Notes under the pieces: generated by a model | The model's input: the letters and a program-made list of their open reading frames with translations, nothing else | Databases searched by the model: none | What the model was told of the DNA's origin: nothing | Position numbers and translations under genes: made by a program | Virus record (IMG/VR): IMGVR_UViG_3300033486_000003 | Location: 1 to 51,424 of that record | DNA from: a virus | Lineage: Duplodnaviria; Caudoviricetes | Reading direction: 5' to 3' (one strand) | Length of the DNA: 51,424 nt | In this document: piece by piece, positions 1 through 51,424 of the stretch | Layout: every line of letters starts with the position of its first letter | How positions within the stretch are numbered: the stretch's first letter is position 1

Positions 1-127
1 TGTGCCATCGCACTTGTCAACGTTCCATGCCGACTGGGCCACAAATTCATCGGTCGAATTATTCCGGTAAAGTATCCCGAAGGTGGTCCCGGAGCGGCCA
101 AACATGAGTCGATCTTCTGCGGTTCTC
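1..127. repeat. Terminal direct repeat identical to 51298-51424 (circular assembly overlap)
   Basis: 127-bp exact match between the two window ends; an ORF reads through the join in frame. Confidence 0.95.
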
Positions 128-516
128 AGCCCCGCGTATTGATATGTGTTGGCGTCGATATTGGTTGATGGGAAATAGGCCGACAGAACAGAATGAATGT
201 CGTGAGCAGGGCGGTAATTGATGAAACGCTTGCTACGCATGATGCACGAGCCAACCCCCGCGCCGGATGAGACCACTCCACGCGAGTTGCTATTAGAGTC
301 TGCCCCCGTCCCGGTTGACGTAACCACGACATCCTCTGTTGAATTTCCGTAGATAAATTTAACGAGAATTTGGTCCCTGCGCTGCCCAACAATCGTCTGA
401 CCATACCCTGAATAATCGGGTTCATGGCCATGTCTGTCACGGTTGACGACTCGCAATCCACCCGTCCATTTCTCTGTGAGGGATTGCAAAAACGGCAGCA
501 GCATCGGGATGTTCAT
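1..516 (-). CDS. 5' part of an origin-spanning 416-aa putative virion protein (continues into 50563-51424)
   Basis: Manual translation is open from ATG at 516 (ATGA overlap with the stop of 513..716) through the join: MNIPMLLPFLQS...TAEDRLMFGRSGTTFG. Confidence 0.8.
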   Translation of the reverse strand, partial: MNIPMLLPFLQSLTEKWTGGLRVVNRDRHGHEPDYSGYGQTIVGQRRDQILVKFIYGNSTEDVVVTSTGTGADSNSNSRGVVSSGAGVGSCIMRSKRFINYRPAHDIHSVLSAYFPSTNIDANTYQYAGLRTAEDRLMFGRSGTTFGILYRNNSTDEFVAQSAWNVDKCDGT

Positions 517-716
517 GTGTAGCTCACCGTTGCCCGATTATCCCACGCTACCTGAAACTCCCCAGACTCTGCCCACAGCATTGTATTGTCAGCGAGAGTG
601 ATGCGCAGAATTCGCCAGCGCTGATCACTTGTCAGAGTACCGGGAATGGCTTCCCCCAGATATTTATACTGTAGAGTCGTATCCTCCAGCGATTTGTAGA
701 CGCTGTGATCAGCCAT
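513..716 (-). CDS. Small hypothetical protein in the head module
   Basis: 67-aa ORF overlapping both neighbours (translational coupling). Confidence 0.7.
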   Translation of the reverse strand: MADHSVYKSLEDTTLQYKYLGEAIPGTLTSDQRWRILRITLADNTMLWAESGEFQVAWDNRATVSYT

Positions 717-1077
717 GGCGAGGGTATGCGTTGCTCAAGACTGTCATGGGATTAGGGGTGCGTTTTGGCTCTTTTGCCTCGTCATCGTCTTCCGGGATTA
801 ACTGCAATGCAGTCAACTGGAGACCAACCATCGGCGACTTTCCATCTGCTGCCATCTCTGATTTAGTCACGACCCCAACGGCCAGGACCTTGTACTTCTC
901 CCCTGGTTCTGGCATCTCCTCCAGACCCAGAGCATCTATCTGCTCTTTTTCGAGATGGATACACAGCCCATTTGGGTACATGTCTGGCATTTCACCCATA
1001 TCCATTTTTCCATGCTCCATCTCCATCTTCCCTTGAGATTTTCGCATGTCCACTAGATTCGGTTTGATTTCGGCCAT
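709..1077 (-). CDS. Capsid staple/cement protein (epsilon15 gp10-like)
   Basis: YPNGLCIHLEKEQIDALGL..P.PG...V.A...V...VGLQLT...AYP resembles epsilon15 gp10 as I recall it; likely start MAEIK at 1077. Confidence 0.7.
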   Translation of the reverse strand: MAEIKPNLVDMRKSQGKMEMEHGKMDMGEMPDMYPNGLCIHLEKEQIDALGLEEMPEPGEKYKVLAVGVVTKSEMAADGKSPMVGLQLTALQLIPEDDDEAKEPKRTPNPMTVLSNAYPRHG

Positions 1078-1184
1078 GACATTAACCCAGAGCAGTACGA
1101 GGATGGCGGGCGCGATCAACGCCCTTGATTGTGCCTTTGTTTCGCGATGCGTAAAAAACTTGCTCACCGCGCTTTTTCCCATAC

Positions 1185-1736
1185 TCAGCTGTCATGGCGG
1201 TCATGATCTTTTTGCCTTTCTTCGTCAGCGGCATTGTCTAGCTCCTGAGTAGCGGAGGCCAGCACAAATGCCATGCGTCGGGCTACCTCGGTGATTGATA
1301 CATCTTCTGTTTTGATTGGCCCGCCGTCTTCGCCGGTCAGTTCGCGCTTGTCGGCCAGGCCCAAGTCTCTAGCGATGATGTTGGCGTTCAATAGGTCGGC
1401 CGCCGCGCCGCAAAATTTCTGTGTACGAATTACTTCCGCGATATTCTTTGTGACAGAAGAAAAACCTTCTTTAATGCAATACTCGCGCCAAGTCTCGGTA
1501 GTAATATCAAGGAATAGACACAATCCGCTTATAGTCATTGCTCGCAGCTTGGGGATTTCGTCTTGGAACGGCTCGCCTTGATACATGTAGGATTTTGTTT
1601 CCCACAGAGGATTGTCCTCGCACCAAGCGAAATACTCAGTAGCAGCATTCCATAGCTGCTCAGGTGACGCAAAAATAGGCTTACGCCCGTGCGAACTCCG
1701 CGCCTCCCAGAATCTATTGCCTTTCGGTGCTGACAA
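1185..1736 (-). CDS. terS: Terminase small subunit (P22 gp3-like)
   Basis: [16 protein letters not shown] and [22 protein letters not shown] closely match P22 gp3; TTG start with GAGGT RBS. Confidence 0.93.
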
Positions 1737-1765
1737 TTCAACTACCTCTACTTTTTCACATATAT

Positions 1766-1798
1766 AGAGTAATAGATGATTGATTCAAAATCTTGAAA
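1766..1798 (-). promoter_or_regulatory. Putative late promoter motif TTTCAAGATTTTGAAT-N11-TACTCT
   Basis: Identical 16-mer with the same spacing to a TAnnnT hexamer occurs upstream of the capsid gene (43752-43784). Confidence 0.55.
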
Positions 1799-1805
1799 AT
1801 AATGC

Positions 1806-1834
1806 TTGACTTGTGACATGTCACGGCATATCAT
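1806..1834 (+). promoter_or_regulatory. Sigma70-type promoter with palindromic operator GTGACATGTCAC in the spacer
   Basis: TTGACT-17-TATCAT; perfect 12-bp palindrome at 1813-1824. Confidence 0.65.
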
Positions 1835-1894
1835 TACTCATCAGCGGAACAAACCGCTGGCCCGACCCGGGATAGGGGATAGAGGGAATCTAAA

Positions 1895-2125
1895 ATGCAA
1901 GCAGCTGAATTTGCAAAGACACACCAGTGTGATCCTGACTGGATCGCGGCCATGGGTGTTCGCGATGTTCTGGCCTTCAACGTCGGTCAGCGCGGAACGT
2001 ACTCAGGTTTTTCTGCGACAGTTCTGCGCCACTACCGAAACGGAATGTACGAAGTTCGCGTCCCCGGTGGCGTAGCGTGCATTTCCGGCTCCGATTTTGT
2101 TCCGGCCAATCAAAAACAAGCATAG
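1895..2125 (+). CDS. Hypothetical protein
   Basis: 76-aa ORF with GAGGG RBS downstream of the promoter. Confidence 0.7.
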   Translation: MQAAEFAKTHQCDPDWIAAMGVRDVLAFNVGQRGTYSGFSATVLRHYRNGMYEVRVPGGVACISGSDFVPANQKQA

Positions 2126-2136
2126 AGGGATACTAA

Positions 2137-2286
2137 ATGGCTAAATCCGACAACGAACGCAAAACCGCGCAGCGCCAGCGGGACCGCGCCCTTGGCATCG
2201 TCGAGCGCATGTTCGTTGCGCACGTCGATGATGTCCAAAAGGTCCGCGCCTTCGCCGAATCCCTCATGAGAGCCAGAGGGCTCTAA
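2137..2286 (+). CDS. Small putative DNA-binding protein (49 aa, MAKSDNERKTAQRQRDRALG...)
   Basis: Manual translation; GAGGG RBS; basic N-terminus; absent from the ORF track. Confidence 0.6.
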   Translation: MAKSDNERKTAQRQRDRALGIVERMFVAHVDDVQKVRAFAESLMRARGL

Positions 2287-2287
2287 C

Positions 2288-2316
2288 AAAAAATGCCGGT
2301 CTGGAATGACCGGCAT
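2288..2316 (-). terminator. Intrinsic terminator between convergent units
   Basis: ATGCCGGTC-N6-GACCGGCAT hairpin with an adjacent A-tract. Confidence 0.65.
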
Positions 2317-2418
2317 CTCTCAAACACAACTTTCACCACTACTGGAACAGTAGCAAAAGAATTTGGTTTTTGCAACTACCTATAATTTCAAACCTTGCAC
2401 GGTCTGGATATTCTGGTG

Positions 2419-2691
2419 TTAGGTATGCGCAGTTTCGGCCATTGCGTTTATACCGCCCACCCATGAATTGAACGCCTCCGCTCCTGGAACAACTGGAGAT
2501 TTATTCACACATGGGTCATACAGCGGGCAGCCGCCGCATGGATCTATTTTTGGGGTATTGCCCTTTCCTTCCCAGCGAGGACGGCATATTGATAAAACTT
2601 TCTCACTCCGTTCTATCAGGGAATGCCTAACAACAGGGTCAACGCGACCCGCTTCAGCGGTGGTGGTGTTTGGTGTTGTGGCTTCGCTCAT
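2419..2691 (-). CDS. Cassette-like hypothetical protein; N-terminus encoded within an attC site
   Basis: ATG and GGAG lie in the loop of the attC at 2625-2745; stop falls in CCTAAC. Confidence 0.65.
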   Translation of the reverse strand: MSEATTPNTTTAEAGRVDPVVRHSLIERSEKVLSICRPRWEGKGNTPKIDPCGGCPLYDPCVNKSPVVPGAEAFNSWVGGINAMAETAHT

Positions 2692-2745
2692 CTCATTTAT
2701 CTCCGTGGCTCTGTTGTCGCGGTCGCATTACCCTGGCCGTTATAT
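2625..2745 (+). mobile_element. attC-like integron recombination site A
   Basis: GCCTAAC-AACAG-GGTCAACGCGACCCGC...GCGGTCGCATTACC-CTGGCC-GTTATAT: paired arms with extrahelical bases. Confidence 0.8.
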
Positions 2746-2937
2746 TGCTTCTTCCTCATACCAGAACTCCCAGTCCGGATGGACTTCCTTTTGTCTTTTT
2801 ACCCAGCTTTCTGCGCCAATTTTCGGAACCAAATCACCGCGTCCAGATTGAAGAGGTGTTCGATAGTGCAATCTAACAAGGCCGCTCAACTCGGACTGGC
2901 CGCCAGCGGCGCTGTTCTGGTTCTGTTGTTCACTCAT
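2740..2937 (-). CDS. Cassette-like hypothetical protein
   Basis: Stop lies in the end of attC A; N-terminus (GGQSELSGLVR) is encoded by an attC half-site. Confidence 0.6.
   Translation of the reverse strand: MSEQQNQNSAAGGQSELSGLVRLHYRTPLQSGRGDLVPKIGAESWVKRQKEVHPDWEFWYEEEAI
2871..2905 (+). mobile_element. Truncated attC half-site
   Basis: ATCTAAC-AAGGCC-GCTCAACTCGGAC; no partner arm found. Confidence 0.5.
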
Positions 2938-3182
2938 CTACTCTGTCTCCTGTTGTGCAGCTCCATCATCACTTTTTTGAGCGCCTCGACCGCTGCCACG
3001 CCCCTCTTTTTCTGCCTCTCCGCCAATTCGGCCCGGCGCTCTTCCAGCGGCATTGATAGCAAATGCCTTGCCTCACACTCAATCATCCACTCTGGGCAGC
3101 TGCTGCACACCGTAGAGCCGTCGCGCAGCGTGACCATAGGCGTCGCCTCATCCTCGCAGCGCTGGCAGCCTAGGCAGGCCAT
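2934..3182 (-). CDS. Hypothetical Cys-rich (possible Zn-binding) protein
   Basis: CxxCxxC and CxxC motifs; AGGAG RBS. Confidence 0.7.
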   Translation of the reverse strand: MACLGCQRCEDEATPMVTLRDGSTVCSSCPEWMIECEARHLLSMPLEERRAELAERQKKRGVAAVEALKKVMMELHNRRQSR

Positions 3183-3190
3183 TACTCCTC

Positions 3191-3412
3191 CTACTCGTTG
3201 CTACCAGTTCCGTCAGAATCGGTAGATGATTGGTTTTTGTCCACGAACTCACGAGCGGCCTTGATCTTTGCCCGCACCCAGGCCGCGCCACCTAGGCGCT
3301 TGCACTTCTCCCACTCATCGTCCGTCATCCTTACCGGGCGAGACTTCATCAGTTCGCCAGTCTTAGATAGGGGCTTACGGCCTTGGCCTCGACATGCGCC
3401 GCCGCGCTTCAT
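3191..3412 (-). CDS. Small DNA-binding protein (RGG..GRKP, ribbon-helix-helix-like)
   Basis: RGGACRGQGRKP...VRMTDDEWEKCKRLGGAAWVR. Confidence 0.65.
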   Translation of the reverse strand: MKRGGACRGQGRKPLSKTGELMKSRPVRMTDDEWEKCKRLGGAAWVRAKIKAAREFVDKNQSSTDSDGTGSNE

Positions 3413-3651
3413 TCTCCGCGCCTCAGCATAGACATCGCAATCGAAAGTTGATGCCGGGCCGAAGAGTCGACCGAATATCCGGCCTCTGCAAGCAATGAAT
3501 CGACGCTGTTCAGTACAGGCAAGGCATCTCGCGCATTGTCGGCCAACAGAATCAGCGCACGTGCTGTTTGCGAGTTGTACCCGCCGTCCCGCGTTTCGTC
3601 TGCCACCTCTATCGCGAGGTCAAAGTCCATCCTTTTTTCTCCCACCATCAT
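3409..3651 (-). CDS. Hypothetical protein
   Basis: ATGA-coupled ORF in the operon. Confidence 0.65.
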   Translation of the reverse strand: MMVGEKRMDFDLAIEVADETRDGGYNSQTARALILLADNARDALPVLNSVDSLLAEAGYSVDSSARHQLSIAMSMLRRGE

Positions 3652-3824
3652 TGCAGCACGAAAACCTGATGCCCTTCGCGCGCCAACTTGTTTGCCGTAT
3701 GCTTTGTTGTCTTGGCGTAGGCTTCAAATTTACCGGTCACCTTGTCGAGTACGCCAAAAACGATGCGGTACGGAAAATACTGCTTGAGTCTGCGAAGCTC
3801 CTGCTCTTGTTTGTTGTTGAGCAT
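3648..3824 (-). CDS. Hypothetical protein
   Basis: Start MLNNKQ at 3824 with GGGAG RBS, just below a promoter. Confidence 0.65.
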   Translation of the reverse strand: MLNNKQEQELRRLKQYFPYRIVFGVLDKVTGKFEAYAKTTKHTANKLAREGHQVFVLQ

Positions 3825-3856
3825 TTCGTTCTCCCGTTGTGTTGTTTGATGATTAT

Positions 3857-3885
3857 ATCGTATATGCGTAATCAATAAATGTCAA
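3857..3885 (-). promoter_or_regulatory. Sigma70-type promoter with overlapping imperfect palindrome
   Basis: TTGACA-17-TACGAT; CGTATATGCG at 3859-3868. Confidence 0.6.
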
Positions 3886-4172
3886 GCGGCAGTAACGCTA
3901 TACCCGCACTTACTGCACTTCAGGCATTCGACGAGTCTACCGGGCCCGCCCGGCGACATTGTGACGACCTCCCAGCCGGGGAAGTCCGGCGTACCGGTGC
4001 AGGTCTGCTCCATTGCCTGCCCTGGCTTCATCTCGCCGCCACAGCGCCGACAGCCATCGCAAGCGTCGCCCGTGTCGGCCCACCTCTTCACCCCGTCGCC
4101 GCCCACTACCCACCACCTCGTAACACCGCGCGCCAAATCCAGTTCAAAGCCGAAGCCGCGTAGAGTGCTCAT
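3882..4172 (-). CDS. Hypothetical Zn-ribbon protein
   Basis: CRRCGG and CLKCSKCG motifs; coupled ORF. Confidence 0.65.
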   Translation of the reverse strand: MSTLRGFGFELDLARGVTRWWVVGGDGVKRWADTGDACDGCRRCGGEMKPGQAMEQTCTGTPDFPGWEVVTMSPGGPGRLVECLKCSKCGYSVTAA

Positions 4173-4354
4173 CTCAATACCCCCCGTGAATCCATCATTT
4201 TGGCCTTCAAAAACCCAATATTTTCAAGCTCTGCCATGGCCCTGTTTCTCCCCCGTATGTCATCCACCGTTTTTAACCTCACAGGCCTTTTCTTTGCGCC
4301 CCTAATCTCATCCATTCGCCGCTCTCGCCAGCGCATGACATGCTCATCCATCAT
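4169..4354 (-). CDS. Hypothetical protein
   Basis: ATGA overlap with the helicase stop. Confidence 0.55.
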   Translation of the reverse strand: MMDEHVMRWRERRMDEIRGAKKRPVRLKTVDDIRGRNRAMAELENIGFLKAKMMDSRGVLR

Positions 4355-6915
4355 GCTGATTTTCTCGACTTGGCATTACGAATATCGCGGCTCTTGATGT
4401 AGGATATTGTCTCGGGGCTTGGGGGGAGAGGCGGTACACCAGAATGGGCGTTGGGCCACACGCTAAAATATTCGCGATACAGGTGCTTTGCTCTGCCTTC
4501 TTGCTGGCCCTTGCTTGCCACATACCCCAGCAGCTCACCGTAGAACCGGCGCTTATCTTCCGCTGGTGTGGCCCGGTTGCGCCTTTCTGCAGCGCTGGCT
4601 TTTGTCGTATCCACCTGCTCTAGCTTGGCTTCGTGGTACTCCAGAGCCTCGCCCTTAGCCTTTCGCTGATGGCCGCAGAATGGGCAAGCATGAGCAGCTT
4701 TGTAGACGCGGGCGCAGTTTGAGCATTGAACATCTATCGGTTCCTTCTTCTCCTGCTTTGACCTCTCAATTCGCTCCTGAACGGTGGTTTTTTCGTCCAG
4801 GCTCCAGTCATTGATAAATTCTACCGGCCCCATGCGAGGATCAAGGCTCATTCCACCGTGATCAATAACATTCGACCATTGCTGATCCTCGTAGGGGCGG
4901 AGAACTCGCCCAACCCCCTGCATCCAGCGACTGATTGATCGTGTGGCGGTAGCAAATGAAACGGTTTGCAGGCGGGGAATGTCGCTTCCGAGAGAAATGA
5001 TACCAACGTTCGCGACCACCAATATTCTACCGCTGGCCAATCCGTCGAATATCATGAATCGCTCTTCGTCGGGGGTGTTGGCGTCCATGTAGGCGGACGG
5101 AATGCCCTTACTGCTGAACTTTTCCACAACATCCATGGCATTGGCTCTGGTGGCGGTGAACACCACCGTGCTGGTGCCGGGAGCAATTCTCAGCCAGTTA
5201 TCGACCACGCACCCCATGATTTTTCCGTCATAAGCGGCCCCAAGCTGTTTGCTGTTGTAGTCGTCCCCCATCATTTTCACGCCCGATAGGTCTGGCCGTT
5301 CTGCGGAGTAGTAGCGAGGCTGAAGCAGTGCCCCTGCCTCAATCAACTCTGGCATCGTCACCGGGATTACAAGGCGGTCGCTGATATTGCCAAGCCCTCC
5401 ACCGCCGGTTACGCAGGGCGTAGCGGTCAGTAGCATGACGATCTTTCGCGGGCCATACGCACCTTCTCGCAGCGCGTTGATGAGCTTGGCGCGCTCAGGG
5501 CTGGCATAGGTGTGGCCTTCATCAAATATCACCACGTCAGCGGCATAGAGCGACACCGTGCCGTTGGAGGTGGGATTGTCCAGCCGGGCCATGATGGTGT
5601 CGACCGACGCGATTTCGACCTTATGCCACGGCTCAAACGGGACCCCGGCCATGATCATCCCCGAGTCTATGCCCAGCTCTCGGAAGGATTTGCATGTCTG
5701 TTCCACGAGATTTCGGCGCGGCGCAATAAACAGCAGGCGCTTTCCATTGGAGACCGTGGAAGCGGCGATGGAAGCGGAAATACGGGTATTGTGAGTTACG
5801 GTAAAGTCACCGAGCAGGAATAGATTGTCACCATCTATCTCGAATCCATAATAATCGCCGTCACCAACCTCAGATACATCTATCCCATGGACTAAATCAC
5901 TCTTTTTTTGCTTTCGTTCTCCTGTTTTTTTTACTCTGCATGGGATCTTGTTTGTGTTGCCACTGATGCTAACCCTGTAATAAGTCCCCTCGAAGCCTAT
6001 AGACTTAATCTTTTTTCTGCATTCGGTTATGTAAGCAGAAAGACCAACGGACCTGCATAAGAAAGCGACGGCATCTGATATGTGCTTTCTCTTTTGGATA
6101 AAATCATATCCTGTTTTGCTGATGCTGCCATCCGTATCTATCAATCCAGCAAGTAATTCTAGCCTATCCTCATAGGATGCGGTCTTGTATGTATCCGGGA
6201 CGTGCTTATTCCCAATGAGATTAAGCTCTCTTAATGCCGCCATACACTCATTATTACCTCTAGAGCTAAGCCTCCACGTCGGGCATCTTTTTTTATCAGA
6301 TACGCTCGAATAGCACTTATTATCAGCTCCCCATTTGTTCCATGCGTCTACAACTGCGCCGGGATATTTTGTGAGTGATGACTCTCTTTCTGTTCCATCA
6401 CCGAGCCATATACCAAGAACATATGGCGGAATCTTTAAATCACCAGCAGGTTTAAAATCTATACGCTCAGGACGCCACCCCTTCAGCAAATGCTTGGCCG
6501 TTTTACTGCCATTTAAATACGTCCTGATGTCCACATTTACAATATCACCCGAAGCGAAATGCCCGTCTCCAAGACTGCATCTTCCTGAGAAATTCGTGGA
6601 CTTAAGCGAAAGAATATGCGACGCATTGACGATGTACGGATCGCCCTTGTTCGGTGTAATTTTATAAAGCATCTCACGCCCTGTGGTCGTCGATAGGACG
6701 TTCCTCGGCGAGCTGTCTGGCCCCATCAAGACATCGCCGACAATGATGTCTTGGACCGCTTTAATTGACCCATCAAACATAAGAACCGGCGTATCTTTAC
6801 CAAGACATTTTCCCGCACCCGTCGGGGCCACCATGCACGGGGCACGAAAACCTTCACGGATGGCCTGCCGGAGCTGGTCGATAGCTCGCTGTTGGTAGTC
6901 GCGAAGAGGGATCAT
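4351..6915 (-). CDS. SF2 (DEAD/DEAH-like) helicase with C-terminal Zn finger, interrupted by an intein
   Basis: LRDYQ, APTGAGK|T, IFDEGH, TATP, QGVGRVLR, CxxC...CPFC. Confidence 0.9.
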   Translation of the reverse strand: MIPLRDYQQRAIDQLRQAIREGFRAPCMVAPTGAGKCLGKDTPVLMFDGSIKAVQDIIVGDVLMGPDSSPRNVLSTTTGREMLYKITPNKGDPYIVNASHILSLKSTNFSGRCSLGDGHFASGDIVNVDIRTYLNGSKTAKHLLKGWRPERIDFKPAGDLKIPPYVLGIWLGDGTERESSLTKYPGAVVDAWNKWGADNKCYSSVSDKKRCPTWRLSSRGNNECMAALRELNLIGNKHVPDTYKTASYEDRLELLAGLIDTDGSISKTGYDFIQKRKHISDAVAFLCRSVGLSAYITECRKKIKSIGFEGTYYRVSISGNTNKIPCRVKKTGERKQKKSDLVHGIDVSEVGDGDYYGFEIDGDNLFLLGDFTVTHNTRISASIAASTVSNGKRLLFIAPRRNLVEQTCKSFRELGIDSGMIMAGVPFEPWHKVEIASVDTIMARLDNPTSNGTVSLYAADVVIFDEGHTYASPERAKLINALREGAYGPRKIVMLLTATPCVTGGGGLGNISDRLVIPVTMPELIEAGALLQPRYYSAERPDLSGVKMMGDDYNSKQLGAAYDGKIMGCVVDNWLRIAPGTSTVVFTATRANAMDVVEKFSSKGIPSAYMDANTPDEERFMIFDGLASGRILVVANVGIISLGSDIPRLQTVSFATATRSISRWMQGVGRVLRPYEDQQWSNVIDHGGMSLDPRMGPVEFINDWSLDEKTTVQERIERSKQEKKEPIDVQCSNCARVYKAAHACPFCGHQRKAKGEALEYHEAKLEQVDTTKASAAERRNRATPAEDKRRFYGELLGYVASKGQQEGRAKHLYREYFSVWPNAHSGVPPLPPSPETISYIKSRDIRNAKSRKSA
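5788..6807 (-). mobile_element. Intein (340 aa) with LAGLIDADG homing endonuclease, inserted in Walker A
   Basis: Starts CLGKDTPVLM, ends FTVTHN followed by Thr; blocks LGIWLGDG and LLAGLIDTDGS. Confidence 0.93.
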
Positions 6916-7296
6916 AATCACAGGCTCCTAATCATAAGTTTTTGTTTATGGTTCGCTAGAAAATCATAATCAATAGCCTATCGAATCTCCGGGGCAATAC
7001 TTCCTCTTGAGCCTTTGGGTGATTGGTATCAATCAGGCTCTTTTCCTTCTCGCTATTGATGATTTTCGCAAAAATCACCGCTGTTTCCGTTTGTGCATTT
7101 GTTCGGAACGCTATTCCCGGTATATGGCAGGAGCGTCACCCTGGATCGTGAATCACCACTAACCCGATTTTAACCTCGCCGTGCTGGTTACGGTCTGGTT
7201 GCCCCGGCTCACAAGGGCTGCACAAACTGGATGTTCCCGTGGATTACTCGCCACCGTTGGTCTACCCGTCCGAGTGCGATGATTGCTTATGATGTA

Positions 7297-7325
7297 TTGA
7301 CGAACCATAAACGATTGTTTATGAT
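7297..7325 (+). promoter_or_regulatory. Sigma70-type promoter with internal inverted repeat
   Basis: TTGACG-17-TATGAT; CATAAAC-GATT-GTTTATG. Confidence 0.65.
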
Positions 7326-7331
7326 GTGCTC

Positions 7332-7406
7332 GTCAGTGTAATCACTACCCGTGCAATCACTGCAAACCACGATAGGGCGGCTCCCCGATGATTCGTGGTT
7401 TTTTTT
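7332..7406 (+). ncRNA. Candidate small antisense RNA
   Basis: Own promoter upstream, CAGTG/CACTG hairpin, then AAACCACGA...TCGTGGTTT terminator with T-tract; opposite strand to the ssb-helicase transcript. Confidence 0.5.
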
Positions 7407-7479
7407 GCCTGTCCCACCGAGACTCCCCAATGAGATGGCTGGTAAATACTACACCCAAACTTTCGAGTTTGCCATTGAG

Positions 7480-7923
7480 CTAAAAAGGGATGTCGTCATC
7501 GAAGTCATCGAATCCACCACCCCCAGACTGCGGCACAGGCTCTCTGCGTGATGATCCGGCATCTGACTGGCCACTGGCATTACCAGCGCCCTTGCCGCCC
7601 AGCATCTGCATCTGATCGGCTACAATCTCGGTGGTGTACTTGTCCTGGCCCTGCTGATCCTGCCACTTGCGGGTCTGGAGCTTGCCTTCGATGTAGACTT
7701 GGGAACCCTTGCCACAATATTGCCCCAATATATCAGCCAGCTTTCCAAAGGCAACAATATTGACCCACTCGGTACGCTCGACCTTATTTCCGCCCTTGTC
7801 CTTATAGTCATCACCGCAGGCAATCGAGAAATTAGCCACGGCCTTTCCGTCTGGCAAATACCGAAGCTCAATATCTTTTCCAATTCTTCCGATTCCCATC
7901 CACTTATTTAGGTCTTTACTCAT
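7480..7923 (-). CDS. ssb: Single-stranded DNA-binding protein
   Basis: OB-fold motifs (ERTEW, GSQVYIEGKLQTRKWQD) and DFDDDIPF tail. Confidence 0.97.
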   Translation of the reverse strand: MSKDLNKWMGIGRIGKDIELRYLPDGKAVANFSIACGDDYKDKGGNKVERTEWVNIVAFGKLADILGQYCGKGSQVYIEGKLQTRKWQDQQGQDKYTTEIVADQMQMLGGKGAGNASGQSDAGSSRREPVPQSGGGGFDDFDDDIPF

Positions 7924-8020
7924 GTTTTTTCCTTGTTTTTAAGTCCATCAAATACGCCACCACGAACAGCATCACGTCACACAGAGCGATGATGCAGATT
8001 ACCAAGATTTCGTTGAGCAT
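7916..8020 (-). CDS. Small membrane peptide (34 aa)
   Basis: MLNEILVICIIALCDVMLFVVAYLMDLKTRKKHE; AGGAGG RBS. Confidence 0.5.
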   Translation of the reverse strand: MLNEILVICIIALCDVMLFVVAYLMDLKTRKKHE

Positions 8021-8183
8021 TTCCCCTCCTGTTCAATCAAGCGCCCGCGCACTGAGTAGGCGCGGGTTGGCTTTTCTGATCCATTCCAATACTCGACTCG
8101 TTTCGACACGACGTATAATTATTTCGGGTTAGAAAACGCTAATTCTGCCTATTTCTACTAGTAGGAATTCTGTCTAATACATG

Positions 8184-8414
8184 TTAGAACTCAATCTGTT
8201 CGTTCATCATTCGAGCCGGAGTATGCTTTCCTTCAACGGTTTCTGCCAGAACGATCTTGCCGCCTTCGCAGCGGTAAATTTCCTTCGTAACCTTATCTGG
8301 GGCAGGCTGACCATTTCCGTAAACAAAGCCGCATGGATATTGGCGAACAACTTCCAGTTCACCGGCTTTGTTCAGCGACGCGCTCACAACCTTGTGTGGT
8401 TTAAAAATATGCAT
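8184..8414 (-). CDS. Cassette-like hypothetical protein
   Basis: GGAGG RBS just after attC B; stop in TTCTAAC. Confidence 0.7.
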   Translation of the reverse strand: MHIFKPHKVVSASLNKAGELEVVRQYPCGFVYGNGQPAPDKVTKEIYRCEGGKIVLAETVEGKHTPARMMNEQIEF

Positions 8415-8436
8415 TTATTGCCTCCGTTTGGCTTGG

Positions 8437-8522
8437 TTCTAACATCACCTTAAACCGGACGCGGGTTAGCATCCAGTCTCTTTTCTGTTTCCGTGGCCGC
8501 GCCGGTTAAGGCGGCGTTGGGC
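8437..8522 (+). mobile_element. attC-like site B
   Basis: TTCTAAC-ATCAC-CTTAAACCGGACGCGG...CCGCGCCGGTTAAG-GCGGC-GTTGGGC. Confidence 0.8.
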
Positions 8523-8752
8523 GTCAGCATTTTCAGCCAGTCCCGGTAGTCGTCACAACTATCAAGCCCGTGCGGGGAATCAGAACCAATGTTTCTGCAA
8601 TAAGCCATTTTCAACATCATTTGCAGACGCTCAATCTCGGCTGCTGCGCGCAGGCCAAGAAGCAAGCAACACTTGTCCTCGTCATCAAGCCCTGGATCAT
8701 CCTGGCTCGGCCAGTGACTCCGTAATTCAGCACAAATATCCATCGTTCTCAC
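8450..8752 (-). CDS. Cassette-like hypothetical protein reading into attC B
   Basis: C-terminus PNAALTGAATE...PRPV is encoded by the attC. Confidence 0.65.
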   Translation of the reverse strand: MRTMDICAELRSHWPSQDDPGLDDEDKCCLLLGLRAAAEIERLQMMLKMAYCRNIGSDSPHGLDSCDDYRDWLKMLTPNAALTGAATETEKRLDANPRPV

Positions 8753-8763
8753 TCCGTAGTTGC

Positions 8764-8845
8764 GCCCAACAAGTCATCAAACCGGACGCGGTTGTAGCAG
8801 CGCACTTATTTAGTTCGTGGCGCGCCGGTTAATTCTGCGTTAGGC
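8764..8845 (+). mobile_element. attC-like site C
   Basis: GCCCAAC-AAGTC-ATCAAACCGGACGCG...CGCGCCGGTTAAT-TCTGC-GTTAGGC. Confidence 0.8.
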
Positions 8846-9094
8846 GCTAGGGCACCATTGGTCTATTTCACACGTCGGGCAATCTCGACTATGTGAGCCT
8901 CGCTGACCGCAATCAATGCACTCATCCTCAAAGAATACATCGACACCGCCGTTATCAAATATCCCAGCAAAGCACCCTGCGAGTAGATTTCGATTGTCTT
9001 CACGATGGTCGTCATCTGGCAACCCATCAATCGTTACACTCGTTGGGTGGATGCCAGCACTTATATCGCCAGGAATAAATATTGTCGCCTTCAT
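8840..9094 (-). CDS. Cassette-like hypothetical protein (C-terminal Cys motifs)
   Basis: Start MKATIF with GGGAG RBS after attC D; stop lies in attC C. Confidence 0.7.
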   Translation of the reverse strand: MKATIFIPGDISAGIHPTSVTIDGLPDDDHREDNRNLLAGCFAGIFDNGGVDVFFEDECIDCGQRGSHSRDCPTCEIDQWCPSA

Positions 9095-9108
9095 ATTCGA
9101 TCTCCCGC

Positions 9109-9193
9109 GCCTAACCACGCCAGTCAGTTGACGGCGTGGAAGCGGCGTTTTGTTTATCGTTCGGTGGGCCGCAACTACTGGCTACCGTTAGGG
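9109..9193 (+). mobile_element. attC-like site D
   Basis: GCCTAAC..GCCAGT(C)AGTTG(A)CGGC...GCCGCAACTACTGGC..GTTAGGG with the classic two extrahelical bases. Confidence 0.82.
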
Positions 9194-9430
9194 ATCAATC
9201 CCCATTTTTTCGCTTACCGATGAACATTTGGCTCCCGGGGCTCCTCCAAGGGCAGACGCAAGAGCCGTGCATTCATTTCCGAGAAGGAGTTTTGCCGAGA
9301 ATCCATCTCTCCAAACTTGCGCCGCAATTGCAACGGATTCTCCTTTTTTGTTTGCCTCAATAACCGCATCAAACATCGGTTTGAGTTGTTCGGCTTGTTC
9401 TTTCGTAAGCTCTACGTGTATCAGTTTCAT
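9188..9430 (-). CDS. Cassette-like hypothetical protein
   Basis: Single ORF filling the gap between attC E and attC D. Confidence 0.7.
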   Translation of the reverse strand: MKLIHVELTKEQAEQLKPMFDAVIEANKKGESVAIAAQVWRDGFSAKLLLGNECTALASALGGAPGAKCSSVSEKMGIDP

Positions 9431-9441
9431 ATCAGCACCAT

Positions 9442-9525
9442 CCCTAACAATTAAATCCAGGCGAGTCGGTTGCAGACGCGCCTCTCTTTACGTTCGTGGC
9501 TCCCGCCTGATTAACATCGTTATTT
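9442..9525 (+). mobile_element. attC-like site E
   Basis: CCCTAAC-AATTA-AATCCAGGCG...CGCCTGATTAACATC-GTTATTT. Confidence 0.7.
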
Positions 9526-9726
9526 GTCGTCCATCTCGAAATATTTAGCCAGCATCTCAAGGGTCGAGGCCCGTGGGCGCAACGTATCCCCGTTTTCGAT
9601 CCGTCGGAGTGCTCCGTCAGAGATTTCGGTATCGAGCGCGATGGCCGGGATTGATCGGGTATTGTGGGCTTTCTTGAGCGCAGACCTAACTTTGGCGTGA
9701 AGGCGCTTGTATTTTTTTTCGGTCAT
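9520..9726 (-). CDS. Cro/XRE-type helix-turn-helix regulator
   Basis: IPAIALDTEISDGALRRIENGDTLRPRASTLEMLAKYF. Confidence 0.8.
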   Translation of the reverse strand: MTEKKYKRLHAKVRSALKKAHNTRSIPAIALDTEISDGALRRIENGDTLRPRASTLEMLAKYFEMDDK

Positions 9727-9893
9727 TTTGCTTCATTCTCCAGAATTTCGGCGGCAGTCTCGCAGTCATCGGCTATGCAGTAGCCGTCGCAATCCGAATC
9801 GTCATAATGCACCATCTCGTCCGGACAGAAATCTCTAATATATTCCGCAGCTATACGCAGCATTTTCTGCGCCCGCTCAATTTTATCTTTCAT
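9723..9893 (-). CDS. Hypothetical acidic protein (56 aa)
   Basis: Manual translation MKDKIERAQK...ENEAK; GAGG RBS; ATGA overlap with the HTH gene. Confidence 0.6.
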   Translation of the reverse strand: MKDKIERAQKMLRIAAEYIRDFCPDEMVHYDDSDCDGYCIADDCETAAEILENEAK

Positions 9894-9925
9894 TAGTGCC
9901 TCGATATTTTGATGTGTTCCTGCTT

Positions 9926-10005
9926 AGGATAAGCTCGATAAAATACAAAATCAATACAAGATTACGAAAAGATTTTATTGACATTGCGAATTTTAAGGCC
10001 ATAAT
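9926..10005. promoter_or_regulatory. Divergent early promoters
   Basis: Rightward TTGACA-16-CATAAT (9978-10005); leftward TTGATT-17-TATCCT; AT-rich strand-switch region. Confidence 0.6.
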
Positions 10006-10012
10006 AACCAAC

Positions 10013-10121
10013 GTAACGAGCGCCGAGACGAATACCCCGATGAACGTGCATCGGAGAGTTCCCGCGATACGCGAAGGATTCACGAACCCCGTATTTATAG
10101 GGATGTTTCGGCGCTTGTTAC
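10013..10121 (+). ncRNA. Structured 5' leader RNA upstream of csrA
   Basis: 17-bp closing stem 10013-10029/10105-10121 enclosing further hairpins. Confidence 0.5.
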
Positions 10122-10146
10122 CCCCCACAAATCTAAGGAGAGAACC

Positions 10147-10341
10147 ATGTTAATACTAGGACGAAGAGTCGGAGAAACGATAGTAATAACCCTGAACATT
10201 GGTGATGAGAATGAGGTGAATATAAGGTGTGCGGTTCTCGGCGTAAAAGGGAATCAGGTTCGCCTTGGGATTGACGCACCGAGCAGCGTGGCCGTGCATC
10301 GTGAAGAGGTGTATCTGCGCATCAAGGAGGAGCAGAAATGA
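10147..10341 (+). CDS. csrA: Carbon storage regulator CsrA/RsmA homolog
   Basis: [12 protein letters not shown]...[28 protein letters not shown]. Confidence 0.93.
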
Positions 10342-10799
10342 CCGACAACATCACTCCTATTCATTTTTGCCCCACCTGCTACAAGATGGTGTCTCGTATC
10401 ACGTCAACGACCACGGGGGGCTTCATGTGTAATAGCTGCGGAAGCGACACCGAGACCATCAGTAAATTCCACGCAATGCGGGGAAAAGACGCACGCAGAG
10501 CGCTAGCATGGAGAGGGTTTTCCGAGTCTGGCGTAGCCGAGCCAATTACTGAATCATTGTACTTTTCTGACGTAATCGAGTTATTGCGGGATGAACTAGA
10601 ATCCGGATCAGATAACAGCAAAACCGTAATGCGAATGTTGCGCGCTGGCATGAGGGATTACCTCGATCAATGCCGTGACCTCGACGAAGATGCCGCTACA
10701 GAAAATGAGGAAGCCCGCCTAGACCGCTGCCAGCGTAGCCGAGACCTGCGCGCCGAGATTGCGCGAACCACCGAAAGCCTTTATGGGGTGAAATCATGA
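10338..10799 (+). CDS. Hypothetical protein with N-terminal Zn ribbon
   Basis: CPTC...CNSC; ATGA-coupled. Confidence 0.7.
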
Positions 10800-11581
10800 G
10801 AATTGAAATAAAGACCAGATTCACAGGGATCGTATTGTTTTCGCACGAAACAGAGAACAATACACTCAAAATAACACTGGAGGCCGCAATAAAAGCCCGT
10901 GCCAACCTGGACGGTGCCTACCTGGACGGTGCCAACCTGGACGGTGCCTACCTGTCCCGTGCCTACCTGGCCGGTGCCAACCTGTCCGGTGCCTACCTGT
11001 CCCGTGCCAACCTGGCCGGTGCCTACCTGTCCCGTGCCAACCTGGACGGTGCCTACCTGGACGGTGCCAACCTGGACGGTGCCTACCTGGACGGTGCCAA
11101 CCTGGACGGTGCCAACCTGGCCGGTGCCTACCTGTCCCGTGCCTACCTGGCCGGTGCCAACCTGTCCGGTGCCTACCTGGACGGTGCCAACCTGTCCGGT
11201 GCCTACCTGGCCGGTGCCAACCTGTCCCGTGCCTACCTGGCCGGTGCCAACCTGTCCGGTGCCTACCTGGACGGTGCCAACCTGTCCGGTGCCTACCTGG
11301 ACGGTGCCAACCTGGACGGTGAAGAAAAACTGATCGGAGACAGGCCAATAATTCAGATCGGTCCCATCGGATCTCGGAGCGCTTATTTCGTAGCGTACCT
11401 AACTGACCGAGGAGTTAGATTTAGAGCTGGTTGTTTCTTTGGAGATAGGGCGAGATTTGAGGAAAAGCTATCAGATACTCACAACGGTATTCATCTGCGC
11501 GAATATCAAGCAGCCCTTGCGATGGTCGATGTTCACGCGGAGCTGTGGACTCCAAAGGAGAATAGCAATGAGCAAGCATAA
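10796..11581 (+). CDS. Pentapeptide-repeat protein
   Basis: 28 A[N/Y]L[D/S/A][G/R] repeats; C-terminal GPIGSR...RAGCFFG domain. Confidence 0.9.
   Translation: MRIEIKTRFTGIVLFSHETENNTLKITLEAAIKARANLDGAYLDGANLDGAYLSRAYLAGANLSGAYLSRANLAGAYLSRANLDGAYLDGANLDGAYLDGANLDGANLAGAYLSRAYLAGANLSGAYLDGANLSGAYLAGANLSRAYLAGANLSGAYLDGANLSGAYLDGANLDGEEKLIGDRPIIQIGPIGSRSAYFVAYLTDRGVRFRAGCFFGDRARFEEKLSDTHNGIHLREYQAALAMVDVHAELWTPKENSNEQA
10901..11320 (+). repeat. 28 x 15-bp coding tandem repeat
   Basis: Unit GCC(A/T)ACCTG(GA/TC/GC)C(G/C)GT. Confidence 0.95.
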
Positions 11582-11804
11582 CGACGAAGAACTCCTCCTG
11601 GGCTGCGAGTCCTACCGCGCCGCAGAACGCCTGTATCAGTGGCAGGAGAAGAAGGACTACGCGAAGAAGGGGGAGGTGCCTGAGCCGGACTATGAGACGG
11701 CCAAGCGGATAGGAGAGAACATTCTGTGGATGGCTGTTTTCTTCCTGCTGACCTTCTTCGGCCTGCTGCTGTTGAGCAGTGATTTTGTGGTAACTGGACA
11801 ATAG
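11568..11804 (+). CDS. Hypothetical membrane protein
   Basis: Start MSKHND with AAGGAG RBS; C-terminal hydrophobic helix. Confidence 0.65.
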   Translation: MSKHNDEELLLGCESYRAAERLYQWQEKKDYAKKGEVPEPDYETAKRIGENILWMAVFFLLTFFGLLLLSSDFVVTGQ

Positions 11805-11810
11805 AAACCC

Positions 11811-12041
11811 ATGAAAATTACATTGATATTATTAATTTTCTGGACTGTACTGTGCTTGTGTTCGCTTGTATTGGCCGTAAGAAACTCATGGGTATTTAAG
11901 CGCCAAACCGAGCTAAATCGCCATGAAAACGGAGTGCATGTTATTCGAGGTTACGCCGACTACAACACGATGATACGCAAGTTTTGGATATGGGATGTAG
12001 AGAAATTTAAACTGCCCAACAATAAAACAGAAAAGGAATAA
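11811..12041 (+). CDS. Hypothetical membrane protein
   Basis: N-terminal hydrophobic segment. Confidence 0.6.
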   Translation: MKITLILLIFWTVLCLCSLVLAVRNSWVFKRQTELNRHENGVHVIRGYADYNTMIRKFWIWDVEKFKLPNNKTEKE

Positions 12042-12046
12042 ACCAG

Positions 12047-12247
12047 ATGTCAGCACGGATTTACACAGTAACAGACACGGCCACCGAGGAGACGTTTTTG
12101 ATCAAGGCCAACAGCCAGGCTCAGGCAGTGCGACACGTCGCATCGGCCCGCTATGACTGCGACGTTCCCAGCGCCTTGGAAGTGGCAGAGAAGATGGCTG
12201 CTGGGGCGGTGGTCGAGGATGCCACGGCCTCTAAAGTGGCAGAATAG
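12047..12247 (+). CDS. Hypothetical protein
   Basis: RIYTV...LIKANSQAQAVRHVA; AAGGA RBS. Confidence 0.7.
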   Translation: MSARIYTVTDTATEETFLIKANSQAQAVRHVASARYDCDVPSALEVAEKMAAGAVVEDATASKVAE

Positions 12248-12255
12248 GTTTCCCC

Positions 12256-12296
12256 TCCCCGGTCGCAACCCTACCCAATTTGGCCGGGGATTTTTT
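12256..12296 (+). terminator. Intrinsic terminator
   Basis: TCCCCGGTC...GGCCGGGGA followed by T6. Confidence 0.6.
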
Positions 12297-12312
12297 AATC
12301 AGAGGCGTTCTT

Positions 12313-12621
12313 ATGAGTGGAAATATTCCATGTTATGTATATTTCATTTCGACGATTGGCGGAACGAAGCGAATGAAAATAGGAATGTCTTCCGATCCTG
12401 AAAAACGATTAAAACAACTACAAACCGCAAATAGTCAAAAGCTACAAATTAGGGCAAAAATAAAATGTAAAAGCAGGAAACACGCGATGGAGGTGGAGGC
12501 AGCAGCGCATGAATATTTTGCAAAACACCATAAGAGGGGCGAGTGGTTTAAATGTGCCGATATTATAATCCATAAAGCGTGGGAATTTGAAGAAGCGATG
12601 TCAAACATAACGCAACCCTAA
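12313..12621 (+). CDS. GIY-YIG-like (T5orf172/MUG113) protein
   Basis: YVYFI...KIGMSSDPEKRLKQLQTAN...E...H...RGEWF. Confidence 0.85.
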   Translation: MSGNIPCYVYFISTIGGTKRMKIGMSSDPEKRLKQLQTANSQKLQIRAKIKCKSRKHAMEVEAAAHEYFAKHHKRGEWFKCADIIIHKAWEFEEAMSNITQP

Positions 12622-12671
12622 CCCCAGCTAATGGCAGGATATGGGCGACAGAGAATCAGGAGAAACGAACC

Positions 12672-13370
12672 ATGGAAAAGATTAACCTTTCAGAAGGCAG
12701 TGAAGAATTTGCGGCGATCAAAAACGAATGGCGGGAAAGAGTCAGGAACTGCACCATTGAAACGCTCCCCGCTTTCCTGCTGGAGCTTGCCGAAAATTAC
12801 CGCCACGATTACGGAACAATTTGCCACGCCACAGCTATTGCCGCTGTAGCGGCTGCTAGTGCAATAGACCACTCTCCACAGGGTGGAATTACTGGCTTCC
12901 AGGCGGGGGCTATCATGTGGGAGTTTATCCGAGAGTGGAACTTCCACAGCAACAAAACCGGCTTGCGCCTGGTCGATTACGACAACTTCCTTTACCCGCA
13001 GTATGCGGATGACTTCGACAAAACAATATCCAAAGACACCTGGATCGCCATCCAGGCCGAGGCCATCTCAAAAATCGAAAAGGCCGACGCTGAATATGTC
13101 GATTACTTGCAAAAATGCGAGCGGTACAAAACAGATATTGCAGCATTCATAGCAAAATTCCCCGACTACCATGAACGGCGTGAACACTATGATCCACTTG
13201 GTATTGGGACGGGGGAGCAATGGGAGGCCGAGGAAAATAAGAAAGCAAGTGGGTTTGAATTCGCCCCGCAAGAGCCTTACCGCCCTGTAGGTGGCGACAG
13301 CCCCGTTTACTTGCACTGGAAGTCTATCGTAAACGGCGTTGTTCCGTTTGGTTACTTCGTAGATGCCTAA
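12672..13370 (+). CDS. Hypothetical protein
   Basis: 232-aa ORF with AGGAG RBS. Confidence 0.8.
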   Translation: MEKINLSEGSEEFAAIKNEWRERVRNCTIETLPAFLLELAENYRHDYGTICHATAIAAVAAASAIDHSPQGGITGFQAGAIMWEFIREWNFHSNKTGLRLVDYDNFLYPQYADDFDKTISKDTWIAIQAEAISKIEKADAEYVDYLQKCERYKTDIAAFIAKFPDYHERREHYDPLGIGTGEQWEAEENKKASGFEFAPQEPYRPVGGDSPVYLHWKSIVNGVVPFGYFVDA

Positions 13371-13697
13371 CTAATGCTGAGATTAAACCTAAAGCGCAAG
13401 TGGTGGGAGCAGATCAGTAATTAACCAAGCTCAACGCCCATCGTTGAGTACCGGGCGCAGTCGGTGGCAACCCGGATAATTGGAGCCACCTACCGAACGG
13501 GGTGGGAAAACGGTGCGATACCACAGGCGATATGGGCCTAGCCTGGACCGACAATGCCCCATCGTCTTCGAGGCGTTAAGTCGATATAGCCCAGGTGGGG
13601 CTGAAGCGGATAAATACAGGGCCAAAAATATGCCGATCATAGCGGTCGGTACACTCGGGCTAGTGGGAAGCTGGCCACCTAATTTAGCGAGGGGATC

Positions 13698-13913
13698 ATG
13701 ATCGAAATAGTTGGAGCAAGAATCGGTAACACGATCACTAATGATCGGGCGATGATACTCGAAGCGGTTGAGCGTAACCGCATCACCGAGTTTCTCGATA
13801 GAGACAGAATGAAATTCATGGCCGCTATGGACGTGGGGAGAAACTGGGAACTCATGGCCAGCGGGCCAACATTGTTTTGCGTTGATGAGAATGGGAAAGC
13901 AATTTCCGCTTGA
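13698..13913 (+). CDS. Hypothetical protein
   Basis: GAGGGG RBS. Confidence 0.6.
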   Translation: MIEIVGARIGNTITNDRAMILEAVERNRITEFLDRDRMKFMAAMDVGRNWELMASGPTLFCVDENGKAISA

Positions 13914-13938
13914 CACTTTCCAAGCGCTTCGCTACGCT
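13910..13938 (+). promoter_or_regulatory. Sigma70-type promoter with AAGCGCTT palindrome in the spacer
   Basis: TTGACA-17-TACGCT. Confidence 0.6.
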
Positions 13939-13964
13939 TCATATCACCACAACAGGAGATAGAC

Positions 13965-14252
13965 ATGAGCACAGCAGCAGCAAAGGTGTTAGGCCGCAAG
14001 GGCGGGAAGGTATCGAGTCCAGCGAAGACGGCGGCTTGTAAGAAGAACGCACAGAAGCCACGGAGTAAGCGGGTTAGTGAAAAGGGGACGTGGACGGCTC
14101 GTCAGTCGCTTACTGGTGAGATTCTTGTCGAGAGCGACGACAAAAAGCACAGCGCTGTATTTTTCCTTTACGGGACGTTCAGCGACAACAGCCAAAAACT
14201 CCGCTATGCCAAGATGATCGCCAAGCGGCTTAATGCCAAGGAGAAGGTATGA
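13965..14252 (+). CDS. Basic putative DNA-binding protein
   Basis: LGRKGG..SPAKTAACKKNAQKPR; AGGAG RBS. Confidence 0.7.
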   Translation: MSTAAAKVLGRKGGKVSSPAKTAACKKNAQKPRSKRVSEKGTWTARQSLTGEILVESDDKKHSAVFFLYGTFSDNSQKLRYAKMIAKRLNAKEKV

Positions 14253-14998
14253 GTGAATTAGGTACATCAAAAATATGGGATCTCGTAAAGGAAACGCACC
14301 CAAGCGCAACGAAGCGGGCAAACCTTGACGGGCAGGAAATCACAAGCATCAACGGTATTTATGTAGCTCAACGAGCCACTGAAATATTCGGCCCGTGTGG
14401 AATTGGATGGGGGTATGACATTGTAGAAGAGCGGCTTGATTATGCTGGCCCAATTTATGCCGAGAGGACGGATAAAGACGGCATCAAAACGATGGAGCAT
14501 ATTACAGACGCCAAGAATCACACCGTTAAGATTAACTTCTGGTACATCCTGGACGGCGTAAGGGGGGAATTTTCTCATTATGGCCACACAAAGTATCTCT
14601 ACCGGTCAACTAAGCATGGGTTCGTCGTTGATCCAGAAGCCCCTAAAAAATCACTAACAGATGCCATTAAAAAGTGCCTGTCCCTGCTTGGGTTTTGCGC
14701 AGACATTTATCTTGGTCTATTTGATGATCGTGATTATTTTGAAGAGCAATCAAGGAAAGAGCGGATAGAAGACGCGGACGACAAGATCGCCGAGGAGGAG
14801 CGGCAAAAGCAGGAGCACCTTAGCTGGCTTGGCGATACATTGCGGTTGATGAACGAGTCTAAAACGGTGCCAATGCTTAAAGGTCTCTACACTGCGGCAG
14901 TAAGAAAGCTCGATGTTCGTGGAGACAAGATCGGACTTCGCCGCGTTGAAGAGCTTAAAGACAAAAAATTAAAGGAGCTTTCCAGTGAACCTACATGA
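14249..14998 (+). CDS. Rad52/Sak-like single-strand annealing protein
   Basis: RATEIFGPCGIGWG...EAPKKSLTDAIKKCLSLLGFCADIYLG. Confidence 0.75.
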   Translation: MSELGTSKIWDLVKETHPSATKRANLDGQEITSINGIYVAQRATEIFGPCGIGWGYDIVEERLDYAGPIYAERTDKDGIKTMEHITDAKNHTVKINFWYILDGVRGEFSHYGHTKYLYRSTKHGFVVDPEAPKKSLTDAIKKCLSLLGFCADIYLGLFDDRDYFEEQSRKERIEDADDKIAEEERQKQEHLSWLGDTLRLMNESKTVPMLKGLYTAAVRKLDVRGDKIGLRRVEELKDKKLKELSSEPT

Positions 14999-15455
14999 AA
15001 TAAGCGATAACTACCTGGCCGTCCAGGACATTGAAGATGTCGATATTAATGACACCCTCGATGCAATAGAAGGCGAGTTTGAGTCAAAGGCTGAGAATAT
15101 CGTAAAGGTTATCGTCAATATCGAATCCGACATGGAGAGAATAGAAAGCGAGATTAAGCGGCTGAAATCGCGCTCAGAACTGTTCTCAAGGAAGATCGAC
15201 GGCATCAAGGACTATCTCCGCGCCAACATGGAGAGAACCGGCATAAAGAACATTAAGGGGCCGCTCTTTACCATAACCTGCGCGGCTGGCCGGGATGTTG
15301 TTGTGATTGATAATGTTGATAGCCTTCCTGATGATCTCGTTTCGGTAAAGACCAGTATCGCACCGGACAAAGTGGCCATACTGGAAGCCCTGAAAGCTGG
15401 CCCGGTTGACGGCGCGCATATCGAAAAATCGAAGAGTTCGATAAGGATTAAGTAA
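14985..15455 (+). CDS. Siphovirus Gp157-family coiled-coil protein
   Basis: DTLDAIEGEFESKAENI...EIKRL...PDKVAILEALKAG.VDGA...IRIK. Confidence 0.85.
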   Translation: MNLHEISDNYLAVQDIEDVDINDTLDAIEGEFESKAENIVKVIVNIESDMERIESEIKRLKSRSELFSRKIDGIKDYLRANMERTGIKNIKGPLFTITCAAGRDVVVIDNVDSLPDDLVSVKTSIAPDKVAILEALKAGPVDGAHIEKSKSSIRIK

Positions 15456-15472
15456 CGATAAGGATATTAAAA

Positions 15473-15700
15473 ATGCAAGGACAATGCAGATGCGGTTCTG
15501 TGGATACTCTGTTCCGAGTTAGAGGTGTTGGTCTGTGCGGCGCGTGCTACGAAAAGGAAAAACTTCAGGCCGATGACGAGCGAGGAATAGCCTTGAGAAA
15601 GGCAGAACAGATCAGACTGAAGCGCAGGCTGAACGCCGGGTTCACGGCTTACGAGGGCGTGATGGATATTCTTCGCGGGATTAGGGGGGATTTGGCATGA
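15473..15700 (+). CDS. Hypothetical protein
   Basis: Coupled ORF with Cys motifs. Confidence 0.6.
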   Translation: MQGQCRCGSVDTLFRVRGVGLCGACYEKEKLQADDERGIALRKAEQIRLKRRLNAGFTAYEGVMDILRGIRGDLA

Positions 15701-15957
15701 ATCAAAAATCGCTAAGAGATGTGTCTGCGGCGCTTGATGATGCTATGCAAGCGATTAATGAAATAGAGGCAAGAAGTCTTTATGACAATCCCCCTAAGCT
15801 CAGTTTCGAGCAGAAAATAATCGACGCCGTAAGACAGATGGATGACGGTAGCCCGATGAAAGACTTTCTGAGCCGTGATGACATGGAGACGGCCATTAGA
15901 ATGCTGGCTGATGTTTTTACGGCCACAGGCGTAAAGATGCCCGTGGATTGGGCGTAA
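15697..15957 (+). CDS. Hypothetical protein
   Basis: ATGA-coupled ORF. Confidence 0.6.
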   Translation: MNQKSLRDVSAALDDAMQAINEIEARSLYDNPPKLSFEQKIIDAVRQMDDGSPMKDFLSRDDMETAIRMLADVFTATGVKMPVDWA

Positions 15958-15977
15958 CCACGGAGAAAGGAAAGTTA

Positions 15978-16724
15978 ATGCGAGTTGAAAACGATGTGCT
16001 GGCGGTATTGAGCCGTGCCGAAACGAACGGGTTTGAATTGAAGTTGACCGGACAGCTTGACCGCAAACTGTACGAACGCACAAACAAGGTGCTGGAAGCC
16101 GCGGGCGGAAAGTGGAACCGGAAAGCCAAGGCCCACATATTCGACGACGAGGCCGCGAACCGGGTGGATCAGATCATTCTTTCGGGTGAAGTTGAAGTGC
16201 CCAAGGACGAGTTTAACTTCTTCCCATCGCCGCCAGCCGTGGTTGAGCGGTTGATGGAGCTTGCTGACGTACGGCAGGGAATGCGCGTGCTGGAGCCGAG
16301 CGCTGGGAAAGGCGCGATTGCCTACGCCTGCGCGGATGCTGGCGCAACCGTGGACTGCTACGAACTGATGGAGGCAAATTTTGTAGCTTTGGCCGGTGAT
16401 ATGCGCCTTGGTTTTGTGCGCCACATGGATTTCTTGGCACAGGCACCCGAGGCGAACTACGAGCGCGTGGTAATGAACCCTCCGTTCGCAAAGCAGGCCG
16501 ACATCAAGCATGTGCTTCACGCCCTGCGGTTTCTGAAGCCCGGCGGGCTGCTGGTGTCGGTGATGGCGGGAAGCGTGGTGTTCCGCGACAACAAGCTGAC
16601 GCAGGATTTTCGCGATCTGATCCGCGAGCGCGGCGGTGACATTGAAGCGCTGCCCGAGGGTGCGTTCAAGGCGTCGGGAACGATGGTCAGGTCCGTGATC
16701 GTCACGATACCCGATGAAGGGTAG
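15978..16724 (+). CDS. Probable N6-adenine DNA methyltransferase
   Basis: VLEPSAGKG SAM-binding motif and MNPPF catalytic motif; AAGGA RBS before ATG 15978. Confidence 0.85.
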   Translation: MRVENDVLAVLSRAETNGFELKLTGQLDRKLYERTNKVLEAAGGKWNRKAKAHIFDDEAANRVDQIILSGEVEVPKDEFNFFPSPPAVVERLMELADVRQGMRVLEPSAGKGAIAYACADAGATVDCYELMEANFVALAGDMRLGFVRHMDFLAQAPEANYERVVMNPPFAKQADIKHVLHALRFLKPGGLLVSVMAGSVVFRDNKLTQDFRDLIRERGGDIEALPEGAFKASGTMVRSVIVTIPDEG

Positions 16725-16733
16725 CGCCCGGCT

Positions 16734-16856
16734 ATGAGACCACCATTCGCAGAGCGCAAAATACTACTGATCGGAGAACAGCAGGTAAAGCTGGCCTGCA
16801 ACCTGATCCAAAACGTCCCGATTGACCGCGACAACCCGTTGGAGGTGGTGCAGTGA
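16734..16856 (+). pseudogene. Stranded 5' fragment of a ninB-like gene (40 aa)
   Basis: MRPPFAERKILLIGEQQVKLACNLIQNVP...LEVV parallels the N-terminus of the downstream NinB (KFGTRKFIVLGETQRKLAIAVIKNCP..VEVV). Confidence 0.65.
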
Positions 16857-17464
16857 AATCTTGCAAAAAGTGAGGAGAAATAAAGCCAAAAACAGAATTC
16901 CATCGTAAAACATCGACTGGCGATGGATTGCAGCCTAACTGTAAGGAGTGTCGCAGCAAATATGGTGCCGCCCATTATGTGGATAACCGTGATGAGATAA
17001 AAGCCAAATCGGCCATATGGCGCGCGAATAATAAAGCAAGAGCAAAGGAGGTTTCGGCAGCTTCTCGAGCTAAAAACGCAGAGAAGATTAAATCCAGAAG
17101 CTCGGCCTATTACAAAAAAAATAGAGATAGGATTAGAGCCGGAAATATAGCTTACATTGTGACGCCAGCAGGAAGAGATGCGTGCAAACGCCGCGACCAA
17201 AACAGACGCGCCCGTGAGCGTGAAGCTGGTGGAAATCTGTCAAAAGGCTTGGCTGAGCGCCTGTTCATGCTTCAGCGCGGTACGTGCGCGTGCGGATGTA
17301 ATCAACCACTTGGTGACAACTACCACCTAGACCACGTCATGCCGCTAGCGCTTGGTGGCTCAAATACTGATAACAATATTCAACTATTGCGCGAGGTGTG
17401 CAACCTGCAAAAACATGCAAAGCATCCGGTGGATTTTATGCGGCAACGGGGGTTTCTGATATGA
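16853..17464 (+). pseudogene. HNH homing endonuclease with an in-frame TGA at a Zn-finger Cys position
   Basis: GTG start gives MKSCKK*GEIKPKTEFH...CKEC; C-terminal HLDHVMPLALGGSN...N..CN..K. Confidence 0.75.
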
Positions 17465-17907
17465 GCGCACAAAAATTTGGTACTCGTAAGTTTATCGTCC
17501 TTGGCGAAACTCAGCGTAAGTTGGCTATTGCGGTAATAAAAAATTGCCCGGTTGGTGTTGAAGTCGTAATTCGAGATCAAGTGACGATTCGCAATCTTTC
17601 GCAAAATGGTTTGATGTGGGTTGGGCCACTGAAGGATATAGCCGAACAGGCGTGGGTAGGTGGCAGGCAGTTCAGCGACGTGGTATGGCATGAGTTCTTC
17701 AAGAAGGAATATCTTCCTGATGAATTTGATCCGGAGCTGTGCAAGGAGGATTATAGGAAGTGGGATTACACGCCGATAGGCGATAAGGTTTTGATCGGCA
17801 GCACGACCCAGCTAACCGTTAAGGGGTTCGCTCAATATCTGGAGCAGGTTTATGCGGCTGGTGCCGATCTCGGGGTTATGTTTCGCGAATCTAAGGAGAG
17901 AAGATGA
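17461..17907 (+). CDS. ninB: NinB/Orf-family recombination protein
   Basis: RNLSQNGLMW...DIAEQ...WHEFFK...GSTTQLTVKGFAQYLEQV.A.G. Confidence 0.75.
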   Translation: MSAQKFGTRKFIVLGETQRKLAIAVIKNCPVGVEVVIRDQVTIRNLSQNGLMWVGPLKDIAEQAWVGGRQFSDVVWHEFFKKEYLPDEFDPELCKEDYRKWDYTPIGDKVLIGSTTQLTVKGFAQYLEQVYAAGADLGVMFRESKERR

Positions 17908-18203
17908 GCAACGCAATGGAAGTAGGAACCGCGCTGAAGTTCGCGGATGAGTGGACGGAAGGCCATACTTTCTATGAAGGAATGGCTGGATGGCGAGTGG
18001 TCTGCGCCACGCTGGCTGCGGAGGTTAGGCGACTCCGTGAACTAGAGAAAGGCCACAAGCGCTACGAACACATTAGAATTATGAATCCTCTTCAGTTTCA
18101 TGACTTATGGGACGCTCACCTCAACAGCGACAAACTGTTCGACGAGATGGTTGATGAGTTGATCGAAAAAGGTGAGTTCGAGATAACTAGATATGCTCCA
18201 TAA
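17904..18203 (+). CDS. Hypothetical protein
   Basis: Coupled ORF. Confidence 0.65.
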   Translation: MSNAMEVGTALKFADEWTEGHTFYEGMAGWRVVCATLAAEVRRLRELEKGHKRYEHIRIMNPLQFHDLWDAHLNSDKLFDEMVDELIEKGEFEITRYAP

Positions 18204-18513
18204 GCGCGTACCGTACCGAAACGCGAGGATTACGAAGGCGGCCAAGGGTGAGCCATGCACTCTTAATACGCCATGGTGTAACAACAATCCAGAGACAACG
18301 GTATTTTGCCACCTCAATGAGTCGTTCGCCGGGAAGGGGGCGGGGCAGAAGGCCGATGACCTTTTTGGCTTCTTTGGTTGCTCGACCTGCCACGATGTCT
18401 ATGATGGTAGGATTGATAAAGGAATGAAATTCGATGCCGACGAATCATGGTGCGTTCTGCGCGCCGTGTGCTTAACCCAGCGGCGATTGCTTGATATGGG
18501 GATTATAAAATGA
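18193..18513 (+). CDS. DUF1364/YbcO-like His-Cys nuclease
   Basis: AKGEPCTL...CNNNPETTVFCH...KADD..G.FGCSTCHD..DGR. Confidence 0.8.
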   Translation: MLHKRVPYRNARITKAAKGEPCTLNTPWCNNNPETTVFCHLNESFAGKGAGQKADDLFGFFGCSTCHDVYDGRIDKGMKFDADESWCVLRAVCLTQRRLLDMGIIK

Positions 18514-18968
18514 GGATATTGGCGATAGACCCAGGGCCAGAGAAGAGCGCCTATGTCGTGATTGAGAACGGGGCCGTTATTGAGTTTGCAAAGCTTAAAA
18601 ATCATGAACTGATGGCGGTCGTGGAGTTAAGCCAGAAGATCGGCTATAGAGTTGTGATAGAAATGATTGCTAGCTATGGGATGAGTGTCGGAGCCGAGGT
18701 GTTTGAGACGTGCGTATGGATAGGGCGCTTCATCGAAGTCACGAAAGGAGATGCCGACAGGATCTTCAGGAAAGATGTGAAGATGCATCTTTGCGGAAAC
18801 ACCCGCGCCAATGATTCCAATATCCGCCAAGCACTGATTGATCGCTACGGACCAGGCAAGGAGGCGGCTATAGGCAAGAAGTCGTCCCCAGGCCCACTAT
18901 ACGGCGTCAGCGGCGATGTTTGGGCGGCGCTGGCTGTGGCGGTGACGTATGAGGATGGTTGCAAATAA
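18510..18968 (+). CDS. RuvC-like Holliday junction resolvase
   Basis: ILAIDPG...VVIE...DVWAALAVA. Confidence 0.75.
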   Translation: MRILAIDPGPEKSAYVVIENGAVIEFAKLKNHELMAVVELSQKIGYRVVIEMIASYGMSVGAEVFETCVWIGRFIEVTKGDADRIFRKDVKMHLCGNTRANDSNIRQALIDRYGPGKEAAIGKKSSPGPLYGVSGDVWAALAVAVTYEDGCK

Positions 18969-19015
18969 GGATTGGCGGTCGTACAATATTTTGAACGTCT
19001 AGCGCGAGATTCCCA

Positions 19016-19822
19016 ATGTTAGGAAATGTTCTGATAACTGGCGGCTCTGGGTTCTTCGGAAGAGCCATGACCAAGCACCTGCTTGAGAACGACCTGGCAG
19101 ACAAGGTGTGCATATTCAGCCGCGACGAATATAAGCAATCGGTAATGAGAAGAGAATTCCGAGACGATCAGCGGCTTAGATTCTTCATCGGCGACGTTCG
19201 CAACCCAGAGCGAGTAAAGCGGGCGATGCGCGGGATTGATACAGTGATCCATGCCGCCGCCCTAAAGCGCATAGAAACCGCCCATTACAACCCCGAAGAG
19301 CTGGTTGAAACCAATATCAACGGAACCATCAACGTGGTCCATGCCGCCGAATCCATAGGGGCGATCTGTGTTTTCCTCTCCACAGATAAGGCTTGCGAGC
19401 CGAAAAGCGATTACGGATACAGCAAGGCCCTGGCTGAGACAATAGCGCTTGGAGCCGGAGCGGTAGTTACTAGATACGGAAACGTGGCCGGTTCGACAGG
19501 TAGCGTTATACCTCTGTGGCGGTCGATGCGGGCAATAGTCCCCGTAACCGATCCTGAATGTACCCGCTTCTTCATGACAGAACAGCAGGCCGTTGACCTT
19601 GTGATCAAGGCCGCCACTGACAAAAATACAACCGATGTCATAACCCCCGTATTGCCCGCTTACAGACTGGCCGACCTTGCTGAAGCCATGGGCAAGTTCA
19701 TGGAGGTGAAAGGTCTACCCTACTGGGAAAAGAAACACGAGAGTATGCGCCCCGGCGAGACAAGCGAACAGGCAAGGCGCATGAGCGTTGAAGAGCTGAG
19801 AGAGGCGCTGAAGTATGTTTAA
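19016..19822 (+). CDS. pseB: UDP-GlcNAc 4,6-dehydratase (PseB/FlaA1-like)
   Basis: ITGGSGFFG, SRDEYKQ, HAAALK, STDKA, YGYSK, RYGNVAGSTGSVIP. Confidence 0.88.
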   Translation: MLGNVLITGGSGFFGRAMTKHLLENDLADKVCIFSRDEYKQSVMRREFRDDQRLRFFIGDVRNPERVKRAMRGIDTVIHAAALKRIETAHYNPEELVETNINGTINVVHAAESIGAICVFLSTDKACEPKSDYGYSKALAETIALGAGAVVTRYGNVAGSTGSVIPLWRSMRAIVPVTDPECTRFFMTEQQAVDLVIKAATDKNTTDVITPVLPAYRLADLAEAMGKFMEVKGLPYWEKKHESMRPGETSEQARRMSVEELREALKYV

Positions 19823-20441
19823 CCCCCACCAAGTAACACGAGACTTTGAGGAGGCTATTTGCTCTTACACTGGAGCGCCTTATGCAGTGGCGGTAAACAG
19901 CTGTACCATGGCGTTGCTGTTAGCGATTAAGTGGCATGTAAAAGACCTTCATTACACTCCATGCGTAAAAATACCAAAACATACCTATGTATCAGTTCCG
20001 CAATCTATTTTCCATGCGGGAGGAAAAGTTAAATTTATTGATCATGAATGGGAAGCCGCTTATAGACTCAATCCGTTTCCAGTGTGGGATTCTGCGAGAT
20101 GGTTCACGTCAAATATGTACAATGCATTGACATGGGGTGGCGGTATTGGAATGGTCTGCGTCTCATTCCACGCAAGCAAAACACTTGGCATCGAGCAAGG
20201 CGGCGCAATACTCCACAACGACCCAGAGGCTGACAAGTGGTTTCGTAAAGCGCGATTCGATGGTAGAACTGAAGGCGTCGAACCAAAAGACGACACCTTC
20301 GACATGATTGGCTACCACTGTTATCTAAACCCATCAATAGCGGCGCAGGGGCTTTTGAAGTTGGCATCCTTGCCGAGGCATAACGCACCGCTACCGAATA
20401 GCGACTATCCGGACCTTTCAAAAATGGAAATCTTCAAATGA
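19815..20441 (+). CDS. pseC: DegT-family PLP sugar aminotransferase (PseC-like, short)
   Basis: AVAVNSCT.AL, DSA, SFHASK (PLP Lys), GGAI; only 208 aa. Confidence 0.75.
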   Translation: MFNPHQVTRDFEEAICSYTGAPYAVAVNSCTMALLLAIKWHVKDLHYTPCVKIPKHTYVSVPQSIFHAGGKVKFIDHEWEAAYRLNPFPVWDSARWFTSNMYNALTWGGGIGMVCVSFHASKTLGIEQGGAILHNDPEADKWFRKARFDGRTEGVEPKDDTFDMIGYHCYLNPSIAAQGLLKLASLPRHNAPLPNSDYPDLSKMEIFK

Positions 20442-20752
20442 ATGTAGAAATGATCATCGACAAACGCGAGGGGATGGTGATTCAGCGGTTCAAGCACCCC
20501 GTCGAAGAGGTGGTTTATGAGCCACAGAACGCCATCGACGTGGCCCGCGCTATTACTGACGCCGCCTTTGAGGCCCGAGACGGCATGAAGCCCGTTGGCG
20601 ACACCCTGAAAGCCGAGCTAGTGGAACGCCACAGATTCACGCTGACCAATCGACTGGCATTGATGCTTGGGACTCTGCGCCGCGACAACAAGAAGACAGA
20701 CGGACAGGTGGCGCAGGCGATGGTAGAAGCTTGCTTAAAAGAGATTTTCTGA
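20438..20752 (+). CDS. Hypothetical protein inside the sugar operon
   Basis: Translationally coupled on both sides. Confidence 0.7.
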   Translation: MNVEMIIDKREGMVIQRFKHPVEEVVYEPQNAIDVARAITDAAFEARDGMKPVGDTLKAELVERHRFTLTNRLALMLGTLRRDNKKTDGQVAQAMVEACLKEIF

Positions 20753-21336
20753 TGACCTGCATAGCCATTATTCCAGCGCGTGGGGGCAGCCGTAGAATTC
20801 CCAAGAAGAACATCCGCATGTTTCACGGCAAGCCGATCATCGCTTATTCGATTGAGGCGGCTAGAAAGTCGGGGGTATTCGATAAGATTGTGGTCTCCAC
20901 TGACTGCCCCGATATTGCAGAAGTCGCTATTCAATACGGGGCGGATGAGATTCACTATCGTGACGAATCCAGTTCAAGAGATGAAGTCGGAACTCAAGAA
21001 GTGGCGAGAGTCGTTCTGGCTGATTATCCGGACTTTGATTATGCGTGTGTGATTTATCCTTGTGCGCCGATGCTCTCGCCCGACACCCTTAAAAGGGCCA
21101 AGTTAGTATTTGATAATTTTGGATATACTGAATATGTCGTTCCGGTTGGAAATTGGCTACAAGACCCTGGGCAATTCTATTTTGGAAAAGCGCTTTCATT
21201 CTTCGAAGAACTACCGCTTCTTGGGCCGTACACCAGACTACTTCCAATAGACCCAAAAACAGACTGCGACATAAACACCATGGAAGATTGGGAACGAGCA
21301 GAACGCATGTACACCGAACTGAAGGAAAAATCATGA
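20752..21336 (+). CDS. pseF: CMP-nonulosonic acid synthetase (PseF/NeuA-like)
   Basis: IAIIPARGGSRRIPKKNI..FHGKPIIAYSI...VSTD...D.GQFY...DINTMEDW. Confidence 0.88.
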   Translation: MTCIAIIPARGGSRRIPKKNIRMFHGKPIIAYSIEAARKSGVFDKIVVSTDCPDIAEVAIQYGADEIHYRDESSSRDEVGTQEVARVVLADYPDFDYACVIYPCAPMLSPDTLKRAKLVFDNFGYTEYVVPVGNWLQDPGQFYFGKALSFFEELPLLGPYTRLLPIDPKTDCDINTMEDWERAERMYTELKEKS

Positions 21337-21902
21337 GCAAAGAGTGGTGGGCAGGGGACTTTGGAAACTCCTACACGAAGAGGAACCGGGTTGATTGGCA
21401 ACTGCGCTCCTTATTTTGGAATCACGTTATTTGCACAACGGGGGTGCGCAGTGCGTATGAGATAGGATGTAATTGCGGCTGGAACCTATCTGCCATCAAA
21501 CTAAGAACACCCTATGTTTGCGTTTCCGGCGAGGACGTAAACGAATCGGCCTTGGATCAAGCGTATGCCGCTGGCCTTGAAGTTTATCACGCCAACGCTG
21601 GCCATCACGCAACGGCAGAACTGGTGTTCACTGCCGGAGTGTTGATCCATATTCCGCCAGAAGAATTGAAAGAGATGATGCTGCGAATCATAGACATGAG
21701 CTGTGATTACGTTCTTGCCGTGGAGTACGCCGCCGACAAAGAGGAAGAAGTCGAGTATCGCGGCCACGCCGGGAAGCTGTGGCGTAGGCCGTTTGGGAAG
21801 CTGTACCAGGAGATGGGGCTGGAACTGATCGAAGAAGGCAAGGTCGGGGCCAACCAAGGCTTTGACGATTGCACCTATTGGTTGTTGAGGAAGCCAGCAT
21901 GA
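21333..21902 (+). CDS. Pseudaminic acid biosynthesis-associated methyltransferase
   Basis: W.GDFGNSY..RN, EIGCNCGWNL, LVFTAGVLIHI, EVEYRGHAGKLWRRPF. Confidence 0.8.
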   Translation: MSKEWWAGDFGNSYTKRNRVDWQLRSLFWNHVICTTGVRSAYEIGCNCGWNLSAIKLRTPYVCVSGEDVNESALDQAYAAGLEVYHANAGHHATAELVFTAGVLIHIPPEELKEMMLRIIDMSCDYVLAVEYAADKEEEVEYRGHAGKLWRRPFGKLYQEMGLELIEEGKVGANQGFDDCTYWLLRKPA

Positions 21903-22936
21903 TTCGCTGCAAAACCTGCTGTATGCCTGCTACTCGCCCTGACACCCCCTTCGTTGATGGAGAGTGTCAGGCGTGCATAAACTACCGGAACCGGAAGAAT
22001 ATCGACTGGGATGGCAGAAAGAAAGAGCTTGAAGCGCTGCTTGATCGGCACGATCGGCGGGTAATTGTACCGAGTTCGGGCGGGAAGGATTCTCATTTTC
22101 AAGTGCTGAAATTACTAGAGTACGGCTGTGATGTAACTATCGTTACAGCTCGCACCTGCCACTTAACCCCTATCGGTCGGCAGAACATCGACAACCTGGC
22201 GCGGTATGCCAGAACCATCGAGATAGTTCCAAATATGACGGTCCGGGCCAAGCTCAACCGGCTGGGGCTGGAGATGGTAGGAGACATAAGCTGGCCTGAA
22301 CACGCTTCAATATTCACCACTCCACTACGCGTGGCCGCCGATCTTGGCATCTCCTTGGTGATGTATGGCGAATGCCCGCAACAGGAATACGGCGGCCCCC
22401 AGGGCAGCGAAGAAGCCAAGCAAATGACCCGCCGATGGGTTACAGAGTTTGGCGGATTCCTTGGCTTGAGGCCATCCGATTTTGTCGGTATCGAAGGTAT
22501 AACCGCTAGAGACATGGCCGACTACGAGCTACCGAAAGGGCTTGAGGATAAGGGCATAGAGGCGCATTTCCTTGGGCAATACCTGCCGTGGGATAGCCAT
22601 CACAATGCTGAGGTGGCAAAGGCGCACGGGATGAGAACGCTTCCCTTACCTCCCGCGCCGTCTAATTGGTGGTTTGCCGAGAACTTAGATAATGCCCAAT
22701 GTGGTTTGCACGACTACTTCGGCTATCTGAAATATGGGTATGGCCGTGGGTGCGCACAGATCAGCATTGATGTTCGTGCTGGCCGCATCTCAAGAGGTGC
22801 CGCGATGAACTGGGTTACTCACAATGACGGCAAATATCCAGCAGTTTACGCGGGAGTTAGGGACGAGTACATATTGAGCCGGATAGGGCTGGATCAGTGG
22901 CGTATTGATGAATTGATAGAGAAGTTCAAGTGTTAG
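21899..22936 (+). CDS. N-acetyl sugar amidotransferase (WbuX/PseA-like)
   Basis: CKTC.MP.TRP...CQAC, PP-loop SGGKDS, HDYFGYLKYGYGR. Confidence 0.88.
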   Translation: MIRCKTCCMPATRPDTPFVDGECQACINYRNRKNIDWDGRKKELEALLDRHDRRVIVPSSGGKDSHFQVLKLLEYGCDVTIVTARTCHLTPIGRQNIDNLARYARTIEIVPNMTVRAKLNRLGLEMVGDISWPEHASIFTTPLRVAADLGISLVMYGECPQQEYGGPQGSEEAKQMTRRWVTEFGGFLGLRPSDFVGIEGITARDMADYELPKGLEDKGIEAHFLGQYLPWDSHHNAEVAKAHGMRTLPLPPAPSNWWFAENLDNAQCGLHDYFGYLKYGYGRGCAQISIDVRAGRISRGAAMNWVTHNDGKYPAVYAGVRDEYILSRIGLDQWRIDELIEKFKC

Positions 22937-23673
22937 CAATCCGCGTAATCCCCCAGCTCCTATGCCGTGGCCGCCAGCTGATCAAGGGCGAACGGTTTGA
23001 CTCGTGGCGCTCTGTTGGTGTGGCCGCACAGGCTGTTAGGGTCCACCAGATGCGCGGCGTTGATGAGTTGATGCTACTGGATATATCCGCCACCCCTGAA
23101 GGCCGCAGCCCCAATCTGGAGCTGGTTAAGGAACTGTCTGAATCGTTCTTCATGCCGCTGGCGGTAGGTGGTGGAGTATGCAGTTTGGCCCATGTTCGTG
23201 AACTACTCCGCCATGGTGCCGATAAGGTCGTGATCGGAACCTATGCCATCGAACACCCAGTAAAGTTCGCAGAGCTGGCCGAGGCGTTCGGGAATTCCAC
23301 CTTCGTCGTCTCGATAGATGTTCGTGACGGGCATGTGGTGACGAGGTGCGGGACCAACGAGTTGACCGGGTTAACCCCTGTCGAGTGCGCCAAGATTGTG
23401 GAAGAAGCCGGTGCCGGTGAGATAGTCATCAACAGCATCAACCGAGAAGGAACCATGCAGGGCTACGATCTCGACCTGATTAACTCTGTTAGCAATGCTG
23501 TCAGCGTCCCGGTGGTGGCCGCTGGTGGCTGCAAAGACTACGAGGATATGTACCACGCCATCCAAGCCGGTGCCAACGCCGTGGCGGCTGGTGCGCTGTT
23601 TCAGTTTACCGACTCCACTCCAAGAGGGGCGGTTAAATATCTGCATGAGAAGGGGGTCAATGTAAGGCTATGA
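22930..23673 (+). CDS. HisF-like cyclase subunit (WbuZ-type amidotransferase partner)
   Basis: RVIPQLL, DELMLLDI, MPLAVGGG, GADKV, GAGEI..NSINREGTMQGYD. Confidence 0.85.
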   Translation: MLAIRVIPQLLCRGRQLIKGERFDSWRSVGVAAQAVRVHQMRGVDELMLLDISATPEGRSPNLELVKELSESFFMPLAVGGGVCSLAHVRELLRHGADKVVIGTYAIEHPVKFAELAEAFGNSTFVVSIDVRDGHVVTRCGTNELTGLTPVECAKIVEEAGAGEIVINSINREGTMQGYDLDLINSVSNAVSVPVVAAGGCKDYEDMYHAIQAGANAVAAGALFQFTDSTPRGAVKYLHEKGVNVRL

Positions 23674-24068
23674 GATTGGTAGACGCCTACTGTGTTGATG
23701 ATCCGTGGATTTTATTCGAGCTGTTACAGCAGCGCACGCCTCAGCAGTCTATTTCCCACAAGGAAATGCCGACCTACAAGCAACATTGCGACTTCTTCTA
23801 CTCAAAGCCGTACGCTCACTGGTATTTGATCAAGAAAGACGGGGAATACATAGGCGGAATTTATCTTACAGGAATTAGAGAAATAGGGATTTCTATAATT
23901 CAGAAACACCAGGGCAACGGATATGGAAAGGTCGCCGTTAAATTGCTGCTGGAGCTTCACCCTGGCCGCGCCCTGTGGAACGTCAATCCTGAAAACGAGA
24001 GATCAATAGCCATGGCAAAATCGCTTGGCGGAAAACTGATCCAATACACCTTCGAGATACCAGCATGA
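23670..24068 (+). CDS. GNAT acetyltransferase (PseH-like)
   Basis: EIGISI...HQGNGYGK acetyl-CoA motif, N..S. Confidence 0.75.
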   Translation: MRLVDAYCVDDPWILFELLQQRTPQQSISHKEMPTYKQHCDFFYSKPYAHWYLIKKDGEYIGGIYLTGIREIGISIIQKHQGNGYGKVAVKLLLELHPGRALWNVNPENERSIAMAKSLGGKLIQYTFEIPA

Positions 24069-25021
24069 AAACACCTTTCATCATTGCTGAAATGTCGGCT
24101 AACCATCTTGGTGATTTTGAGCTGGCCAAGGCAATCATCGAGGAAGCCGCTAAAGCCGGTGCCGACGCCATCAAGCTCCAGACCTTTACCCCGGAGCAGA
24201 TGGTTGGCCCGCTCGATTATGTCGTGAAGACCGGACCATGGGCGGGCCATAAGCTGATTGACCTGTACCGGCAAGCACACACCTCACGCGAATGGCATAA
24301 GCCACTGTTCGACTGCGCCGCCAAGCTTGGAATCGAAGCATTCTCGACGCCGTTTCACCCTGATGACGTGGCCTTTTTGGAGACTCTAAACTGCCCGAGA
24401 TATAAGATTTCCAGCTTTGAGATTACCGATCTGGAGCTGATCAGGGCTGCGGCAGAGACGGGGAAGCCACTGATCATATCGACTGGAATGGCAACTACTA
24501 ATGAAATACTAATTGCTCAAGATTTAGTAGTTGAGATTAGTGGCGTGGTTCCGACATTCTTGAAATGTACCAGCGCATATCCAGCCGATGCTTCATCCGC
24601 GAATCTATCCGCCATGGGTGATGACTGGTTATTCGCCGGGGTATCAGATCACACCATAGGAATCGGTGTGGCTGTCGCGGCTACCGCACTTGGGGCGAAG
24701 GTGATCGAAAAGCACCTTTGCCTCAATAGATCATACGGTGGACTTGATGCCGGGTTTTCTATGGAGCCGCACGAGTTCAAACAGATGGTAATTGAATGTC
24801 GCCGAGCCGCTGCCGCCGTAAGCGGAAAAGGCGATAAAGCGGAAGAAATGACCGAGATGCGTCGCTCACTTTGGTTTGCAGAAGATTTGCCAGCCGGTAC
24901 ACAGATCGAGCGCCGCCACCTGAAAGTTGCACGACCAGCAGGCGGAAGGAACCCAGGCGATCTATCTTTGGTTGTCGGGCTGACCTTGAAACATGACGTA
25001 AAAGCCGGAGACCCCGTCTAA
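24065..25021 (+). CDS. pseI: Pseudaminic acid synthase (PseI/NeuB family, with SAF domain)
   Basis: IIAEMSANHLG, GADAIKLQT, KISSFEITD, STGMA, KCTSAYP, SDHT, IEKH. Confidence 0.9.
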   Translation: MKTPFIIAEMSANHLGDFELAKAIIEEAAKAGADAIKLQTFTPEQMVGPLDYVVKTGPWAGHKLIDLYRQAHTSREWHKPLFDCAAKLGIEAFSTPFHPDDVAFLETLNCPRYKISSFEITDLELIRAAAETGKPLIISTGMATTNEILIAQDLVVEISGVVPTFLKCTSAYPADASSANLSAMGDDWLFAGVSDHTIGIGVAVAATALGAKVIEKHLCLNRSYGGLDAGFSMEPHEFKQMVIECRRAAAAVSGKGDKAEEMTEMRRSLWFAEDLPAGTQIERRHLKVARPAGGRNPGDLSLVVGLTLKHDVKAGDPV

Positions 25022-25212
25022 TGAGCGTTGACTGGTTCAGAGTCATCAGCGATCTACAACGTTCTGGCCTGACCTACAAGCAGCAGGCCAAAGAGGTTGG
25101 CATAAATTCTGCCGGAACAATTTACTATTGGAAGTGCGGCAACCAACCGCCACATGACAAGGGGGAGAAACTGCTTGACGTTTACAGATCAGTGGTAGGA
25201 TCTACCTCGTAA
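25021..25212 (+). CDS. Small HTH protein, candidate late-gene regulator
   Basis: DWFRVISDL...AKEVG...YWK.G.QP.H..GEKL; last gene of the early arm. Confidence 0.65.
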   Translation: MSVDWFRVISDLQRSGLTYKQQAKEVGINSAGTIYYWKCGNQPPHDKGEKLLDVYRSVVGSTS

Positions 25213-25791
25213 TCAAACGCCTCTCTTCTCCTTCCCTCGATGCCAAGCCGCGATGCCAACAGCAGCGCCAGGAACGCCCAGTATAAGGGCTATAGCAGAC
25301 GCTAATGACGGTATAACATTAATCACCTCCGCTACTGTCATCCCCTCGCCTCTAGGGGTGTTCAGGGCCGCATAGAACAGATAGCAACAGAATAGTGTAG
25401 CCAAGAACGAACCAGCGGCCACGGCGAACCCGTTTGCAGGACGCCACGCCTTTTGATACCACGCCTCGTTTGCTGAATTCGCAAGTTCCGCCCGCATTGT
25501 CTCATTCACAGTTCCAATGTCGGCGCTGTCTGCCTGTCTCATTGCCACTTCGTTGGCGTAGGCCATCTCCATCAGTCGGGACTGGTGCGCCAGCTCAAAC
25601 TCTCTGGCCTTCTGCGCGGCTTCGGGATTGCCGGTGAGCGCCGCCACTACATCGACTGGCTCTGCTGATTTGGAGCCGATAGCGGACGCCAGGGCTGCCC
25701 CTATCGCCGAACCGCCTGGTATGGGCAGGGCCGCGCCGAGAAGAGGAAGACCGATCTTTGCGAGTTGCTGGCCGAATTCTTTCAGGTCCAT
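25213..25791 (-). CDS. Holin-like membrane protein
   Basis: WRP motif followed by two hydrophobic helices; adjacent to the endolysin. Confidence 0.65.
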   Translation of the reverse strand: MDLKEFGQQLAKIGLPLLGAALPIPGGSAIGAALASAIGSKSAEPVDVVAALTGNPEAAQKAREFELAHQSRLMEMAYANEVAMRQADSADIGTVNETMRAELANSANEAWYQKAWRPANGFAVAAGSFLATLFCCYLFYAALNTPRGEGMTVAEVINVIPSLASAIALILGVPGAAVGIAAWHRGKEKRGV

Positions 25792-25794
25792 GGT

Positions 25795-26217
25795 CTACTC
25801 CACCAGCTCAATGTGAGGCATGTCCCAGCCGTAAATGCTGCCGCCACCAGATGCAAATAACCCGCCCCATTTGATCTTGTATCCAAGCAAGGAGGCCGCC
25901 TGTAAGAACGCCGCAGCCACCATGGCCAAGTGCTCATGCTTCCATGAGGCCGCGCCATCTACATGGGCGTAAAAGTCTAATGCCTTACCATAGCCATCGG
26001 CAGCCTTTTGATGCTTGCTTTTTTTGATGTAACCATCGGCCTTGCTCTTCTTCTCGATAAAGAGCTGCATCTGTCTTTGGTCTTCTCTAACGCCAGAATC
26101 TGGCCCATGCCCAAAATCAACGAGTGTTATCGTGATGGCTAGGTCGCTTATTTCGATCAGGCGCGGATCGACGCCTTCACGGTTCTTTTTTGATGTGGCA
26201 CTTAATGCGTATGTCAC
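25795..26217 (-). CDS. Endolysin, M15 family (L-Ala-D-Glu peptidase-like)
   Basis: KSKH...ALDFY...WGG...DMPHIEL. Confidence 0.85.
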   Translation of the reverse strand: MTYALSATSKKNREGVDPRLIEISDLAITITLVDFGHGPDSGVREDQRQMQLFIEKKSKADGYIKKSKHQKAADGYGKALDFYAHVDGAASWKHEHLAMVAAAFLQAASLLGYKIKWGGLFASGGGSIYGWDMPHIELVE

Positions 26218-26516
26218 TGTTGTCTCCTCGCTTCTGATTCCGCCCTCAATGCGCCAACTAGCGCCGTGCTAGCATCTTTTGGCTGCATCTGGGAAAGATA
26301 CAATTCAATTCTCTTGAGAGTATCCCATGTCACCATCTGTGATCTCACTATAGCCAGCTCTTTTTCGAGCGCCATCAATCTCGTATCATGTTGAGATAGT
26401 AGTTTATATGATTGCCATTGAAATTTGGCACTTATAGCCACCCCGCCAGCTATGACATAGAGAACAAAGTTCTGCGTCAAGCCCCCTACAAGTATAGCAA
26501 GATCATCGCCGGTCAT
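26214..26516 (-). CDS. Membrane protein in the lysis cassette
   Basis: N-terminal TM segment then coiled coil. Confidence 0.6.
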   Translation of the reverse strand: MTGDDLAILVGGLTQNFVLYVIAGGVAISAKFQWQSYKLLSQHDTRLMALEKELAIVRSQMVTWDTLKRIELYLSQMQPKDASTALVGALRAESEARRQQ

Positions 26517-26964
26517 TTCGTTTTATGGCCTTTAATGCGGACGCCAATGTATTGGGGTCGAATCTCCATGGGTCATCGAAACCAAGAATATAGGCGACGG
26601 CTTCTGAGCAAAACATTTTATCCCTATCCTCTCCTATTCTCCTTATAACAAATCCGGCAATACCAAGAACGTCATACAGCTTCCCCTTGATGTTAAATAT
26701 TCTATCCCTAATGCTTTGTTCATAGGCCAGGCGCTTATCTATTCTGTCAGAAAACCAATCCGATTCTAATCCTAGTTCAATAAAGTCCCAGTTAGATGGG
26801 TCGAAATCAATCCGTTTCTTGCGCACGCCGCCATCCATAAAACTGCTCGATATAGAAATTCCATCGTCAAGCACCAGTTCTACATGAGAGTACGGACCCC
26901 TCGTCCACCATGAAACCAGTTTGTTAAATAGGCGTTTTCGGCCTTTGTAAAGTGCAATTTTCAT
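26503..26964 (-). CDS. Permuted papain-like (YiiX/NlpC-P60) protein
   Basis: YSHVEL...G.LYD...FCSEAVA. Confidence 0.7.
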   Translation of the reverse strand: MKIALYKGRKRLFNKLVSWWTRGPYSHVELVLDDGISISSSFMDGGVRKKRIDFDPSNWDFIELGLESDWFSDRIDKRLAYEQSIRDRIFNIKGKLYDVLGIAGFVIRRIGEDRDKMFCSEAVAYILGFDDPWRFDPNTLASALKAIKRNDRR

Positions 26965-27106
26965 ACTTTACCTTATTCGTTTTTGATTCATTAAAATTGG
27001 TTATTGCGTATACCCGACAATTTCATAGGTCACGTTCCCCCCGACTGTTTATAAAAAAGAAAAGCCGCTCATGGAGGCCCGCGTTCATTCCGAAACATAA
27101 TTTCGA

Positions 27107-28786
27107 TTACGCTTTTTTCACCACAACCTCGGGCCGCCCATCCGGTAATATTCGCTTCACCTGACCAACGGCACGCAGGTACTGAGCGAACGTAATCACT
27201 GAGTCCGCTACAGCCACCCCCGTGATACCTCCTCGCCCATCATCGACCGGCACGATGAAATCGCCAACATTGGCCTGGCCGATGATATTGACAGGAACCT
27301 TTCCGCTATATGCGATTCGATCAACATGAGCGCGGGCGACCTCGACGGCCTGATTAAACACCTTCATATCGGCGTCATATTTTTCTTTCAATGCGCGATA
27401 TTCGAACTCGACTGATTCTCGATATTTGACCATGGCGGTCTCATGATCATGGCGCAGTGCCTCGACCTCCGCATTAATGCGCTGTACTTCGAGATGATAG
27501 GCGCCTATTTCCGCCTCGTCCCCCTCCTCTGGAATCTGCGGCATTTGTGACAATACGGCATTGTAGTCAGACTCCTCCGGGGGGATTACCGTTACATCTT
27601 CTGATCTAGGATATTTCGGCATCGCAATACCAAGAGCCTCGGCACTCCCCCATGAATCCCCCCCGACGTATGAAGGGTCCGTCGATTTAATGCCGAATGT
27701 TTTCGCTTGACTCCAACGATCAACGATCAACCCATCTTCATCAAAACCGATGACGTCACCCTTGGCCACGATATCGCAGGTGCCATGTTTTCTCTCATAC
27801 TCAGCATAGTCGGCACCGCTCGCGTTGATTGTACCGGCTGCATTGATAGACCGAGATGTTGAACTGTTTTTACCAAGCCACACGCAGGCAGAGGACGTAT
27901 TGTATGCAAAGTTACTTACCGAAAGAAAATACACCCCATTACCAGACGACCTATAGTCGTACATATTGAGATAACCGCCACCCTCAACAGAAGGCGTTGC
28001 GCTGATTGTAACTACCCCGGTATTGTCAATCTTGAACCTCTCCGTCCAGGTGATTGCGCCTCCTGCCGCACCGGATGGCGCGGTGTAAAAAATCCAGTTC
28101 CCACTGCTGTATCCGCAATCAATTAAGGAGGCATAACTGTTTCCTATATATTTCCAGCCTGAATTTTGACGCGCATTTAATGCAAGCCCCATATTTGAAT
28201 TGCTCGATTCGACCAGGGCTGAATAATCGCCAACATCGACAACCCCGTTCATAGTGGCCCATGATCTGGCCACCCCTCCTATAGCAACATCCCCCAAGTC
28301 GCTAATAGATTTGTTCGCGTCCAGCACCACCGCCTTCAATGCCTGAGCAATCCCCGGCGTCGTCACATCTGTGTAATTCAGTTCATTGGCTGTTGCAGTT
28401 AATCCAGTCAGAGCCGCAACCGATATTACATTAAAAGTTATTGATGTAGTTCCGGGAATTATCATTCCAGCTGTATCAACGTTAAATATACAATTCGCAT
28501 ATATGGAACCCTGATTTACAGGAATTAAAGTTCCCTTTGTCACATCTTTTTGGTCGTCAAAATCTGGAGTTCTTTCCCATGCAGAAGACTTTACATAGTA
28601 AATTCCGTTTTCACTTGCGGTCGTCTGTGTCCTGACAAGAACGCGATCATCTTCGACGCAAGCGACGCCATCGATGGTTTGCTCTCCTGATAGAGTTATA
28701 TTTGCAGTTGTTGCGACTTTGCATGGAACCTTGATAGCCATTCCGGCATTTACGCCAAATCTACGGTCTGTGCTAACTGATGTCAT
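27107..28786 (-). CDS. Tail fibre with C-terminal autoproteolytic chaperone (peptidase G2-like)
   Basis: N-terminal VATTANITLSGEQTIDGV...DRVLV..QT..SENGIY; C-terminal ADYAEY...RIAYSGKVPV. Confidence 0.8.
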   Translation of the reverse strand: MTSVSTDRRFGVNAGMAIKVPCKVATTANITLSGEQTIDGVACVEDDRVLVRTQTTASENGIYYVKSSAWERTPDFDDQKDVTKGTLIPVNQGSIYANCIFNVDTAGMIIPGTTSITFNVISVAALTGLTATANELNYTDVTTPGIAQALKAVVLDANKSISDLGDVAIGGVARSWATMNGVVDVGDYSALVESSNSNMGLALNARQNSGWKYIGNSYASLIDCGYSSGNWIFYTAPSGAAGGAITWTERFKIDNTGVVTISATPSVEGGGYLNMYDYRSSGNGVYFLSVSNFAYNTSSACVWLGKNSSTSRSINAAGTINASGADYAEYERKHGTCDIVAKGDVIGFDEDGLIVDRWSQAKTFGIKSTDPSYVGGDSWGSAEALGIAMPKYPRSEDVTVIPPEESDYNAVLSQMPQIPEEGDEAEIGAYHLEVQRINAEVEALRHDHETAMVKYRESVEFEYRALKEKYDADMKVFNQAVEVARAHVDRIAYSGKVPVNIIGQANVGDFIVPVDDGRGGITGVAVADSVITFAQYLRAVGQVKRILPDGRPEVVVKKA

Positions 28787-28790
28787 TTTC

Positions 28791-31700
28791 TTATTCCTTC
28801 GGTTTTCTAATCAGGAAGTAACGGGCGTCAAATGGGCTTTCCATCTCTTCTTCGCCAGTATAGAGGTCCATGGCGTAGCCGCCGGTGATGTTCAACTGAG
28901 CAAGGCCGGGGATGCCTGCTGCATAACCGGCGGTCATCATGGCGTGTTTCATGAACTTATCTGCCTCGCCCTCGCCCGCAAGCAGCTTCGCCCCAGTGTC
29001 GCCAGTTATTACAAGTTCCTTGCCAACGGAAAGTAGCGGTGAACCTTCAAATCTGTGGCCGGTATCCAAGGAACTGGCGACTTCTCTTGCAACCGGAATT
29101 CCCGCGAACAGGTAAGCAATGGATTTGCCAGCCGCCCATTCTGCGTAACATCCATCGTCATCCTCTTCGCATTTAGGGAACCTACCGGCGAGAAGTTCAG
29201 AAAGCGTGGCCGCCATAATGACAAGCGTGAACGTTCTCAACCCCGCGTCGAGTTTACGGTGAGCTTTCAATACCTCGTTTTCGCTTTTAGCATCTCTGAG
29301 TATTGAGGTTAGTCGTCCGTGATATGTGGCAAAGTAGCTGAAGAACAAAGTCACGAATTGCAACGACGCGGCACGTTGAGCGGCGTTAAGGTCTTTCACT
29401 CCCCCAGAGCCAAGAGAAAGACGAACGATCTTGTCAGCATGTGCAACCGCTTCGGTTTCAGTAAGCTCTTGGTCTATGGCCCAACGATAAGCCCCTGTCC
29501 AGGTCGGGATGGCGATTGACATATCCATATAACCGATGTGCTTCATTGACAGCAGTCGGATGAAGTCCATGATTCCTTGCTTTCCTATCGCCCGTTCAAA
29601 ATTTTCCCTAATGTTTCTATCAAAGCTGTTGACGCGATTATTCATCTGCTCCGATTTGCTGAACACGAATTTTGCAGACTGGAACGGATGGCGGGTAAAT
29701 TCGCCGACTCCTTTTCTGAGATACCCGACTCCCATCACTTGGTTTTCTGCGCTGCGCTGACGGAATATCTCCATGGATGCGGTGATACCGGCAAGCTGCG
29801 CCGACGCTGTTGTGTACTTAAAGCCCATTGCGACAAGCGATATATTGCGGCGAAGTTTCCCAAGCCACTTACCCCACCACCTTGCCCCAACATCATCGGT
29901 AACGGCTCGACCGTTGGCGACAGCGTGCGCCCAACTGGTGAACTGGTTGTAAGCATCCACGCCGAGTTTGTCTTTGATGATCCCTTGAACTTTACGGTTG
30001 CTCAAAAGCTTCCAAGCATCACGAAGCGCTTTCTTGTGGCTGATCAGGTGGGAAACTTCGGATAGGTGCTGTGGGATGATAGACAGCCCACCAGTCAACA
30101 GTATTTGTCCAGCCGCGCCAGTGATGCGCTTCTTTGTGAAACCATCGGCTACCTTGGGCCTAAAGAATCCCGTCTGCCCTTCGACGGCTCCGGCTTTTGC
30201 TTCGGCCTGCTTTAGTCCTGCGGCTGAGGAGCGGGGATCATAGATAACCGGGAAGTACCCGCCCTTTAATTGCTGGCCCGACGGAGTGGTAAAGGGGCGC
30301 GGCTCAACTCCCTTCGGAGCTATCCCGGTAATGCTGCGCTCAACTTCAACGATCTGCGGCCACAACTCCCCGATGGCATCCCATATTCCCTGAACGGCTT
30401 CCCACTCTTTAGCGGTTAGATGGCTGACGATTTCTCGAACCTGGTCATCAGTCCAGCCATAACCATCTTTCAGCTTAAACTCATTTGACTCATTCCCGAA
30501 ATTCAGCGCCATGGTCATTATCGCTTCGACGCTTAACGACTGGCTCTTGCCGTCGATCTTCGGCAGGCTCTTTATCTCGTACTGCTGCATCAGGCGTTTG
30601 CCATCAAGGCCATCTAGCATTTCGACTATCTTGTAAAGGGCGTTGGCGTCTATCTTGTTTCTAGCGTTTTCGGCTTGGGCCATTGGCTCGAAGATGTACT
30701 TTGCAAATGGGCCATTCGGTATCCCACCGTCCAGAAACTGCGCCAGCTGCTCAACCTTCACCAGTGGTGCATTGAACCCACGCATCGTCTCCCCGGCCTT
30801 CTGGAGCATCGAGAGAGTGGCTTTGTCTATCGGGTTGGGGACTCCTTTCGGAATGGCCTTGTCTGCTACCGTCTCCATCTCGTTAATGGCATCTTCGAGG
30901 GCTATCCGCTCTTCGCCTGCGATCAGCTCTTTCTTGTTCCGGCCAACTGCCGCCAACATGCGGACAGTCTCATACAGCCCTTCAAGCTCTTCGATGGTCA
31001 GCTCTTTGTAACTCTTCTTGTCGGTCAGCACCCATTCTGGAATGTCGGTGAATTCGGTTATCTCGCCATCCTCTGCCAGTTGGCGGACGTGCTCCTTGAG
31101 GTCAATGTCTTTGAGCGTGACGGATTTTCTAAGGTCATATCTCCCTAGTAGCTCAACGATGGCTTCCTGCTCGTCGGGGTCGATGCGCTTCAGGTATTCC
31201 GGTTTCTCGAACTTCTTGAAGTAGGCAAGGGCCTTCTCGTTGTTCTGTTGGGCTTCGATAGCAGCGCGGTACAGGCGGCCACTTAGCAGCTGGTCGCGCT
31301 TGGCTTGGGCGGCAAGTTCAGAAGCGGGTCTTCCGCCGCGCTCCTTTATGCGCTCTTCTGCCCTAGTTTTTGCTTCGGTCGCTTTTGCTATGGCGTCTTC
31401 TTCAGACAGGCCTTTTTTAATCTTCGCCGTGTAAACGGTTTTGTATGCCGTTTCCGGCTCTTTCAGTGACTTGTAAGCGTTTCGCGCATTCCTTGCTGCT
31501 CGACTTGCCGCCGCCAGGTATTGCAACGGCTTCAGATCGCGAACCTTCATCTTGGCGATACGTTCGCGGGCGTACTCGTCAGAAGCCTTGAGCAACATCT
31601 TCAGGTTGCCGACCTTCTTGTCCAGCTTGGCCAGCTCAGTGGCTACCATTCTGGTATGCGCTTCGTTGTGAATGGCGTCGTTGGCCGCGTCTTCGATGGC

Positions 31701-34700
31701 TTGTGGGTCAGAAAGGTCGGCGTGTTCTTCCAGCATTCGCTGGTCTGTGATGGATTCGATCAAGGTATCCATCTTCTCGGCTTCGAGCAGTGCGTTTACC
31801 AGCGCATCACCAGACGAGAAGCCAAACCATTCGGCAACGGCATCGGGATCAAGCCCGCCCTTCTCAGTGCGCCAGCCATAGCGCCCTGTTGGCATGTACC
31901 GCCACTTGGCGGCAGGGGCGTCACCGTATTGAGCCTTGAGCGCCTCACTAGAGAGTTTGGTGGTGGTTAATCCTGCCTCGGTAATTCCTCTCCGTGCATC
32001 GCGGTTAAGCCCTTTCAAGTCGGCCAGTTCGCCATGAGACAAGAACCGCATGGCTTGGTATACGGGGCGGTTTCTTACCTCTGCATCTACTTCGGCCTTA
32101 ACTCCGGCGCGAACCTCCTTACCGGCCGCCTGAAGGCGCTTCATCTCTTTGCTCTTGGCGTTGTCCAGCCACTTCAAGTCTCGAAGGCTGCGGCGCTCCA
32201 GCTTTTCAACCGCGTCATCGGTCTGGGCGGTAACGGTGTCTTGGTACTTCTGCCACTCTTCTTCGTTGGTGAATTCTTCTCTGGTAAAGAGTGGAATGAA
32301 CGATCTTGCTTTCTGAGTGGCTGCAATCTGCTCATCTGAGGCAAGCATCCGATCAAACACGCTGCGAACCTCGGGGGTGATCTTCTCGGGGGAGAGATAG
32401 TCTTTGATGTTCTGGTAGACTTGATTCAGCCATGCCCGGTAAGTTCTGAACAGGGACTTCATCCCTTCGCTTGGGGCTTTGCCCTCAAACAGATAAACCT
32501 CAAACGCTTCCGCTACCTTCTCATGCCCGGCGCGGCGCTCTTCGATGGACATTGAATTCCACTTGTCGAGCGATTCAACACCAACAAACGAAAGCAAAGC
32601 AGCCATGTCGGCCTTCACTTTTTCCGGGGCATCCGGGCGGCTGGATATGTCTTTGTAGACTTCGAAGAAGAAGTGCCCAGTCTCATGCAGGACGGTTGAT
32701 AGATCAGCGCCTTCAAATAGTGATATGACCGATGGTGCTTGAGTGATGTCTTCGGCCATGGAAATTTGGCCACGGCGCTGCTGACGAAGAATGTTAGGGT
32801 CTTCTGGGGAGAAGGTGCCGATGTTGTCTGTTGACTTAATCTGCTTAATATCCAAAACGGCGAGTGACGAAGATCTATCGCTTTCGGCAAAATAAATTCC
32901 ATCGTATGGAATCGCATTACCGTCTAACCATTTCCTTAATTGTGGCTCCATCGTCCAAAACGGAAGCGCCCCACGATCTGATCCAGCGGTTGCGTATGAT
33001 GGAGCACTTGTCTCATCAAGAAATCTGTTCCATAAACGGATACCTTCATTCCTTGATGCCTCAAATGGTTTTTCGGCTTTAACGTAGATAGAGAAAACTT
33101 TTCCGCCACGGCCATATAATTCCGCGAACTCTTTTTCCTCAGTGGTAAAGATTAACGCTTGATCACTAAATGCTTCAGCGTTTTCGTGCATGCTTCCGCG
33201 ATACATAACCAATGGCCTGCCCTGATCATCCACCACACGACTATCAGCAAACCACTTCCAAAAGTTCCGCAGCGCCTCTTCCGTCTGCGCAATAGGCTGG
33301 CCCTTGCTGTTCGTCGTCGGGCGCTCTACGCCGTTGATGGTGATTGTTGGGGAGATGAATTTCTCCCCGGTTTTCTGATATAGCGTTCCACCCGCCACCG
33401 TTTCCCCGGGAGGAGGGGTCGGTTCGGCGGATGGCGGGGGAACTCTGAATTGAAGGCCGTAGCGTTCATAGACTTCGTGGGGCATGATTCCCAGTTCTTT
33501 GCCCATGACGATGGAGAAGGCCCGATGTAATTCGGCTTTCTGAGCGGCGGCGCGTTCGTCAAACTTTCCGGTACTGGTGATCTGCTGGGTAATCTGGTCC
33601 CGTACCTGATCGGCGCTGGCGATTATTGGGTCACGCTCTTCTGTCTCTGCGAGAATTTCGTCAGCGCGGGCCTGAAGCTTTTGGCCATACTCCTGCTCAA
33701 ACTTTTCGGCTTGAGCTGGTGTCGGGTCGTCGGGGTCGGTGCGGATGTGCTTGGAAAGCGCTGCGTGATGTTCGGTAGCGGCGATCTTTGAGGCGTAATC
33801 CCCCATGGTCATTCTGAGATCACCACCAGAAGCCACGGCTTCATCGAACTGTTCGGCTACTCCCGGAATTTCGCTGGCCACTTGGCGCGGATCAACCCCC
33901 AGCTCTTGGAAGTATTTAGCGAACTCGCGGGCCTCGATGTAGACCTCTGGGGTTTCCATTCCATCAACGAATCGTTTCAGGTCTTCGGGGGAACGCTTTC
34001 CTAGTTTCCCTTCTTTGGCGGCTTGGCCTACCTGCTCCATCATCGCAGCAGTGGCTTGTGCCTGTCTTGCGGCGGCGGCGTCTCGCACGATGTTAGCGGC
34101 ACCTGGATCGGACAATGCAGCAGTGGCAATATCAACAGGCGCGGTAGTGAACTCACCAAAGAATTCGAGCATCTGTTCTGCAAGACTGATATTTTCTCCA
34201 ACTGCTGCCGCAGAGGCGGTGGCACCAGCAGCACCAGCTACACCCTGCTTCACGGCTTCGGCGGCAACTGTTCCCGCCTTCTTCAAGCGGGTAGTACCAA
34301 CCGGTACAGGGGCAAAGGCAAATGCCGCATTCACCGCGCCTTCGACAACTGATTTGATACTCGCCCTACCGGCAGCGGCTTCTGGTGTTAGCCCTCTACT
34401 AATACCTTCGGCCATCTCTCCGCCAAAAGTCATTCCAGCATTAGTCCCAAATTGAAGTGCCGCCATAGGAACGGTGGCGGCTACATAGCGTTTCACTGCT
34501 TCATTAGTGAGTCTGTCGGTTACCGCCTTTCGGATGGGGGAAACAGCAAAACCGGCGGGGACTCCAAAGGCCGTCAATGGTGCTACCTGTTCGGCAAAGA
34601 GAACACCAAGAACACTAGGATTCTGCGCGAGATATGCCATGCCCTCGCCAATGCCACCCATGGTGGTGGGCTGCTGTTCGACGACGGAGGCAAATTCCTT

Positions 34701-35306
34701 CATCTTCGGGTCTTGGGGAATTGCACCATACGACTTGGCAGCAATCGACAACCCACCCGCTCCACGACCTACCTGAATCTTCTCTTGAGCCTTAGCCCAT
34801 TGCTCATCGGTCATGCTCTTGGGTTTAGGCAAGGTCATGCTGCCAATGTCACTCAACGTCTTGTCGATGAAGTACCCCATCGCCTCGGCGGTAACCCCGA
34901 CGTTGGTCGCCCCGCGCTTCAGACCGTTACCAATCCGCTCCCAGAAAGAAAGGTTATCAACGTCATCATGGGCGATCTTGGCGAATTCTGGATCGGCAAA
35001 GGCTTTTTTTGTGTACTCGGTATCCTGTAGCTTCTGGAGGATGTTGCTCTGTTTGGCGAGGTCAACAACTTGCGGCTGACGCTCTGCAACATCCATCGGA
35101 ACGCCGACGGTCAAAGCGCCCAACTTGGTTCGTGCCGCTTCGTCAGGGTTTGATTTCAGCGCATTATTGACGGACGTGCGAAGACGGGCATCTTCCATCG
35201 AGACAAGGGATTGGTGGGCTTCTTCAAGCCAGTTGCGGCTTTCGGGCAACGCAGCTGGCTTTGCCGTAAGATTTGTCGCCGCTTGTTCTAGCCATGCCTC
35301 GGCCAT
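28791..35306 (-). CDS. Large internal virion/ejection protein with polyvalent ART-like and HExxH domains
   Basis: 2171 aa in the T7 gp16-like position; FWKWFADSRVVDDQGRPLVMYRG...QIKSTDNIGTF; STVLHETGHFF. Confidence 0.75.
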   Translation of the reverse strand: MAEAWLEQAATNLTAKPAALPESRNWLEEAHQSLVSMEDARLRTSVNNALKSNPDEAARTKLGALTVGVPMDVAERQPQVVDLAKQSNILQKLQDTEYTKKAFADPEFAKIAHDDVDNLSFWERIGNGLKRGATNVGVTAEAMGYFIDKTLSDIGSMTLPKPKSMTDEQWAKAQEKIQVGRGAGGLSIAAKSYGAIPQDPKMKEFASVVEQQPTTMGGIGEGMAYLAQNPSVLGVLFAEQVAPLTAFGVPAGFAVSPIRKAVTDRLTNEAVKRYVAATVPMAALQFGTNAGMTFGGEMAEGISRGLTPEAAAGRASIKSVVEGAVNAAFAFAPVPVGTTRLKKAGTVAAEAVKQGVAGAAGATASAAAVGENISLAEQMLEFFGEFTTAPVDIATAALSDPGAANIVRDAAAARQAQATAAMMEQVGQAAKEGKLGKRSPEDLKRFVDGMETPEVYIEAREFAKYFQELGVDPRQVASEIPGVAEQFDEAVASGGDLRMTMGDYASKIAATEHHAALSKHIRTDPDDPTPAQAEKFEQEYGQKLQARADEILAETEERDPIIASADQVRDQITQQITSTGKFDERAAAQKAELHRAFSIVMGKELGIMPHEVYERYGLQFRVPPPSAEPTPPPGETVAGGTLYQKTGEKFISPTITINGVERPTTNSKGQPIAQTEEALRNFWKWFADSRVVDDQGRPLVMYRGSMHENAEAFSDQALIFTTEEKEFAELYGRGGKVFSIYVKAEKPFEASRNEGIRLWNRFLDETSAPSYATAGSDRGALPFWTMEPQLRKWLDGNAIPYDGIYFAESDRSSSLAVLDIKQIKSTDNIGTFSPEDPNILRQQRRGQISMAEDITQAPSVISLFEGADLSTVLHETGHFFFEVYKDISSRPDAPEKVKADMAALLSFVGVESLDKWNSMSIEERRAGHEKVAEAFEVYLFEGKAPSEGMKSLFRTYRAWLNQVYQNIKDYLSPEKITPEVRSVFDRMLASDEQIAATQKARSFIPLFTREEFTNEEEWQKYQDTVTAQTDDAVEKLERRSLRDLKWLDNAKSKEMKRLQAAGKEVRAGVKAEVDAEVRNRPVYQAMRFLSHGELADLKGLNRDARRGITEAGLTTTKLSSEALKAQYGDAPAAKWRYMPTGRYGWRTEKGGLDPDAVAEWFGFSSGDALVNALLEAEKMDTLIESITDQRMLEEHADLSDPQAIEDAANDAIHNEAHTRMVATELAKLDKKVGNLKMLLKASDEYARERIAKMKVRDLKPLQYLAAASRAARNARNAYKSLKEPETAYKTVYTAKIKKGLSEEDAIAKATEAKTRAEERIKERGGRPASELAAQAKRDQLLSGRLYRAAIEAQQNNEKALAYFKKFEKPEYLKRIDPDEQEAIVELLGRYDLRKSVTLKDIDLKEHVRQLAEDGEITEFTDIPEWVLTDKKSYKELTIEELEGLYETVRMLAAVGRNKKELIAGEERIALEDAINEMETVADKAIPKGVPNPIDKATLSMLQKAGETMRGFNAPLVKVEQLAQFLDGGIPNGPFAKYIFEPMAQAENARNKIDANALYKIVEMLDGLDGKRLMQQYEIKSLPKIDGKSQSLSVEAIMTMALNFGNESNEFKLKDGYGWTDDQVREIVSHLTAKEWEAVQGIWDAIGELWPQIVEVERSITGIAPKGVEPRPFTTPSGQQLKGGYFPVIYDPRSSAAGLKQAEAKAGAVEGQTGFFRPKVADGFTKKRITGAAGQILLTGGLSIIPQHLSEVSHLISHKKALRDAWKLLSNRKVQGIIKDKLGVDAYNQFTSWAHAVANGRAVTDDVGARWWGKWLGKLRRNISLVAMGFKYTTASAQLAGITASMEIFRQRSAENQVMGVGYLRKGVGEFTRHPFQSAKFVFSKSEQMNNRVNSFDRNIRENFERAIGKQGIMDFIRLLSMKHIGYMDMSIAIPTWTGAYRWAIDQELTETEAVAHADKIVRLSLGSGGVKDLNAAQRAASLQFVTLFFSYFATYHGRLTSILRDAKSENEVLKAHRKLDAGLRTFTLVIMAATLSELLAGRFPKCEEDDDGCYAEWAAGKSIAYLFAGIPVAREVASSLDTGHRFEGSPLLSVGKELVITGDTGAKLLAGEGEADKFMKHAMMTAGYAAGIPGLAQLNITGGYAMDLYTGEEEMESPFDARYFLIRKPKE

Positions 35307-36958
35307 TATTTACCACCCATGTATTCGTAGAGCTTTTTGATATTAGCGTCTGTCACCGGCTGGCCGGACTTCTTAACGGCTGCGGCAAGATCATCAATCA
35401 TGTCTGTCGGGACACCCTCTATTTGAGTTTTTACGGCTGGACGTTCGCCTGAGAAGAACCACGCACCTGGATCGCTAACAACCTTTATCGTTAACCTGTC
35501 CACAATATCAGAAATGTCTTTATCGGTTGGCGCTTTTCCGGTTTGCGTTTGGAATGCTGTCATTTCTTGTTCTACTCTACCGTAGAACTCTCTTACTTTG
35601 TCGCCGCTGCTTCCTGATTTTGTGAGGTCTTTTGGGTCGAGACCGGCGGCACTAGCTCCCTGTTGAAGTATCTGGGTTTTCGTTCTTGCAAGCTGAACGG
35701 CTTCTGGCTTCGTCTGCATCTGCATGAGTTCGTGAAGCCGGGTATCTTCAATGATTCCAACGTAGGCATCCAGCGGTTCACGCTTAAATCCGACCGGGTC
35801 GGATATTGCTGCTTGGCGGAGCTTGTAATAAATGGCCGCCGATTTTGCGGAGTCTGGTTTTATTTCTCGATTGTTGATGGTCGAGATCAGCCCAAGCGCC
35901 CGTATCTGATCGTCCCCCTTCAGCTTGTTCCATACGGTGTCTTTGATGGAGTCGCGATTCGCGCCCGCCGCAATCTGTTTTGATACCATTTCCCATGCGG
36001 CATCGTGGCCTTCGTTTTTGGCCTTTTCGATTTCCGTGTAACGCTGGTTTAGGCGCTGAACTACTTGGTCCTGCTGCTCCCCAGTGTAACGGGTTCTGGC
36101 TTCTCTCTTGGCGTCTTGTTCCGACAACCCAAGGCCCATTATCTCTTCGGCTCCGCGCTGCGCTACGATGCGATCACCGCTCGTCTTGATAAGCTTTTCC
36201 ATGGCGTCGGCGGTATCAACGTCAATTTCTTTTCGATGAGTCGTGAGCCAGAGTTTTGCATACTCCGGGTTGTTTGAGTCAACCGCCTGCTCGATTGTGG
36301 CACGATGGATCTTGCTGGCCTGCTGCATGTAGGCGACATCTTTCGCTTCGCCGGTGATACCGTTGGAATCGGCGTAGGTATTCACCGCGCCCTTTACTCT
36401 GGCCAAGGATGCAAGCACGTCACTTGGACTATTCCACTTCATGGCGGCGATGTTGGCTTCAACGGAACTTGTCGCTTTCAGCTGCTGGTCTTGATAAACG
36501 CCTTCTTCTTTCTGGACGTGGGCAAGGATGTCTTGTTGAAAGGCTAGTCTGTCTATATCGGTTCGCTGTTTCAGTAGCTGGCGCTGATCTTCATCGTCGA
36601 GACTGGCAGCGATTTCAGACACGGCGTCATCATAGGATTTCGTCCAGTCTTTCAGAATGGGGCGCTGAACGGCATCTCCGCTTTGCAATCTTGTGAATCC
36701 GTTGCCACCAGTTGTTTCGTCACCTATTGTTAAATCCAGTCGCTTTTGGCGCACTTTATTAAATGCGTCTTCGACCTTGAGCTTTCCGATTCGCGCCTTC
36801 TCTTGCTCAAAGGCGGCGTGAATCTCACTGGCTCCGCTGGCGATATCTTGGCCAAGTCCAGCAATAGCTCCGCTCATCCGATCTTGCGGGGCGCTTACAA
36901 TCCCTCCGCGAGATACCGGAATCGGTAGGACTTGGGCTTCTCCTGGGAGTTTTGGCAT
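35306..36958 (-). CDS. Internal virion protein (gp15-like position)
   Basis: 550-aa helical protein; synteny. Confidence 0.65.
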   Translation of the reverse strand: MPKLPGEAQVLPIPVSRGGIVSAPQDRMSGAIAGLGQDIASGASEIHAAFEQEKARIGKLKVEDAFNKVRQKRLDLTIGDETTGGNGFTRLQSGDAVQRPILKDWTKSYDDAVSEIAASLDDEDQRQLLKQRTDIDRLAFQQDILAHVQKEEGVYQDQQLKATSSVEANIAAMKWNSPSDVLASLARVKGAVNTYADSNGITGEAKDVAYMQQASKIHRATIEQAVDSNNPEYAKLWLTTHRKEIDVDTADAMEKLIKTSGDRIVAQRGAEEIMGLGLSEQDAKREARTRYTGEQQDQVVQRLNQRYTEIEKAKNEGHDAAWEMVSKQIAAGANRDSIKDTVWNKLKGDDQIRALGLISTINNREIKPDSAKSAAIYYKLRQAAISDPVGFKREPLDAYVGIIEDTRLHELMQMQTKPEAVQLARTKTQILQQGASAAGLDPKDLTKSGSSGDKVREFYGRVEQEMTAFQTQTGKAPTDKDISDIVDRLTIKVVSDPGAWFFSGERPAVKTQIEGVPTDMIDDLAAAVKKSGQPVTDANIKKLYEYMGGK

Positions 36959-37428
36959 TATTGTTTCATTCCGAACTTGGAATACATCGAAGCGCCACCA
37001 CCGATAACAGTTCCCAGCGCTTGGATTTGACTGGCTTTTTTAGCTTCTTCTCCTCCGGCACGAGTAACATCGGCCTGAGTTCTAAGCTGTTCGGCTTCCG
37101 TCTTTCCTTCGTACAATGAAACCATTTTTCGATAGTTGGTTTCTGCTGCAAGATTTCCCATTAGATTTACAATGGTAGGATCAGAGGCACCACCTCCAGA
37201 CGATGCTGCAATAGCCAAAGCACGAGATTGTTGGAGTTGTCCTTGACGCTCTTCTTCAAGTGCTGAACGCTGGCTTGTGGCAAGAGTCTGCCCAGCCTTT
37301 TTCTCCAGTTGAGCAGCTTCAAAATCGGCGGATTCCTTAGCTTTTCTACCGGCGCGAAGCTGACCGTACCCCTGAAGGGCTGTACCTGCGGCCATGGCCG
37401 CCATAGTTAGGGTTGCTGGATCAGCCAT
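36958..37428 (-). CDS. Internal virion protein (gp14-like)
   Basis: Ala/Gly/Gln-rich with hydrophobic termini; synteny. Confidence 0.65.
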   Translation of the reverse strand: MADPATLTMAAMAAGTALQGYGQLRAGRKAKESADFEAAQLEKKAGQTLATSQRSALEEERQGQLQQSRALAIAASSGGGASDPTIVNLMGNLAAETNYRKMVSLYEGKTEAEQLRTQADVTRAGGEEAKKASQIQALGTVIGGGASMYSKFGMKQ

Positions 37429-37748
37429 AAATCACCCTTGATGTTGACGAATCCAAGATGCGCAAGGAATCTGGGGGCGGCTTCAATCTTCATGTCACAG
37501 TTGGCAAAAATGGGCCCTTCGATTTTACCAAGAAACTCCCTTACCGATTTAAGGAGAATCTTAGGGTTTGATCTCATGCGATCTGACAGACGCAAAAACG
37601 CAACAGTGTTTCCGCATGACTTGTAAATTCCACCAATACCTATCACTTGATCGTCTTCAACCGCCGAAACAGCCCTTACCGTTACTCCGTGAGTAGCGCC
37701 GTACATGGCCTTAATGTGTTCTGCTGTGGCTGGAACTACCTTGATCAT
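37407..37748 (-). CDS. GNAT-like virion assembly protein (T7 gp13-like position)
   Basis: MIKVVPATAEHI...RFLAHLGF; synteny. Confidence 0.6.
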   Translation of the reverse strand: MIKVVPATAEHIKAMYGATHGVTVRAVSAVEDDQVIGIGGIYKSCGNTVAFLRLSDRMRSNPKILLKSVREFLGKIEGPIFANCDMKIEAAPRFLAHLGFVNIKGDLWLIQQP

Positions 37749-40651
37749 CGCGCCACCTTGATGTCTGGGATTGCCGCCATAACAGTGCACGGGCGAGGGG
37801 CTTGCGCCTGTAGGCAGATTCTCGAATCGACCGCCCATCTGCCGGGAAACTCGATAGCGGTCTCTGCGTAAGTGGTGTGAATTGTACCAGACGTAACCAG
37901 TTTCCCGGATTCAATATCAGGCATGGAATCGAGCGTTGAGAAGTCCGGGCCAAATCTTAACCCCTTGGCGTGAGTGTTCGCCAATATCAAACCGATCTTG
38001 GCAACGCGCTTGTCCTGATCGAAGGCTTCGACGACTGCGTCCGCCTGGCTGGCAAGTTTTGAACTCTTCCACTGTGCGGTATAGGGCAAGCCAACTACAA
38101 CGTTCGTATAGGCCGCAGGAAGAACTATCTGCCCGCCGCTTACCGTATATGTCTGCGCGTAGCTGCTCGTTGTGCCGAGGTCTGCACCGTTGGCCCAAAC
38201 AACCACGGACTTGCCTTCAAGGTGAGACAATCCAGTAATGGTAGTCGTCGCCGCTCCGGTGTAGGTGATGAAACTATCGGCCTGTTTATTTAGAACTCCG
38301 CCCGCGCACTCGGTATCAAGAGCCCATTTCTCTAAGTACCGAACCGTCGAACCGCTGATAGTGCGTCTTACAACATAATAAACGCGATCTTCCGCCCCTG
38401 TTCCAGGAAGAACAACAACATCTTCAATAAAACCGTCTGTCGTTATATCAACCCACGCTAAAACATCTTCGGCACGATCAAAAACAGCAAGTGCCACGGT
38501 GCCATCAGAACGGACACAATGAATACGCGTATCCGGTTGGCGTTGTGCTGCCATCCGTATAATACCTGGACTCCCTATTTCTGGAATAAGAGTTGTTATA
38601 TCTACCGATCCATAGTCATACGAATTTCCATCAAAAGAAAGTTCATAAATTCTGCTTCCACCGCGTTGTACATATATACCATGTTGATCTATTTGAATAG
38701 CATCAACGGTAGCAGAACCTTGTGTAGATGAAGGTCTTATTGCAAATGCAGTTGGAGTTAATGGTTCATCAAGAGAGGAGGCGCGGCATGAATATTCTGC
38801 CGCCTGGCCTCCGATTATTAATCGTTGAAGAGATAGCAACCAATTAACGCTATCAACAGTTTTTCCGCCAATAGTTCTATTTATTGGGCCTGCATCACCA
38901 ATATAATCAGGATCGAATCCATAGTAATCATCTGATATTGATCCTACGATTCTTTCCTTCCCTGCCCACCACAATCGACCATCATGAAACGCTACAGATG
39001 ACGGCCATCCTCTCCTAGAGGACCATAATCCCTCGGCCCATGTATTCGTCGCAGAATAATTACCGAGAGTTTTAACGACAATCCCAGTAACCGAAGTGGT
39101 AGAACCATACGCCGTAACCATTACAACGCCGGTCTTGCTTCCAGTTCCTACACTTAACTCCACTGATGAAGAACCCGAGAAATAGTTACCAGCTTTAACT
39201 CCGATTCTGTACCAGACGATCTGATTCGTTAAAGCATCGTTGTAATTCTCTGACGCATCGGAAATCCATGTCTTGCCCGAAACATCTGACCATGGACCAA
39301 ATTCTGAATCATAAGATATTTGCAATGTTTTTGTTGCTGCTCTAATTCCTATCTTTCCTCCAGATGTATACGCATGAACAAATGTAGACCCTTGTAGATC
39401 TAATGTATCGTTTGTTATTTTTGTGATAACCCATGTTCCATTCGCTTCAGTAGTTCCTCCGACGTCTGAAACAACGGCTGTATCGCCAGTAGTCCTTCCG
39501 TGTGAAATTGCAGTAATCCGTATTAGCCCAACACCATTATTGGCAGCTCCGGTTACATTGACTCTGTTTGGCGCATCCAGTGCAGAGATTGAAATTATTC
39601 TTGAATCTCCGGTCCCCGTAACTTGAATTGCGTCTGTAAAAAAATCCCCTGTCGCTATGATCTCTCTAACAGTCTGCCCAATTGATGAAATCCTAAATAA
39701 TGAGCCGACGTTTGTTGATTTGAAATATGGTTTTGACGATCCAAGCGTAACACTACCCGATACGAAGCTGGGTATAAGAGTTATTGGTGAAGTGTTCTCG
39801 ATTAGAAAAGGCCCATCATCTGGAAGATAATCAACGATTGACCATGATGTCGATGATCTCCTTTCTATCTTTTGTTGGCGATAGTTTTCTCCGGCAACAA
39901 ATATAATGTCTCCGGATTGATCAAAACTTAATCCAGAAAGTTCGGTCTCCGACCACGGAGTAGATATAGTCATTATTCCAGACGATTCGATCTGGCACGA
40001 CTCTACTGTTACTGGGATTTTCAGGTTATTCATGAACCTGATGTTAAAATTTCCCGTAGGCGTAAACGAAAGAGAATGATAACCGGTTCCTAGCTGCGTT
40101 TCTGATATATAATCATCGCCACCAGTGGTTGACCCAACTTTTAATATTACAGGTCCGAAAGTTATTCTTATTCTAAGAGCATGAGCAACTCCTCGATCAG
40201 CGATTGAGACGGAAACGGTTTGATCACGAATTGCATAATTATTGTTGTTTCCGGTAAGTCTCATTCCAGACGACCATTCTGATAATGCCCCGGCCTCGTC
40301 GTTATCTGTCCAATTATTTAATGGATTACTCATTCCTCCGTTAAGAACGGAAGTAGACACGGATGGTCTAGTTATCAATGAATCACTAACGACGACTCGC
40401 ATTAAATACGAAGTTAATTCAATAAGCGCCACATCGTTTGTAGAAAATACAAATCTCAAATAACGGGCGGCAGAATTGTTGTGCGTCGAGTGAAGATATT
40501 GCATCCCTGGACGTAATGACATCGGCCCCATGATTCTAGGAATCCAATTCGTCATTGTCTCAGCAGATAAGGAGACTCGCTTCTGATCCGTTCGGGCGAG
40601 TGATAGAGAAGACACTTTTCCACGGTTGAAGCTATAAAGCGCCTGCTTCAT
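37745..40651 (-). CDS. Tail tubular protein B (nozzle)
   Basis: SFNRGKVS...RPG, QSGDIIFV, WPSSVAFHDGRLWW, VGLPYTA; start MKQALY at 40651. Confidence 0.85.
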   Translation of the reverse strand: MKQALYSFNRGKVSSLSLARTDQKRVSLSAETMTNWIPRIMGPMSLRPGMQYLHSTHNNSAARYLRFVFSTNDVALIELTSYLMRVVVSDSLITRPSVSTSVLNGGMSNPLNNWTDNDEAGALSEWSSGMRLTGNNNNYAIRDQTVSVSIADRGVAHALRIRITFGPVILKVGSTTGGDDYISETQLGTGYHSLSFTPTGNFNIRFMNNLKIPVTVESCQIESSGIMTISTPWSETELSGLSFDQSGDIIFVAGENYRQQKIERRSSTSWSIVDYLPDDGPFLIENTSPITLIPSFVSGSVTLGSSKPYFKSTNVGSLFRISSIGQTVREIIATGDFFTDAIQVTGTGDSRIISISALDAPNRVNVTGAANNGVGLIRITAISHGRTTGDTAVVSDVGGTTEANGTWVITKITNDTLDLQGSTFVHAYTSGGKIGIRAATKTLQISYDSEFGPWSDVSGKTWISDASENYNDALTNQIVWYRIGVKAGNYFSGSSSVELSVGTGSKTGVVMVTAYGSTTSVTGIVVKTLGNYSATNTWAEGLWSSRRGWPSSVAFHDGRLWWAGKERIVGSISDDYYGFDPDYIGDAGPINRTIGGKTVDSVNWLLSLQRLIIGGQAAEYSCRASSLDEPLTPTAFAIRPSSTQGSATVDAIQIDQHGIYVQRGGSRIYELSFDGNSYDYGSVDITTLIPEIGSPGIIRMAAQRQPDTRIHCVRSDGTVALAVFDRAEDVLAWVDITTDGFIEDVVVLPGTGAEDRVYYVVRRTISGSTVRYLEKWALDTECAGGVLNKQADSFITYTGAATTTITGLSHLEGKSVVVWANGADLGTTSSYAQTYTVSGGQIVLPAAYTNVVVGLPYTAQWKSSKLASQADAVVEAFDQDKRVAKIGLILANTHAKGLRFGPDFSTLDSMPDIESGKLVTSGTIHTTYAETAIEFPGRWAVDSRICLQAQAPRPCTVMAAIPDIKVAR

Positions 40652-41292
40652 CCTATAAGGCTCCCGCCACGATTGCCTCCATCTCGCTTGCCTGGGTATC
40701 TTTGCCTTGCAATAGACCAAGAACCTTGGGCTGGAAAACTTGTAGGTAGTGCCATAGCAGCACGGTTTCTCGCAGTCTTTAGATGTGTTTCTCTAAGAGC
40801 CAATGAGGCTCTAAGCATGTCAGAACCGCCAATCTTCATTGAAACCTTAGCGGCTAGATGAGCTGCAACAAAATCACAGAACGAGATGGGCCAAGCATTA
40901 AGATTACCTCCATAACTGGCATCATTCGAGACATAGCGGACATAGATAATCTCTTCATCTGCATACCACAAACCGGCCTCGTCTGAATATTGTGTTAACG
41001 GAACCCTGAAATATTCATCAGAACAAAGTGCGGAGGTAAGTATCCAGTCAGAGGGCTTTGTAAACACCCGTCTATAACCAAAGCCTGGGGCATAGCCAGG
41101 GTCATAATCAATCTGAACAGTGCGCATAGCAAAGTGCCACTGTGCTTGTTCTAGGCAGTTGTCTACAGCACCGCCGTCATAGGCAGTGTCAAGAAGATGG
41201 CGCGGCTCTCTATCCTCGGTCAATGAAGATAAAGCGCGCTCACCAATCATGGTGAGCGCCTCGTTGTAGAGCCTTAGCTTTGTGGTTCCCAC
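40648..41292 (-). CDS. Tail tubular protein A (adaptor)
   Basis: NEALTMIGE...WHFA...P.D...YVRYV...F.DFVAAHLA. Confidence 0.8.
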   Translation of the reverse strand: MGTTKLRLYNEALTMIGERALSSLTEDREPRHLLDTAYDGGAVDNCLEQAQWHFAMRTVQIDYDPGYAPGFGYRRVFTKPSDWILTSALCSDEYFRVPLTQYSDEAGLWYADEEIIYVRYVSNDASYGGNLNAWPISFCDFVAAHLAAKVSMKIGGSDMLRASLALRETHLKTARNRAAMALPTSFPAQGSWSIARQRYPGKRDGGNRGGSLIG

Positions 41293-41751
41293 TTACGCGA
41301 CACGGCGCTCATGGTCATTCATCCATGCAACCGCCTCATCCTTGGTTTCGCATCCTTCCTTGAGTACGGTCTTGTCCTTGGTGCGGAGGATGGTCCATTT
41401 GCGGTGAGGCCCCATGAATTTCACTTCGTGCTGCGGGGTTTTGGACATTGCTTCGGTTGCATTGGTCAATTTGTGATGAGCCAGAACATTGACCTTTGCC
41501 CATGTGCGTTCACAACCAATTACAACGCACTCAGCTAGCCAAGTACCATCGTCGGCGCGGACCTCAATACGGTCGTATGGCTTCAGTTGTGCGGCCATGA
41601 GCGACCAGAACGTGGGATCTTTCAGGTCGTCAACAACGCAACCTTCCGGCGCGTTTGCAACCCAATCCTGTCGGTCGTATTCGGCAAGGCGCATACGGCC
41701 CGGACCTATCACTACCGAACGTTTCTCTTCTTTATTTGCTTCTTCTGCCAT
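41293..41751 (-). CDS. Hypothetical protein in the virion module
   Basis: AGGAGGAG RBS; synteny. Confidence 0.75.
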   Translation of the reverse strand: MAEEANKEEKRSVVIGPGRMRLAEYDRQDWVANAPEGCVVDDLKDPTFWSLMAAQLKPYDRIEVRADDGTWLAECVVIGCERTWAKVNVLAHHKLTNATEAMSKTPQHEVKFMGPHRKWTILRTKDKTVLKEGCETKDEAVAWMNDHERRVA

Positions 41752-41773
41752 GATCTCTCCTCCTGACAGTTAC

Positions 41774-41799
41774 AAAAGCGGCGAGGAATTCCCCGCCGC
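41774..41799 (-). terminator. Intrinsic terminator after the capsid unit
   Basis: GCGGCGGGG-AATT-CCTCGCCGC-TTTT. Confidence 0.7.
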
Positions 41800-41808
41800 A
41801 ATATCACA

Positions 41809-42171
41809 TTAGTTAAATGTGGATGTAACCAAGCTTCCGGTGGACAAGCTGGCACCAGAGGTACTGACGCCAGTAATTGCCCCGTAGAACGTGGTAACGC
41901 TTGAACCCGCAGAGCTGAACTGAACGCCCATCACCATGTCACCGGGGCGCATACCCAGGTAATAGCCGTCTGAGAAGAAGTTCGATGCCGTGAGGTCGGT
42001 TGTTAGATTGGTTGATGCGTAATACCAAACGGAACCCCCCTGATTGTTGGGCGAGTTTGGTGCCGTGGACAGTCCAGTAGTTGCACCAGCGACGCCATAG
42101 AGCGCACCGCCCGCAATGCAACGCGGAGGATTGGCCAATGTTGATGATGCTGTAGAGCCTGAGTAAGCCAT
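41809..42171 (-). CDS. Ser/Thr-rich putative capsid decoration protein
   Basis: About 30% Ser+Thr by manual count; AAGGAG RBS; follows the capsid gene. Confidence 0.65.
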   Translation of the reverse strand: MAYSGSTASSTLANPPRCIAGGALYGVAGATTGLSTAPNSPNNQGGSVWYYASTNLTTDLTASNFFSDGYYLGMRPGDMVMGVQFSSAGSSVTTFYGAITGVSTSGASLSTGSLVTSTFN

Positions 42172-42183
42172 TTGTGTTTCTCC

Positions 42184-42732
42184 TTAAAACTTGTTTGATT
42201 TCGACAGGTTATATTTGCCGTCAATAATCTGAAGGTTGTAGTGAACATGGAGACCGCAAACCATGCGCCCTTGAAGCGGAACGATATGATCAACATGGGC
42301 ATTGATTCCCTTGCTGCGATATTCCGCAACCATCTCATAGGCTCGATCAATCTTTCCATGATCTGCCCACGCGGGAGTAGCGCAAAGTTTTCTCGATCTG
42401 CGCCTAGCCTGTTTAGCTGAGCTGGCCGCCGGATTTTCTTTTGCCCACTTGATGTTCTTTTCCCGAATCTGTTCCCTGTGCGTTGCAGCATAACGACGGT
42501 TTCTCTCATTAGCCTTTTCGCGATTACGCTTCTGCTCTGCCAGCTTTAACACCTTTACAAATTCGGGGTTTGCTTTACGCCAAGCTAATTTATCAAGCCG
42601 TGCGCACTCACAACATGCTCCACTGACGCGACGCATCGCAACATGCCCATGCGGACAAGGTTTTCCGGTGTAGTACCGATTCAACCCTGCCGCGAGAGCC
42701 TGTTGTCTTGTCATCGTTTCCATGTTTTTCAT
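42184..42732 (-). CDS. HNH homing endonuclease
   Basis: RYYTGKPCPHGH...CCEC; HVDHIVPL...GLHV..NLQ...N..KSN. Confidence 0.85.
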   Translation of the reverse strand: MKNMETMTRQQALAAGLNRYYTGKPCPHGHVAMRRVSGACCECARLDKLAWRKANPEFVKVLKLAEQKRNREKANERNRRYAATHREQIREKNIKWAKENPAASSAKQARRRSRKLCATPAWADHGKIDRAYEMVAEYRSKGINAHVDHIVPLQGRMVCGLHVHYNLQIIDGKYNLSKSNKF

Positions 42733-42769
42733 TCTTAAATCACTTCGTCATTTCATAACTAATTGATTA

Positions 42770-43624
42770 TCAAGCATAAGCTGACCCATCAGCAGTTATC
42801 GAAACTATGCCAGTGTTTTGCAACAGCTTCGCGCCCATGTAAGCGCTTGCACGCGCCCATGAATAATCCTGCTCCTCATCGTAGCCGATGGGGGTTTGCA
42901 GACCCGCGGAGTCCATGGCGTGACCGATAGCTGACTTGTGATAAAGGAACGACTTCTCGGAAGAAGTACCTTTACCTGGCAGATTGGGATGAGCAATCAC
43001 AAGGCAGTTTCTCCAGCGATACATCATCGGCTGATCGCGCCAGCTGGCGTTATCGTTACCATTGCCGTATGGCATGTGTGAAGTGTAAACGGCGGTCTTG
43101 GTGAACTCTGGGGCCTGTTCCAGGTACGCGAGGAAGGCGGGCTGACACAGAAGTGTCATGTTGCTATCCCATGGAACGGAAGCGTTCTGGAGCTTGACGA
43201 TACCATTCTGGAACAAACTGACCGATGGAATGGTTGTCGAACTGCCGATTGTCACCGTACCAGTGTTGAGTTCGGTGATGATCTGGTCATCAATCTTGCG
43301 GTTCAGAACAGCCATAGTGGTCATCTGCATGATGGCACGCTGGTTGCCCTGAGACGCAAAAACATTGAAACCAGTCTTGCGCACGAGGTCATGCCATTCT
43401 TGCAGGGTGCAGGTATTCTGGGTGTTGTTGTCAGCGCGGGCTGGAATCTGGCCGTTGACGCCACGGGTTACAGCAGCGGCGCTGTTGGAACCGGCTACCA
43501 GGAATACTGCCTGATTGCCCTTGGTGGTTGCGTCGGTGATAACTGTTTCGCGCAGCAAAGACTGGTGCTGCTCGAACGCCTGAATGAATTCCTGGCGGTA
43601 TTGAATCTGGAAAGCGGTATCCAT
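42770..43624 (-). CDS. Major capsid protein (BPP-1/epsilon15-like)
   Basis: QYRQEF..AFEQ..SLLR.TV, NRKIDD.II, YHKSAIG; follows the scaffold; strong RBS. Confidence 0.85.
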   Translation of the reverse strand: MDTAFQIQYRQEFIQAFEQHQSLLRETVITDATTKGNQAVFLVAGSNSAAAVTRGVNGQIPARADNNTQNTCTLQEWHDLVRKTGFNVFASQGNQRAIMQMTTMAVLNRKIDDQIITELNTGTVTIGSSTTIPSVSLFQNGIVKLQNASVPWDSNMTLLCQPAFLAYLEQAPEFTKTAVYTSHMPYGNGNDNASWRDQPMMYRWRNCLVIAHPNLPGKGTSSEKSFLYHKSAIGHAMDSAGLQTPIGYDEEQDYSWARASAYMGAKLLQNTGIVSITADGSAYA

Positions 43625-43751
43625 TTGGTTTCTCCTGAACGATGAAGTAGTACCATCGCCACGGGATAGCCGTCAGATCATGTAACCAGGGTGGCCCATA
43701 CGGGGGCTGGATTCGACCTTTCGGGGCCGAGCTACTGGTGGTTGCATTACT

Positions 43752-43784
43752 ATATTAGTGATATGTCAATTCAAAATCTTGAAA
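43752..43784 (-). promoter_or_regulatory. Putative late promoter motif TTTCAAGATTTTGAAT-N11-TAATAT
   Basis: Identical 16-mer upstream of terS. Confidence 0.55.
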
Positions 43785-43807
43785 TAATGATTTTGGTGGC
43801 ATACAAT
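43779..43807 (+). promoter_or_regulatory. Sigma70-type promoter upstream of the tRNA
   Basis: TTGAAA-17-TACAAT. Confidence 0.6.
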
Positions 43808-43874
43808 TGAGTTGTCCTATTACCTGGGACTGGTAAGGCGCGGCAGTTGTTTGATGTTGCCGCGCCTTTTTAAT

Positions 43875-43951
43875 GCGCCTGTAGCTTAACTGGATAGAGC
43901 ACCGGAATTCTACTCCGGTGGTTGGTGGTTCGAAGCCATCCGGGCGCACCA
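43875..43951 (+). tRNA. tRNA-Arg(TCT)
   Basis: Cloverleaf: acceptor GCGCCTG/CGGGCGC, anticodon stem CCGGA/TCCGG with loop ATTCTAC, TTCGAAG T-loop, encoded CCA. Confidence 0.9.
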
Positions 43952-43952
43952 C

Positions 43953-44903
43953 TTACGCACGCTGCTGCATCTTTCCTCTCGCCTCAAGCAGCTGCCTGTA
44001 TTCCGCCTGCATCTTCTCGTCCTTGTTGTAAGCCGCTCGATTGGTGCGCATTACGCCCTCGATCTTGGCAATGGCTTCTTCCACTCCCTTCATCGGGTCA
44101 GCACCATTCGCCGGAACCAGCGTACCAGCCGGATTAATCTCAAGAGCCAGCGCCGCCATCCCACGGAGAATATCTGGATGGTTGAAGATCGCTGTGCCGT
44201 CGGCAAGACGCCCGGCCTTGAATGCCTCGCGCACTCCTTCTGGGAACTTCGCCAGAACGCCCTCAATCATATTAACGTTACGCCGGAACCCTGCGCCCCA
44301 TTCCTCATTCAGAACATCAAGCGTCTGGGTTCTCTCGTTTTCGTCGCGCTCCGCCCGTTCATTGGCCTGGCGCTCCTGCTCTTGGTAGTACCATTCGACG
44401 GCTGATTTAACATGCTCTGGCGTCATGTTCTTTTCATGGGCAGCTTTCAGGAATCCGTCAATGATGGGCTTGTCGTCATCCCCAATCACCAGTCCAGAAT
44501 CAAACGTCAGGTCATACTTGTCTGGGGTTTCTGGGATGCCGTTGTCTTTTCGCCACTGGGACAGTTCTTCGGGCTTGGCGTCTTTCGGGAGTGCCGGTTT
44601 CAGTTCACCGGAACGAATGCGATTCTGAGCGGCAACGAGCGCCTCAAAGGCTGCTTCTGGAGAAGCATAGCGCTGGGCCAGCTTTATCAGCTTTTCATCG
44701 CCCTTGGCTACCTTATTCTGCCAGTCTTCCGGCCAGTAACCTTTAGCTGGCTCTGTTTTTGGCGATTCTGTTGGAGTACCTGTTGCCATTGTCGCTGGCG
44801 TTTCTGTTGCTGCTGGAGCTGCCCCACCTTCTGGTACGCCACCATCACCAGTGCCGTCACCGGCCTCGTTGTGATATTTCATGAACCAATTACGATACTT
44901 CAT
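43953..44903 (-). CDS. Capsid scaffolding/assembly protein
   Basis: Acidic; GIPETPDKYDL, EEWG; lies between portal and capsid. Confidence 0.75.
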   Translation of the reverse strand: MKYRNWFMKYHNEAGDGTGDGGVPEGGAAPAATETPATMATGTPTESPKTEPAKGYWPEDWQNKVAKGDEKLIKLAQRYASPEAAFEALVAAQNRIRSGELKPALPKDAKPEELSQWRKDNGIPETPDKYDLTFDSGLVIGDDDKPIIDGFLKAAHEKNMTPEHVKSAVEWYYQEQERQANERAERDENERTQTLDVLNEEWGAGFRRNVNMIEGVLAKFPEGVREAFKAGRLADGTAIFNHPDILRGMAALALEINPAGTLVPANGADPMKGVEEAIAKIEGVMRTNRAAYNKDEKMQAEYRQLLEARGKMQQRA

Positions 44904-45187
44904 TCCTCTCTCCTCCTCATGGAACTGATATTGACGCGCAACATCTTGACGATGCTGTTTCCTACAAATCTTCGACCTTCTGCAAAATCGGAGTTTCGAC
45001 GGCCTTCTTCACCACCAGGGTAAAACGACTGGTCATACGTTCCCGCCGCCCGCTCGATGATCCACTTCAGTACTCGTTTCTGCTGTTCTGGCTCTGCAAC
45101 GCCTTCGGCCATGGCCTGAATCGCGGCGGCGTCTGCTACCTCGTACTCAACTGGGAGCCATGGGCTTATCTGTTCTTTCTTTGCCAT
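44900..45187 (-). CDS. Bbp19-like small head-module protein
   Basis: FAEGRRFVG motif directly after the portal. Confidence 0.65.
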   Translation of the reverse strand: MAKKEQISPWLPVEYEVADAAAIQAMAEGVAEPEQQKRVLKWIIERAAGTYDQSFYPGGEEGRRNSDFAEGRRFVGNSIVKMLRVNISSMRRREE

Positions 45188-45190
45188 GTG

Positions 45191-46825
45191 TTATATCTGC
45201 GTCTGTGCCATGTCTTTCTGCGCTCCGGCCAAGTCTCTAGCCACAGTTGCGCCCTGCTGCATGGCGGATAGTATCTGTGCCGATTGTTGCTGCTGCTGGT
45301 CCTGCTCTATCATCTTGGAAACTTCCGCTTCGGTATTTAACCAGCCAGCCGGAACCCCGACACCTGACAGTGCATCTCTCAATGCCGTCCCCGCCTTAAC
45401 AACATGACGAGTCGAAGGATCAAGGGCTATGGCATCAGCAAGCAACGCCTTGGCCTCCAGCCACTTCTGGCCCTTCTGCTGATCAATTACGTCGTTGAGC
45501 GGGCTTTCAAACTGGAACTCGATCTCCATTCCACGCATTGCTGAAGGCCAATCTAGCGGAGAACCAAAGGCCCCGTGACGCATCATCAGGTTAAAGGTCT
45601 CCTCGCAGAGCGCGGCATTGTACTCCTGCTCCATCGGCTCGAAGATGGGTAGAGCGTTGCGGATGTACTCTTGAACAATTTGCCCAGCTTGGAACGCTGT
45701 CATTTGCGGATCGGATGTAGGATTAAACGGAGTGAGCTTATTGAGGAAAAATGCTTCCTTGATCATCATACGGGTATCTTGGAGCATTTGCATTCCGTAG
45801 TTGATCCCACGGAAATCTTGGGAAATTGGGCGCAGAACTTCGCCAAGACGTTCGTCATACTCCTGATCAACCCATGTAATGCCACCAGCATAAGCGGCAA
45901 CATCTGAGCGGATGGCGTCGGCGGTTGCTATCAACGGTGGTCTAGCGGCCTTCTCCCCGACTTCCAGCATGGTGAATGCCATGGCCTGTATCAGGCGGGC
46001 ATCTGGCAAAGCGGCGACTACGGCAGGTGAATATGCGTACTGCGATCCAATGAGGCTCCACCTTGGGATGATGTAATGCTTTCCCCAAATAGGCGTTGCT
46101 TCAATGACCACGCTGTATTTCTGGTCCCACCAGATCGACCATCGTGGTCGACCTTTTGGGTTTTCGTCGTACATCTCCGCATCCATAACCATGTGCATGA
46201 CTTCGTGTTCATCAAACGGTTTATTATCAACATCTTTTTGCAATTCCGGGTGTAGCTTGTCTTTGCCGAAAGTACCGGCCAGCACTTGAAGAGTGGTTTT
46301 CCATTTACGGCAAACAAAGCCTATCTGGCCTTCCGAGTTCTCCTGCCAAGCCAAATCCCGAAGATGCCATGCCCTGAACAGCAGGCCATCGGCATTCTTG
46401 TTCGGTTCGACGCTGATGCAGGCCTGTCCAAACGCAGCGAAGTCATGATCCCCTTCTTTTGTGGCGCGGGTAAACATAGCCGCTGGATCGTACATGGCAC
46501 GGCGCTGCACTTGCTCGAACCACTCCAGGTGTGCGCGTACCTCTGTGTCGTCCGCGTCCTTCTCAGAGAATTTGCGCTTGAGATGGAACCACGGGCGGGC
46601 CTTCGGCCTCAACATGGAGCCTATCTGGTTTCCAAGGTCTCGACGACAAATCACGGGAAAGGACGACATCAGGTTAGAAGCGAAGTCCGCCCCGATGGAT
46701 CGAGAAACGGTAAAGTCCGCCCGTTCAGGATAGAAGTTCTCGGCAATCTCTTGATGGAGGCTGTTGAGCGGGCCCTTCTTCTGGAACAGTGTGGCCGCCA
46801 GCCCGGCCAGGTCTTTGGCGTTCAT
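45191..46825 (-). CDS. Portal (head-to-tail connector)
   Basis: EIAENFYP, PWF, PRW....YAYSP...ALPD, MTAFQ, FESPL. Confidence 0.9.
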   Translation of the reverse strand: MNAKDLAGLAATLFQKKGPLNSLHQEIAENFYPERADFTVSRSIGADFASNLMSSFPVICRRDLGNQIGSMLRPKARPWFHLKRKFSEKDADDTEVRAHLEWFEQVQRRAMYDPAAMFTRATKEGDHDFAAFGQACISVEPNKNADGLLFRAWHLRDLAWQENSEGQIGFVCRKWKTTLQVLAGTFGKDKLHPELQKDVDNKPFDEHEVMHMVMDAEMYDENPKGRPRWSIWWDQKYSVVIEATPIWGKHYIIPRWSLIGSQYAYSPAVVAALPDARLIQAMAFTMLEVGEKAARPPLIATADAIRSDVAAYAGGITWVDQEYDERLGEVLRPISQDFRGINYGMQMLQDTRMMIKEAFFLNKLTPFNPTSDPQMTAFQAGQIVQEYIRNALPIFEPMEQEYNAALCEETFNLMMRHGAFGSPLDWPSAMRGMEIEFQFESPLNDVIDQQKGQKWLEAKALLADAIALDPSTRHVVKAGTALRDALSGVGVPAGWLNTEAEVSKMIEQDQQQQQSAQILSAMQQGATVARDLAGAQKDMAQTQI

Positions 46826-47058
46826 CCGAGTGTCTCGTTTTGAGTAAGGATGGTCGATGCTCTACCTTTTCTAGCCATCTGAGCAGCGATTGATTTTCGC
46901 TTTGCAAGTTTTGATGCGGCATCATTTAACATCGGCATCTCAAGAGGTTTTTCTGGAACGACCGCCGTAGACGGATTTTCTTTTCCGATTCCCATTACAG
47001 AACCAACAACCGTTTCCCCGAAAACACCGCTAACAACTTTTCCAAGATCATCGCTCAT
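46822..47058 (-). CDS. Small pre-portal protein
   Basis: Ends GRASTILT..ETLG, typical of this position. Confidence 0.7.
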   Translation of the reverse strand: MSDDLGKVVSGVFGETVVGSVMGIGKENPSTAVVPEKPLEMPMLNDAASKLAKRKSIAAQMARKGRASTILTQNETLG

Positions 47059-48689
47059 TTATATCTCCTTGCGGTGAGAGGCTCGCGGCCCGTTTGTACG
47101 TTGTTTGTTATGCCGCGCTTTTTGCGGTCGTTTGAGTGCATCCATTCCAGCGCGTGAGTTGTTTCCTTGGGGCCTGCCCACCAGGCCATTACCACGGCGT
47201 CGGCTTCGTCTGGCGAGAATCCTAACTTTGCCTTTACCCCGCCGCGCACTTTCCCGACCGTGTCATATTTAACTTTTGGCTCAACTTTTATCCCCTGATG
47301 AGATGCCTCAAATGTCGGTGCTGTCAACCCCGCCAATAGGCGATTATCAGGTGGCAATGAAATCGGCGAACCTCCCGATTGGTTTGGGTCTAGCGCCTCA
47401 CGAAACAGCCAGTACGCCGCGCTACGCACGTTCGGAAATGGTAGGCTTCCATCTCTGGATCGGCGCGTAGTACCTTCACTTCCCTTATATCCAATCGTCT
47501 CTATTTCATTGTCTTTCAGATGCTCATATAGAGGGCCGCCATACCCGCCGCCAAGGTCAACCACGATCAGCGCCTGATCCCGTCGCGTGGCCAGCACCAA
47601 GCCCGCTGCATACGCTCCGGCCTTGTCTTGCGGAATATCTTTCCCTGGCGTTTTGATGAACGGAGCGTACCAACCATCATAGCGAGGAGCCTGAACCATG
47701 GGGTCATCACCACCGCCAGAACAATCAACGCCGATTGCGCACATAGGTACATTTTGTGGCGGAGTGTCAGTCCAACGAGCCATGGCGGCGCGTACCCATT
47801 CTGTTGGGATACATTGATTTGCGGCGTCCTTCATGCCTGCCGTAAATTTTCCATACAGCAACTGGGACCGCAGCGGCTCTGGCAATGACTGCAATTGGGC
47901 GCGGTATTCTGGCGTATTTCGATATGGATTATCTTCAAGGCTGGCGGGTATAAAAGTGTAGGACTTGGCTGTATAGAATTCGCCATCTACCTCGTATTCG
48001 CCAGGCCCTTCAACCCACACCATCTGCCCTTCGCCGTCTCGCGTCACATAGACTGCCCAGCGCAATTCACCGGGGCTGGCTGGATTGGGAAATTTATCAT
48101 CAAGCCAAGGGGCGAACCATTTAAGCAGCCACAACCCATCCGTGGTGCGAGGAGGATTTGAACCCAACACAACGCGAGTTCGTTTGCCAGGTGGGGCGCG
48201 TAACCACGCAATGATCTGCGCAATCTGCATTTCAAGGAACTCGCCAGCCTCGTCAAATCCCATGTAGTCGCGTTCACGGCCGGCGTGATCTATCCAACTA
48301 TCCGGGTCTTTCATCCCTGCGAGTTTGATGGTTTTACCATTTGGCCAGGTCCATTCCAAATCCTGACCATTGAAGCTGGCTACCGATCCAATAATCTTTT
48401 TTCCTTCTTTCTCAAGGCCGTCGGTTTGGGTTCTTTCGCGGCGAAAGATGATGCCGCTATCTGATTCATTAACGGCCCACCCTAATTCAAGATGAGTTTT
48501 GCCGCCGCCTGCCTGACCTCCGTACAGAAGCACATCGGCCCGTGACATATACGCATCGGTCTGAGGTCCGGGGTTAGGAAGCCACTTCATTTTCTTGGTG
48601 GCCTCGACGGCCTGATGAGCCAATTCAGCACGCTGCTTTTCAGGCAGTGCGCCGAGTCGGCTTATCATTTCGTCGAGAACGTTGGACAC
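47055..48689 (-). CDS. terL: Terminase large subunit
   Basis: YGGQAGGGKT Walker A, FDEA Walker B, IGVD nuclease motif, SPDEADA. Confidence 0.92.
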   Translation of the reverse strand: MSNVLDEMISRLGALPEKQRAELAHQAVEATKKMKWLPNPGPQTDAYMSRADVLLYGGQAGGGKTHLELGWAVNESDSGIIFRRERTQTDGLEKEGKKIIGSVASFNGQDLEWTWPNGKTIKLAGMKDPDSWIDHAGRERDYMGFDEAGEFLEMQIAQIIAWLRAPPGKRTRVVLGSNPPRTTDGLWLLKWFAPWLDDKFPNPASPGELRWAVYVTRDGEGQMVWVEGPGEYEVDGEFYTAKSYTFIPASLEDNPYRNTPEYRAQLQSLPEPLRSQLLYGKFTAGMKDAANQCIPTEWVRAAMARWTDTPPQNVPMCAIGVDCSGGGDDPMVQAPRYDGWYAPFIKTPGKDIPQDKAGAYAAGLVLATRRDQALIVVDLGGGYGGPLYEHLKDNEIETIGYKGSEGTTRRSRDGSLPFPNVRSAAYWLFREALDPNQSGGSPISLPPDNRLLAGLTAPTFEASHQGIKVEPKVKYDTVGKVRGGVKAKLGFSPDEADAVVMAWWAGPKETTHALEWMHSNDRKKRGITNNVQTGREPLTARRYK

Positions 48690-49471
48690 TATTCGGCCCT
48701 TACCTCATTCCCGGTCTTGCCCATCGTCGGCATGATCCAGGTCTGGGTTGTGATCCATGTATCAATCATGTACTTCAAATCATCCAATGCGCCTGCCAAG
48801 AAAGCGGATTCGTTATTAGCCTGTTGCGCCCGCTGATCTGCGGCGCTCTTTCGCGCCAGCAACTCGTTGCGCCGGGCGGTTAGTTTGACCATCATCGGGG
48901 AGTTTTCCGAAACTCCATACATATAGGCAGGCTGGAGAATATCAGACTCAGGCGGAACCGTGACCTTGATGCCGCGCTGTACTGCCAATGTGATGAAATA
49001 CTGACATCCAGCACGCTGATAGCCGTACTCCTCATGAGCGGACATATCGACACCCCACATACCGATCTCAGTAACTCCTGGGGTTTCGAGAGCCATAGCC
49101 CACATCCATGAGAGAGATGAGGTGAAAAAATATGGACCGTATTTTTCCATCAGTTCATTAATCGGGATAGCCCGCGCATTCGGAATCTCAATAGGAAGAT
49201 TTAGGTCCATGTGAGGCGTTTCGCCAGCCATAAATACCGGACCTTTGAATCGAGTCAGGAACTCGACGTACTCGGGGGTGAACCATGCCTGTCCAGTACC
49301 GAGATGTCCTGGAATCTGTGGTTCCCACCGATGAGCCTCAAACCATGCATGAGCATGAGGGCCTGCGTAAGCATACGCTCCAGGAGAGCACCCCCAAATC
49401 TGCCATTCTGGATCACCGTAGGGAGCCAATCGTACCGAACTTGGGGCGCTTCCAATAAGTGCTATTTTCAT
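48689..49471 (-). CDS. Candidate glycosyltransferase (Maf/GT42/GT29-like motifs)
   Basis: KIALIGSAPS at the N-terminus, FTSS...MA, EIGMWGVDM; GGAGGAGG RBS before ATG 49471. Confidence 0.55.
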   Translation of the reverse strand: MKIALIGSAPSSVRLAPYGDPEWQIWGCSPGAYAYAGPHAHAWFEAHRWEPQIPGHLGTGQAWFTPEYVEFLTRFKGPVFMAGETPHMDLNLPIEIPNARAIPINELMEKYGPYFFTSSLSWMWAMALETPGVTEIGMWGVDMSAHEEYGYQRAGCQYFITLAVQRGIKVTVPPESDILQPAYMYGVSENSPMMVKLTARRNELLARKSAADQRAQQANNESAFLAGALDDLKYMIDTWITTQTWIMPTMGKTGNEVRAE

Positions 49472-49493
49472 AAAATCCCTCCTCCAGGAATTA

Positions 49494-49973
49494 CTATGTT
49501 GATGTTGAAAGTGTAAAACCGCTGGCTTGTGACGATGTACCACTCGTCAGGCCAATGGCCAGCCACATTGATGTGGTCATCCCTACCAGTGAAATGGCAC
49601 CGCCAAGACTGGAAATTTTTACAGTCGTAAATGATGATCCGACTGTGCTGACGATTGTCTCACTGTTCGCCGTTTTTACATAAACAGGACCGTTATCAAT
49701 CGGGCCGCAAATGACTTTGCTAACGCCTGGTACTGGAGGATCGAGAGTATATACCGCACTCGATGCCGCGCTAGTGCCGGGCAAATAGCTATACCCATAC
49801 GGATCGACATTTGCAGATGTGGAATCATCAGTTGACGTTTCCAATCTGATGTCCTTCGGTCCGACAATAAAATCCATCGTCCCTTTCCCGCCTGTTTGCT
49901 TTGTGCTGGCCACCTGCAATCCTAGTCTTCGACCGTGGACGCTTGTGGTCATGTACAGCCATTTGTATGACAT
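49494..49973 (-). CDS. Ser/Thr-rich putative virion protein
   Basis: About 30% Ser+Thr by manual count; beta-rich pattern. Confidence 0.65.
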   Translation of the reverse strand: MSYKWLYMTTSVHGRRLGLQVASTKQTGGKGTMDFIVGPKDIRLETSTDDSTSANVDPYGYSYLPGTSAASSAVYTLDPPVPGVSKVICGPIDNGPVYVKTANSETIVSTVGSSFTTVKISSLGGAISLVGMTTSMWLAIGLTSGTSSQASGFTLSTST

Positions 49974-50035
49974 GATATTCCCCTTTATAGTTGCTGTTGC
50001 TTCGGGTTTCCGGTGCCTCCGGATCGGCCTCGCTC

Positions 50036-50227
50036 CTATTTATGCATTTTGCTCAGCGTTCTGGCTAGGTTCACACGTTTCTTTGTTGTGGCATTCCCAT
50101 GTGAAGCAAGTTTACCTAGCACTGTTTCAGATAATGGAGCGTTGCCTTTTATGAGCTTTTCTCGCTTTGCGGTCTCGCGCAATGCTCCAGGGTGTTTAAT
50201 CGCACCTTTGATCCAGTTTTTCGCCAT
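50036..50227 (-). CDS. Small basic protein
   Basis: MAKNWIKGAIKHPGAL...KRVNLARTL; GAGGG RBS. Confidence 0.7.
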   Translation of the reverse strand: MAKNWIKGAIKHPGALRETAKREKLIKGNAPLSETVLGKLASHGNATTKKRVNLARTLSKMHK

Positions 50228-50229
50228 GA

Positions 50230-50553
50230 TTATCGACCCTCTCCAGGAGTCGCATAGATCGAACCTGTTCCAGATGACAATGAAACTGCCATGTAGGTGG
50301 CCCCCCCTGGAGTTACGACGCGTTCAACTCCAGGGGCTATCATGTAGCCAGGCGCTGCGGCTGCGGTTGTTGGGAATGTTGACGTGGCTGTCACGTCTCC
50401 AAAAACAACACTCGCCCAAGACGCGCTAGCATTGCTTATGCTGACTTGAGGGGTCGCTCCAGTGATGCCGAGAGCCATGTTCGTACTTGCGGTCGATGCG
50501 GCAATCTTGATCGTGTCGCCGCTTGCGTGGAACGCCTTGTCTGAAAAGCTCAT
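50230..50553 (-). CDS. Ser/Thr-rich putative virion protein
   Basis: About 27% Ser+Thr; ends IYATPGEG; AGGAG RBS. Confidence 0.7.
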   Translation of the reverse strand: MSFSDKAFHASGDTIKIAASTASTNMALGITGATPQVSISNASASWASVVFGDVTATSTFPTTAAAAPGYMIAPGVERVVTPGGATYMAVSLSSGTGSIYATPGEGR

Positions 50554-50562
50554 GATTGTCTC

Positions 50563-51424
50563 CTAACTGAAGTATTCTTCCCAGCGCGCCGACATTGAAA
50601 CGTCGCTGGCATTTGCTGATTGGGCGGTAATAGTAAATTTCTCGCCAGGCTGCAATTCGAGGTGAAAATGCCCTGCCCCCACGTCGATAGCACGGCTGTC
50701 TACCTTTGCTAGACTTATTGGGAATTCCAACTTCCCGCCGCTGAACGACGTTGACGAGGTATCTGCGGCGATGATCGAATTCGCGGTACTAACGGGGACG
50801 GCGTTATACGATGTTGAAAGTGTCGCATTTGAGTATCCCCGAAACGTCACACTTTTTACCCCATCGGTCACGAACGATAAAAATACAGCCTCGGCCTGAA
50901 CGGTGTTGGGCTTGCCTTGGAATATTGAGACATTTTCAAACGTGCCGAGATATGTCTCTACTCCGGCGACTAGCGTCTTTGTCGGCAATTCTCCCGCGAA
51001 TATTCGATGTCCCGCGTGAGAGTGAACGCCTGCCGTGTATCCAGCGTTCCATGATCCAGATCCAACCGTCACAGCCCCAGCGCCAGCGGTTCTCCCAGCC
51101 TCGATTGCGATGTTGAATGAGGGATTTGAGAATGAAACAGCGTCGGTTGTGTTGGTCCCATCGAATACATGGCATGTGATCCATCCGTCCCTATAACCTG
51201 AATATACCTGACAGATGATCGGAGCAACCCCCAGCCAGCCGAACATGAAACGGTATTGATTCAGTTTTGTCGGATCGAGTGTGAATTTTGAAATACCTGT
51301 GCCATCGCACTTGTCAACGTTCCATGCCGACTGGGCCACAAATTCATCGGTCGAATTATTCCGGTAAAGTATCCCGAAGGTGGTCCCGGAGCGGCCAAAC
51401 ATGAGTCGATCTTCTGCGGTTCTC
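50563..51424 (-). CDS. 3' part of the origin-spanning 416-aa putative virion protein
   Basis: WNVDKCDGTG..FTLDPTKLN.Y.F.FGWLG; frame continues to ATG at 516. Confidence 0.8.
   Translation of the reverse strand, partial: RTAEDRLMFGRSGTTFGILYRNNSTDEFVAQSAWNVDKCDGTGISKFTLDPTKLNQYRFMFGWLGVAPIICQVYSGYRDGWITCHVFDGTNTTDAVSFSNPSFNIAIEAGRTAGAGAVTVGSGSWNAGYTAGVHSHAGHRIFAGELPTKTLVAGVETYLGTFENVSIFQGKPNTVQAEAVFLSFVTDGVKSVTFRGYSNATLSTSYNAVPVSTANSIIAADTSSTSFSGGKLEFPISLAKVDSRAIDVGAGHFHLELQPGEKFTITAQSANASDVSMSARWEEYFS
51298..51424. repeat. Terminal direct repeat identical to 1-127
   Basis: Exact match. Confidence 0.95.

Follow-up and report, generated by a model that had tools for sequence, protein, structure and literature searches.

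Integrons are viewed as bacterial devices, and recent work has placed anti-phage defence genes in their cassettes. Clusters of at least two neighbouring attC sites with no integrase gene (intI) nearby are termed CALINs, following IntegronFinder. Reverse-oriented cassettes, such as those of toxin–antitoxin systems, occur in chromosomal integrons, and T4-type phages carry promoter-stem-loop (PeSL) cassettes, in which an early promoter is coupled to a stem-loop between small genes. Cassette arrays in phages are themselves already known. Specifically, Qi, Rajabal, Ghaly, Tetu and Gillings (2023; PMC9892861) defined a CALIN as at least two sites within 3 kb, reported 17 of them among 10,705 NCBI phage genomes, from virulent and temperate phages, and found that IntI1 recombined five of six tested attC sites from virulent phages. 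Two virulent phages in that survey had cassettes that all faced one direction, the usual arrangement in bacterial arrays; the paper's main text does not contain the terms “opposite”, “antisense” or “reverse”. Insertion of cassettes by IntI at genomic GWT sites has been described by Loot et al. (bioRxiv 10.1101/2022.09.11.507474).

How does the present locus compare with these systems? The window is the whole 51,424-nt stretch of IMG/VR record IMGVR_UViG_3300033486_000003, a 100% complete virus with a 127-nt terminal repeat. Positions 8184–9519, in the early region of this uncultivated, integrase-less, podovirus-like phage, probably hold a true CALIN-type array of four cassettes, with a further cassette and a decayed half-site at 2419–2909 and with putative IntI-driven turnover. 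As in the phage CALINs described by Qi et al. (PMC9892861), attC clusters without an integrase accompany small or accessory genes, and a bacterial IntI is the proposed route. Unlike the cases set out in that paper, this is an uncultivated IMG/VR phage that no isolate phage matches at the DNA level, and its open reading frames (ORFs) are antisense to the attC sites. Megablast and blastn searches of the region against isolate phages returned one 105-nt match outside the array and otherwise nothing. What is new here is the flipped polarity variant, for which a full-text literature search found no description. The sedentary chromosomal integrons and CALINs of bacteria, as treated by Cury et al. 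(2016; PMC4889954), share with the window the attC family, the anatomy of boxes, bulges and spacers, and the complementarity within each cassette. However, bacterial arrays lie upstream of intI with their ORFs on the attC top strand, whereas the phage has neither intI nor attI and carries bottom-strand ORFs. PeSL shuffling resembles the window in its repeated hairpins between small early genes in a hyperplastic region, but in the window a sigma-70-type scan found no promoter at the elements, and these match attC models and bear the G|TT signature.

Both arrays are embedded among phage genes. An earlier note on this DNA, made from the sequence alone, had recognized no tyrosine recombinase in the genome, and wider searches agree: none of the 72 ORFs was assigned to one in PHROGs, and six-frame searches with PF00589 and TIGR02249 gave nothing at E ≤ 1 while detecting the positive controls. 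The same note placed the cassette genes under a leftward early promoter, a proposal that gained nothing from the sigma-70-type scan, whose scope leaves phage-specific promoters aside: four promoters were found where 4.0 were expected by chance, none of them at the elements. A terminator scan likewise did no better than chance and picked out no attC site.

The identity of the sites was assessed with two covariance models, R1 and R2, built from 66 and 133 attC sites, respectively, from purely bacterial training sets, and run over the full window on either strand with filters off. The arm motif of sites e1 and e2 is present in 81 bacterial stretches (80 distinct sequences), and R1 was trained on the 66 distinct stretches that retain the expected AAC and GTT boxes. 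Because the training sites were gathered with the e1/e2 motif, e1 and e2 owe their high scores partly to circularity; the support independent of this circularity is given by the boxes, the spacing and sites e3–e5. The E-values are rough. The four sites predicted from the letters alone lie exactly where they had been placed, with RYYYAAC...GTTRRRY-type boxes: e1 at 8437–8522 (R'' TTCTAAC, R' GTTGGGC; R2 64.5 bits, E = 5.6e-17, and 18.7 bits on the minus strand), e2 at 8764–8845 (GCCCAAC and GTTAGGC; 55.2 bits, E = 4.2e-14, and 11.6 bits on the minus strand), e3 at 9109–9193 (GCCTAAC and GTTAGGG; 30.9 bits, E = 1.2e-6, plus strand only) and e4 at 9442–9525 (CCCTAAC and GTTATTT; 20.5 bits, E = 0.0018). 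The last is a weak match, with E = 0.63 under the narrower model R1. At least four covariance-model matches had been anticipated, and the models recovered e1–e4 together with a fifth site, e5, discussed below. These five, all on the plus strand, are the sole significant R1 or R2 matches in 51 kb; the only other R2 matches below E = 1 are weaker reverse-strand images of e1 and e2.

An attC site is made up of R''/R' boxes, paired L''/L' arms, bulges confined to one arm, unpaired spacers and a loop that varies, and the anatomy of the sites points the same way. R1 and R2 score e1–e5 on a single strand, the bulged bases fall on the 5' arm of the plus strand (two single-base bulges in the case of e1), and bulges and spacing are intact in all five sites, whose loops have a motif in common. 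As a negative control, 80 loci (~1 Mb) around relatives of the helicase-primase in IMG/VR yielded no model match at E ≤ 1; at ≤48% identity these loci are too distant for a presence/absence comparison and served as a negative control only. An IntI above the TIGR02249 cut-off was found in all five tested genomes with arm-motif stretches versus none of 14 control genomes, and at all five intI loci R2 matches lie upstream of intI on the opposite strand. Judged by their sequence, e1–e5 are attC sites, and the site family is widespread in environmental bacterial integrons. Rfam searches at gathering thresholds reported one tRNA only, with the elements below threshold. Folding energy was dropped as a criterion for attC, the hairpins being unremarkable in stability (z-scores of −0.3 to −2.4; 3 to 75 of 200 shuffles fold equally well).

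Array 1 consists of four cassettes of 323–348 nt, flanked by G|TT junctions at 8183/8184 and 9519/9520, with the remainder of each R' box belonging to the next cassette. Bounded in this way, cassette 1 spans 8184–8516 (333 nt; reversed ORF c1m and e1), cassette 2 spans 8517–8839 (323 nt; reversed ORF c2m and e2), cassette 3 spans 8840–9187 (348 nt; reversed ORF c3m and e3) and cassette 4 spans 9188–9519 (332 nt; reversed ORF c4m and e4), all given on the plus strand. At the left junction, GTTAGAA (8183–8189, plus strand), G8183 is phage backbone and TTAGAA is the start of cassette 1, with 8-nt complementarity to R'' of e1. The R' box of each site pairs with the R'' box of the next over 8–9 nt. 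Each cassette-start box is complementary to the R'' box of its own cassette over 8, 8, 9 and 9 nt, and the boxes inside one site over 3, 3, 6 and 4 nt. Among the 2,493 GTT/AAC pairs in the window that are 200–400 nt apart, ten reach 8 nt, and the array-1 cassettes are four of those ten. The array-1 cassettes each bear the inverted-repeat signature of a putative former circular unit.

At the right end of array 1, the TTATTT that follows G9519 is phage backbone. It belongs to a 68-aa gene at 9520–9726 on the minus strand, which encodes a putative Cro/C1-type HTH protein (Pfam HTH_31, 20.6 bits against a cut-off of 27) and whose TAA stop is the complement of the junction TTA. This position at the stop codon is as expected if the array was inserted at a secondary, attG-type site. 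Indeed, like attG insertions (Loot et al., bioRxiv 10.1101/2022.09.11.507474), array 1 has a plain G|TT in non-att DNA at both ends, which fits a GWT secondary site cut once; the insertions described in that preprint were experimental and in E. coli chromosomes, whereas here the target is a phage and the event is read from sequence. An att-like site to the left of 8183 was considered and rejected: neither R1 nor R2 matches there, no complementary arms were seen by eye, and the array simply begins at a G|TT. A complete integron has an intI gene, an attI next to it and the Pc promoter; the locus, which also lacks intI, is not one. Insertion of attC sites alone between pre-existing phage genes was also rejected, as the R' remainder and R'' are not next to each other. 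What the locus does show is the make-up of a CALIN, with four sites within 1.1 kb, a fifth 5.7 kb off and no tyrosine recombinase genome-wide.

The region at 2.4–2.9 kb had been described as a second array, which overstates it, since just one complete attC and one 5' half-site are present. Its left junction, GTTAGGT (2418–2424, plus strand), has 6-nt complementarity to R'' of e5 and opens cassette a5 (2419–2739, plus strand; 321 nt), which comprises a reversed ORF at 2419–2691 and e5. The latter is a 121-nt site at 2625–2745 on the plus strand (GCCTAAC and GTTATAT; model match 2623–2747; R2 31.4 bits, E = 8e-7), and its long loop contains the ribosome-binding site and start codon of ORF 2419–2691. 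The second element, e6 (2871–2909, plus strand), has R'' and the 5' arm only and lies within the first codons of the minus-strand ORF 2740–2937. It is matched by neither R1 nor R2, yet its box at 2868–2877 agrees by eye at 9 of 10 positions with the complement of the cassette start at 2739–2748, and an element in a related viral contig (L184) matches it with 94% identity over 36 nt. Element e6 is a decayed half-site.

What do the cassettes carry? The strict alternation of sites with single small ORFs that the earlier note reported holds for array 1, where the minus strand encodes c1m (8184–8414, 76 aa), c2m (8450–8743, 97 aa), c3m (8840–9094, 84 aa) and c4m (9188–9430, 80 aa). Its statement that stops usually fall in the TAAC needs correction: three of the four cassette ORFs stop in the R' box complement (G|TTA), and ORF2 runs into e1: c2m passes through the CAAC box, and its last 24 residues are encoded by e1. 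The c1m ORF has GGAGG upstream and a TAA stop complementary to the first 3 nt of its cassette, and codon usage weakly favours the minus strand (−0.042; the corresponding calls are −0.127 for c2m and −0.206 for c4m). One homologue of c1m was found, with 58% identity over 96% of its length; no Pfam or PHROG family was assigned to it or to the other cassette proteins, and an Atlas search gave leads only (scores ≤0.90). By comparison, c3m belongs to a small-protein family with the motif GDxSVGI...F.DECPDC...H..CP, to which 67 library proteins belong at E ≤ 1e-3, mainly full-length and ~80–90 aa long. Its predicted structure (pLDDT 87.9) has no match in the PDB at E ≤ 0.001, only weak ones such as phage Dmd (E = 3.5). 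The same family is encoded in seven viral contigs, and at all seven of these other viral loci there is no attC nearby. The c4m product is an orphan, with a homologue search returning only c4m itself. Close relatives in viral contigs amounted to one partial match for c1m and none for c4m. Three ORFs (2419–2691, 2740–2937 and one in L184) begin in an attC loop and traverse the arm. From their position in the early region, we take c1m–c4m to be putative host-takeover or counter-defence accessories.

These cassettes depart from the canonical layout in their polarity. The earlier note implied an order of ORF and then attC on the minus strand, which does not agree with the sites, whose top strand is the plus strand. 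All four ORFs of array 1 as well as those of a5 and a6 lie on the attC bottom strand, and no cassette ORF has the canonical layout of an ORF on the attC top strand followed by attC. Taking the minus strand as the top strand was rejected in view of the model scores, the bulge positions and the polarity relative to intI; on that layout, moreover, ORF1 would have no site and e4 no cassette. Polarity was calibrated on all five intI loci and on bacterial arrays, where 70 of 85 segments have their longest ORF on the attC top strand, six have it on the opposite strand and nine are ambiguous. The longest-ORF heuristic misjudged phage cassettes, in which ORFs run into the sites, and codon-usage calls were used instead. 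These gave 55 same, seven opposite and eight ambiguous among 70 bacterial segments versus 11 same, 25 opposite and seven ambiguous among 43 viral segments (Fisher p = 4.7e-9). When the viral segments were clustered into 39 groups, 22 were opposite, 11 same and six ambiguous; the six cassette interiors of the window were all called minus. Reverse-oriented bacterial cassettes (cf. PMC13108822) resemble those of the window in that the ORF is antisense to attC, and one is homologous to a viral-contig cassette: a reversed cassette protein encoded in a viral-contig array (L218) has a 54%-identical counterpart in a Chromatiales MAG array (L109). In bacteria, however, reverse-oriented cassettes are a minority (6 of 85 or 7 of 70 segments), compared with 25 of 36 callable viral segments.

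Are cassettes gained and lost among relatives, as the earlier note expected? In part. One related contig, L184, is ~90% identical across 9510–10122 and joins an array to a 90%-identical version of the backbone gene at 9520–9726; the G|TTATTTGTCG junction is in common, and the cassettes differ. It carries an 84%-identical e4-like site at another array position, an e6-like element and a decayed e2-like site without loop or 3' arm. Content thus differs at the same site, but gene content differs, too, in places that lack an attC: three small genes at 3191–3875 are skipped in contigs of three runs (joint 3177→3892), and therefore other recombination routes also reshape the region. The expectation that breakpoints would fall at G|TT also held in one comparison and failed in another. 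Viral contigs G003 and G004 do not differ across one cassette with its attC and split immediately after GTT, whereas the G002/G004 breakpoints are 8–9 nt before GTT, inside an ORF. G004 has at least four cassettes, which lie beside an SSB homologue and whose own boxes match over 11, 8, 8 and 9 nt. Across three contigs, own-box complementarity of 8–11 nt was measured in 10 of 11 cassettes, the exception being a5 (6 nt). Contigs from public runs, all of one study and two of them from runs that may be the source sample, have loose ends or joints at attC boxes (2420→8183, 8188→8438, 9192→9444 and 8518), and these would fit cassette-level polymorphism. The lack of X1 contig cover at 5938–7522 is uninformative, as are the depth differences between cassettes in X3. 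Five viral records with the attC arm motif had no helicase homologue, the records being fragments.

Several of these observations could be read in another way. The array may have entered once, via IntI or by illegitimate recombination with a host integron, with sites that are no longer IntI substrates and turnover that is ordinary phage recombination using attC as portable homology, much like the PeSL cassettes of T4-type phages. This history, which is rather unlikely, would accommodate the G002/G004 breakpoints away from G|TT, the decayed sites (e6 in the window and the e2-like remnant in L184), the motif common to the e1–e5 loops, the contig loose ends on both the R'' and the R' side, and the variation in gene content without any attC. 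However, homologous recombination would not preserve the 8–11 nt of own-box pairing seen in all but one of the measured cassettes, and the exact G003/G004 split after GTT, the intact bulges and spacing of five sites, and the homologous reversed cassette in a bacterial array are also at odds with it.

The hairpins might instead serve the phage itself, as RNA structures, terminators or a means of translation control between early genes, their likeness to attC being secondary. Chance-level terminator and promoter scans that name no site, a match to models trained on integron attC that extends to the strand, a box pattern specific to each cassette, and the adjacency of the same site family to intI in bacteria together make this quite improbable, even though the hairpins are on the sense strand of every early gene of the arrays, three ORFs start in a loop, and Qi et al. 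(PMC9892861) cite a view that attC sites contain weak terminators. It is hardly credible that the locus is an assembly chimera in which a fragment of a bacterial integron was fused to a phage contig. Repeated attC sites do break assemblies, and the G003, G004 and L184 contigs end within arrays, but the right junction is spanned in other runs (X3 at 9147–9775 and X4 at 9493–10042, with an X1 contig covering 8441–10925), L184 independently links an array to the same backbone gene, and both arrays stand amid phage genes on a record with terminal repeats.

A true CALIN-type array of putatively mobile cassettes is the reading that we carry forward. The general proposal of the earlier note stands as regards genuine attC arrays without an integrase in a complete phage, with content that differs in relatives; its leftward promoter gained no support from the scan, and its ORF layout does not hold. 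In hosts that express an integron integrase, IntI would act in trans during infection on folded bottom strands and could bring about cassette insertion, excision and exchange, such that turnover of small early accessory genes may take place from phage to phage and also between phages and bacterial arrays. Leftward transcription of the genes would make their sense (non-template) strand the recombinogenic bottom strand, the inverse of the bacterial arrangement. A more speculative extension, which we offer tentatively, is that phages keep their own pool of flipped cassettes, each an early gene with an attC of inverted polarity, that insert at G|TTA sites supplied by the stops of phage genes. The bottom strand would be exposed by leftward early transcription and probably by replication as well, and host IntI would be both the shuffling engine for accessory and counter-defence genes and a two-way gate to bacterial integrons.

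What does the locus mean for phage biology? The window offers a clear-cut example in a complete genome: the models support five sites, the G|TT junctions are exact, and a close relative shows turnover. Should the flipped pattern persist under a general attC model and with proper gene calling, the cassettes of phages would form a class of their own and not be strays from bacteria. The pattern would then also give a concrete way into the question of how cassettes arise and become flipped, and the reshaping of phage genomes by IntI during infection would become directly testable.

Four attC sites, e1 to e4, lie at 8437-8522, 8764-8845, 9109-9193 and 9442-9525, exactly where the earlier note had placed its four elements by reading the sequence. 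On the plus strand, each runs from an RYYYAAC-type box through a ~5-nt spacer, a stem with two single-base bulges on its 5' arm, a loop, the 3' arm and a 5-6-nt spacer to a GTT box. Hairpin energy on its own does not distinguish these elements (z = -0.3 to -2.4), so they were tested against real attC sites. An arm motif common to e1 and e2 is present in 81 bacterial genome stretches. Of 80 distinct sequences among these, 66 retained both expected boxes (AAC and GTT) and were not cut by a locus end; aligned, they formed the covariance model R1, which matched 77 bacterial loci 232 times at E<=0.01, with many of the matches in same-strand arrays. A broader model, R2, was built from 133 R1 matches at E<=1e-7 from 75 loci. 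The bacterial loci behind both models are genuine integrons: the integron integrase IntI scored above its curated cut-off in 5/5 tested genomes with the motif and 0/14 control genomes, and in 5/5 intI loci R2 matched the strand opposite to intI, upstream of that gene. The earlier note had expected at least four covariance-model matches; R2, run on both strands of the entire window with filters off, gave five, all on the plus strand: e1 (64.5 bits) and e2 (55.2 bits), whose scores are partly circular because the seed motif came from them, e5 (2623-2747; 31.4 bits), e3 (30.9 bits) and e4 (20.5 bits, E 0.0018; only E 0.63 with R1). The only other matches below E 1 in the whole window are e1 and e2 again, as weaker images on the reverse strand, and none of 80 control loci around helicase relatives (~1 Mb in total) had a match. 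The window array is a real CALIN, a cluster of attC sites without a nearby integrase, in a phage.

Where are the boundaries of the cassettes? Complementarity of 8, 8, 9 and 9 nt links the box after each site's G to the R'' outer box of the site that follows, and the two boxes within one site match over only 3, 3, 6 and 4 nt. This own-cassette complementarity is the signature of units with G|TT cut points and defines the cassettes as 8184-8516, 8517-8839, 8840-9187 and 9188-9519. The left end of the array is a bare G|TTAGAAC with no adjoining site. At the right end the junction reads G|TTATTTG; next to it is a small backbone gene (9520-9726) with a weak HTH match under the Pfam cut-off, whose TAA stop is the complement of the TTA in the junction. 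This end geometry is what would be expected from insertion at a secondary GWT site (bioRxiv 10.1101/2022.09.11.507474). A second array, proposed earlier for 2.4-2.9 kb, stands only in part: it has one complete cassette (2419-2739) carrying e5, and its other element is a 5' half-site (2871-2909) that lies within the opening codons of ORF 2740-2937.

The window (51,424 nt) is an entire IMG/VR virus record with a completeness rating of 100% and a terminal repeat of 127 nt. In a PHROG scan of its 72 ORFs, the virion module is of podovirus type, with portal/adaptor, tail tube and internal virion proteins and a large terminase (47055-48689). The minus strand encodes a primase-helicase (4351-6921) and an SSB (7480-7923), and the scan also found an exonuclease, a Gam-like protein and several HNH endonucleases. 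Compared with isolate phages, the terminase reaches no more than 41% identity, the closest being Acidovorax AP1 and Bordetella BPP-1. Genes for integration or excision are absent from the 72 ORFs, and six-frame searches of the window with PF00589 and the integron-integrase model TIGR02249 gave no match at E<=1, with control genomes positive; the earlier reading that no tyrosine recombinase is recognisable in the genome is upheld. Elsewhere, weak PHROG matches along 19016-25021 (+) to a nucleotide-sugar epimerase, an aminotransferase, a dehydrogenase and an acetyltransferase may mark a sugar- or DNA-modification module, and a tRNA gene (43875-43948 (+); Rfam, 60 bits) lies within the structural module.

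In bacterial arrays, the model polarity is the sense strand of the cassette ORFs. Across 29 loci with at least three R1 matches (three gaps outside 150-2,500 nt left out), the longest ORF was on the model strand in 70/85 segments, opposite in 6/85 and ambiguous in 9/85; model polarity was directed away from intI in 5/5 loci. In contrast, the cassette genes of the window, c1m to c4m (8184-8414, 8450-8743, 8840-9094 and 9188-9430), sit on the opposite strand. They are assigned there because ribosome-binding sites and the codon-position GC pattern mark the minus strand, codon usage calls it for 6/6 cassette interiors (c1 weakly), c1m has a homologue with 58% identity, and c3m belongs to a family of ~60 full-length relatives. 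In 3/4 cassettes, the opening three bases are complementary to the stop codon of the ORF; c2m has no such stop and extends 24 codons into e1. Taking the minus strand as the attC top strand instead was rejected: c1m would have no site and e4 no cassette, and the models contradict it. The c3m family (8840-9094 (-); P0003-P0069, alignment A5) is undescribed and consists of phage proteins of ~85 aa with the motif GDxSVGI ... F.DECPDC ... H..CP. The structure model of c3m is confident (pLDDT 87.9); the protein has no Pfam family and its model no PDB match at E<=0.001. Three reversed ORFs begin in an attC loop and run through the 5' arm and R'' box (window 2625-2745 and 2871-2937; ~1233-1326, reverse complement, in metagenome contig L184), and for this reason their N-terminal peptides are alike (RVDPVVR, SELSGLVR, PVDRVVR).

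Similar arrays occur in relatives. The arm motif is also in five IMG/VR fragments, G001-G005. G004 has an SSB homologue (54% amino-acid identity) and, ~1 kb from it, at least four cassettes in the same flipped layout, with own-box matches of 11, 8, 8 and 9 nt. The prediction that relatives would part at the GTT held for G003 and G004, which are identical across a cassette with its attC and diverge immediately past the GTT; it failed for G002, which shares 297 nt of that cassette at 99.7% identity and has its breakpoints within the ORF and ahead of the 3' spacer. G005 has a cassette whose polarity is canonical and which is antisense to the phage genes beside it, by sequence reading and codon usage; a greedy longest-ORF call put the adjacent ORF on the other strand. 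L184 shares the right junction of the window array and is ~90% identical to the window over 9510-10122. Its cassette set is different, and it has an e4-like site (84% identical) elsewhere in the array, an e2-like remnant without loop and 3' arm, and an element like the half-site at 2871-2909. Reversed-cassette proteins of a viral contig array (L218, 4010-4510 (-)) and a Chromatiales MAG array (L109, 3524-3964 (-)) are 54% identical, neither with a Pfam or PHROG family. Among c3m relatives in other viral contigs, 0/7 loci had an attC nearby. In another contig, L169, an attC-like match at 1382-1455 (+) (21.3 bits, E 0.0017), on the opposite strand to the main array of that contig, adjoins 30 aa that share 93% identity with window ORF 3191-3412.

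The region is also present, as contigs, in four public runs of one wetland and freshwater study, two of which may be the source sample. Contigs in runs X3 and X4 span the right junction. Three joints fall at attC boxes (2420->8183 in X3; 8188->8438 and 9192->9444 in X4), with intervening sequence not given in the contig data; these may be deletions, replacements or inversions of ORF segments. Loose contig ends also fall at attC boxes, at 8518 (differing past the GTT), 8439 and 2627. Contigs of three runs skip ~714 nt (3177->3892), with 5-6 letters instead; there is no attC there, and three small early ORFs (3191-3875) are removed. At 10049-10098, between the leftward and rightward gene blocks, 48 nt are replaced by 5 letters in contigs of X2, X3 and X4.

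How general is the flipped layout? With a less strict arm motif, 47 viral stretches were retrieved. By codon usage in the 240 nt upstream of R'', viral segments were coded opposite in 25/43, same in 11/43 and ambiguous in 7/43, against 7/70, 55/70 and 8/70 in bacteria (Fisher p 4.7e-9), a comparison that covers one attC subfamily with home-made gene calling and some IMG/VR records that may be bacterial. After clustering of the viral loci into 39 groups, the counts were 22, 11 and 6. Counted more crudely by nearest ORF, the 46 viral seeds split into 18 opposite, 15 same and 13 none, and the 77 bacterial seeds into 6, 57 and 14.

The window array belongs to a published kind. In Qi et al. 2023 (PMC9892861), a screen of 10,705 phage genomes found 17 CALINs, and IntI1 recombined 5/6 tested attC sites from virulent phages; the central idea of the earlier note is therefore already in print. 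No statement that phage cassettes are antisense to attC was found in the main text of that paper or in full-text literature searches, although its supplements may bear on the point. By inference, the most likely mechanism is the action of a host IntI. The window array is a new addition to the phage CALINs described there, and its flipped polarity is a variant that appears to be general.

Follow-up and report, generated by a model that had tools for sequence, protein, structure and literature searches.

A phage-borne pseudaminic-acid-type operon with acetamidino and methyl tailoring genes

What would a phage do with a set of genes for a sialic-acid-like sugar? How phages, immune systems and lectins recognise bacterial surfaces is shaped by nonulosonic acids, and in C. 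jejuni and H. pylori the pathway to CMP-pseudaminic acid (CMP-Pse) consists of PseB-PseC-PseH-PseG-PseI-PseF, with PseA making Pse5Ac7Am. The window analysed here, i.e. the whole of record IMGVR_UViG_3300033486_000003 (51,424 nt), carries a 127-nt exact repeat at its ends and holds the complete, circular-assembling genome (about 51.3 kb) of a podovirus-like freshwater phage. Given this repeat, the nine-gene Pse-type block accounts for ~11.7% of the genome, and the retention of about 6 kb (12% of the genome) in the lineage for such a sugar implies a use under strong selection. We found no phage-encoded pseudaminic acid pathway described in the main texts of the literature searched; a table footnote in one paper lists pseI as a marine phage auxiliary gene (PMC6359870).

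Nine coupled genes and their products

The block spans 19016-25021 on the plus strand (6006 nt) in the order PseB-like, DegT/PseC-like, orphan, PseF, methylase, WbuX, WbuZ/HisF-like, GNAT and PseI (Table 1). A sequence-only reading of the genome had described a phage-borne operon of nine coupled genes, about 12% of the genome, inside the phage's own transcription unit and with acetamidino and methyl tailoring genes. This was borne out: all nine open reading frames were recovered where they had been placed and on the same strand, with an overlap of 1 to 8 nt at every junction (ATGA, TGATG, GTGTTAG etc.), i.e. translational coupling. None of the genes contains an internal stop, and the base composition of the operon matches that of the genome and is unremarkable. 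The operon closes the early/middle block, downstream of recombination and DNA-methylase genes, and an HTH_31 gene is found at the divergent early region of the phage. The promoter-like site before the first gene counts as weak evidence only, since the region overall has fewer such sites than its shuffles. At the other end, homologues of the 63-aa HTH protein lie directly 3' of pseI in L002, L004, L009 and G011, so that this gene accompanies the operon in some relatives.

Table 1. Features of the operon and of the region beside the large terminase gene
Feature	Coordinates	Strand	Length (aa)	Basis or remark
Promoter-like site TTGCAA-17-TACAAT	18959..18987	+		47-nt gap 5' of first gene; 9/12 consensus matches
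PseB-like inverting UDP-GlcNAc 4,6-dehydratase	19016..19822	+	268	TIGR03589 is best NCBIfam match
Single-domain (mini) DegT PLP aminotransferase, PseC-like step	19815..20441	+	208	DegT Pfam, 78.5 bits
Orphan	20438..20752	+	104	Conserved inside operon
PseF-like CMP-pseudaminic acid synthetase (cytidylyltransferase)	20752..21336	+	194	TIGR03584 is best match; CTP_transf_3
Pse-associated methyltransferase	21333..21902	+	189	TIGR03587
WbuX/PseA-type N-acetyl sugar amidotransferase (PP-loop ATPase)	21899..22936	+	345	TIGR03573
WbuZ/HisF2-like amidotransferase partner	22930..23673	+	247	GTG start; TIGR03572; His_biosynth, 193.6 bits
Small GNAT N-acetyltransferase	23670..24068	+	132	Acetyltransf_1, 38.2 bits
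PseI pseudaminic acid synthase with SAF domain	24065..25021	+	318	TIGR03586, 344.2 bits
HTH protein	25021..25212	+	63	phrog_16553; coupled to pseI like the other junctions
Conserved enzyme-like protein	48689..49471	-	about 260	Directly upstream of TerL
Adjoining protein	49494..49973	-	159	Adjoins the 260-aa gene; similar distribution

Families were assigned with Pfam and NCBIfam profiles, applying the NCBIfam equivalog cut-offs, and the family calls made earlier stood, with differing strength from gene to gene. Two proteins pass their cut-offs: PseI (344.2 bits against 340.25; NeuB, 238.3), which also matches C. jejuni PseI (8h2c) over its full length with 216.5 bits, and the methylase, which does so barely (112.2 bits against 112.05). 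Four fall below the cut-off: WbuX (200.5 bits, cut-off 203.2) and, each with the expected family as best match, PseF (178 bits, cut-off 205.7), the WbuZ-like protein (TIGR03572, 231.2 bits, cut-off 299.7; NF038364, 229.4, also below cut-off; HisF, 201.8) and the PseB-like protein (236.9 bits, cut-off 407.75). The last of these covers profile positions 6-270 of 324 and aligns with chain positions 23-287 of the 344 residues of 2gn4 (E 1.8e-51), including the TGGSGFFG, DK and YxxxK motifs, and its C-terminus is about 55 residues short.

The PseC-like protein departs furthest from its family, since it has 208 aa where about 375-380 are usual (55%), comprises the PLP-binding domain only and is not a PseC equivalog (TIGR03588, 47.2 bits, cut-off 423.5). 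The genes had been called compact, which holds mainly for this protein and the PseB-like one and not for the others. In the alignment with H. pylori PseC (2fn6), SFHASK falls on the PLP-lysine motif, and a set of 44 sequences shows no variation at K122, D92, S117 and T31. The AF2 prediction is confident (pLDDT 96.2) and has the fold of a sugar-aminotransferase PLP domain, with Foldseek matches to sugar aminotransferases (query TM 0.64-0.69, target TM about 0.39). As the PLP lysine and the Asp are conserved, it probably works like PseC even though it is no equivalog. It has 3091 relatives, the best 120 of which are 199-249 aa long; a more distant subgroup (32-39% identity) occurs in other sugar contexts in marine phages.

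The small GNAT protein is presumed, from its position, to carry out the PseH step. The orphan has 37 metagenomic relatives of 100-120 aa sharing the motif DTLKAELVERHR, none of them with a Pfam match; it is predicted to form a beta-hairpin and three helices, and a search with this fold gave no informative match.

Missing steps and conservation in relatives

On paper, the predicted pathway is incomplete. PseG (TIGR03590) and PseH (TIGR03585) gave no match at E <= 10 in the six frames of the genome, and the GNAT protein itself matches no PseH model; a HisH/WbuY-like glutaminase (PF00117) gave none at E <= 1 in the six frames, with the control positive in 14/14 genomes. By Pfam, no PseG was present in the 41 extra ORFs of the relatives' operons, and neither the phage nor those extra genes showed a recognisable glycosyltransferase family. 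Host help or unrecognised substitutes are therefore needed. The earlier claim of an activated sugar of the phage's own making was thus overstated.

We compared the operon with its relatives, which were taken from 66 TerL loci by keeping those on contigs of at least about 37 kb; 11 relatives are at least 90% complete, and pseI is present in five of these. At least six of the nine operon genes occur in 13 of 38 IMG/VR loci, at 45-67% identity and mostly in the same order. Depending on the gene, between 6 and 9 complete relatives retain the cofactor and catalytic motifs: TGGSGFFG, DK and YxxxK of the PseB-like protein in 7/7 homologues, SSGGKDS and two N-terminal Cys pairs of WbuX in 9/9, the acetyl-CoA motif Q/RxxGxG/A of the GNAT protein in 9, and PARGGS of PseF exactly in 6/9, with P-A-R and the final S in 9/9. 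The methylase is found in 6/9 complete relatives. A check for degenerate catalytic residues thus found conserved motifs instead.

The pairwise identities of PseI, PseF and WbuX follow those of the major capsid protein (MCP), portal and tail-tube B (Spearman 0.51-0.88) and do not follow those of TerL (0.15-0.31). The packaging and head genes come just downstream of the operon and run in its direction in 9/9 complete relatives; the replication genes of the relatives differ completely and are not linked to the operon. These comparisons support an operon that is intact, selected and old within the phage lineage, rather than a recent host fragment absent from relatives, and we consider it very probable that it has a biosynthetic function.

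Destination of the sugar

We tentatively propose, as a possibility that falls somewhat short of even, that the operon makes a CMP-activated acetamidino, probably N-methylated, Pse-type nonulosonate for the phage's own virion proteins. The enzymes are identified as above, and we infer the order of the steps and the product from the established pathway. During infection, host UDP-GlcNAc would be acted on by the PseB-like dehydratase, then by the minimal one-domain PLP aminotransferase, and would be N-acetylated by the GNAT protein; UDP would be released by host PseG or an unrecognised substitute; PseI would condense the product with PEP and PseF would activate it with CTP; amidation by WbuX/WbuZ, with ammonia that is free or comes from a host glutaminase, would be followed by methylation. 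Transfer to virion proteins would fall to an enzyme outside Pfam, for which the best candidate is the 260-aa protein adjoining the large terminase and co-inherited with the operon.

This protein is present in 5/5 operon-bearing and 0/6 other genomes among the 11 complete relatives, and by HMM in 9/9 complete operon-bearing and 0/5 complete operon-less relatives; of the loci of its family with at least 8 kb upstream, 25/31 hold at least four Pse genes. The co-occurrence is confounded by shared ancestry, as the operon-bearing relatives are also the closer ones by MCP (66-82% identity, against 53-57% for relatives lacking the operon). The protein also turns up where pseI is missing, namely in a record that is 96% complete and in a Microcystis phage in culture, whose annotation lists it as a methyltransferase. 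It has many invariant D/E/H/C/R positions and belongs to a family of 4296 clusters, far larger than the operon-bearing clade and with no annotation. It has no Pfam or PDB match, and a PF01973 HMM gave none at E <= 10. An ESM Atlas lead pointed toward Maf/MptE-like proteins (0.79, family on 16% of members), and hhalign against 15 true Maf members, all alphaproteobacterial and chosen among family-search matches, gave a probability of 3.3%, and 23.6% with a deeper alignment. The protein may be the missing transferase or may supply another missing Pse step. Its 159-aa neighbour has homologues in 8/9 complete operon-bearing relatives, none in 6 operon-less relatives (tblastn) and no family match.

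The co-divergence of the operon with head and tail genes and the co-inherited candidate beside TerL are circumstantial points in favour of the virion, which we regard as the destination of the sugar with rather less than even confidence. The absence of PseG, conversely, fits a Pse-making host, and the transferases would then come from that host as well and act on host structures. The sequence-only reading had placed virion glycosylation above surface conversion. Its observation that the phage has no integrase, wzx or wzy was confirmed by Pfam scans of 78 ORFs in total; the data, with no recognisable glycosyltransferase and an integrase-like gene in one operon-bearing relative, nevertheless do not decide between the two.

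The main alternative, which we consider possible and on balance unlikely, is remodelling of the host surface: tailored CMP-Pse would flood the infected or lysogenised cell, and host PseG and transferases would place the sugar on flagellin, LPS or capsule. The altered receptors would then exclude superinfecting phages, or debris would no longer trap progeny. Dependence on a Pse-proficient host is the simplest reading of the missing PseG, glutaminase and recognisable transferase, and the integrase-like gene of the operon-bearing relative G013, the integrase-bearing members of the wider TerL group and the HTH_31 gene at the divergent early region point the same way. There are also precedents: Acinetobacter prophage EpaA/EpaB alter Pse and the host capsule changes (PMC12053666), and nonulosonates of the capsule are modified by O-acetyltransferases from prophages (PMC6586298). 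However, the phage itself has no integrase and, by Pfam, no membrane-associated surface-polysaccharide or glycan-modifying genes; a Pse-making host would call for tailoring genes only, not for PseB, PseC, PseI and PseF; and the operon, which has diverged in step with head and tail genes, is found next to the packaging genes in all nine complete relatives.

We think it improbable that the nucleotide sugar or its flux serves some other end, i.e. a UDP-GlcNAc drain that stalls the host envelope, DNA decoration, or modification of a secreted or internal protein. The position of the operon after the recombination and DNA-methylase genes and the other contexts of the distant aminotransferase subgroup would suit such a use, but Pfam found no hydroxymethylase, thymidylate-synthase-like gene or DNA glycosyltransferase family in the phage, nine genes with CMP activation and two tailoring steps go far beyond what a pool drain needs, and the operon has no link to replication genes in the relatives. 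A decaying, non-functional host-derived fragment, suggested by the short PseC-like and PseB-like proteins, the missing PseG and the several scores under equivalog cut-offs, is largely refuted and highly improbable, as the short aminotransferase belongs to a large family whose members are of constant length and whose PLP residues are invariant, its predicted fold has a pLDDT of 96, the genes lack internal stops and keep their motifs across relatives at 45-67% identity, and their composition is that of the genome.

If the sugar does coat the virion, this would bear on phage stability, adsorption and immune visibility, and the phage would be the first known to be coated in a sialic-acid-like sugar from its own pathway; the alternative use would be rapid rewriting of host receptors. 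For enzymology, the locus offers a 200-aa sugar aminotransferase without the usual second domain and with thousands of relatives, and a Pse pathway without PseG. Were the 260-aa protein a transferase, a family of 4296 clusters would gain a function. The broadest version of the proposal, that a widespread freshwater and soil podophage clade coats its virions with acetamidino N-methylated Pse through a streamlined PseG-less pathway, a one-domain aminotransferase and new small, distantly Maf-like transferases beside TerL, is one that we hold to be doubtful.

Comparison with known systems

Like the CMP-Pse pathway, the phage has PseB-, PseC-, PseI- and PseF-type enzymes whose catalytic motifs align with known structures (2gn4, 2fn6, 8h2c), together with a WbuX/PseA-type amidotransferase, its HisF-like partner and a Pse-associated methylase. 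Unlike that pathway, it is phage-borne, lacks PseG, a PseH-family match, a HisH-like glutaminase, Maf and a known transferase, has a PLP domain as its aminotransferase and a shortened PseB, and includes the orphan gene. WbuX/WbuY/WbuZ form the amidotransferase triad of acetamidino sugars; in the phage WbuX and WbuZ are likewise adjacent and coupled, with the PP-loop SGGKDS and the zinc-ribbon cysteines retained, whereas the glutaminase subunit is missing from the entire genome.

Mycobacteriophage virions are reportedly glycosylated by phage-encoded glycosyltransferases that use host sugar nucleotides. Should the sugar indeed end up on the virion, they would be the counterpart in function; the present phage, in contrast, has genes for making the sugar and none for a recognisable transferase. 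In the 260-aa protein, short motifs (G-S/x-x-P-S near the N-terminus; A.A...G...I.L.G.D) follow each other as in the Maf/MptE-like flagellin nonulosonate transferases (PF01973), and one block of 24 columns aligns, with an hhalign probability of only 3-24%; Maf proteins are considerably longer (open frames of 270-1219 aa) and have flanking domains that it lacks. A serotype-converting prophage module differs in that integrase, membrane glycan-modifying, wzx and wzy genes were all absent, by Pfam, from the 78 ORFs scanned.

A phage-borne precedent is the A. baumannii prophage pair EpaA/EpaB, which converts pseudaminic acid to 8-epi-pseudaminic acid (PMC12053666) and, as in our phage, acts at the level of the nonulosonate precursor. 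It consists of two tailoring enzymes on a prophage, needs the host K locus and has the capsule as its proven target, whereas the present phage, which has no integrase, carries almost the whole pathway.

A coupled operon of pseudaminic acid enzymes with conserved motifs

The phage carries a coupled operon of recognizable pseudaminic acid (Pse) enzyme families with conserved motifs, which has long been retained in its clade. Nine ORFs run head to tail on one strand, all junctions overlap by 1-8 nt, and a tenth gene, encoding a small HTH protein, is coupled likewise. The Pfam and NCBIfam matches bear out, gene by gene, the list given by the sequence-only reading. GC content of the block (0.51-0.54) is no different from that of the remaining genome.

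Features of the window, with the family matches of the operon genes in their order
Feature	Position	Strand	Observation
End repeat, two copies	1-127 and 51298-51424		exact, 127 nt
Helicase, 856 aa	4351-6921	-	intein; Hint and LAGLIDADG homing-endonuclease domains, residues ~39-323, before ResIII/Helicase_C core
CsrA homologue	10147-10341	+	72 bits
Pentapeptide-repeat protein, 261 aa	10796-11581	+	
Homing-type gene	16928-17464	+	HNH/endonuclease VII-like
Pse operon	19016-25021	+	nine ORFs
PseB-like			best match TIGR03589, 236.9 bits
DegT aminotransferase			PseC model, 47 bits only
Orphan			no family
PseF			178 bits
Pse-associated methylase			112.2 bits, barely above cut-off
WbuX			200.5 bits, slightly below cut-off
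WbuZ/HisF2-like			231 bits
GNAT			matched by Pfam only
PseI			344.2 bits, above cut-off; NeuB far lower at 238
Small HTH protein	25021-25212		tenth coupled gene
Polyvalent virion protein, 2171 aa	28791-35306	-	LPD22 and ADP-ribosyltransferase (ART-PolyVal) domain
120-aa protein	41809-42171		
Homing-type gene	42184-42732	-	HNH/endonuclease VII-like
260-aa protein	48689-49471	-	just upstream of the large terminase (TerL) gene

The PseB-like protein aligns to H. pylori FlaA1/PseB (2gn4, E 1.8e-51) and has the nucleotide-binding glycines, the Asp-Lys pair and the Tyr-x3-Lys motif of that enzyme; its C-terminus is ~55 residues short. The match between PseI and the C. jejuni enzyme is full-length. 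Among the relatives of PseI is a subgroup of ~280 aa (P0180, P0189 and others; 61-65% identity over 75-83% of the query) that has no C-terminal SAF domain. Degeneration of catalytic residues, which the sequence-only reading had named as a point against itself, is not what we found: the WbuX PP-loop, GNAT acetyl-CoA, PseF, PseI and glycine-rich methylase motifs are all kept across the nine complete relatives, with the catalytic status of these residues partly assumed.

The alignment of the 208-aa aminotransferase to PseC (2fn6) is confined to chain positions 37-63 and 155-247 and takes in the SFHASK motif, which carries the PLP lysine. The short form is no degenerate remnant. Its relatives number 3091, and the lengths of the best 120 all fall within 199-249 aa. 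Across 44 aligned sequences there is no variation at the PLP Lys, at an Asp, or at the phosphate-binding Ser and Thr; from aminotransferase structures we take the Asp to contact the pyridine nitrogen and the Ser and Thr the phosphate. The AlphaFold model (pLDDT 96.2) was placed by Foldseek on the PLP domain of GDP-perosamine synthase, ArnB and PseC (TM 0.64-0.69 by query, ~0.39 by target). A distant subgroup of the short form (32-39% identity) comprises IMG/VR loci L018, L022, L023, L030 and L032 and the marine alphaproteobacterial locus L040. Its neighbours in phage contigs are UDP-glucose-dehydrogenase-like, B12-radical SAM, carbamoyltransferase and epimerase genes (Pfam, five loci, not L030), and in L040 it sits within a Wzy/GT2/GT4 O-antigen-like locus. 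The subgroup looks like part of another uncharacterised sugar pathway and, since it occurs in these other nucleotide-sugar contexts, the short form is a general sugar aminotransferase variant.

The 104-aa orphan was modeled by AF2 with pLDDT 82.8. Foldseek gave no match to the PDB at E <= 0.001, the wide VIA search returned generic helical hairpins only (Z <= 6.6), and Atlas scores were <= 0.75. Whether the orphan stands in for the C-terminal domain that the aminotransferase lacks was examined by modeling the two proteins as a complex, which scored 0.00, i.e. no support, a result that is uninformative either way.

The phage genome and the age of the operon

The whole window is a single complete virus record of IMG/VR. 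Its end repeat has a length that is a typical assembler k-mer size, and an ORF of ~416 aa, for a phrog_1645-like virion protein, spans the repeat junction. The genome is probably circular or permuted and the repeat an overlap left by its circular assembly rather than a true terminal repeat. PHROGs and Pfam matches describe a podovirus-like phage with tail tubular proteins A and B, internal virion proteins, portal, major capsid protein (MCP), small and large terminases, an endolysin and a holin-like protein with three TM segments, and an early region with helicase, SSB, exonuclease, Gp157/Gam-like, DNA methylase, NinB, YbcO and RusA-like genes. The CsrA homologue and the pentapeptide-repeat protein open the rightward early operon, one of the two homing-type genes sits between the major capsid gene and a neighbouring structural gene, and the polyvalent protein is probably ejected and active in anti-defence or takeover.

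TerL is ~40% identical to that of Acidovorax phage AP1 and Bordetella phage BPP-1. The region has no DNA-level match among cultured phages or E. coli genomes; near-identical DNA was found in four DNA sequencing runs, all from one wetland/freshwater study, and in no RNA run among the matches listed. A PseI search of 50,697 phage records gave three weak matches only. The closest named PseI relative is from Marinomonas (53%), and genome contigs scanned with the mini aminotransferase gave no more than two records (34% identity), both marine alphaproteobacterial and of single-cell or MAG origin, with the match in one of them lying in an O-antigen-like locus; neither match identifies the phage host.

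The operon is not a recent host fragment absent from relatives, another circumstance that had been named as counting against the original interpretation. Searches of IMG/VR with PseI or the mini aminotransferase yielded 38 loci, 13 of which have at least six of the nine genes, at 45-67% identity and mostly in the same order. TerL has 66 relatives in IMG/VR, of which those on contigs of at least ~37 kb were examined; pseI is present in five of the 11 with a completeness of at least 90%, namely all four with TerL identity of at least 61% and one at 48%. The packaging genes follow immediately downstream of the operon, and are co-oriented with it, in nine of nine complete operon-bearing relatives; the window has operon and packaging genes on opposite strands, ~24 kb apart. 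A separate phage lineage (TerL 27%) has the same gene set in a different order.

Module exchange within the clade is extreme. Two types of TerL, ~48% identical, occur among phages with capsids that are 78-93% identical. The closest relative, genome G011 (loci L118-L120; TerL 80%, MCP 81%), has structural genes and the Pse operon in common with the window but shares with it no detectable early or replication gene. Across ten operon-bearing genomes the pairwise identities of PseI, PseF and WbuX track those of capsid, portal and tail-tube B (Spearman 0.51-0.88) and do not track those of TerL (0.15-0.31); the pairs are non-independent and the coefficients descriptive only.

Missing steps and the protein beside TerL

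Following the established Pse pathway, UDP-GlcNAc would be dehydrated by PseB, the product aminated by the mini DegT aminotransferase and then acetylated by the GNAT. UDP would be released in a step that has no assigned enzyme, after which PseI would condense the freed sugar with PEP and PseF would activate the product with CTP. WbuX/WbuZ would convert one acetamido group to acetamidino, and the acetamidino sugar would be methylated, a step that is optional because three of nine relatives have no methylase gene.

Six-frame HMM searches of the whole genome found no PseG, no PseH-type match and no class-I glutaminase (control positive in 14/14 genomes), and no substitute for PseG was recognized. 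No glycosyltransferase, wzx, wzy or integrase was found by Pfam in the 78 ORFs scanned, so that the earlier claim of an operon unaccompanied by wzx/wzy or integrase holds. The 41 extra ORFs that interrupt relatives' operons include no PseG or transferase; they comprise HNH, Dam and a B12-radical SAM enzyme, the rest having no Pfam family.

In the proteome comparison the 260-aa protein stood out. It is present in nine of nine complete operon-bearing relatives and three partial ones, and absent by HMM from all five complete operon-less relatives; absence from a sixth, G021, is by tblastn only. Among the genomes found with TerL as the sole query, operon and gene occur together in five and are both absent in six, with none discordant. 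This association is confounded by ancestry. Upstream sequence of 8 kb or more is available for 31 of the best 80 IMG/VR loci of the family; at least four Pse genes are present in 25 of these and none in four, two of which have a PseI-like gene elsewhere on the contig. Two cases speak against the link being strict: pseI is missing from a 96%-complete record that has the gene, and a cultured Microcystis phage, not among the PseI matches, has a 32% homologue before its terminase genes, annotated 'type 11 methyltransferase'. The genes upstream of TerL in operon-less relatives were uninformative (a GDPD/lectin-like protein in one). The 120-aa protein was rejected as specific to operon-bearing phages, as operon-less relatives have weak homologues.

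The 260-aa family is very large (4296 clusters at E <= 0.001), and dozens of polar positions in its alignment are invariant, as expected of an enzyme. There was no PHROG match, Pfam gave nothing useful for nine members and 30 of 150 listed representative matches (picked by length), and the best hit of a PDB profile search was an unrelated protein (E 0.042). The motif order resembles that of Maf and Cst-II-type nonulosonate transferases. The nearest named ESM Atlas cluster (score 0.79) has PF01973 on 16% of its members; the protein itself does not match the PF01973 HMM. Profile-profile comparison with 15 genuine alphaproteobacterial PF01973 members gave a probability of 3%, and with a 62-sequence alignment 24% (P 8.6e-4) over 24 columns only. 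The 260-aa protein is a candidate for the missing step, and its possible kinship with Maf-like transferases an open lead rather than a finding.

Destination of the sugar and relation to known systems

We tentatively favour virion proteins as the destination of the sugar, because a near-complete pathway would be redundant in a Pse-making host, the operon is inherited along with head and tail genes, an enzyme-like protein co-inherited with it is encoded in the packaging module, and the phage has no integrase. Alternatively, the phage-made sugar could remodel the host surface. In favour of this, PseG and the transferase are missing from the phage, one operon-bearing relative has an integrase-like gene, and EpaA/EpaB offer a precedent (PMC12053666); we consider remodelling somewhat less likely than a virion destination.

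No description of a phage-encoded Pse pathway was found in the literature searched, which took in few subscription journals. The sole mention found is a table footnote that lists pseI as a marine phage auxiliary gene (PMC6359870). The component families are all known; what is new is their assembly as a conserved phage module, together with its PseG-less and glutaminase-less layout, the one-domain aminotransferase and the linked 260-aa family.

Follow-up and report, generated by a model that had tools for sequence, protein, structure and literature searches.

A predicted Maf-like nonulosonate transferase encoded among the head genes of an uncultured tailed phage

Overview

The phage genome analyzed here—51,424 nucleotides, referred to below in its entirety as the window—probably equips its owner to coat its own particle with sugar by means of a predicted transferase. 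We read the product of the gene ahead of the large terminase as a minimal Maf-like CMP-nonulosonate transferase that would O-glycosylate virion surface proteins; we infer the donor, the acceptor and the linkage, and consider this reading somewhat better than an even bet. Here we describe the gene, the fold and motifs of its product, the co-occurrence of its family with a sugar pathway, and its place among head genes, and we weigh three alternatives where the evidence bears on them.

The enzyme gene and its neighbors

The gene and the packaging and structural genes that frame it lie on one strand of the window:

48689..49471, minus strand: candidate nonulosonate transferase (P0001), 260 residues by translation; in the AF2 model, residues 1-190 form a Rossmann-like catalytic domain, followed by a long C-terminal helix
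49477..49485, minus strand: Shine-Dalgarno sequence GGAGGAGGG, read from the sequence, with a 5-nt spacer to the ATG at 49471
47055..48689, minus strand: large terminase (TerL; phrog_979, E 1.2e-42)
1185..1736, minus strand: small terminase (TerS; phrog_606, E 1e-57)
50230..50553, minus strand: 107-residue Ser/Thr-rich (27%) protein, a further possible acceptor
50563..51424, minus strand: virion structural protein, C-terminal part (phrog_1645), which runs on across the contig junction from 1-516
1..516, minus strand: virion structural protein, N-terminal part (phrog_1645)

The reading frame is real—its translation yields 260 residues and a strong ribosome binding site precedes it. The TAG stop shares one base with the GTG start of the large terminase, next to which an earlier, sequence-only reading of this DNA had placed the gene. 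The true small terminase is encoded at 1185-1736 (minus strand), and the 48689-49471 frame is therefore not the small terminase; this assignment was rejected on that ground and on the Rossmann-like fold of the enzyme. No family match was found for the 107-residue protein in Pfam, NCBIfam, or PHROG. The contig ends in a 127-bp terminal repeat, and the record is classed as having direct terminal repeats.

Fold of the enzyme

The AF2 model of the enzyme (pLDDT 86.2) is closest to a flagellin Maf protein. In a VIA-align comparison, Maf chain 5mu5_A ranked first of 48,161 chains (Z 11.8, rmsd 2.9, 157 aligned residues), with residues 1-181 of the model lying on 273-500 of the Maf chain; the modified GT-A/Rossmann-like central domain of Maf is present in the enzyme model. 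The sialyltransferase Cst-I (2p56) followed with Z 9.1, and GT29 sialyltransferases scored Z 6.2-7.7. Foldseek against the PDB agreed on the class of enzyme: the nine matches at E 0.001 or better are without exception GT42 sialyltransferases, at E 3.7e-5 to 6.6e-4 and probability 1.00, with CstII at about 4e-5 and a TM-score of just ~0.4. The sequence-only reading had proposed a two-motif Rossmann layout common to Maf and GT42, and had named CstII, Maf and GT29 as the structures to compare; Maf, Cst-I, and CstII are indeed the top structural matches, and the layout stands.

Proteins that are not glycosyltransferases score near Cst-I in the same VIA-align search—the MptE HPPK 8sd5 at Z 10.2, SteA at 9.4, and thiamine pyrophosphokinases (TPKs) at 6.8-7.7—and TPK and HPPK also appear among the Foldseek matches. 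These scores, together with the fact that no sequence family membership could be established, are what speaks for a DUF115-type fold with other chemistry, such as that of an MptE/TPK-like pyrophosphokinase or of some other enzyme that depends on nucleotides, and no part in glycosylation. We regard this as quite improbable; the sole sequence-level matches of the enzyme are GT42 sialyltransferases, the family is strongly linked to NeuB and CMP-cytidylyltransferase genes, and no pterin or thiamine gene occurs among the 59 window ORFs scanned.

Motifs and conserved residues

Five elements of the enzyme can be placed on the sequence, all on the minus strand:

49439..49468, minus strand: motif 1, KIALIGSAPS (residues 2-11); the glycine-rich loop that follows strand 1, resembling GxGPS in Maf
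49331..49339, minus strand: E45-A-H47, part of a WFExH motif where strand 3 ends; may supply the catalytic acid or base
49115..49123, minus strand: T117-S118-S119, aligned with the TSG of CstII in an HMM alignment to GT42 chains
49043..49069, minus strand: motif 2, EIGMWGVDM (residues 135-143); aligns with IYLSGIDF in CstII and with GxD in Maf
48752..48898, minus strand: long C-terminal helix (residues 192-240; DSSP on the AF2 model), conserved across the family

Motifs 1 and 2 had been picked out by eye in the sequence-only reading, and translation finds both where they were placed. Both are conserved well above chance. Eight residues are invariant in 42 relatives (G7, S8, A9, P10, S12, G140, D142, and M143); in 56 distant relatives with 33-63% identity G7, G140, and H47 remain invariant, and P10, S12, D142, M143, E45, and S118 are kept in at least 90%. 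Bacterial Maf_flag10 segments carry GAGPSL at the place of motif 1, and the GT42 fold with its CMP-binding motif (TSG ... GIDFY) is present in the enzyme, where it aligns as TSS ... GVDM.

S118 and D142 fall inside the motif aligned by both the GT42 and the Maf profile comparisons, the latter with a non-significant hhalign E of 0.04, and the position and conservation of E45 and H47 suggest a candidate catalytic acid or base. According to a mutagenesis study, Maf proteins require an acidic residue, a serine, and an aspartate (positions 324 and 415 in MmMaf; D272, S334, and D357 in CbMaf; bioRxiv 10.1101/2020.06.03.131540). The spacing of E45/H47, S118, and D142 in the phage enzyme is similar to that of the residues named there (bioRxiv 10.1101/2020.06.03.131540).

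The sequence-only reading had described a C-terminal coiled coil and suggested that the enzyme may dock on the procapsid. One long predicted helix is there, and G227 within it is kept in at least 90% across the enzyme family; its structural matches are to generic coiled coils only (Z ~5), and we found no support for docking on the procapsid.

Sequence-level relationships and family size

At the level of sequence the enzyme stands apart from annotated families. P0001 matched no Pfam family at E <= 10, nothing usable in PHROGs or NCBIfam, and no PDB sequence by phmmer at E <= 10; none of 56 family members matched PF01973 (E <= 1) or any sialyltransferase family in Pfam, and 15 longer relatives likewise gave no usable Pfam match. 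A PDB search with the 56-member profile returned 11 sequences at E <= 10, of which the best eight are GT42 sialyltransferases (E 0.087-0.81), the alignment covering TS..M.A.AI...I.L.G.D. An hhalign comparison with six bacterial Maf_flag10 segments aligned the same motif without reaching significance (probability 1.3%, E 0.04). By sequence the enzyme belongs neither to GT42 nor to Pfam Maf_flag10—there is no Pfam Maf_flag10 match and no significant GT42 similarity. In the Atlas, a viral cluster in which 16% of members carry PF01973 (score 0.79) offers a lead.

The family comprises 2667 clusters at 50% identity, nearly all of them viral; a single scan of 185,579 cellular species genomes found it in 3 short MAG contigs only. 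Our literature search on phage nonulosonates, virion glycosylation, and phage DUF115/Maf found no relevant report, and phages appear in the SugarBase preprint solely as flagellotropic predators.

The sugar pathway and its co-occurrence with the enzyme

The sequence-only reading had reported a Pse operon in this DNA, and Pfam and NCBIfam searches locate it as the presumed donor pathway:

19016..25021, plus strand: pseudaminic-type nonulosonate operon

The operon encodes a PseB-like protein, short DegT-like ORFs, a PseF-like cytidylyltransferase, a Pse-associated methylase, a WbuX-like amidotransferase, a HisF-like protein, a GNAT protein, and NeuB/PseI, and the same gene set is found in relatives. 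We considered and rejected the idea that some of these genes are frameshifted or decayed; the DegT-like ORFs of 208 and 104 residues are separate in two relatives as well (L002 and L007). In the window, unlike in relatives, the operon lies on the opposite strand from the enzyme and ~24 kb away. A Pfam scan of 59 window ORFs turned up no other glycosyltransferase-like protein besides the enzyme, in keeping with the earlier proposal that it is the missing transferase of the Pse operon.

Co-occurrence extends this link beyond one genome. NeuB (PF03102) accompanies close relatives of the enzyme in 25 of 31 viral records, and in 14 of the 15 that are at least 90% complete; for distant relatives the counts are 18 of 33 and, among near-complete records, 12 of 15—the agreement with neuB-like genes that the sequence-only reading had looked to as a check. 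Pooled, NeuB is present in 26 of 30 near-complete viral records carrying the enzyme family, counts that are not independent events because most come from a few related lineages. Among GenBank phage records, 3 of 50,697 have NeuB. The association persists in a lineage of 65-86 kb genomes among the distant relatives, with ~20 kb between the two genes. Further contigs fetched by way of NeuB carry the enzyme in every case (5/5); the family is missing from two GenBank phage records that have NeuB and belong to other lineages (0/2). A pattern search for NeuB-bearing viral contigs proved too narrow, with 16 loci mostly from one lineage.

Four near-complete records lack NeuB. Two of them encode a CMP-sugar cytidylyltransferase (PF02348), in one case amid further sugar-pathway genes (G061) and in the other adjoining a methyltransferase and a WbqC-like gene (G035); two complete phages (G004 and G032) have the enzyme with neither NeuB nor the cytidylyltransferase. 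The complete Microcystis phage PP496355 also carries the enzyme and no NeuB.

These genomes bear on a second alternative, in which the enzyme belongs to sugar synthesis—standing in, for instance, for a PseG-type nucleotide-sugar hydrolase, which such operons seem to lack—and is not the final transferase. Such a step would produce the same co-occurrence with NeuB, and no PseG-like gene was recognized in the window operon by Pfam or NCBIfam. Against it, the fold is that of CMP-sugar transferases, the enzyme is kept in complete phages without NeuB, and it is encoded in the head module, outside the operon, both in the window and in the distant-relative lineage of 65-86 kb genomes, where enzyme and NeuB are ~18-23 kb apart. 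We find this alternative very improbable.

Head-module context and the candidate acceptor

Wherever it was found, the enzyme gene sits in the head module. It precedes the large terminase in 78 of 80 close loci; other lineages place it after the major head protein, the portal, or a virion structural protein. Directly upstream of it in the window is the gene for the protein that we call ST159:

49494..49973, minus strand: ST159, a 159-residue Ser/Thr-rich (30%) all-beta protein with the N-terminal motif TSxHGRRLGL; candidate acceptor

A gene of the ST159 family lies immediately upstream of the enzyme in 80/80 close loci. The ST159 model (pLDDT 75.5) resembles domains of tailspikes and capsid spikes (Z 7.4-10.9), in a fold search that returned just 8 chains at Z >= 5. 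In the 65-86 kb lineage a small protein beginning 'MSVNYS...' is encoded upstream of the enzyme; its hhalign probability against ST159 is 0.1%, and the two are therefore treated as different families. A complex prediction for the enzyme with ST159, in which controls were not run, scored 0.00 in both runs and bears neither way on binding.

The head-module position after a spike-like, Ser/Thr-rich protein is compatible with a virion target. The sequence-only reading had suggested that the enzyme modifies virion proteins; gene position and the spike-like neighbor fit that proposal, and we infer the activity, donor, and acceptor that it also implies. The same transferase could instead act on flagellin, pilin, LPS, or capsule of the host and, for instance, change a receptor in a way that blocks superinfection or re-adsorption of progeny. 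Maf, the nearest fold match, modifies flagellin; fold and NeuB co-occurrence fit a host target equally well, and no result names the acceptor. We nevertheless think a host target unlikely: the enzyme is translationally coupled to the large terminase, is found inside head modules whose gene order takes at least four forms, and always has a small, Ser/Thr-rich protein of virion-like fold encoded ahead of it (ST159 in 80/80 close loci). It also lacks the domains that the 632-residue Maf chain carries in addition at its N- and C-terminal ends, and its family is nearly missing from cellular genomes.

A proposed mechanism and its significance

Under the favored reading—a virion-directed nonulosonate transferase—the enzyme would be a minimal, virus-specific relative of enzymes with the Maf/GT42 sialyltransferase fold, made late, together with the head and packaging proteins. 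It would take a CMP-activated pseudaminic-type sugar, presumably from the phage's own operon, and move the sugar onto Ser/Thr hydroxyls of virion surface proteins, in a putative O-linkage. The prime candidate acceptor would be ST159, the spike- or fiber-like protein encoded upstream; nearby Ser/Thr-rich structural proteins may also serve. A bolder version, which we put forward only tentatively and think more doubtful than not, is that a large, uncultured group of tailed phages from several lineages (~40-94 kb) make CMP-activated pseudaminic-type sugars and, through this minimal virus-only Maf-like transferase, coat small fiber- or spike-like head proteins with the acidic sugar, the conserved C-terminal helix reading the conserved N-terminal TSxHGRRLGL as an acceptor tag.

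Protein-modifying nonulosonate transferases are few and little understood, and the proposed reading, if true, would extend them by a compact, virus-specific branch of very large size. None of the 2667 clusters carries a family annotation; the reading would assign a role to a viral 'hypothetical protein' that is widespread, and account for a costly 6-kb sugar operon. It would also mean that phages can wear bacterial sialic-acid-like sugars on their particles; on the bolder version, this would be the first sialic-acid-like glycan coat on bacteriophages. Such a coat could alter surface charge, adsorption, stability, or recognition by hosts, grazers, or immune systems. Finally, the conserved pairing of a 260-residue enzyme with a candidate acceptor of ~150 residues would, if the bolder version is true, offer a compact enzyme-tag pair for protein glyco-engineering.

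Comparison with known systems

Maf (PF01973; 5mu5, from Magnetospirillum magneticum) is the best structural match of the phage enzyme, and the two appear to share, at similar spacing, a glycine-rich loop that follows strand 1, then an acidic residue, a serine that is conserved, and a GxD motif. The phage enzyme is tied in genomes to a Pse/Leg-type pathway, and its presumed acceptors are Ser/Thr-rich surface proteins—further points of likeness. It differs in size and architecture (260 residues, a central domain and one long helix, against a chain of 632 residues in 5mu5), in having no Pfam match and no significant hhalign score, and in being virus-encoded within head modules; no flagellin family turned up in the scan of 59 window ORFs.

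The GT42 enzymes CstII and Cst-I of Campylobacter jejuni (1ro7, 2p56) and 9c08 of Pasteurella multocida account for all nine significant Foldseek matches. They provide the only sequence-level matches, through the common motif TS..M.A.AI...I.L.G.D..(Y), and their donor is a CMP-activated nine-carbon sugar. In contrast, the TM-score is ~0.4, and the phage enzyme has no Pfam membership. GT42 enzymes sialylate the sugars of lipo-oligosaccharides and are not known to act on proteins.

MptE and the thiamine pyrophosphokinases have a Rossmann-like core in common with the phage enzyme (Z 10.2 and 6.8-7.7); however, their chemistry is different, and the phage enzyme lacks a pterin or thiamine context and is tied to NeuB and head genes.

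Virion glycosylation in mycobacteriophages offers a model of how the proposed system would work, with phage glycosyltransferases encoded beside structural genes and decorating capsid and tail proteins. Those systems are reported to use ordinary nucleotide sugars and unrelated transferases, and no nonulosonate pathway is known to take part there. In one report, capsid glycosylation is inferred from two putative glycosyltransferases (PMC11256854).

The flagellin pseudaminyl transferase FlmG of Caulobacter belongs, by its published description, to another class of enzyme, with a modular build (PMC7591256). What it and the phage enzyme would have in common is cytoplasmic O-glycosylation of specific Ser/Thr-rich structural proteins with a Pse-type donor (PMC7591256).

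The enzyme gene and the late operon

The candidate nonulosonate transferase (here, the enzyme) lies in a minus-strand late operon that is read across the contig junction because the contig, a complete viral one of 51,424 bp with a terminal repeat of 127 bp, is circularly permuted.

Late operon of the window, in operon order
1185-1736, minus: small terminase (TerS; phrog_606, E 1e-57; Pfam GP3_package)
709-1182, minus: Gp10-like 157-aa protein (Pfam Gp10-like "major coat protein-like", E 1.3e-8)
spanning the contig junction, minus: phrog_1645 virion structural protein
minus: 107-aa Ser/Thr-rich protein
minus: 63-aa protein
minus: ST159, 159-aa Ser/Thr-rich protein
48689-49471, minus: the enzyme, 260 aa
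minus, after the enzyme: large terminase (TerL), portal, scaffold, capsid and tail genes

GGAGGAGGG precedes the enzyme ATG at a spacing of 5 nt, and the enzyme stop codon overlaps by one base the GTG start of TerL—the enzyme is thus a late gene, translationally coupled to packaging. Two motifs had been quoted in the sequence-only reading; one spans residues 2-11 and the other 135-143, and conservation within the family is highest there. That the enzyme might itself be the small terminase is ruled out, as TerS is encoded elsewhere in the operon.

Several other genes were noted. Several relatives have homologues of the Gp10-like protein encoded upstream of their ST gene. An 856-aa SNF2/DEAD-type helicase (4351-6921, minus) carries, close to the N-terminus, Hint and LAGLIDADG homing-endonuclease domains and probably contains an intein; a 2171-aa polyvalent protein amid the virion genes (28791-35306, minus) has LPD22 and ADP-ribosyltransferase (ART-PolyVal) domains; and the early region encodes a 261-aa pentapeptide-repeat protein (10796-11581, plus; E 1.1e-55). 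A GTA-type 3-TM holin (25213-25791, minus), together with a GcrA-like regulator in the related record G035 (L301:1299-1850), offers a hint of alphaproteobacterial hosts.

Predicted fold and candidate catalytic residues

The AlphaFold2 model of the enzyme, made from an alignment of 42 relatives (mean pLDDT 86.2), has a Rossmann-like domain over residues 1-190, then one long helix at 192-240. Foldseek against the PDB gave nine matches at E <= 0.001, all nine to GT42 sialyltransferases (CstII entries and the Pasteurella enzyme 9c08), with low TM-scores of about 0.4. In a VIA-align structural scan of 48,161 chains, independent of Foldseek, the flagellin glycosyltransferase Maf (5mu5) ranked first (Z 11.8, rmsd 2.9, 157 residues aligned), followed by MptE HPPK (Z 10.2), SteA (9.4) and Cst-I (9.1), with TPK1 (7.7) and mammalian GT29 sialyltransferases (6.2-7.7) further down; the closest named proteins in a viral structure library were DUF115/MptE-like proteins and a giant-virus GT29. 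Taken together, these matches place the predicted fold as a DUF115/sialyltransferase-type variant of GT-A, much as had been guessed from sequence. The predicted fold by itself cannot tell transferases from MptE or TPK kinases; kinase-type chemistry instead of transfer is a less likely rival explanation.

A profile built from 56 diverse family members matched 11 PDB sequences at E <= 10; the top eight were GT42 sialyltransferases (E 0.087-0.81), and the remaining three were coiled coils, matched on the C-terminal helix. In the profile alignment, T117-S118-S119 ... I136-G-x-W-G140-V-D142 of the enzyme is set against TSG ... IYLSGID of CstII, and E148-Y149, after the GVD stretch, is aligned with a Tyr of the Pasteurella enzyme. 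Six bacterial Maf_flag10 segments served as a comparison set; they show GAGPSL with an acidic residue about 40 residues on, and a GGS/SSV Ser followed at about 23 residues by a GxD motif. When these six were compared with the phage family by hhalign, the Ser-to-GxD stretch was aligned, at a level that is not significant (probability 1.3%, E 0.04).

According to a preprint (bioRxiv 10.1101/2020.06.03.131540), D272, S334 and D357 are critical in the C. botulinum Maf, and an acidic pair at positions 324 and 415 in that of M. magneticum. E45/H47, S118 and D142 of the enzyme are conserved family-wide at a spacing nearly equal to that of the critical Maf residues described there, and model residue 1 is aligned to residue 273 of the 5mu5 chain, which puts D142 near 415. 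From this spacing, and not from a superposition, we infer that E45/H47, S118 and D142 are the counterparts of the critical Maf residues.

A viral protein family

The enzyme has no match in Pfam at E <= 10, in NCBIfam, or in the PDB by phmmer, and its single PHROG match (E 0.2) is meaningless. A word-indexed database holds 906 relatives, with no Pfam domain or informative name among the 120 matches listed, and an exhaustive search found 2667 cluster representatives at E <= 1e-3, including 1423 at <= 1e-10. Essentially all of the family is viral; a single scan, with one genome for each of 185,579 prokaryotic species, found it in three short MAG contigs, and ESM Atlas neighbours of the enzyme are 89-100% viral. 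By tblastn, 50,697 GenBank phage records gave one match, in Microcystis phage Mvi-Yong1342-1 (PP496355; L093:19902-20705; 32% identity; profile E 4.5e-54). This gene is the sole cultured-phage homologue found, and its annotation as a "type 11 methyltransferase" is probably an error.

Two enzyme-family copies occur in four related loci—in tandem in L191 and L204, and separated by anything from a few hundred bases up to about 3.6 kb in L161 and L095. In the complete relatives G128 and G129 the enzyme match comes in two parts about 30 nt apart, a short N-terminal one and the main one, and this may reflect a small insertion or frameshift near the Gly-rich loop.

Gene context and Ser/Thr-rich neighbours

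The order on one strand in 80 close loci is PseB ... PseF ... NeuB ... (TerS) ... ST159-like, enzyme, TerL, portal, where NeuB is the nonulosonate synthase (PF03102); TerL lies downstream of the enzyme in 78 of the 80. Lineages beyond these place the enzyme after the major head protein plus an ST-like gene (L126), after the head protein plus a virion structural protein of phrog_3758 (L138), after the head protein plus other small ORFs (L207), or after the portal (L174, L098), and in the Microcystis phage it comes just before TerS and TerL. What stays constant across these differing neighbours is therefore a place in the head morphogenesis module rather than one beside the terminase.

The ST159 family (about 150 aa, N-terminal motif TSxHGRRLGL, 24-32% Ser+Thr; HMM built from 44 of the 80 close loci and ST159 of the window) is present upstream of the enzyme, on the same strand and within 900 nt, in 80/80 close loci. 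In a converse search via the ST family, the enzyme was found within 400 nt in 56 of 64 fetched loci and, elsewhere in the locus on the same strand, in a further seven (two at 500-700 nt downstream, five missed solely through reading-frame boundaries); the remaining contig stops 97 nt past the ST gene. L094 has three ST-family ORFs and L095 two.

This conserved neighbour has a virion-surface fold: the ST159 model (pLDDT 75.5) is an all-beta domain that reached Z >= 5 with only eight of 48,161 chains, five of them phage tailspike, baseplate or capsid-spike domains (Solidus gp83, Z 10.9; KP1, 9.2; CBA120 TSP4, 8.9 and 8.6; Pa223 capsid spike, 7.4) and the others a chaperone-substrate complex (6o38, Z 7.6), StcE and one further chain. 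In the viral library the domain is also part of entries labelled tail fibre, tail protein and Mtd-N. Another, less likely explanation keeps nonulosonate transfer and directs it onto a host target instead of the virion; the adjacency to ST159 and the coupling to packaging are consistent with a virion acceptor.

In a lineage with genomes of 65-86 kb, the gene upstream of the enzyme encodes a different small protein (about 127 aa, start "MSVNYS...", 19-26% Ser+Thr). By hhalign this protein is not related to ST159, and the single copy that was scanned matched phrog_3758. Across 56 loci of this lineage the ORF upstream of the enzyme has a median Ser+Thr fraction of 0.22, against a background (1889 ORFs) with a median of 0.124 and a 90th percentile of 0.253. 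The most Ser/Thr-rich proteins of the window are ST159 (0.30), a 120-aa protein (0.30) and the 107-aa protein (0.27); the enzyme itself stands at 0.11. The 120-aa protein (41809-42171, minus) adjoins the capsid gene and, being as Ser/Thr-rich as ST159, is a possible further glycosylation target.

Linkage to the sugar pathway

The window has a pseudaminic-type operon about 24 kb from the enzyme, on the opposite strand, where it closes the plus-strand early/middle block; in 39/80 close loci, unlike the window, the NeuB operon is found within the fetched flank, directly upstream of the ST159-enzyme-TerL block and on the same strand.

Content of the pseudaminic-type operon (19016-25021, plus)
plus: PseB-like gene and short DegT-like ORFs
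plus: PseF-like cytidylyltransferase (178 bits, under a cut-off of 205.7)
plus: Pse-associated methylase (112.2 bits; cut-off 112.05)
plus: WbuX-like amidotransferase, HisF-like gene, GNAT and NeuB

A 208-aa ORF, similar only to the N-terminal part of DegT/PseC, and a 104-aa ORF (19815-20752, plus) replace the full-length PseC aminotransferase (about 380 aa); a frameshift artefact was ruled out, as both are separate ORFs in L002 and L007 (45-70% identity). No PseG-like gene was recognised in the operon, and no second glycosyltransferase among 59 window ORFs scanned against Pfam.

Co-occurrence with neuB-like genes in phages, which the sequence-only reading had proposed as a check, was borne out. 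NeuB was found in 25 of 31 close-relative records (43-76% identity; the longer ones of the 80 contigs), including 14 of the 15 at least 90% complete, and in 18 of 33 distant-relative records with a length of at least about 30 kb (29.6-86.6 kb), including 12 of 15 near-complete ones—counts that come from a few lineages inheriting both traits, and so are not independent events, with all sampled relatives enzyme-bearing. The distant relatives came from IMG/VR scans with two other sub-alignments (473 and 405 relatives). For the base rate, 3 of the 50,697 GenBank phage records have a detectable NeuB. Coordinates put the enzyme and NeuB about 18-23 kb apart in the 65-86 kb lineage, so the link is not merely a shared cassette. 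In reverse, the enzyme was present in 5/5 further contigs fetched via NeuB, but two GenBank records from other lineages that have NeuB, one of Kyanoviridae with 149 kb and one of a phage with 484 kb, are both without it, in a search whose positive control worked.

Four near-complete records are without NeuB. G035 and G061 have a CTP_transf_3 cytidylyltransferase, and G061 has a full sugar operon—PseB-like gene, DegT, a 689-aa fusion of the cytidylyltransferase with a class-III aminotransferase (L299:6877-8946, minus), oxidoreductase, methyltransferase, formyltransferase and GNAT—with no Pfam-detectable NeuB. Neither gene was found in G004 and G032, and the complete Microcystis phage genome is without NeuB. 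Carriers lacking a donor pathway would need host CMP-nonulosonates or CMP-Kdo; a Maf enzyme is reported to take Neu5Ac and Kdo donors (PMC11339370). The linkage to nonulosonate and CMP-activation genes could also be read as a biosynthetic instead of a transfer role, a less likely rival that the place of the enzyme in the late operon speaks against.

Proposed mechanism and comparison with known systems

On the transfer reading, the phage would make a pool of CMP-pseudaminic-type donor, which the enzyme would hold in a pocket formed by the Gly-rich loop, TSS and GVDM. The sugar would be moved to Ser/Thr of ST159, and perhaps of other structural proteins, with E45/H47 as the candidate base and with transfer timed to precede or accompany assembly. 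For the conserved C-terminal helix, a role in oligomerisation or acceptor recognition is possible; docking on the procapsid, suggested earlier, is not supported. The original observation stands, and its interpretation as the missing transferase of the Pse operon, acting on virion proteins, is partly supported—by the fold and the NeuB link—with activity, donor and acceptor all putative.

Virion glycosylation in phages is known from mycobacteriophages. In the literature searched, with most subscription journals outside its coverage, neither a nonulosonate transferase encoded by a phage nor phage particles bearing nonulosonate were found described; one paper infers capsid glycosylation from two putative glycosyltransferases (PMC11256854). 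By membership tests the enzyme falls outside both Maf_flag10 and GT42 as Pfam and CAZy define them by sequence; in its proposed action, it would work like a stripped-down Maf.
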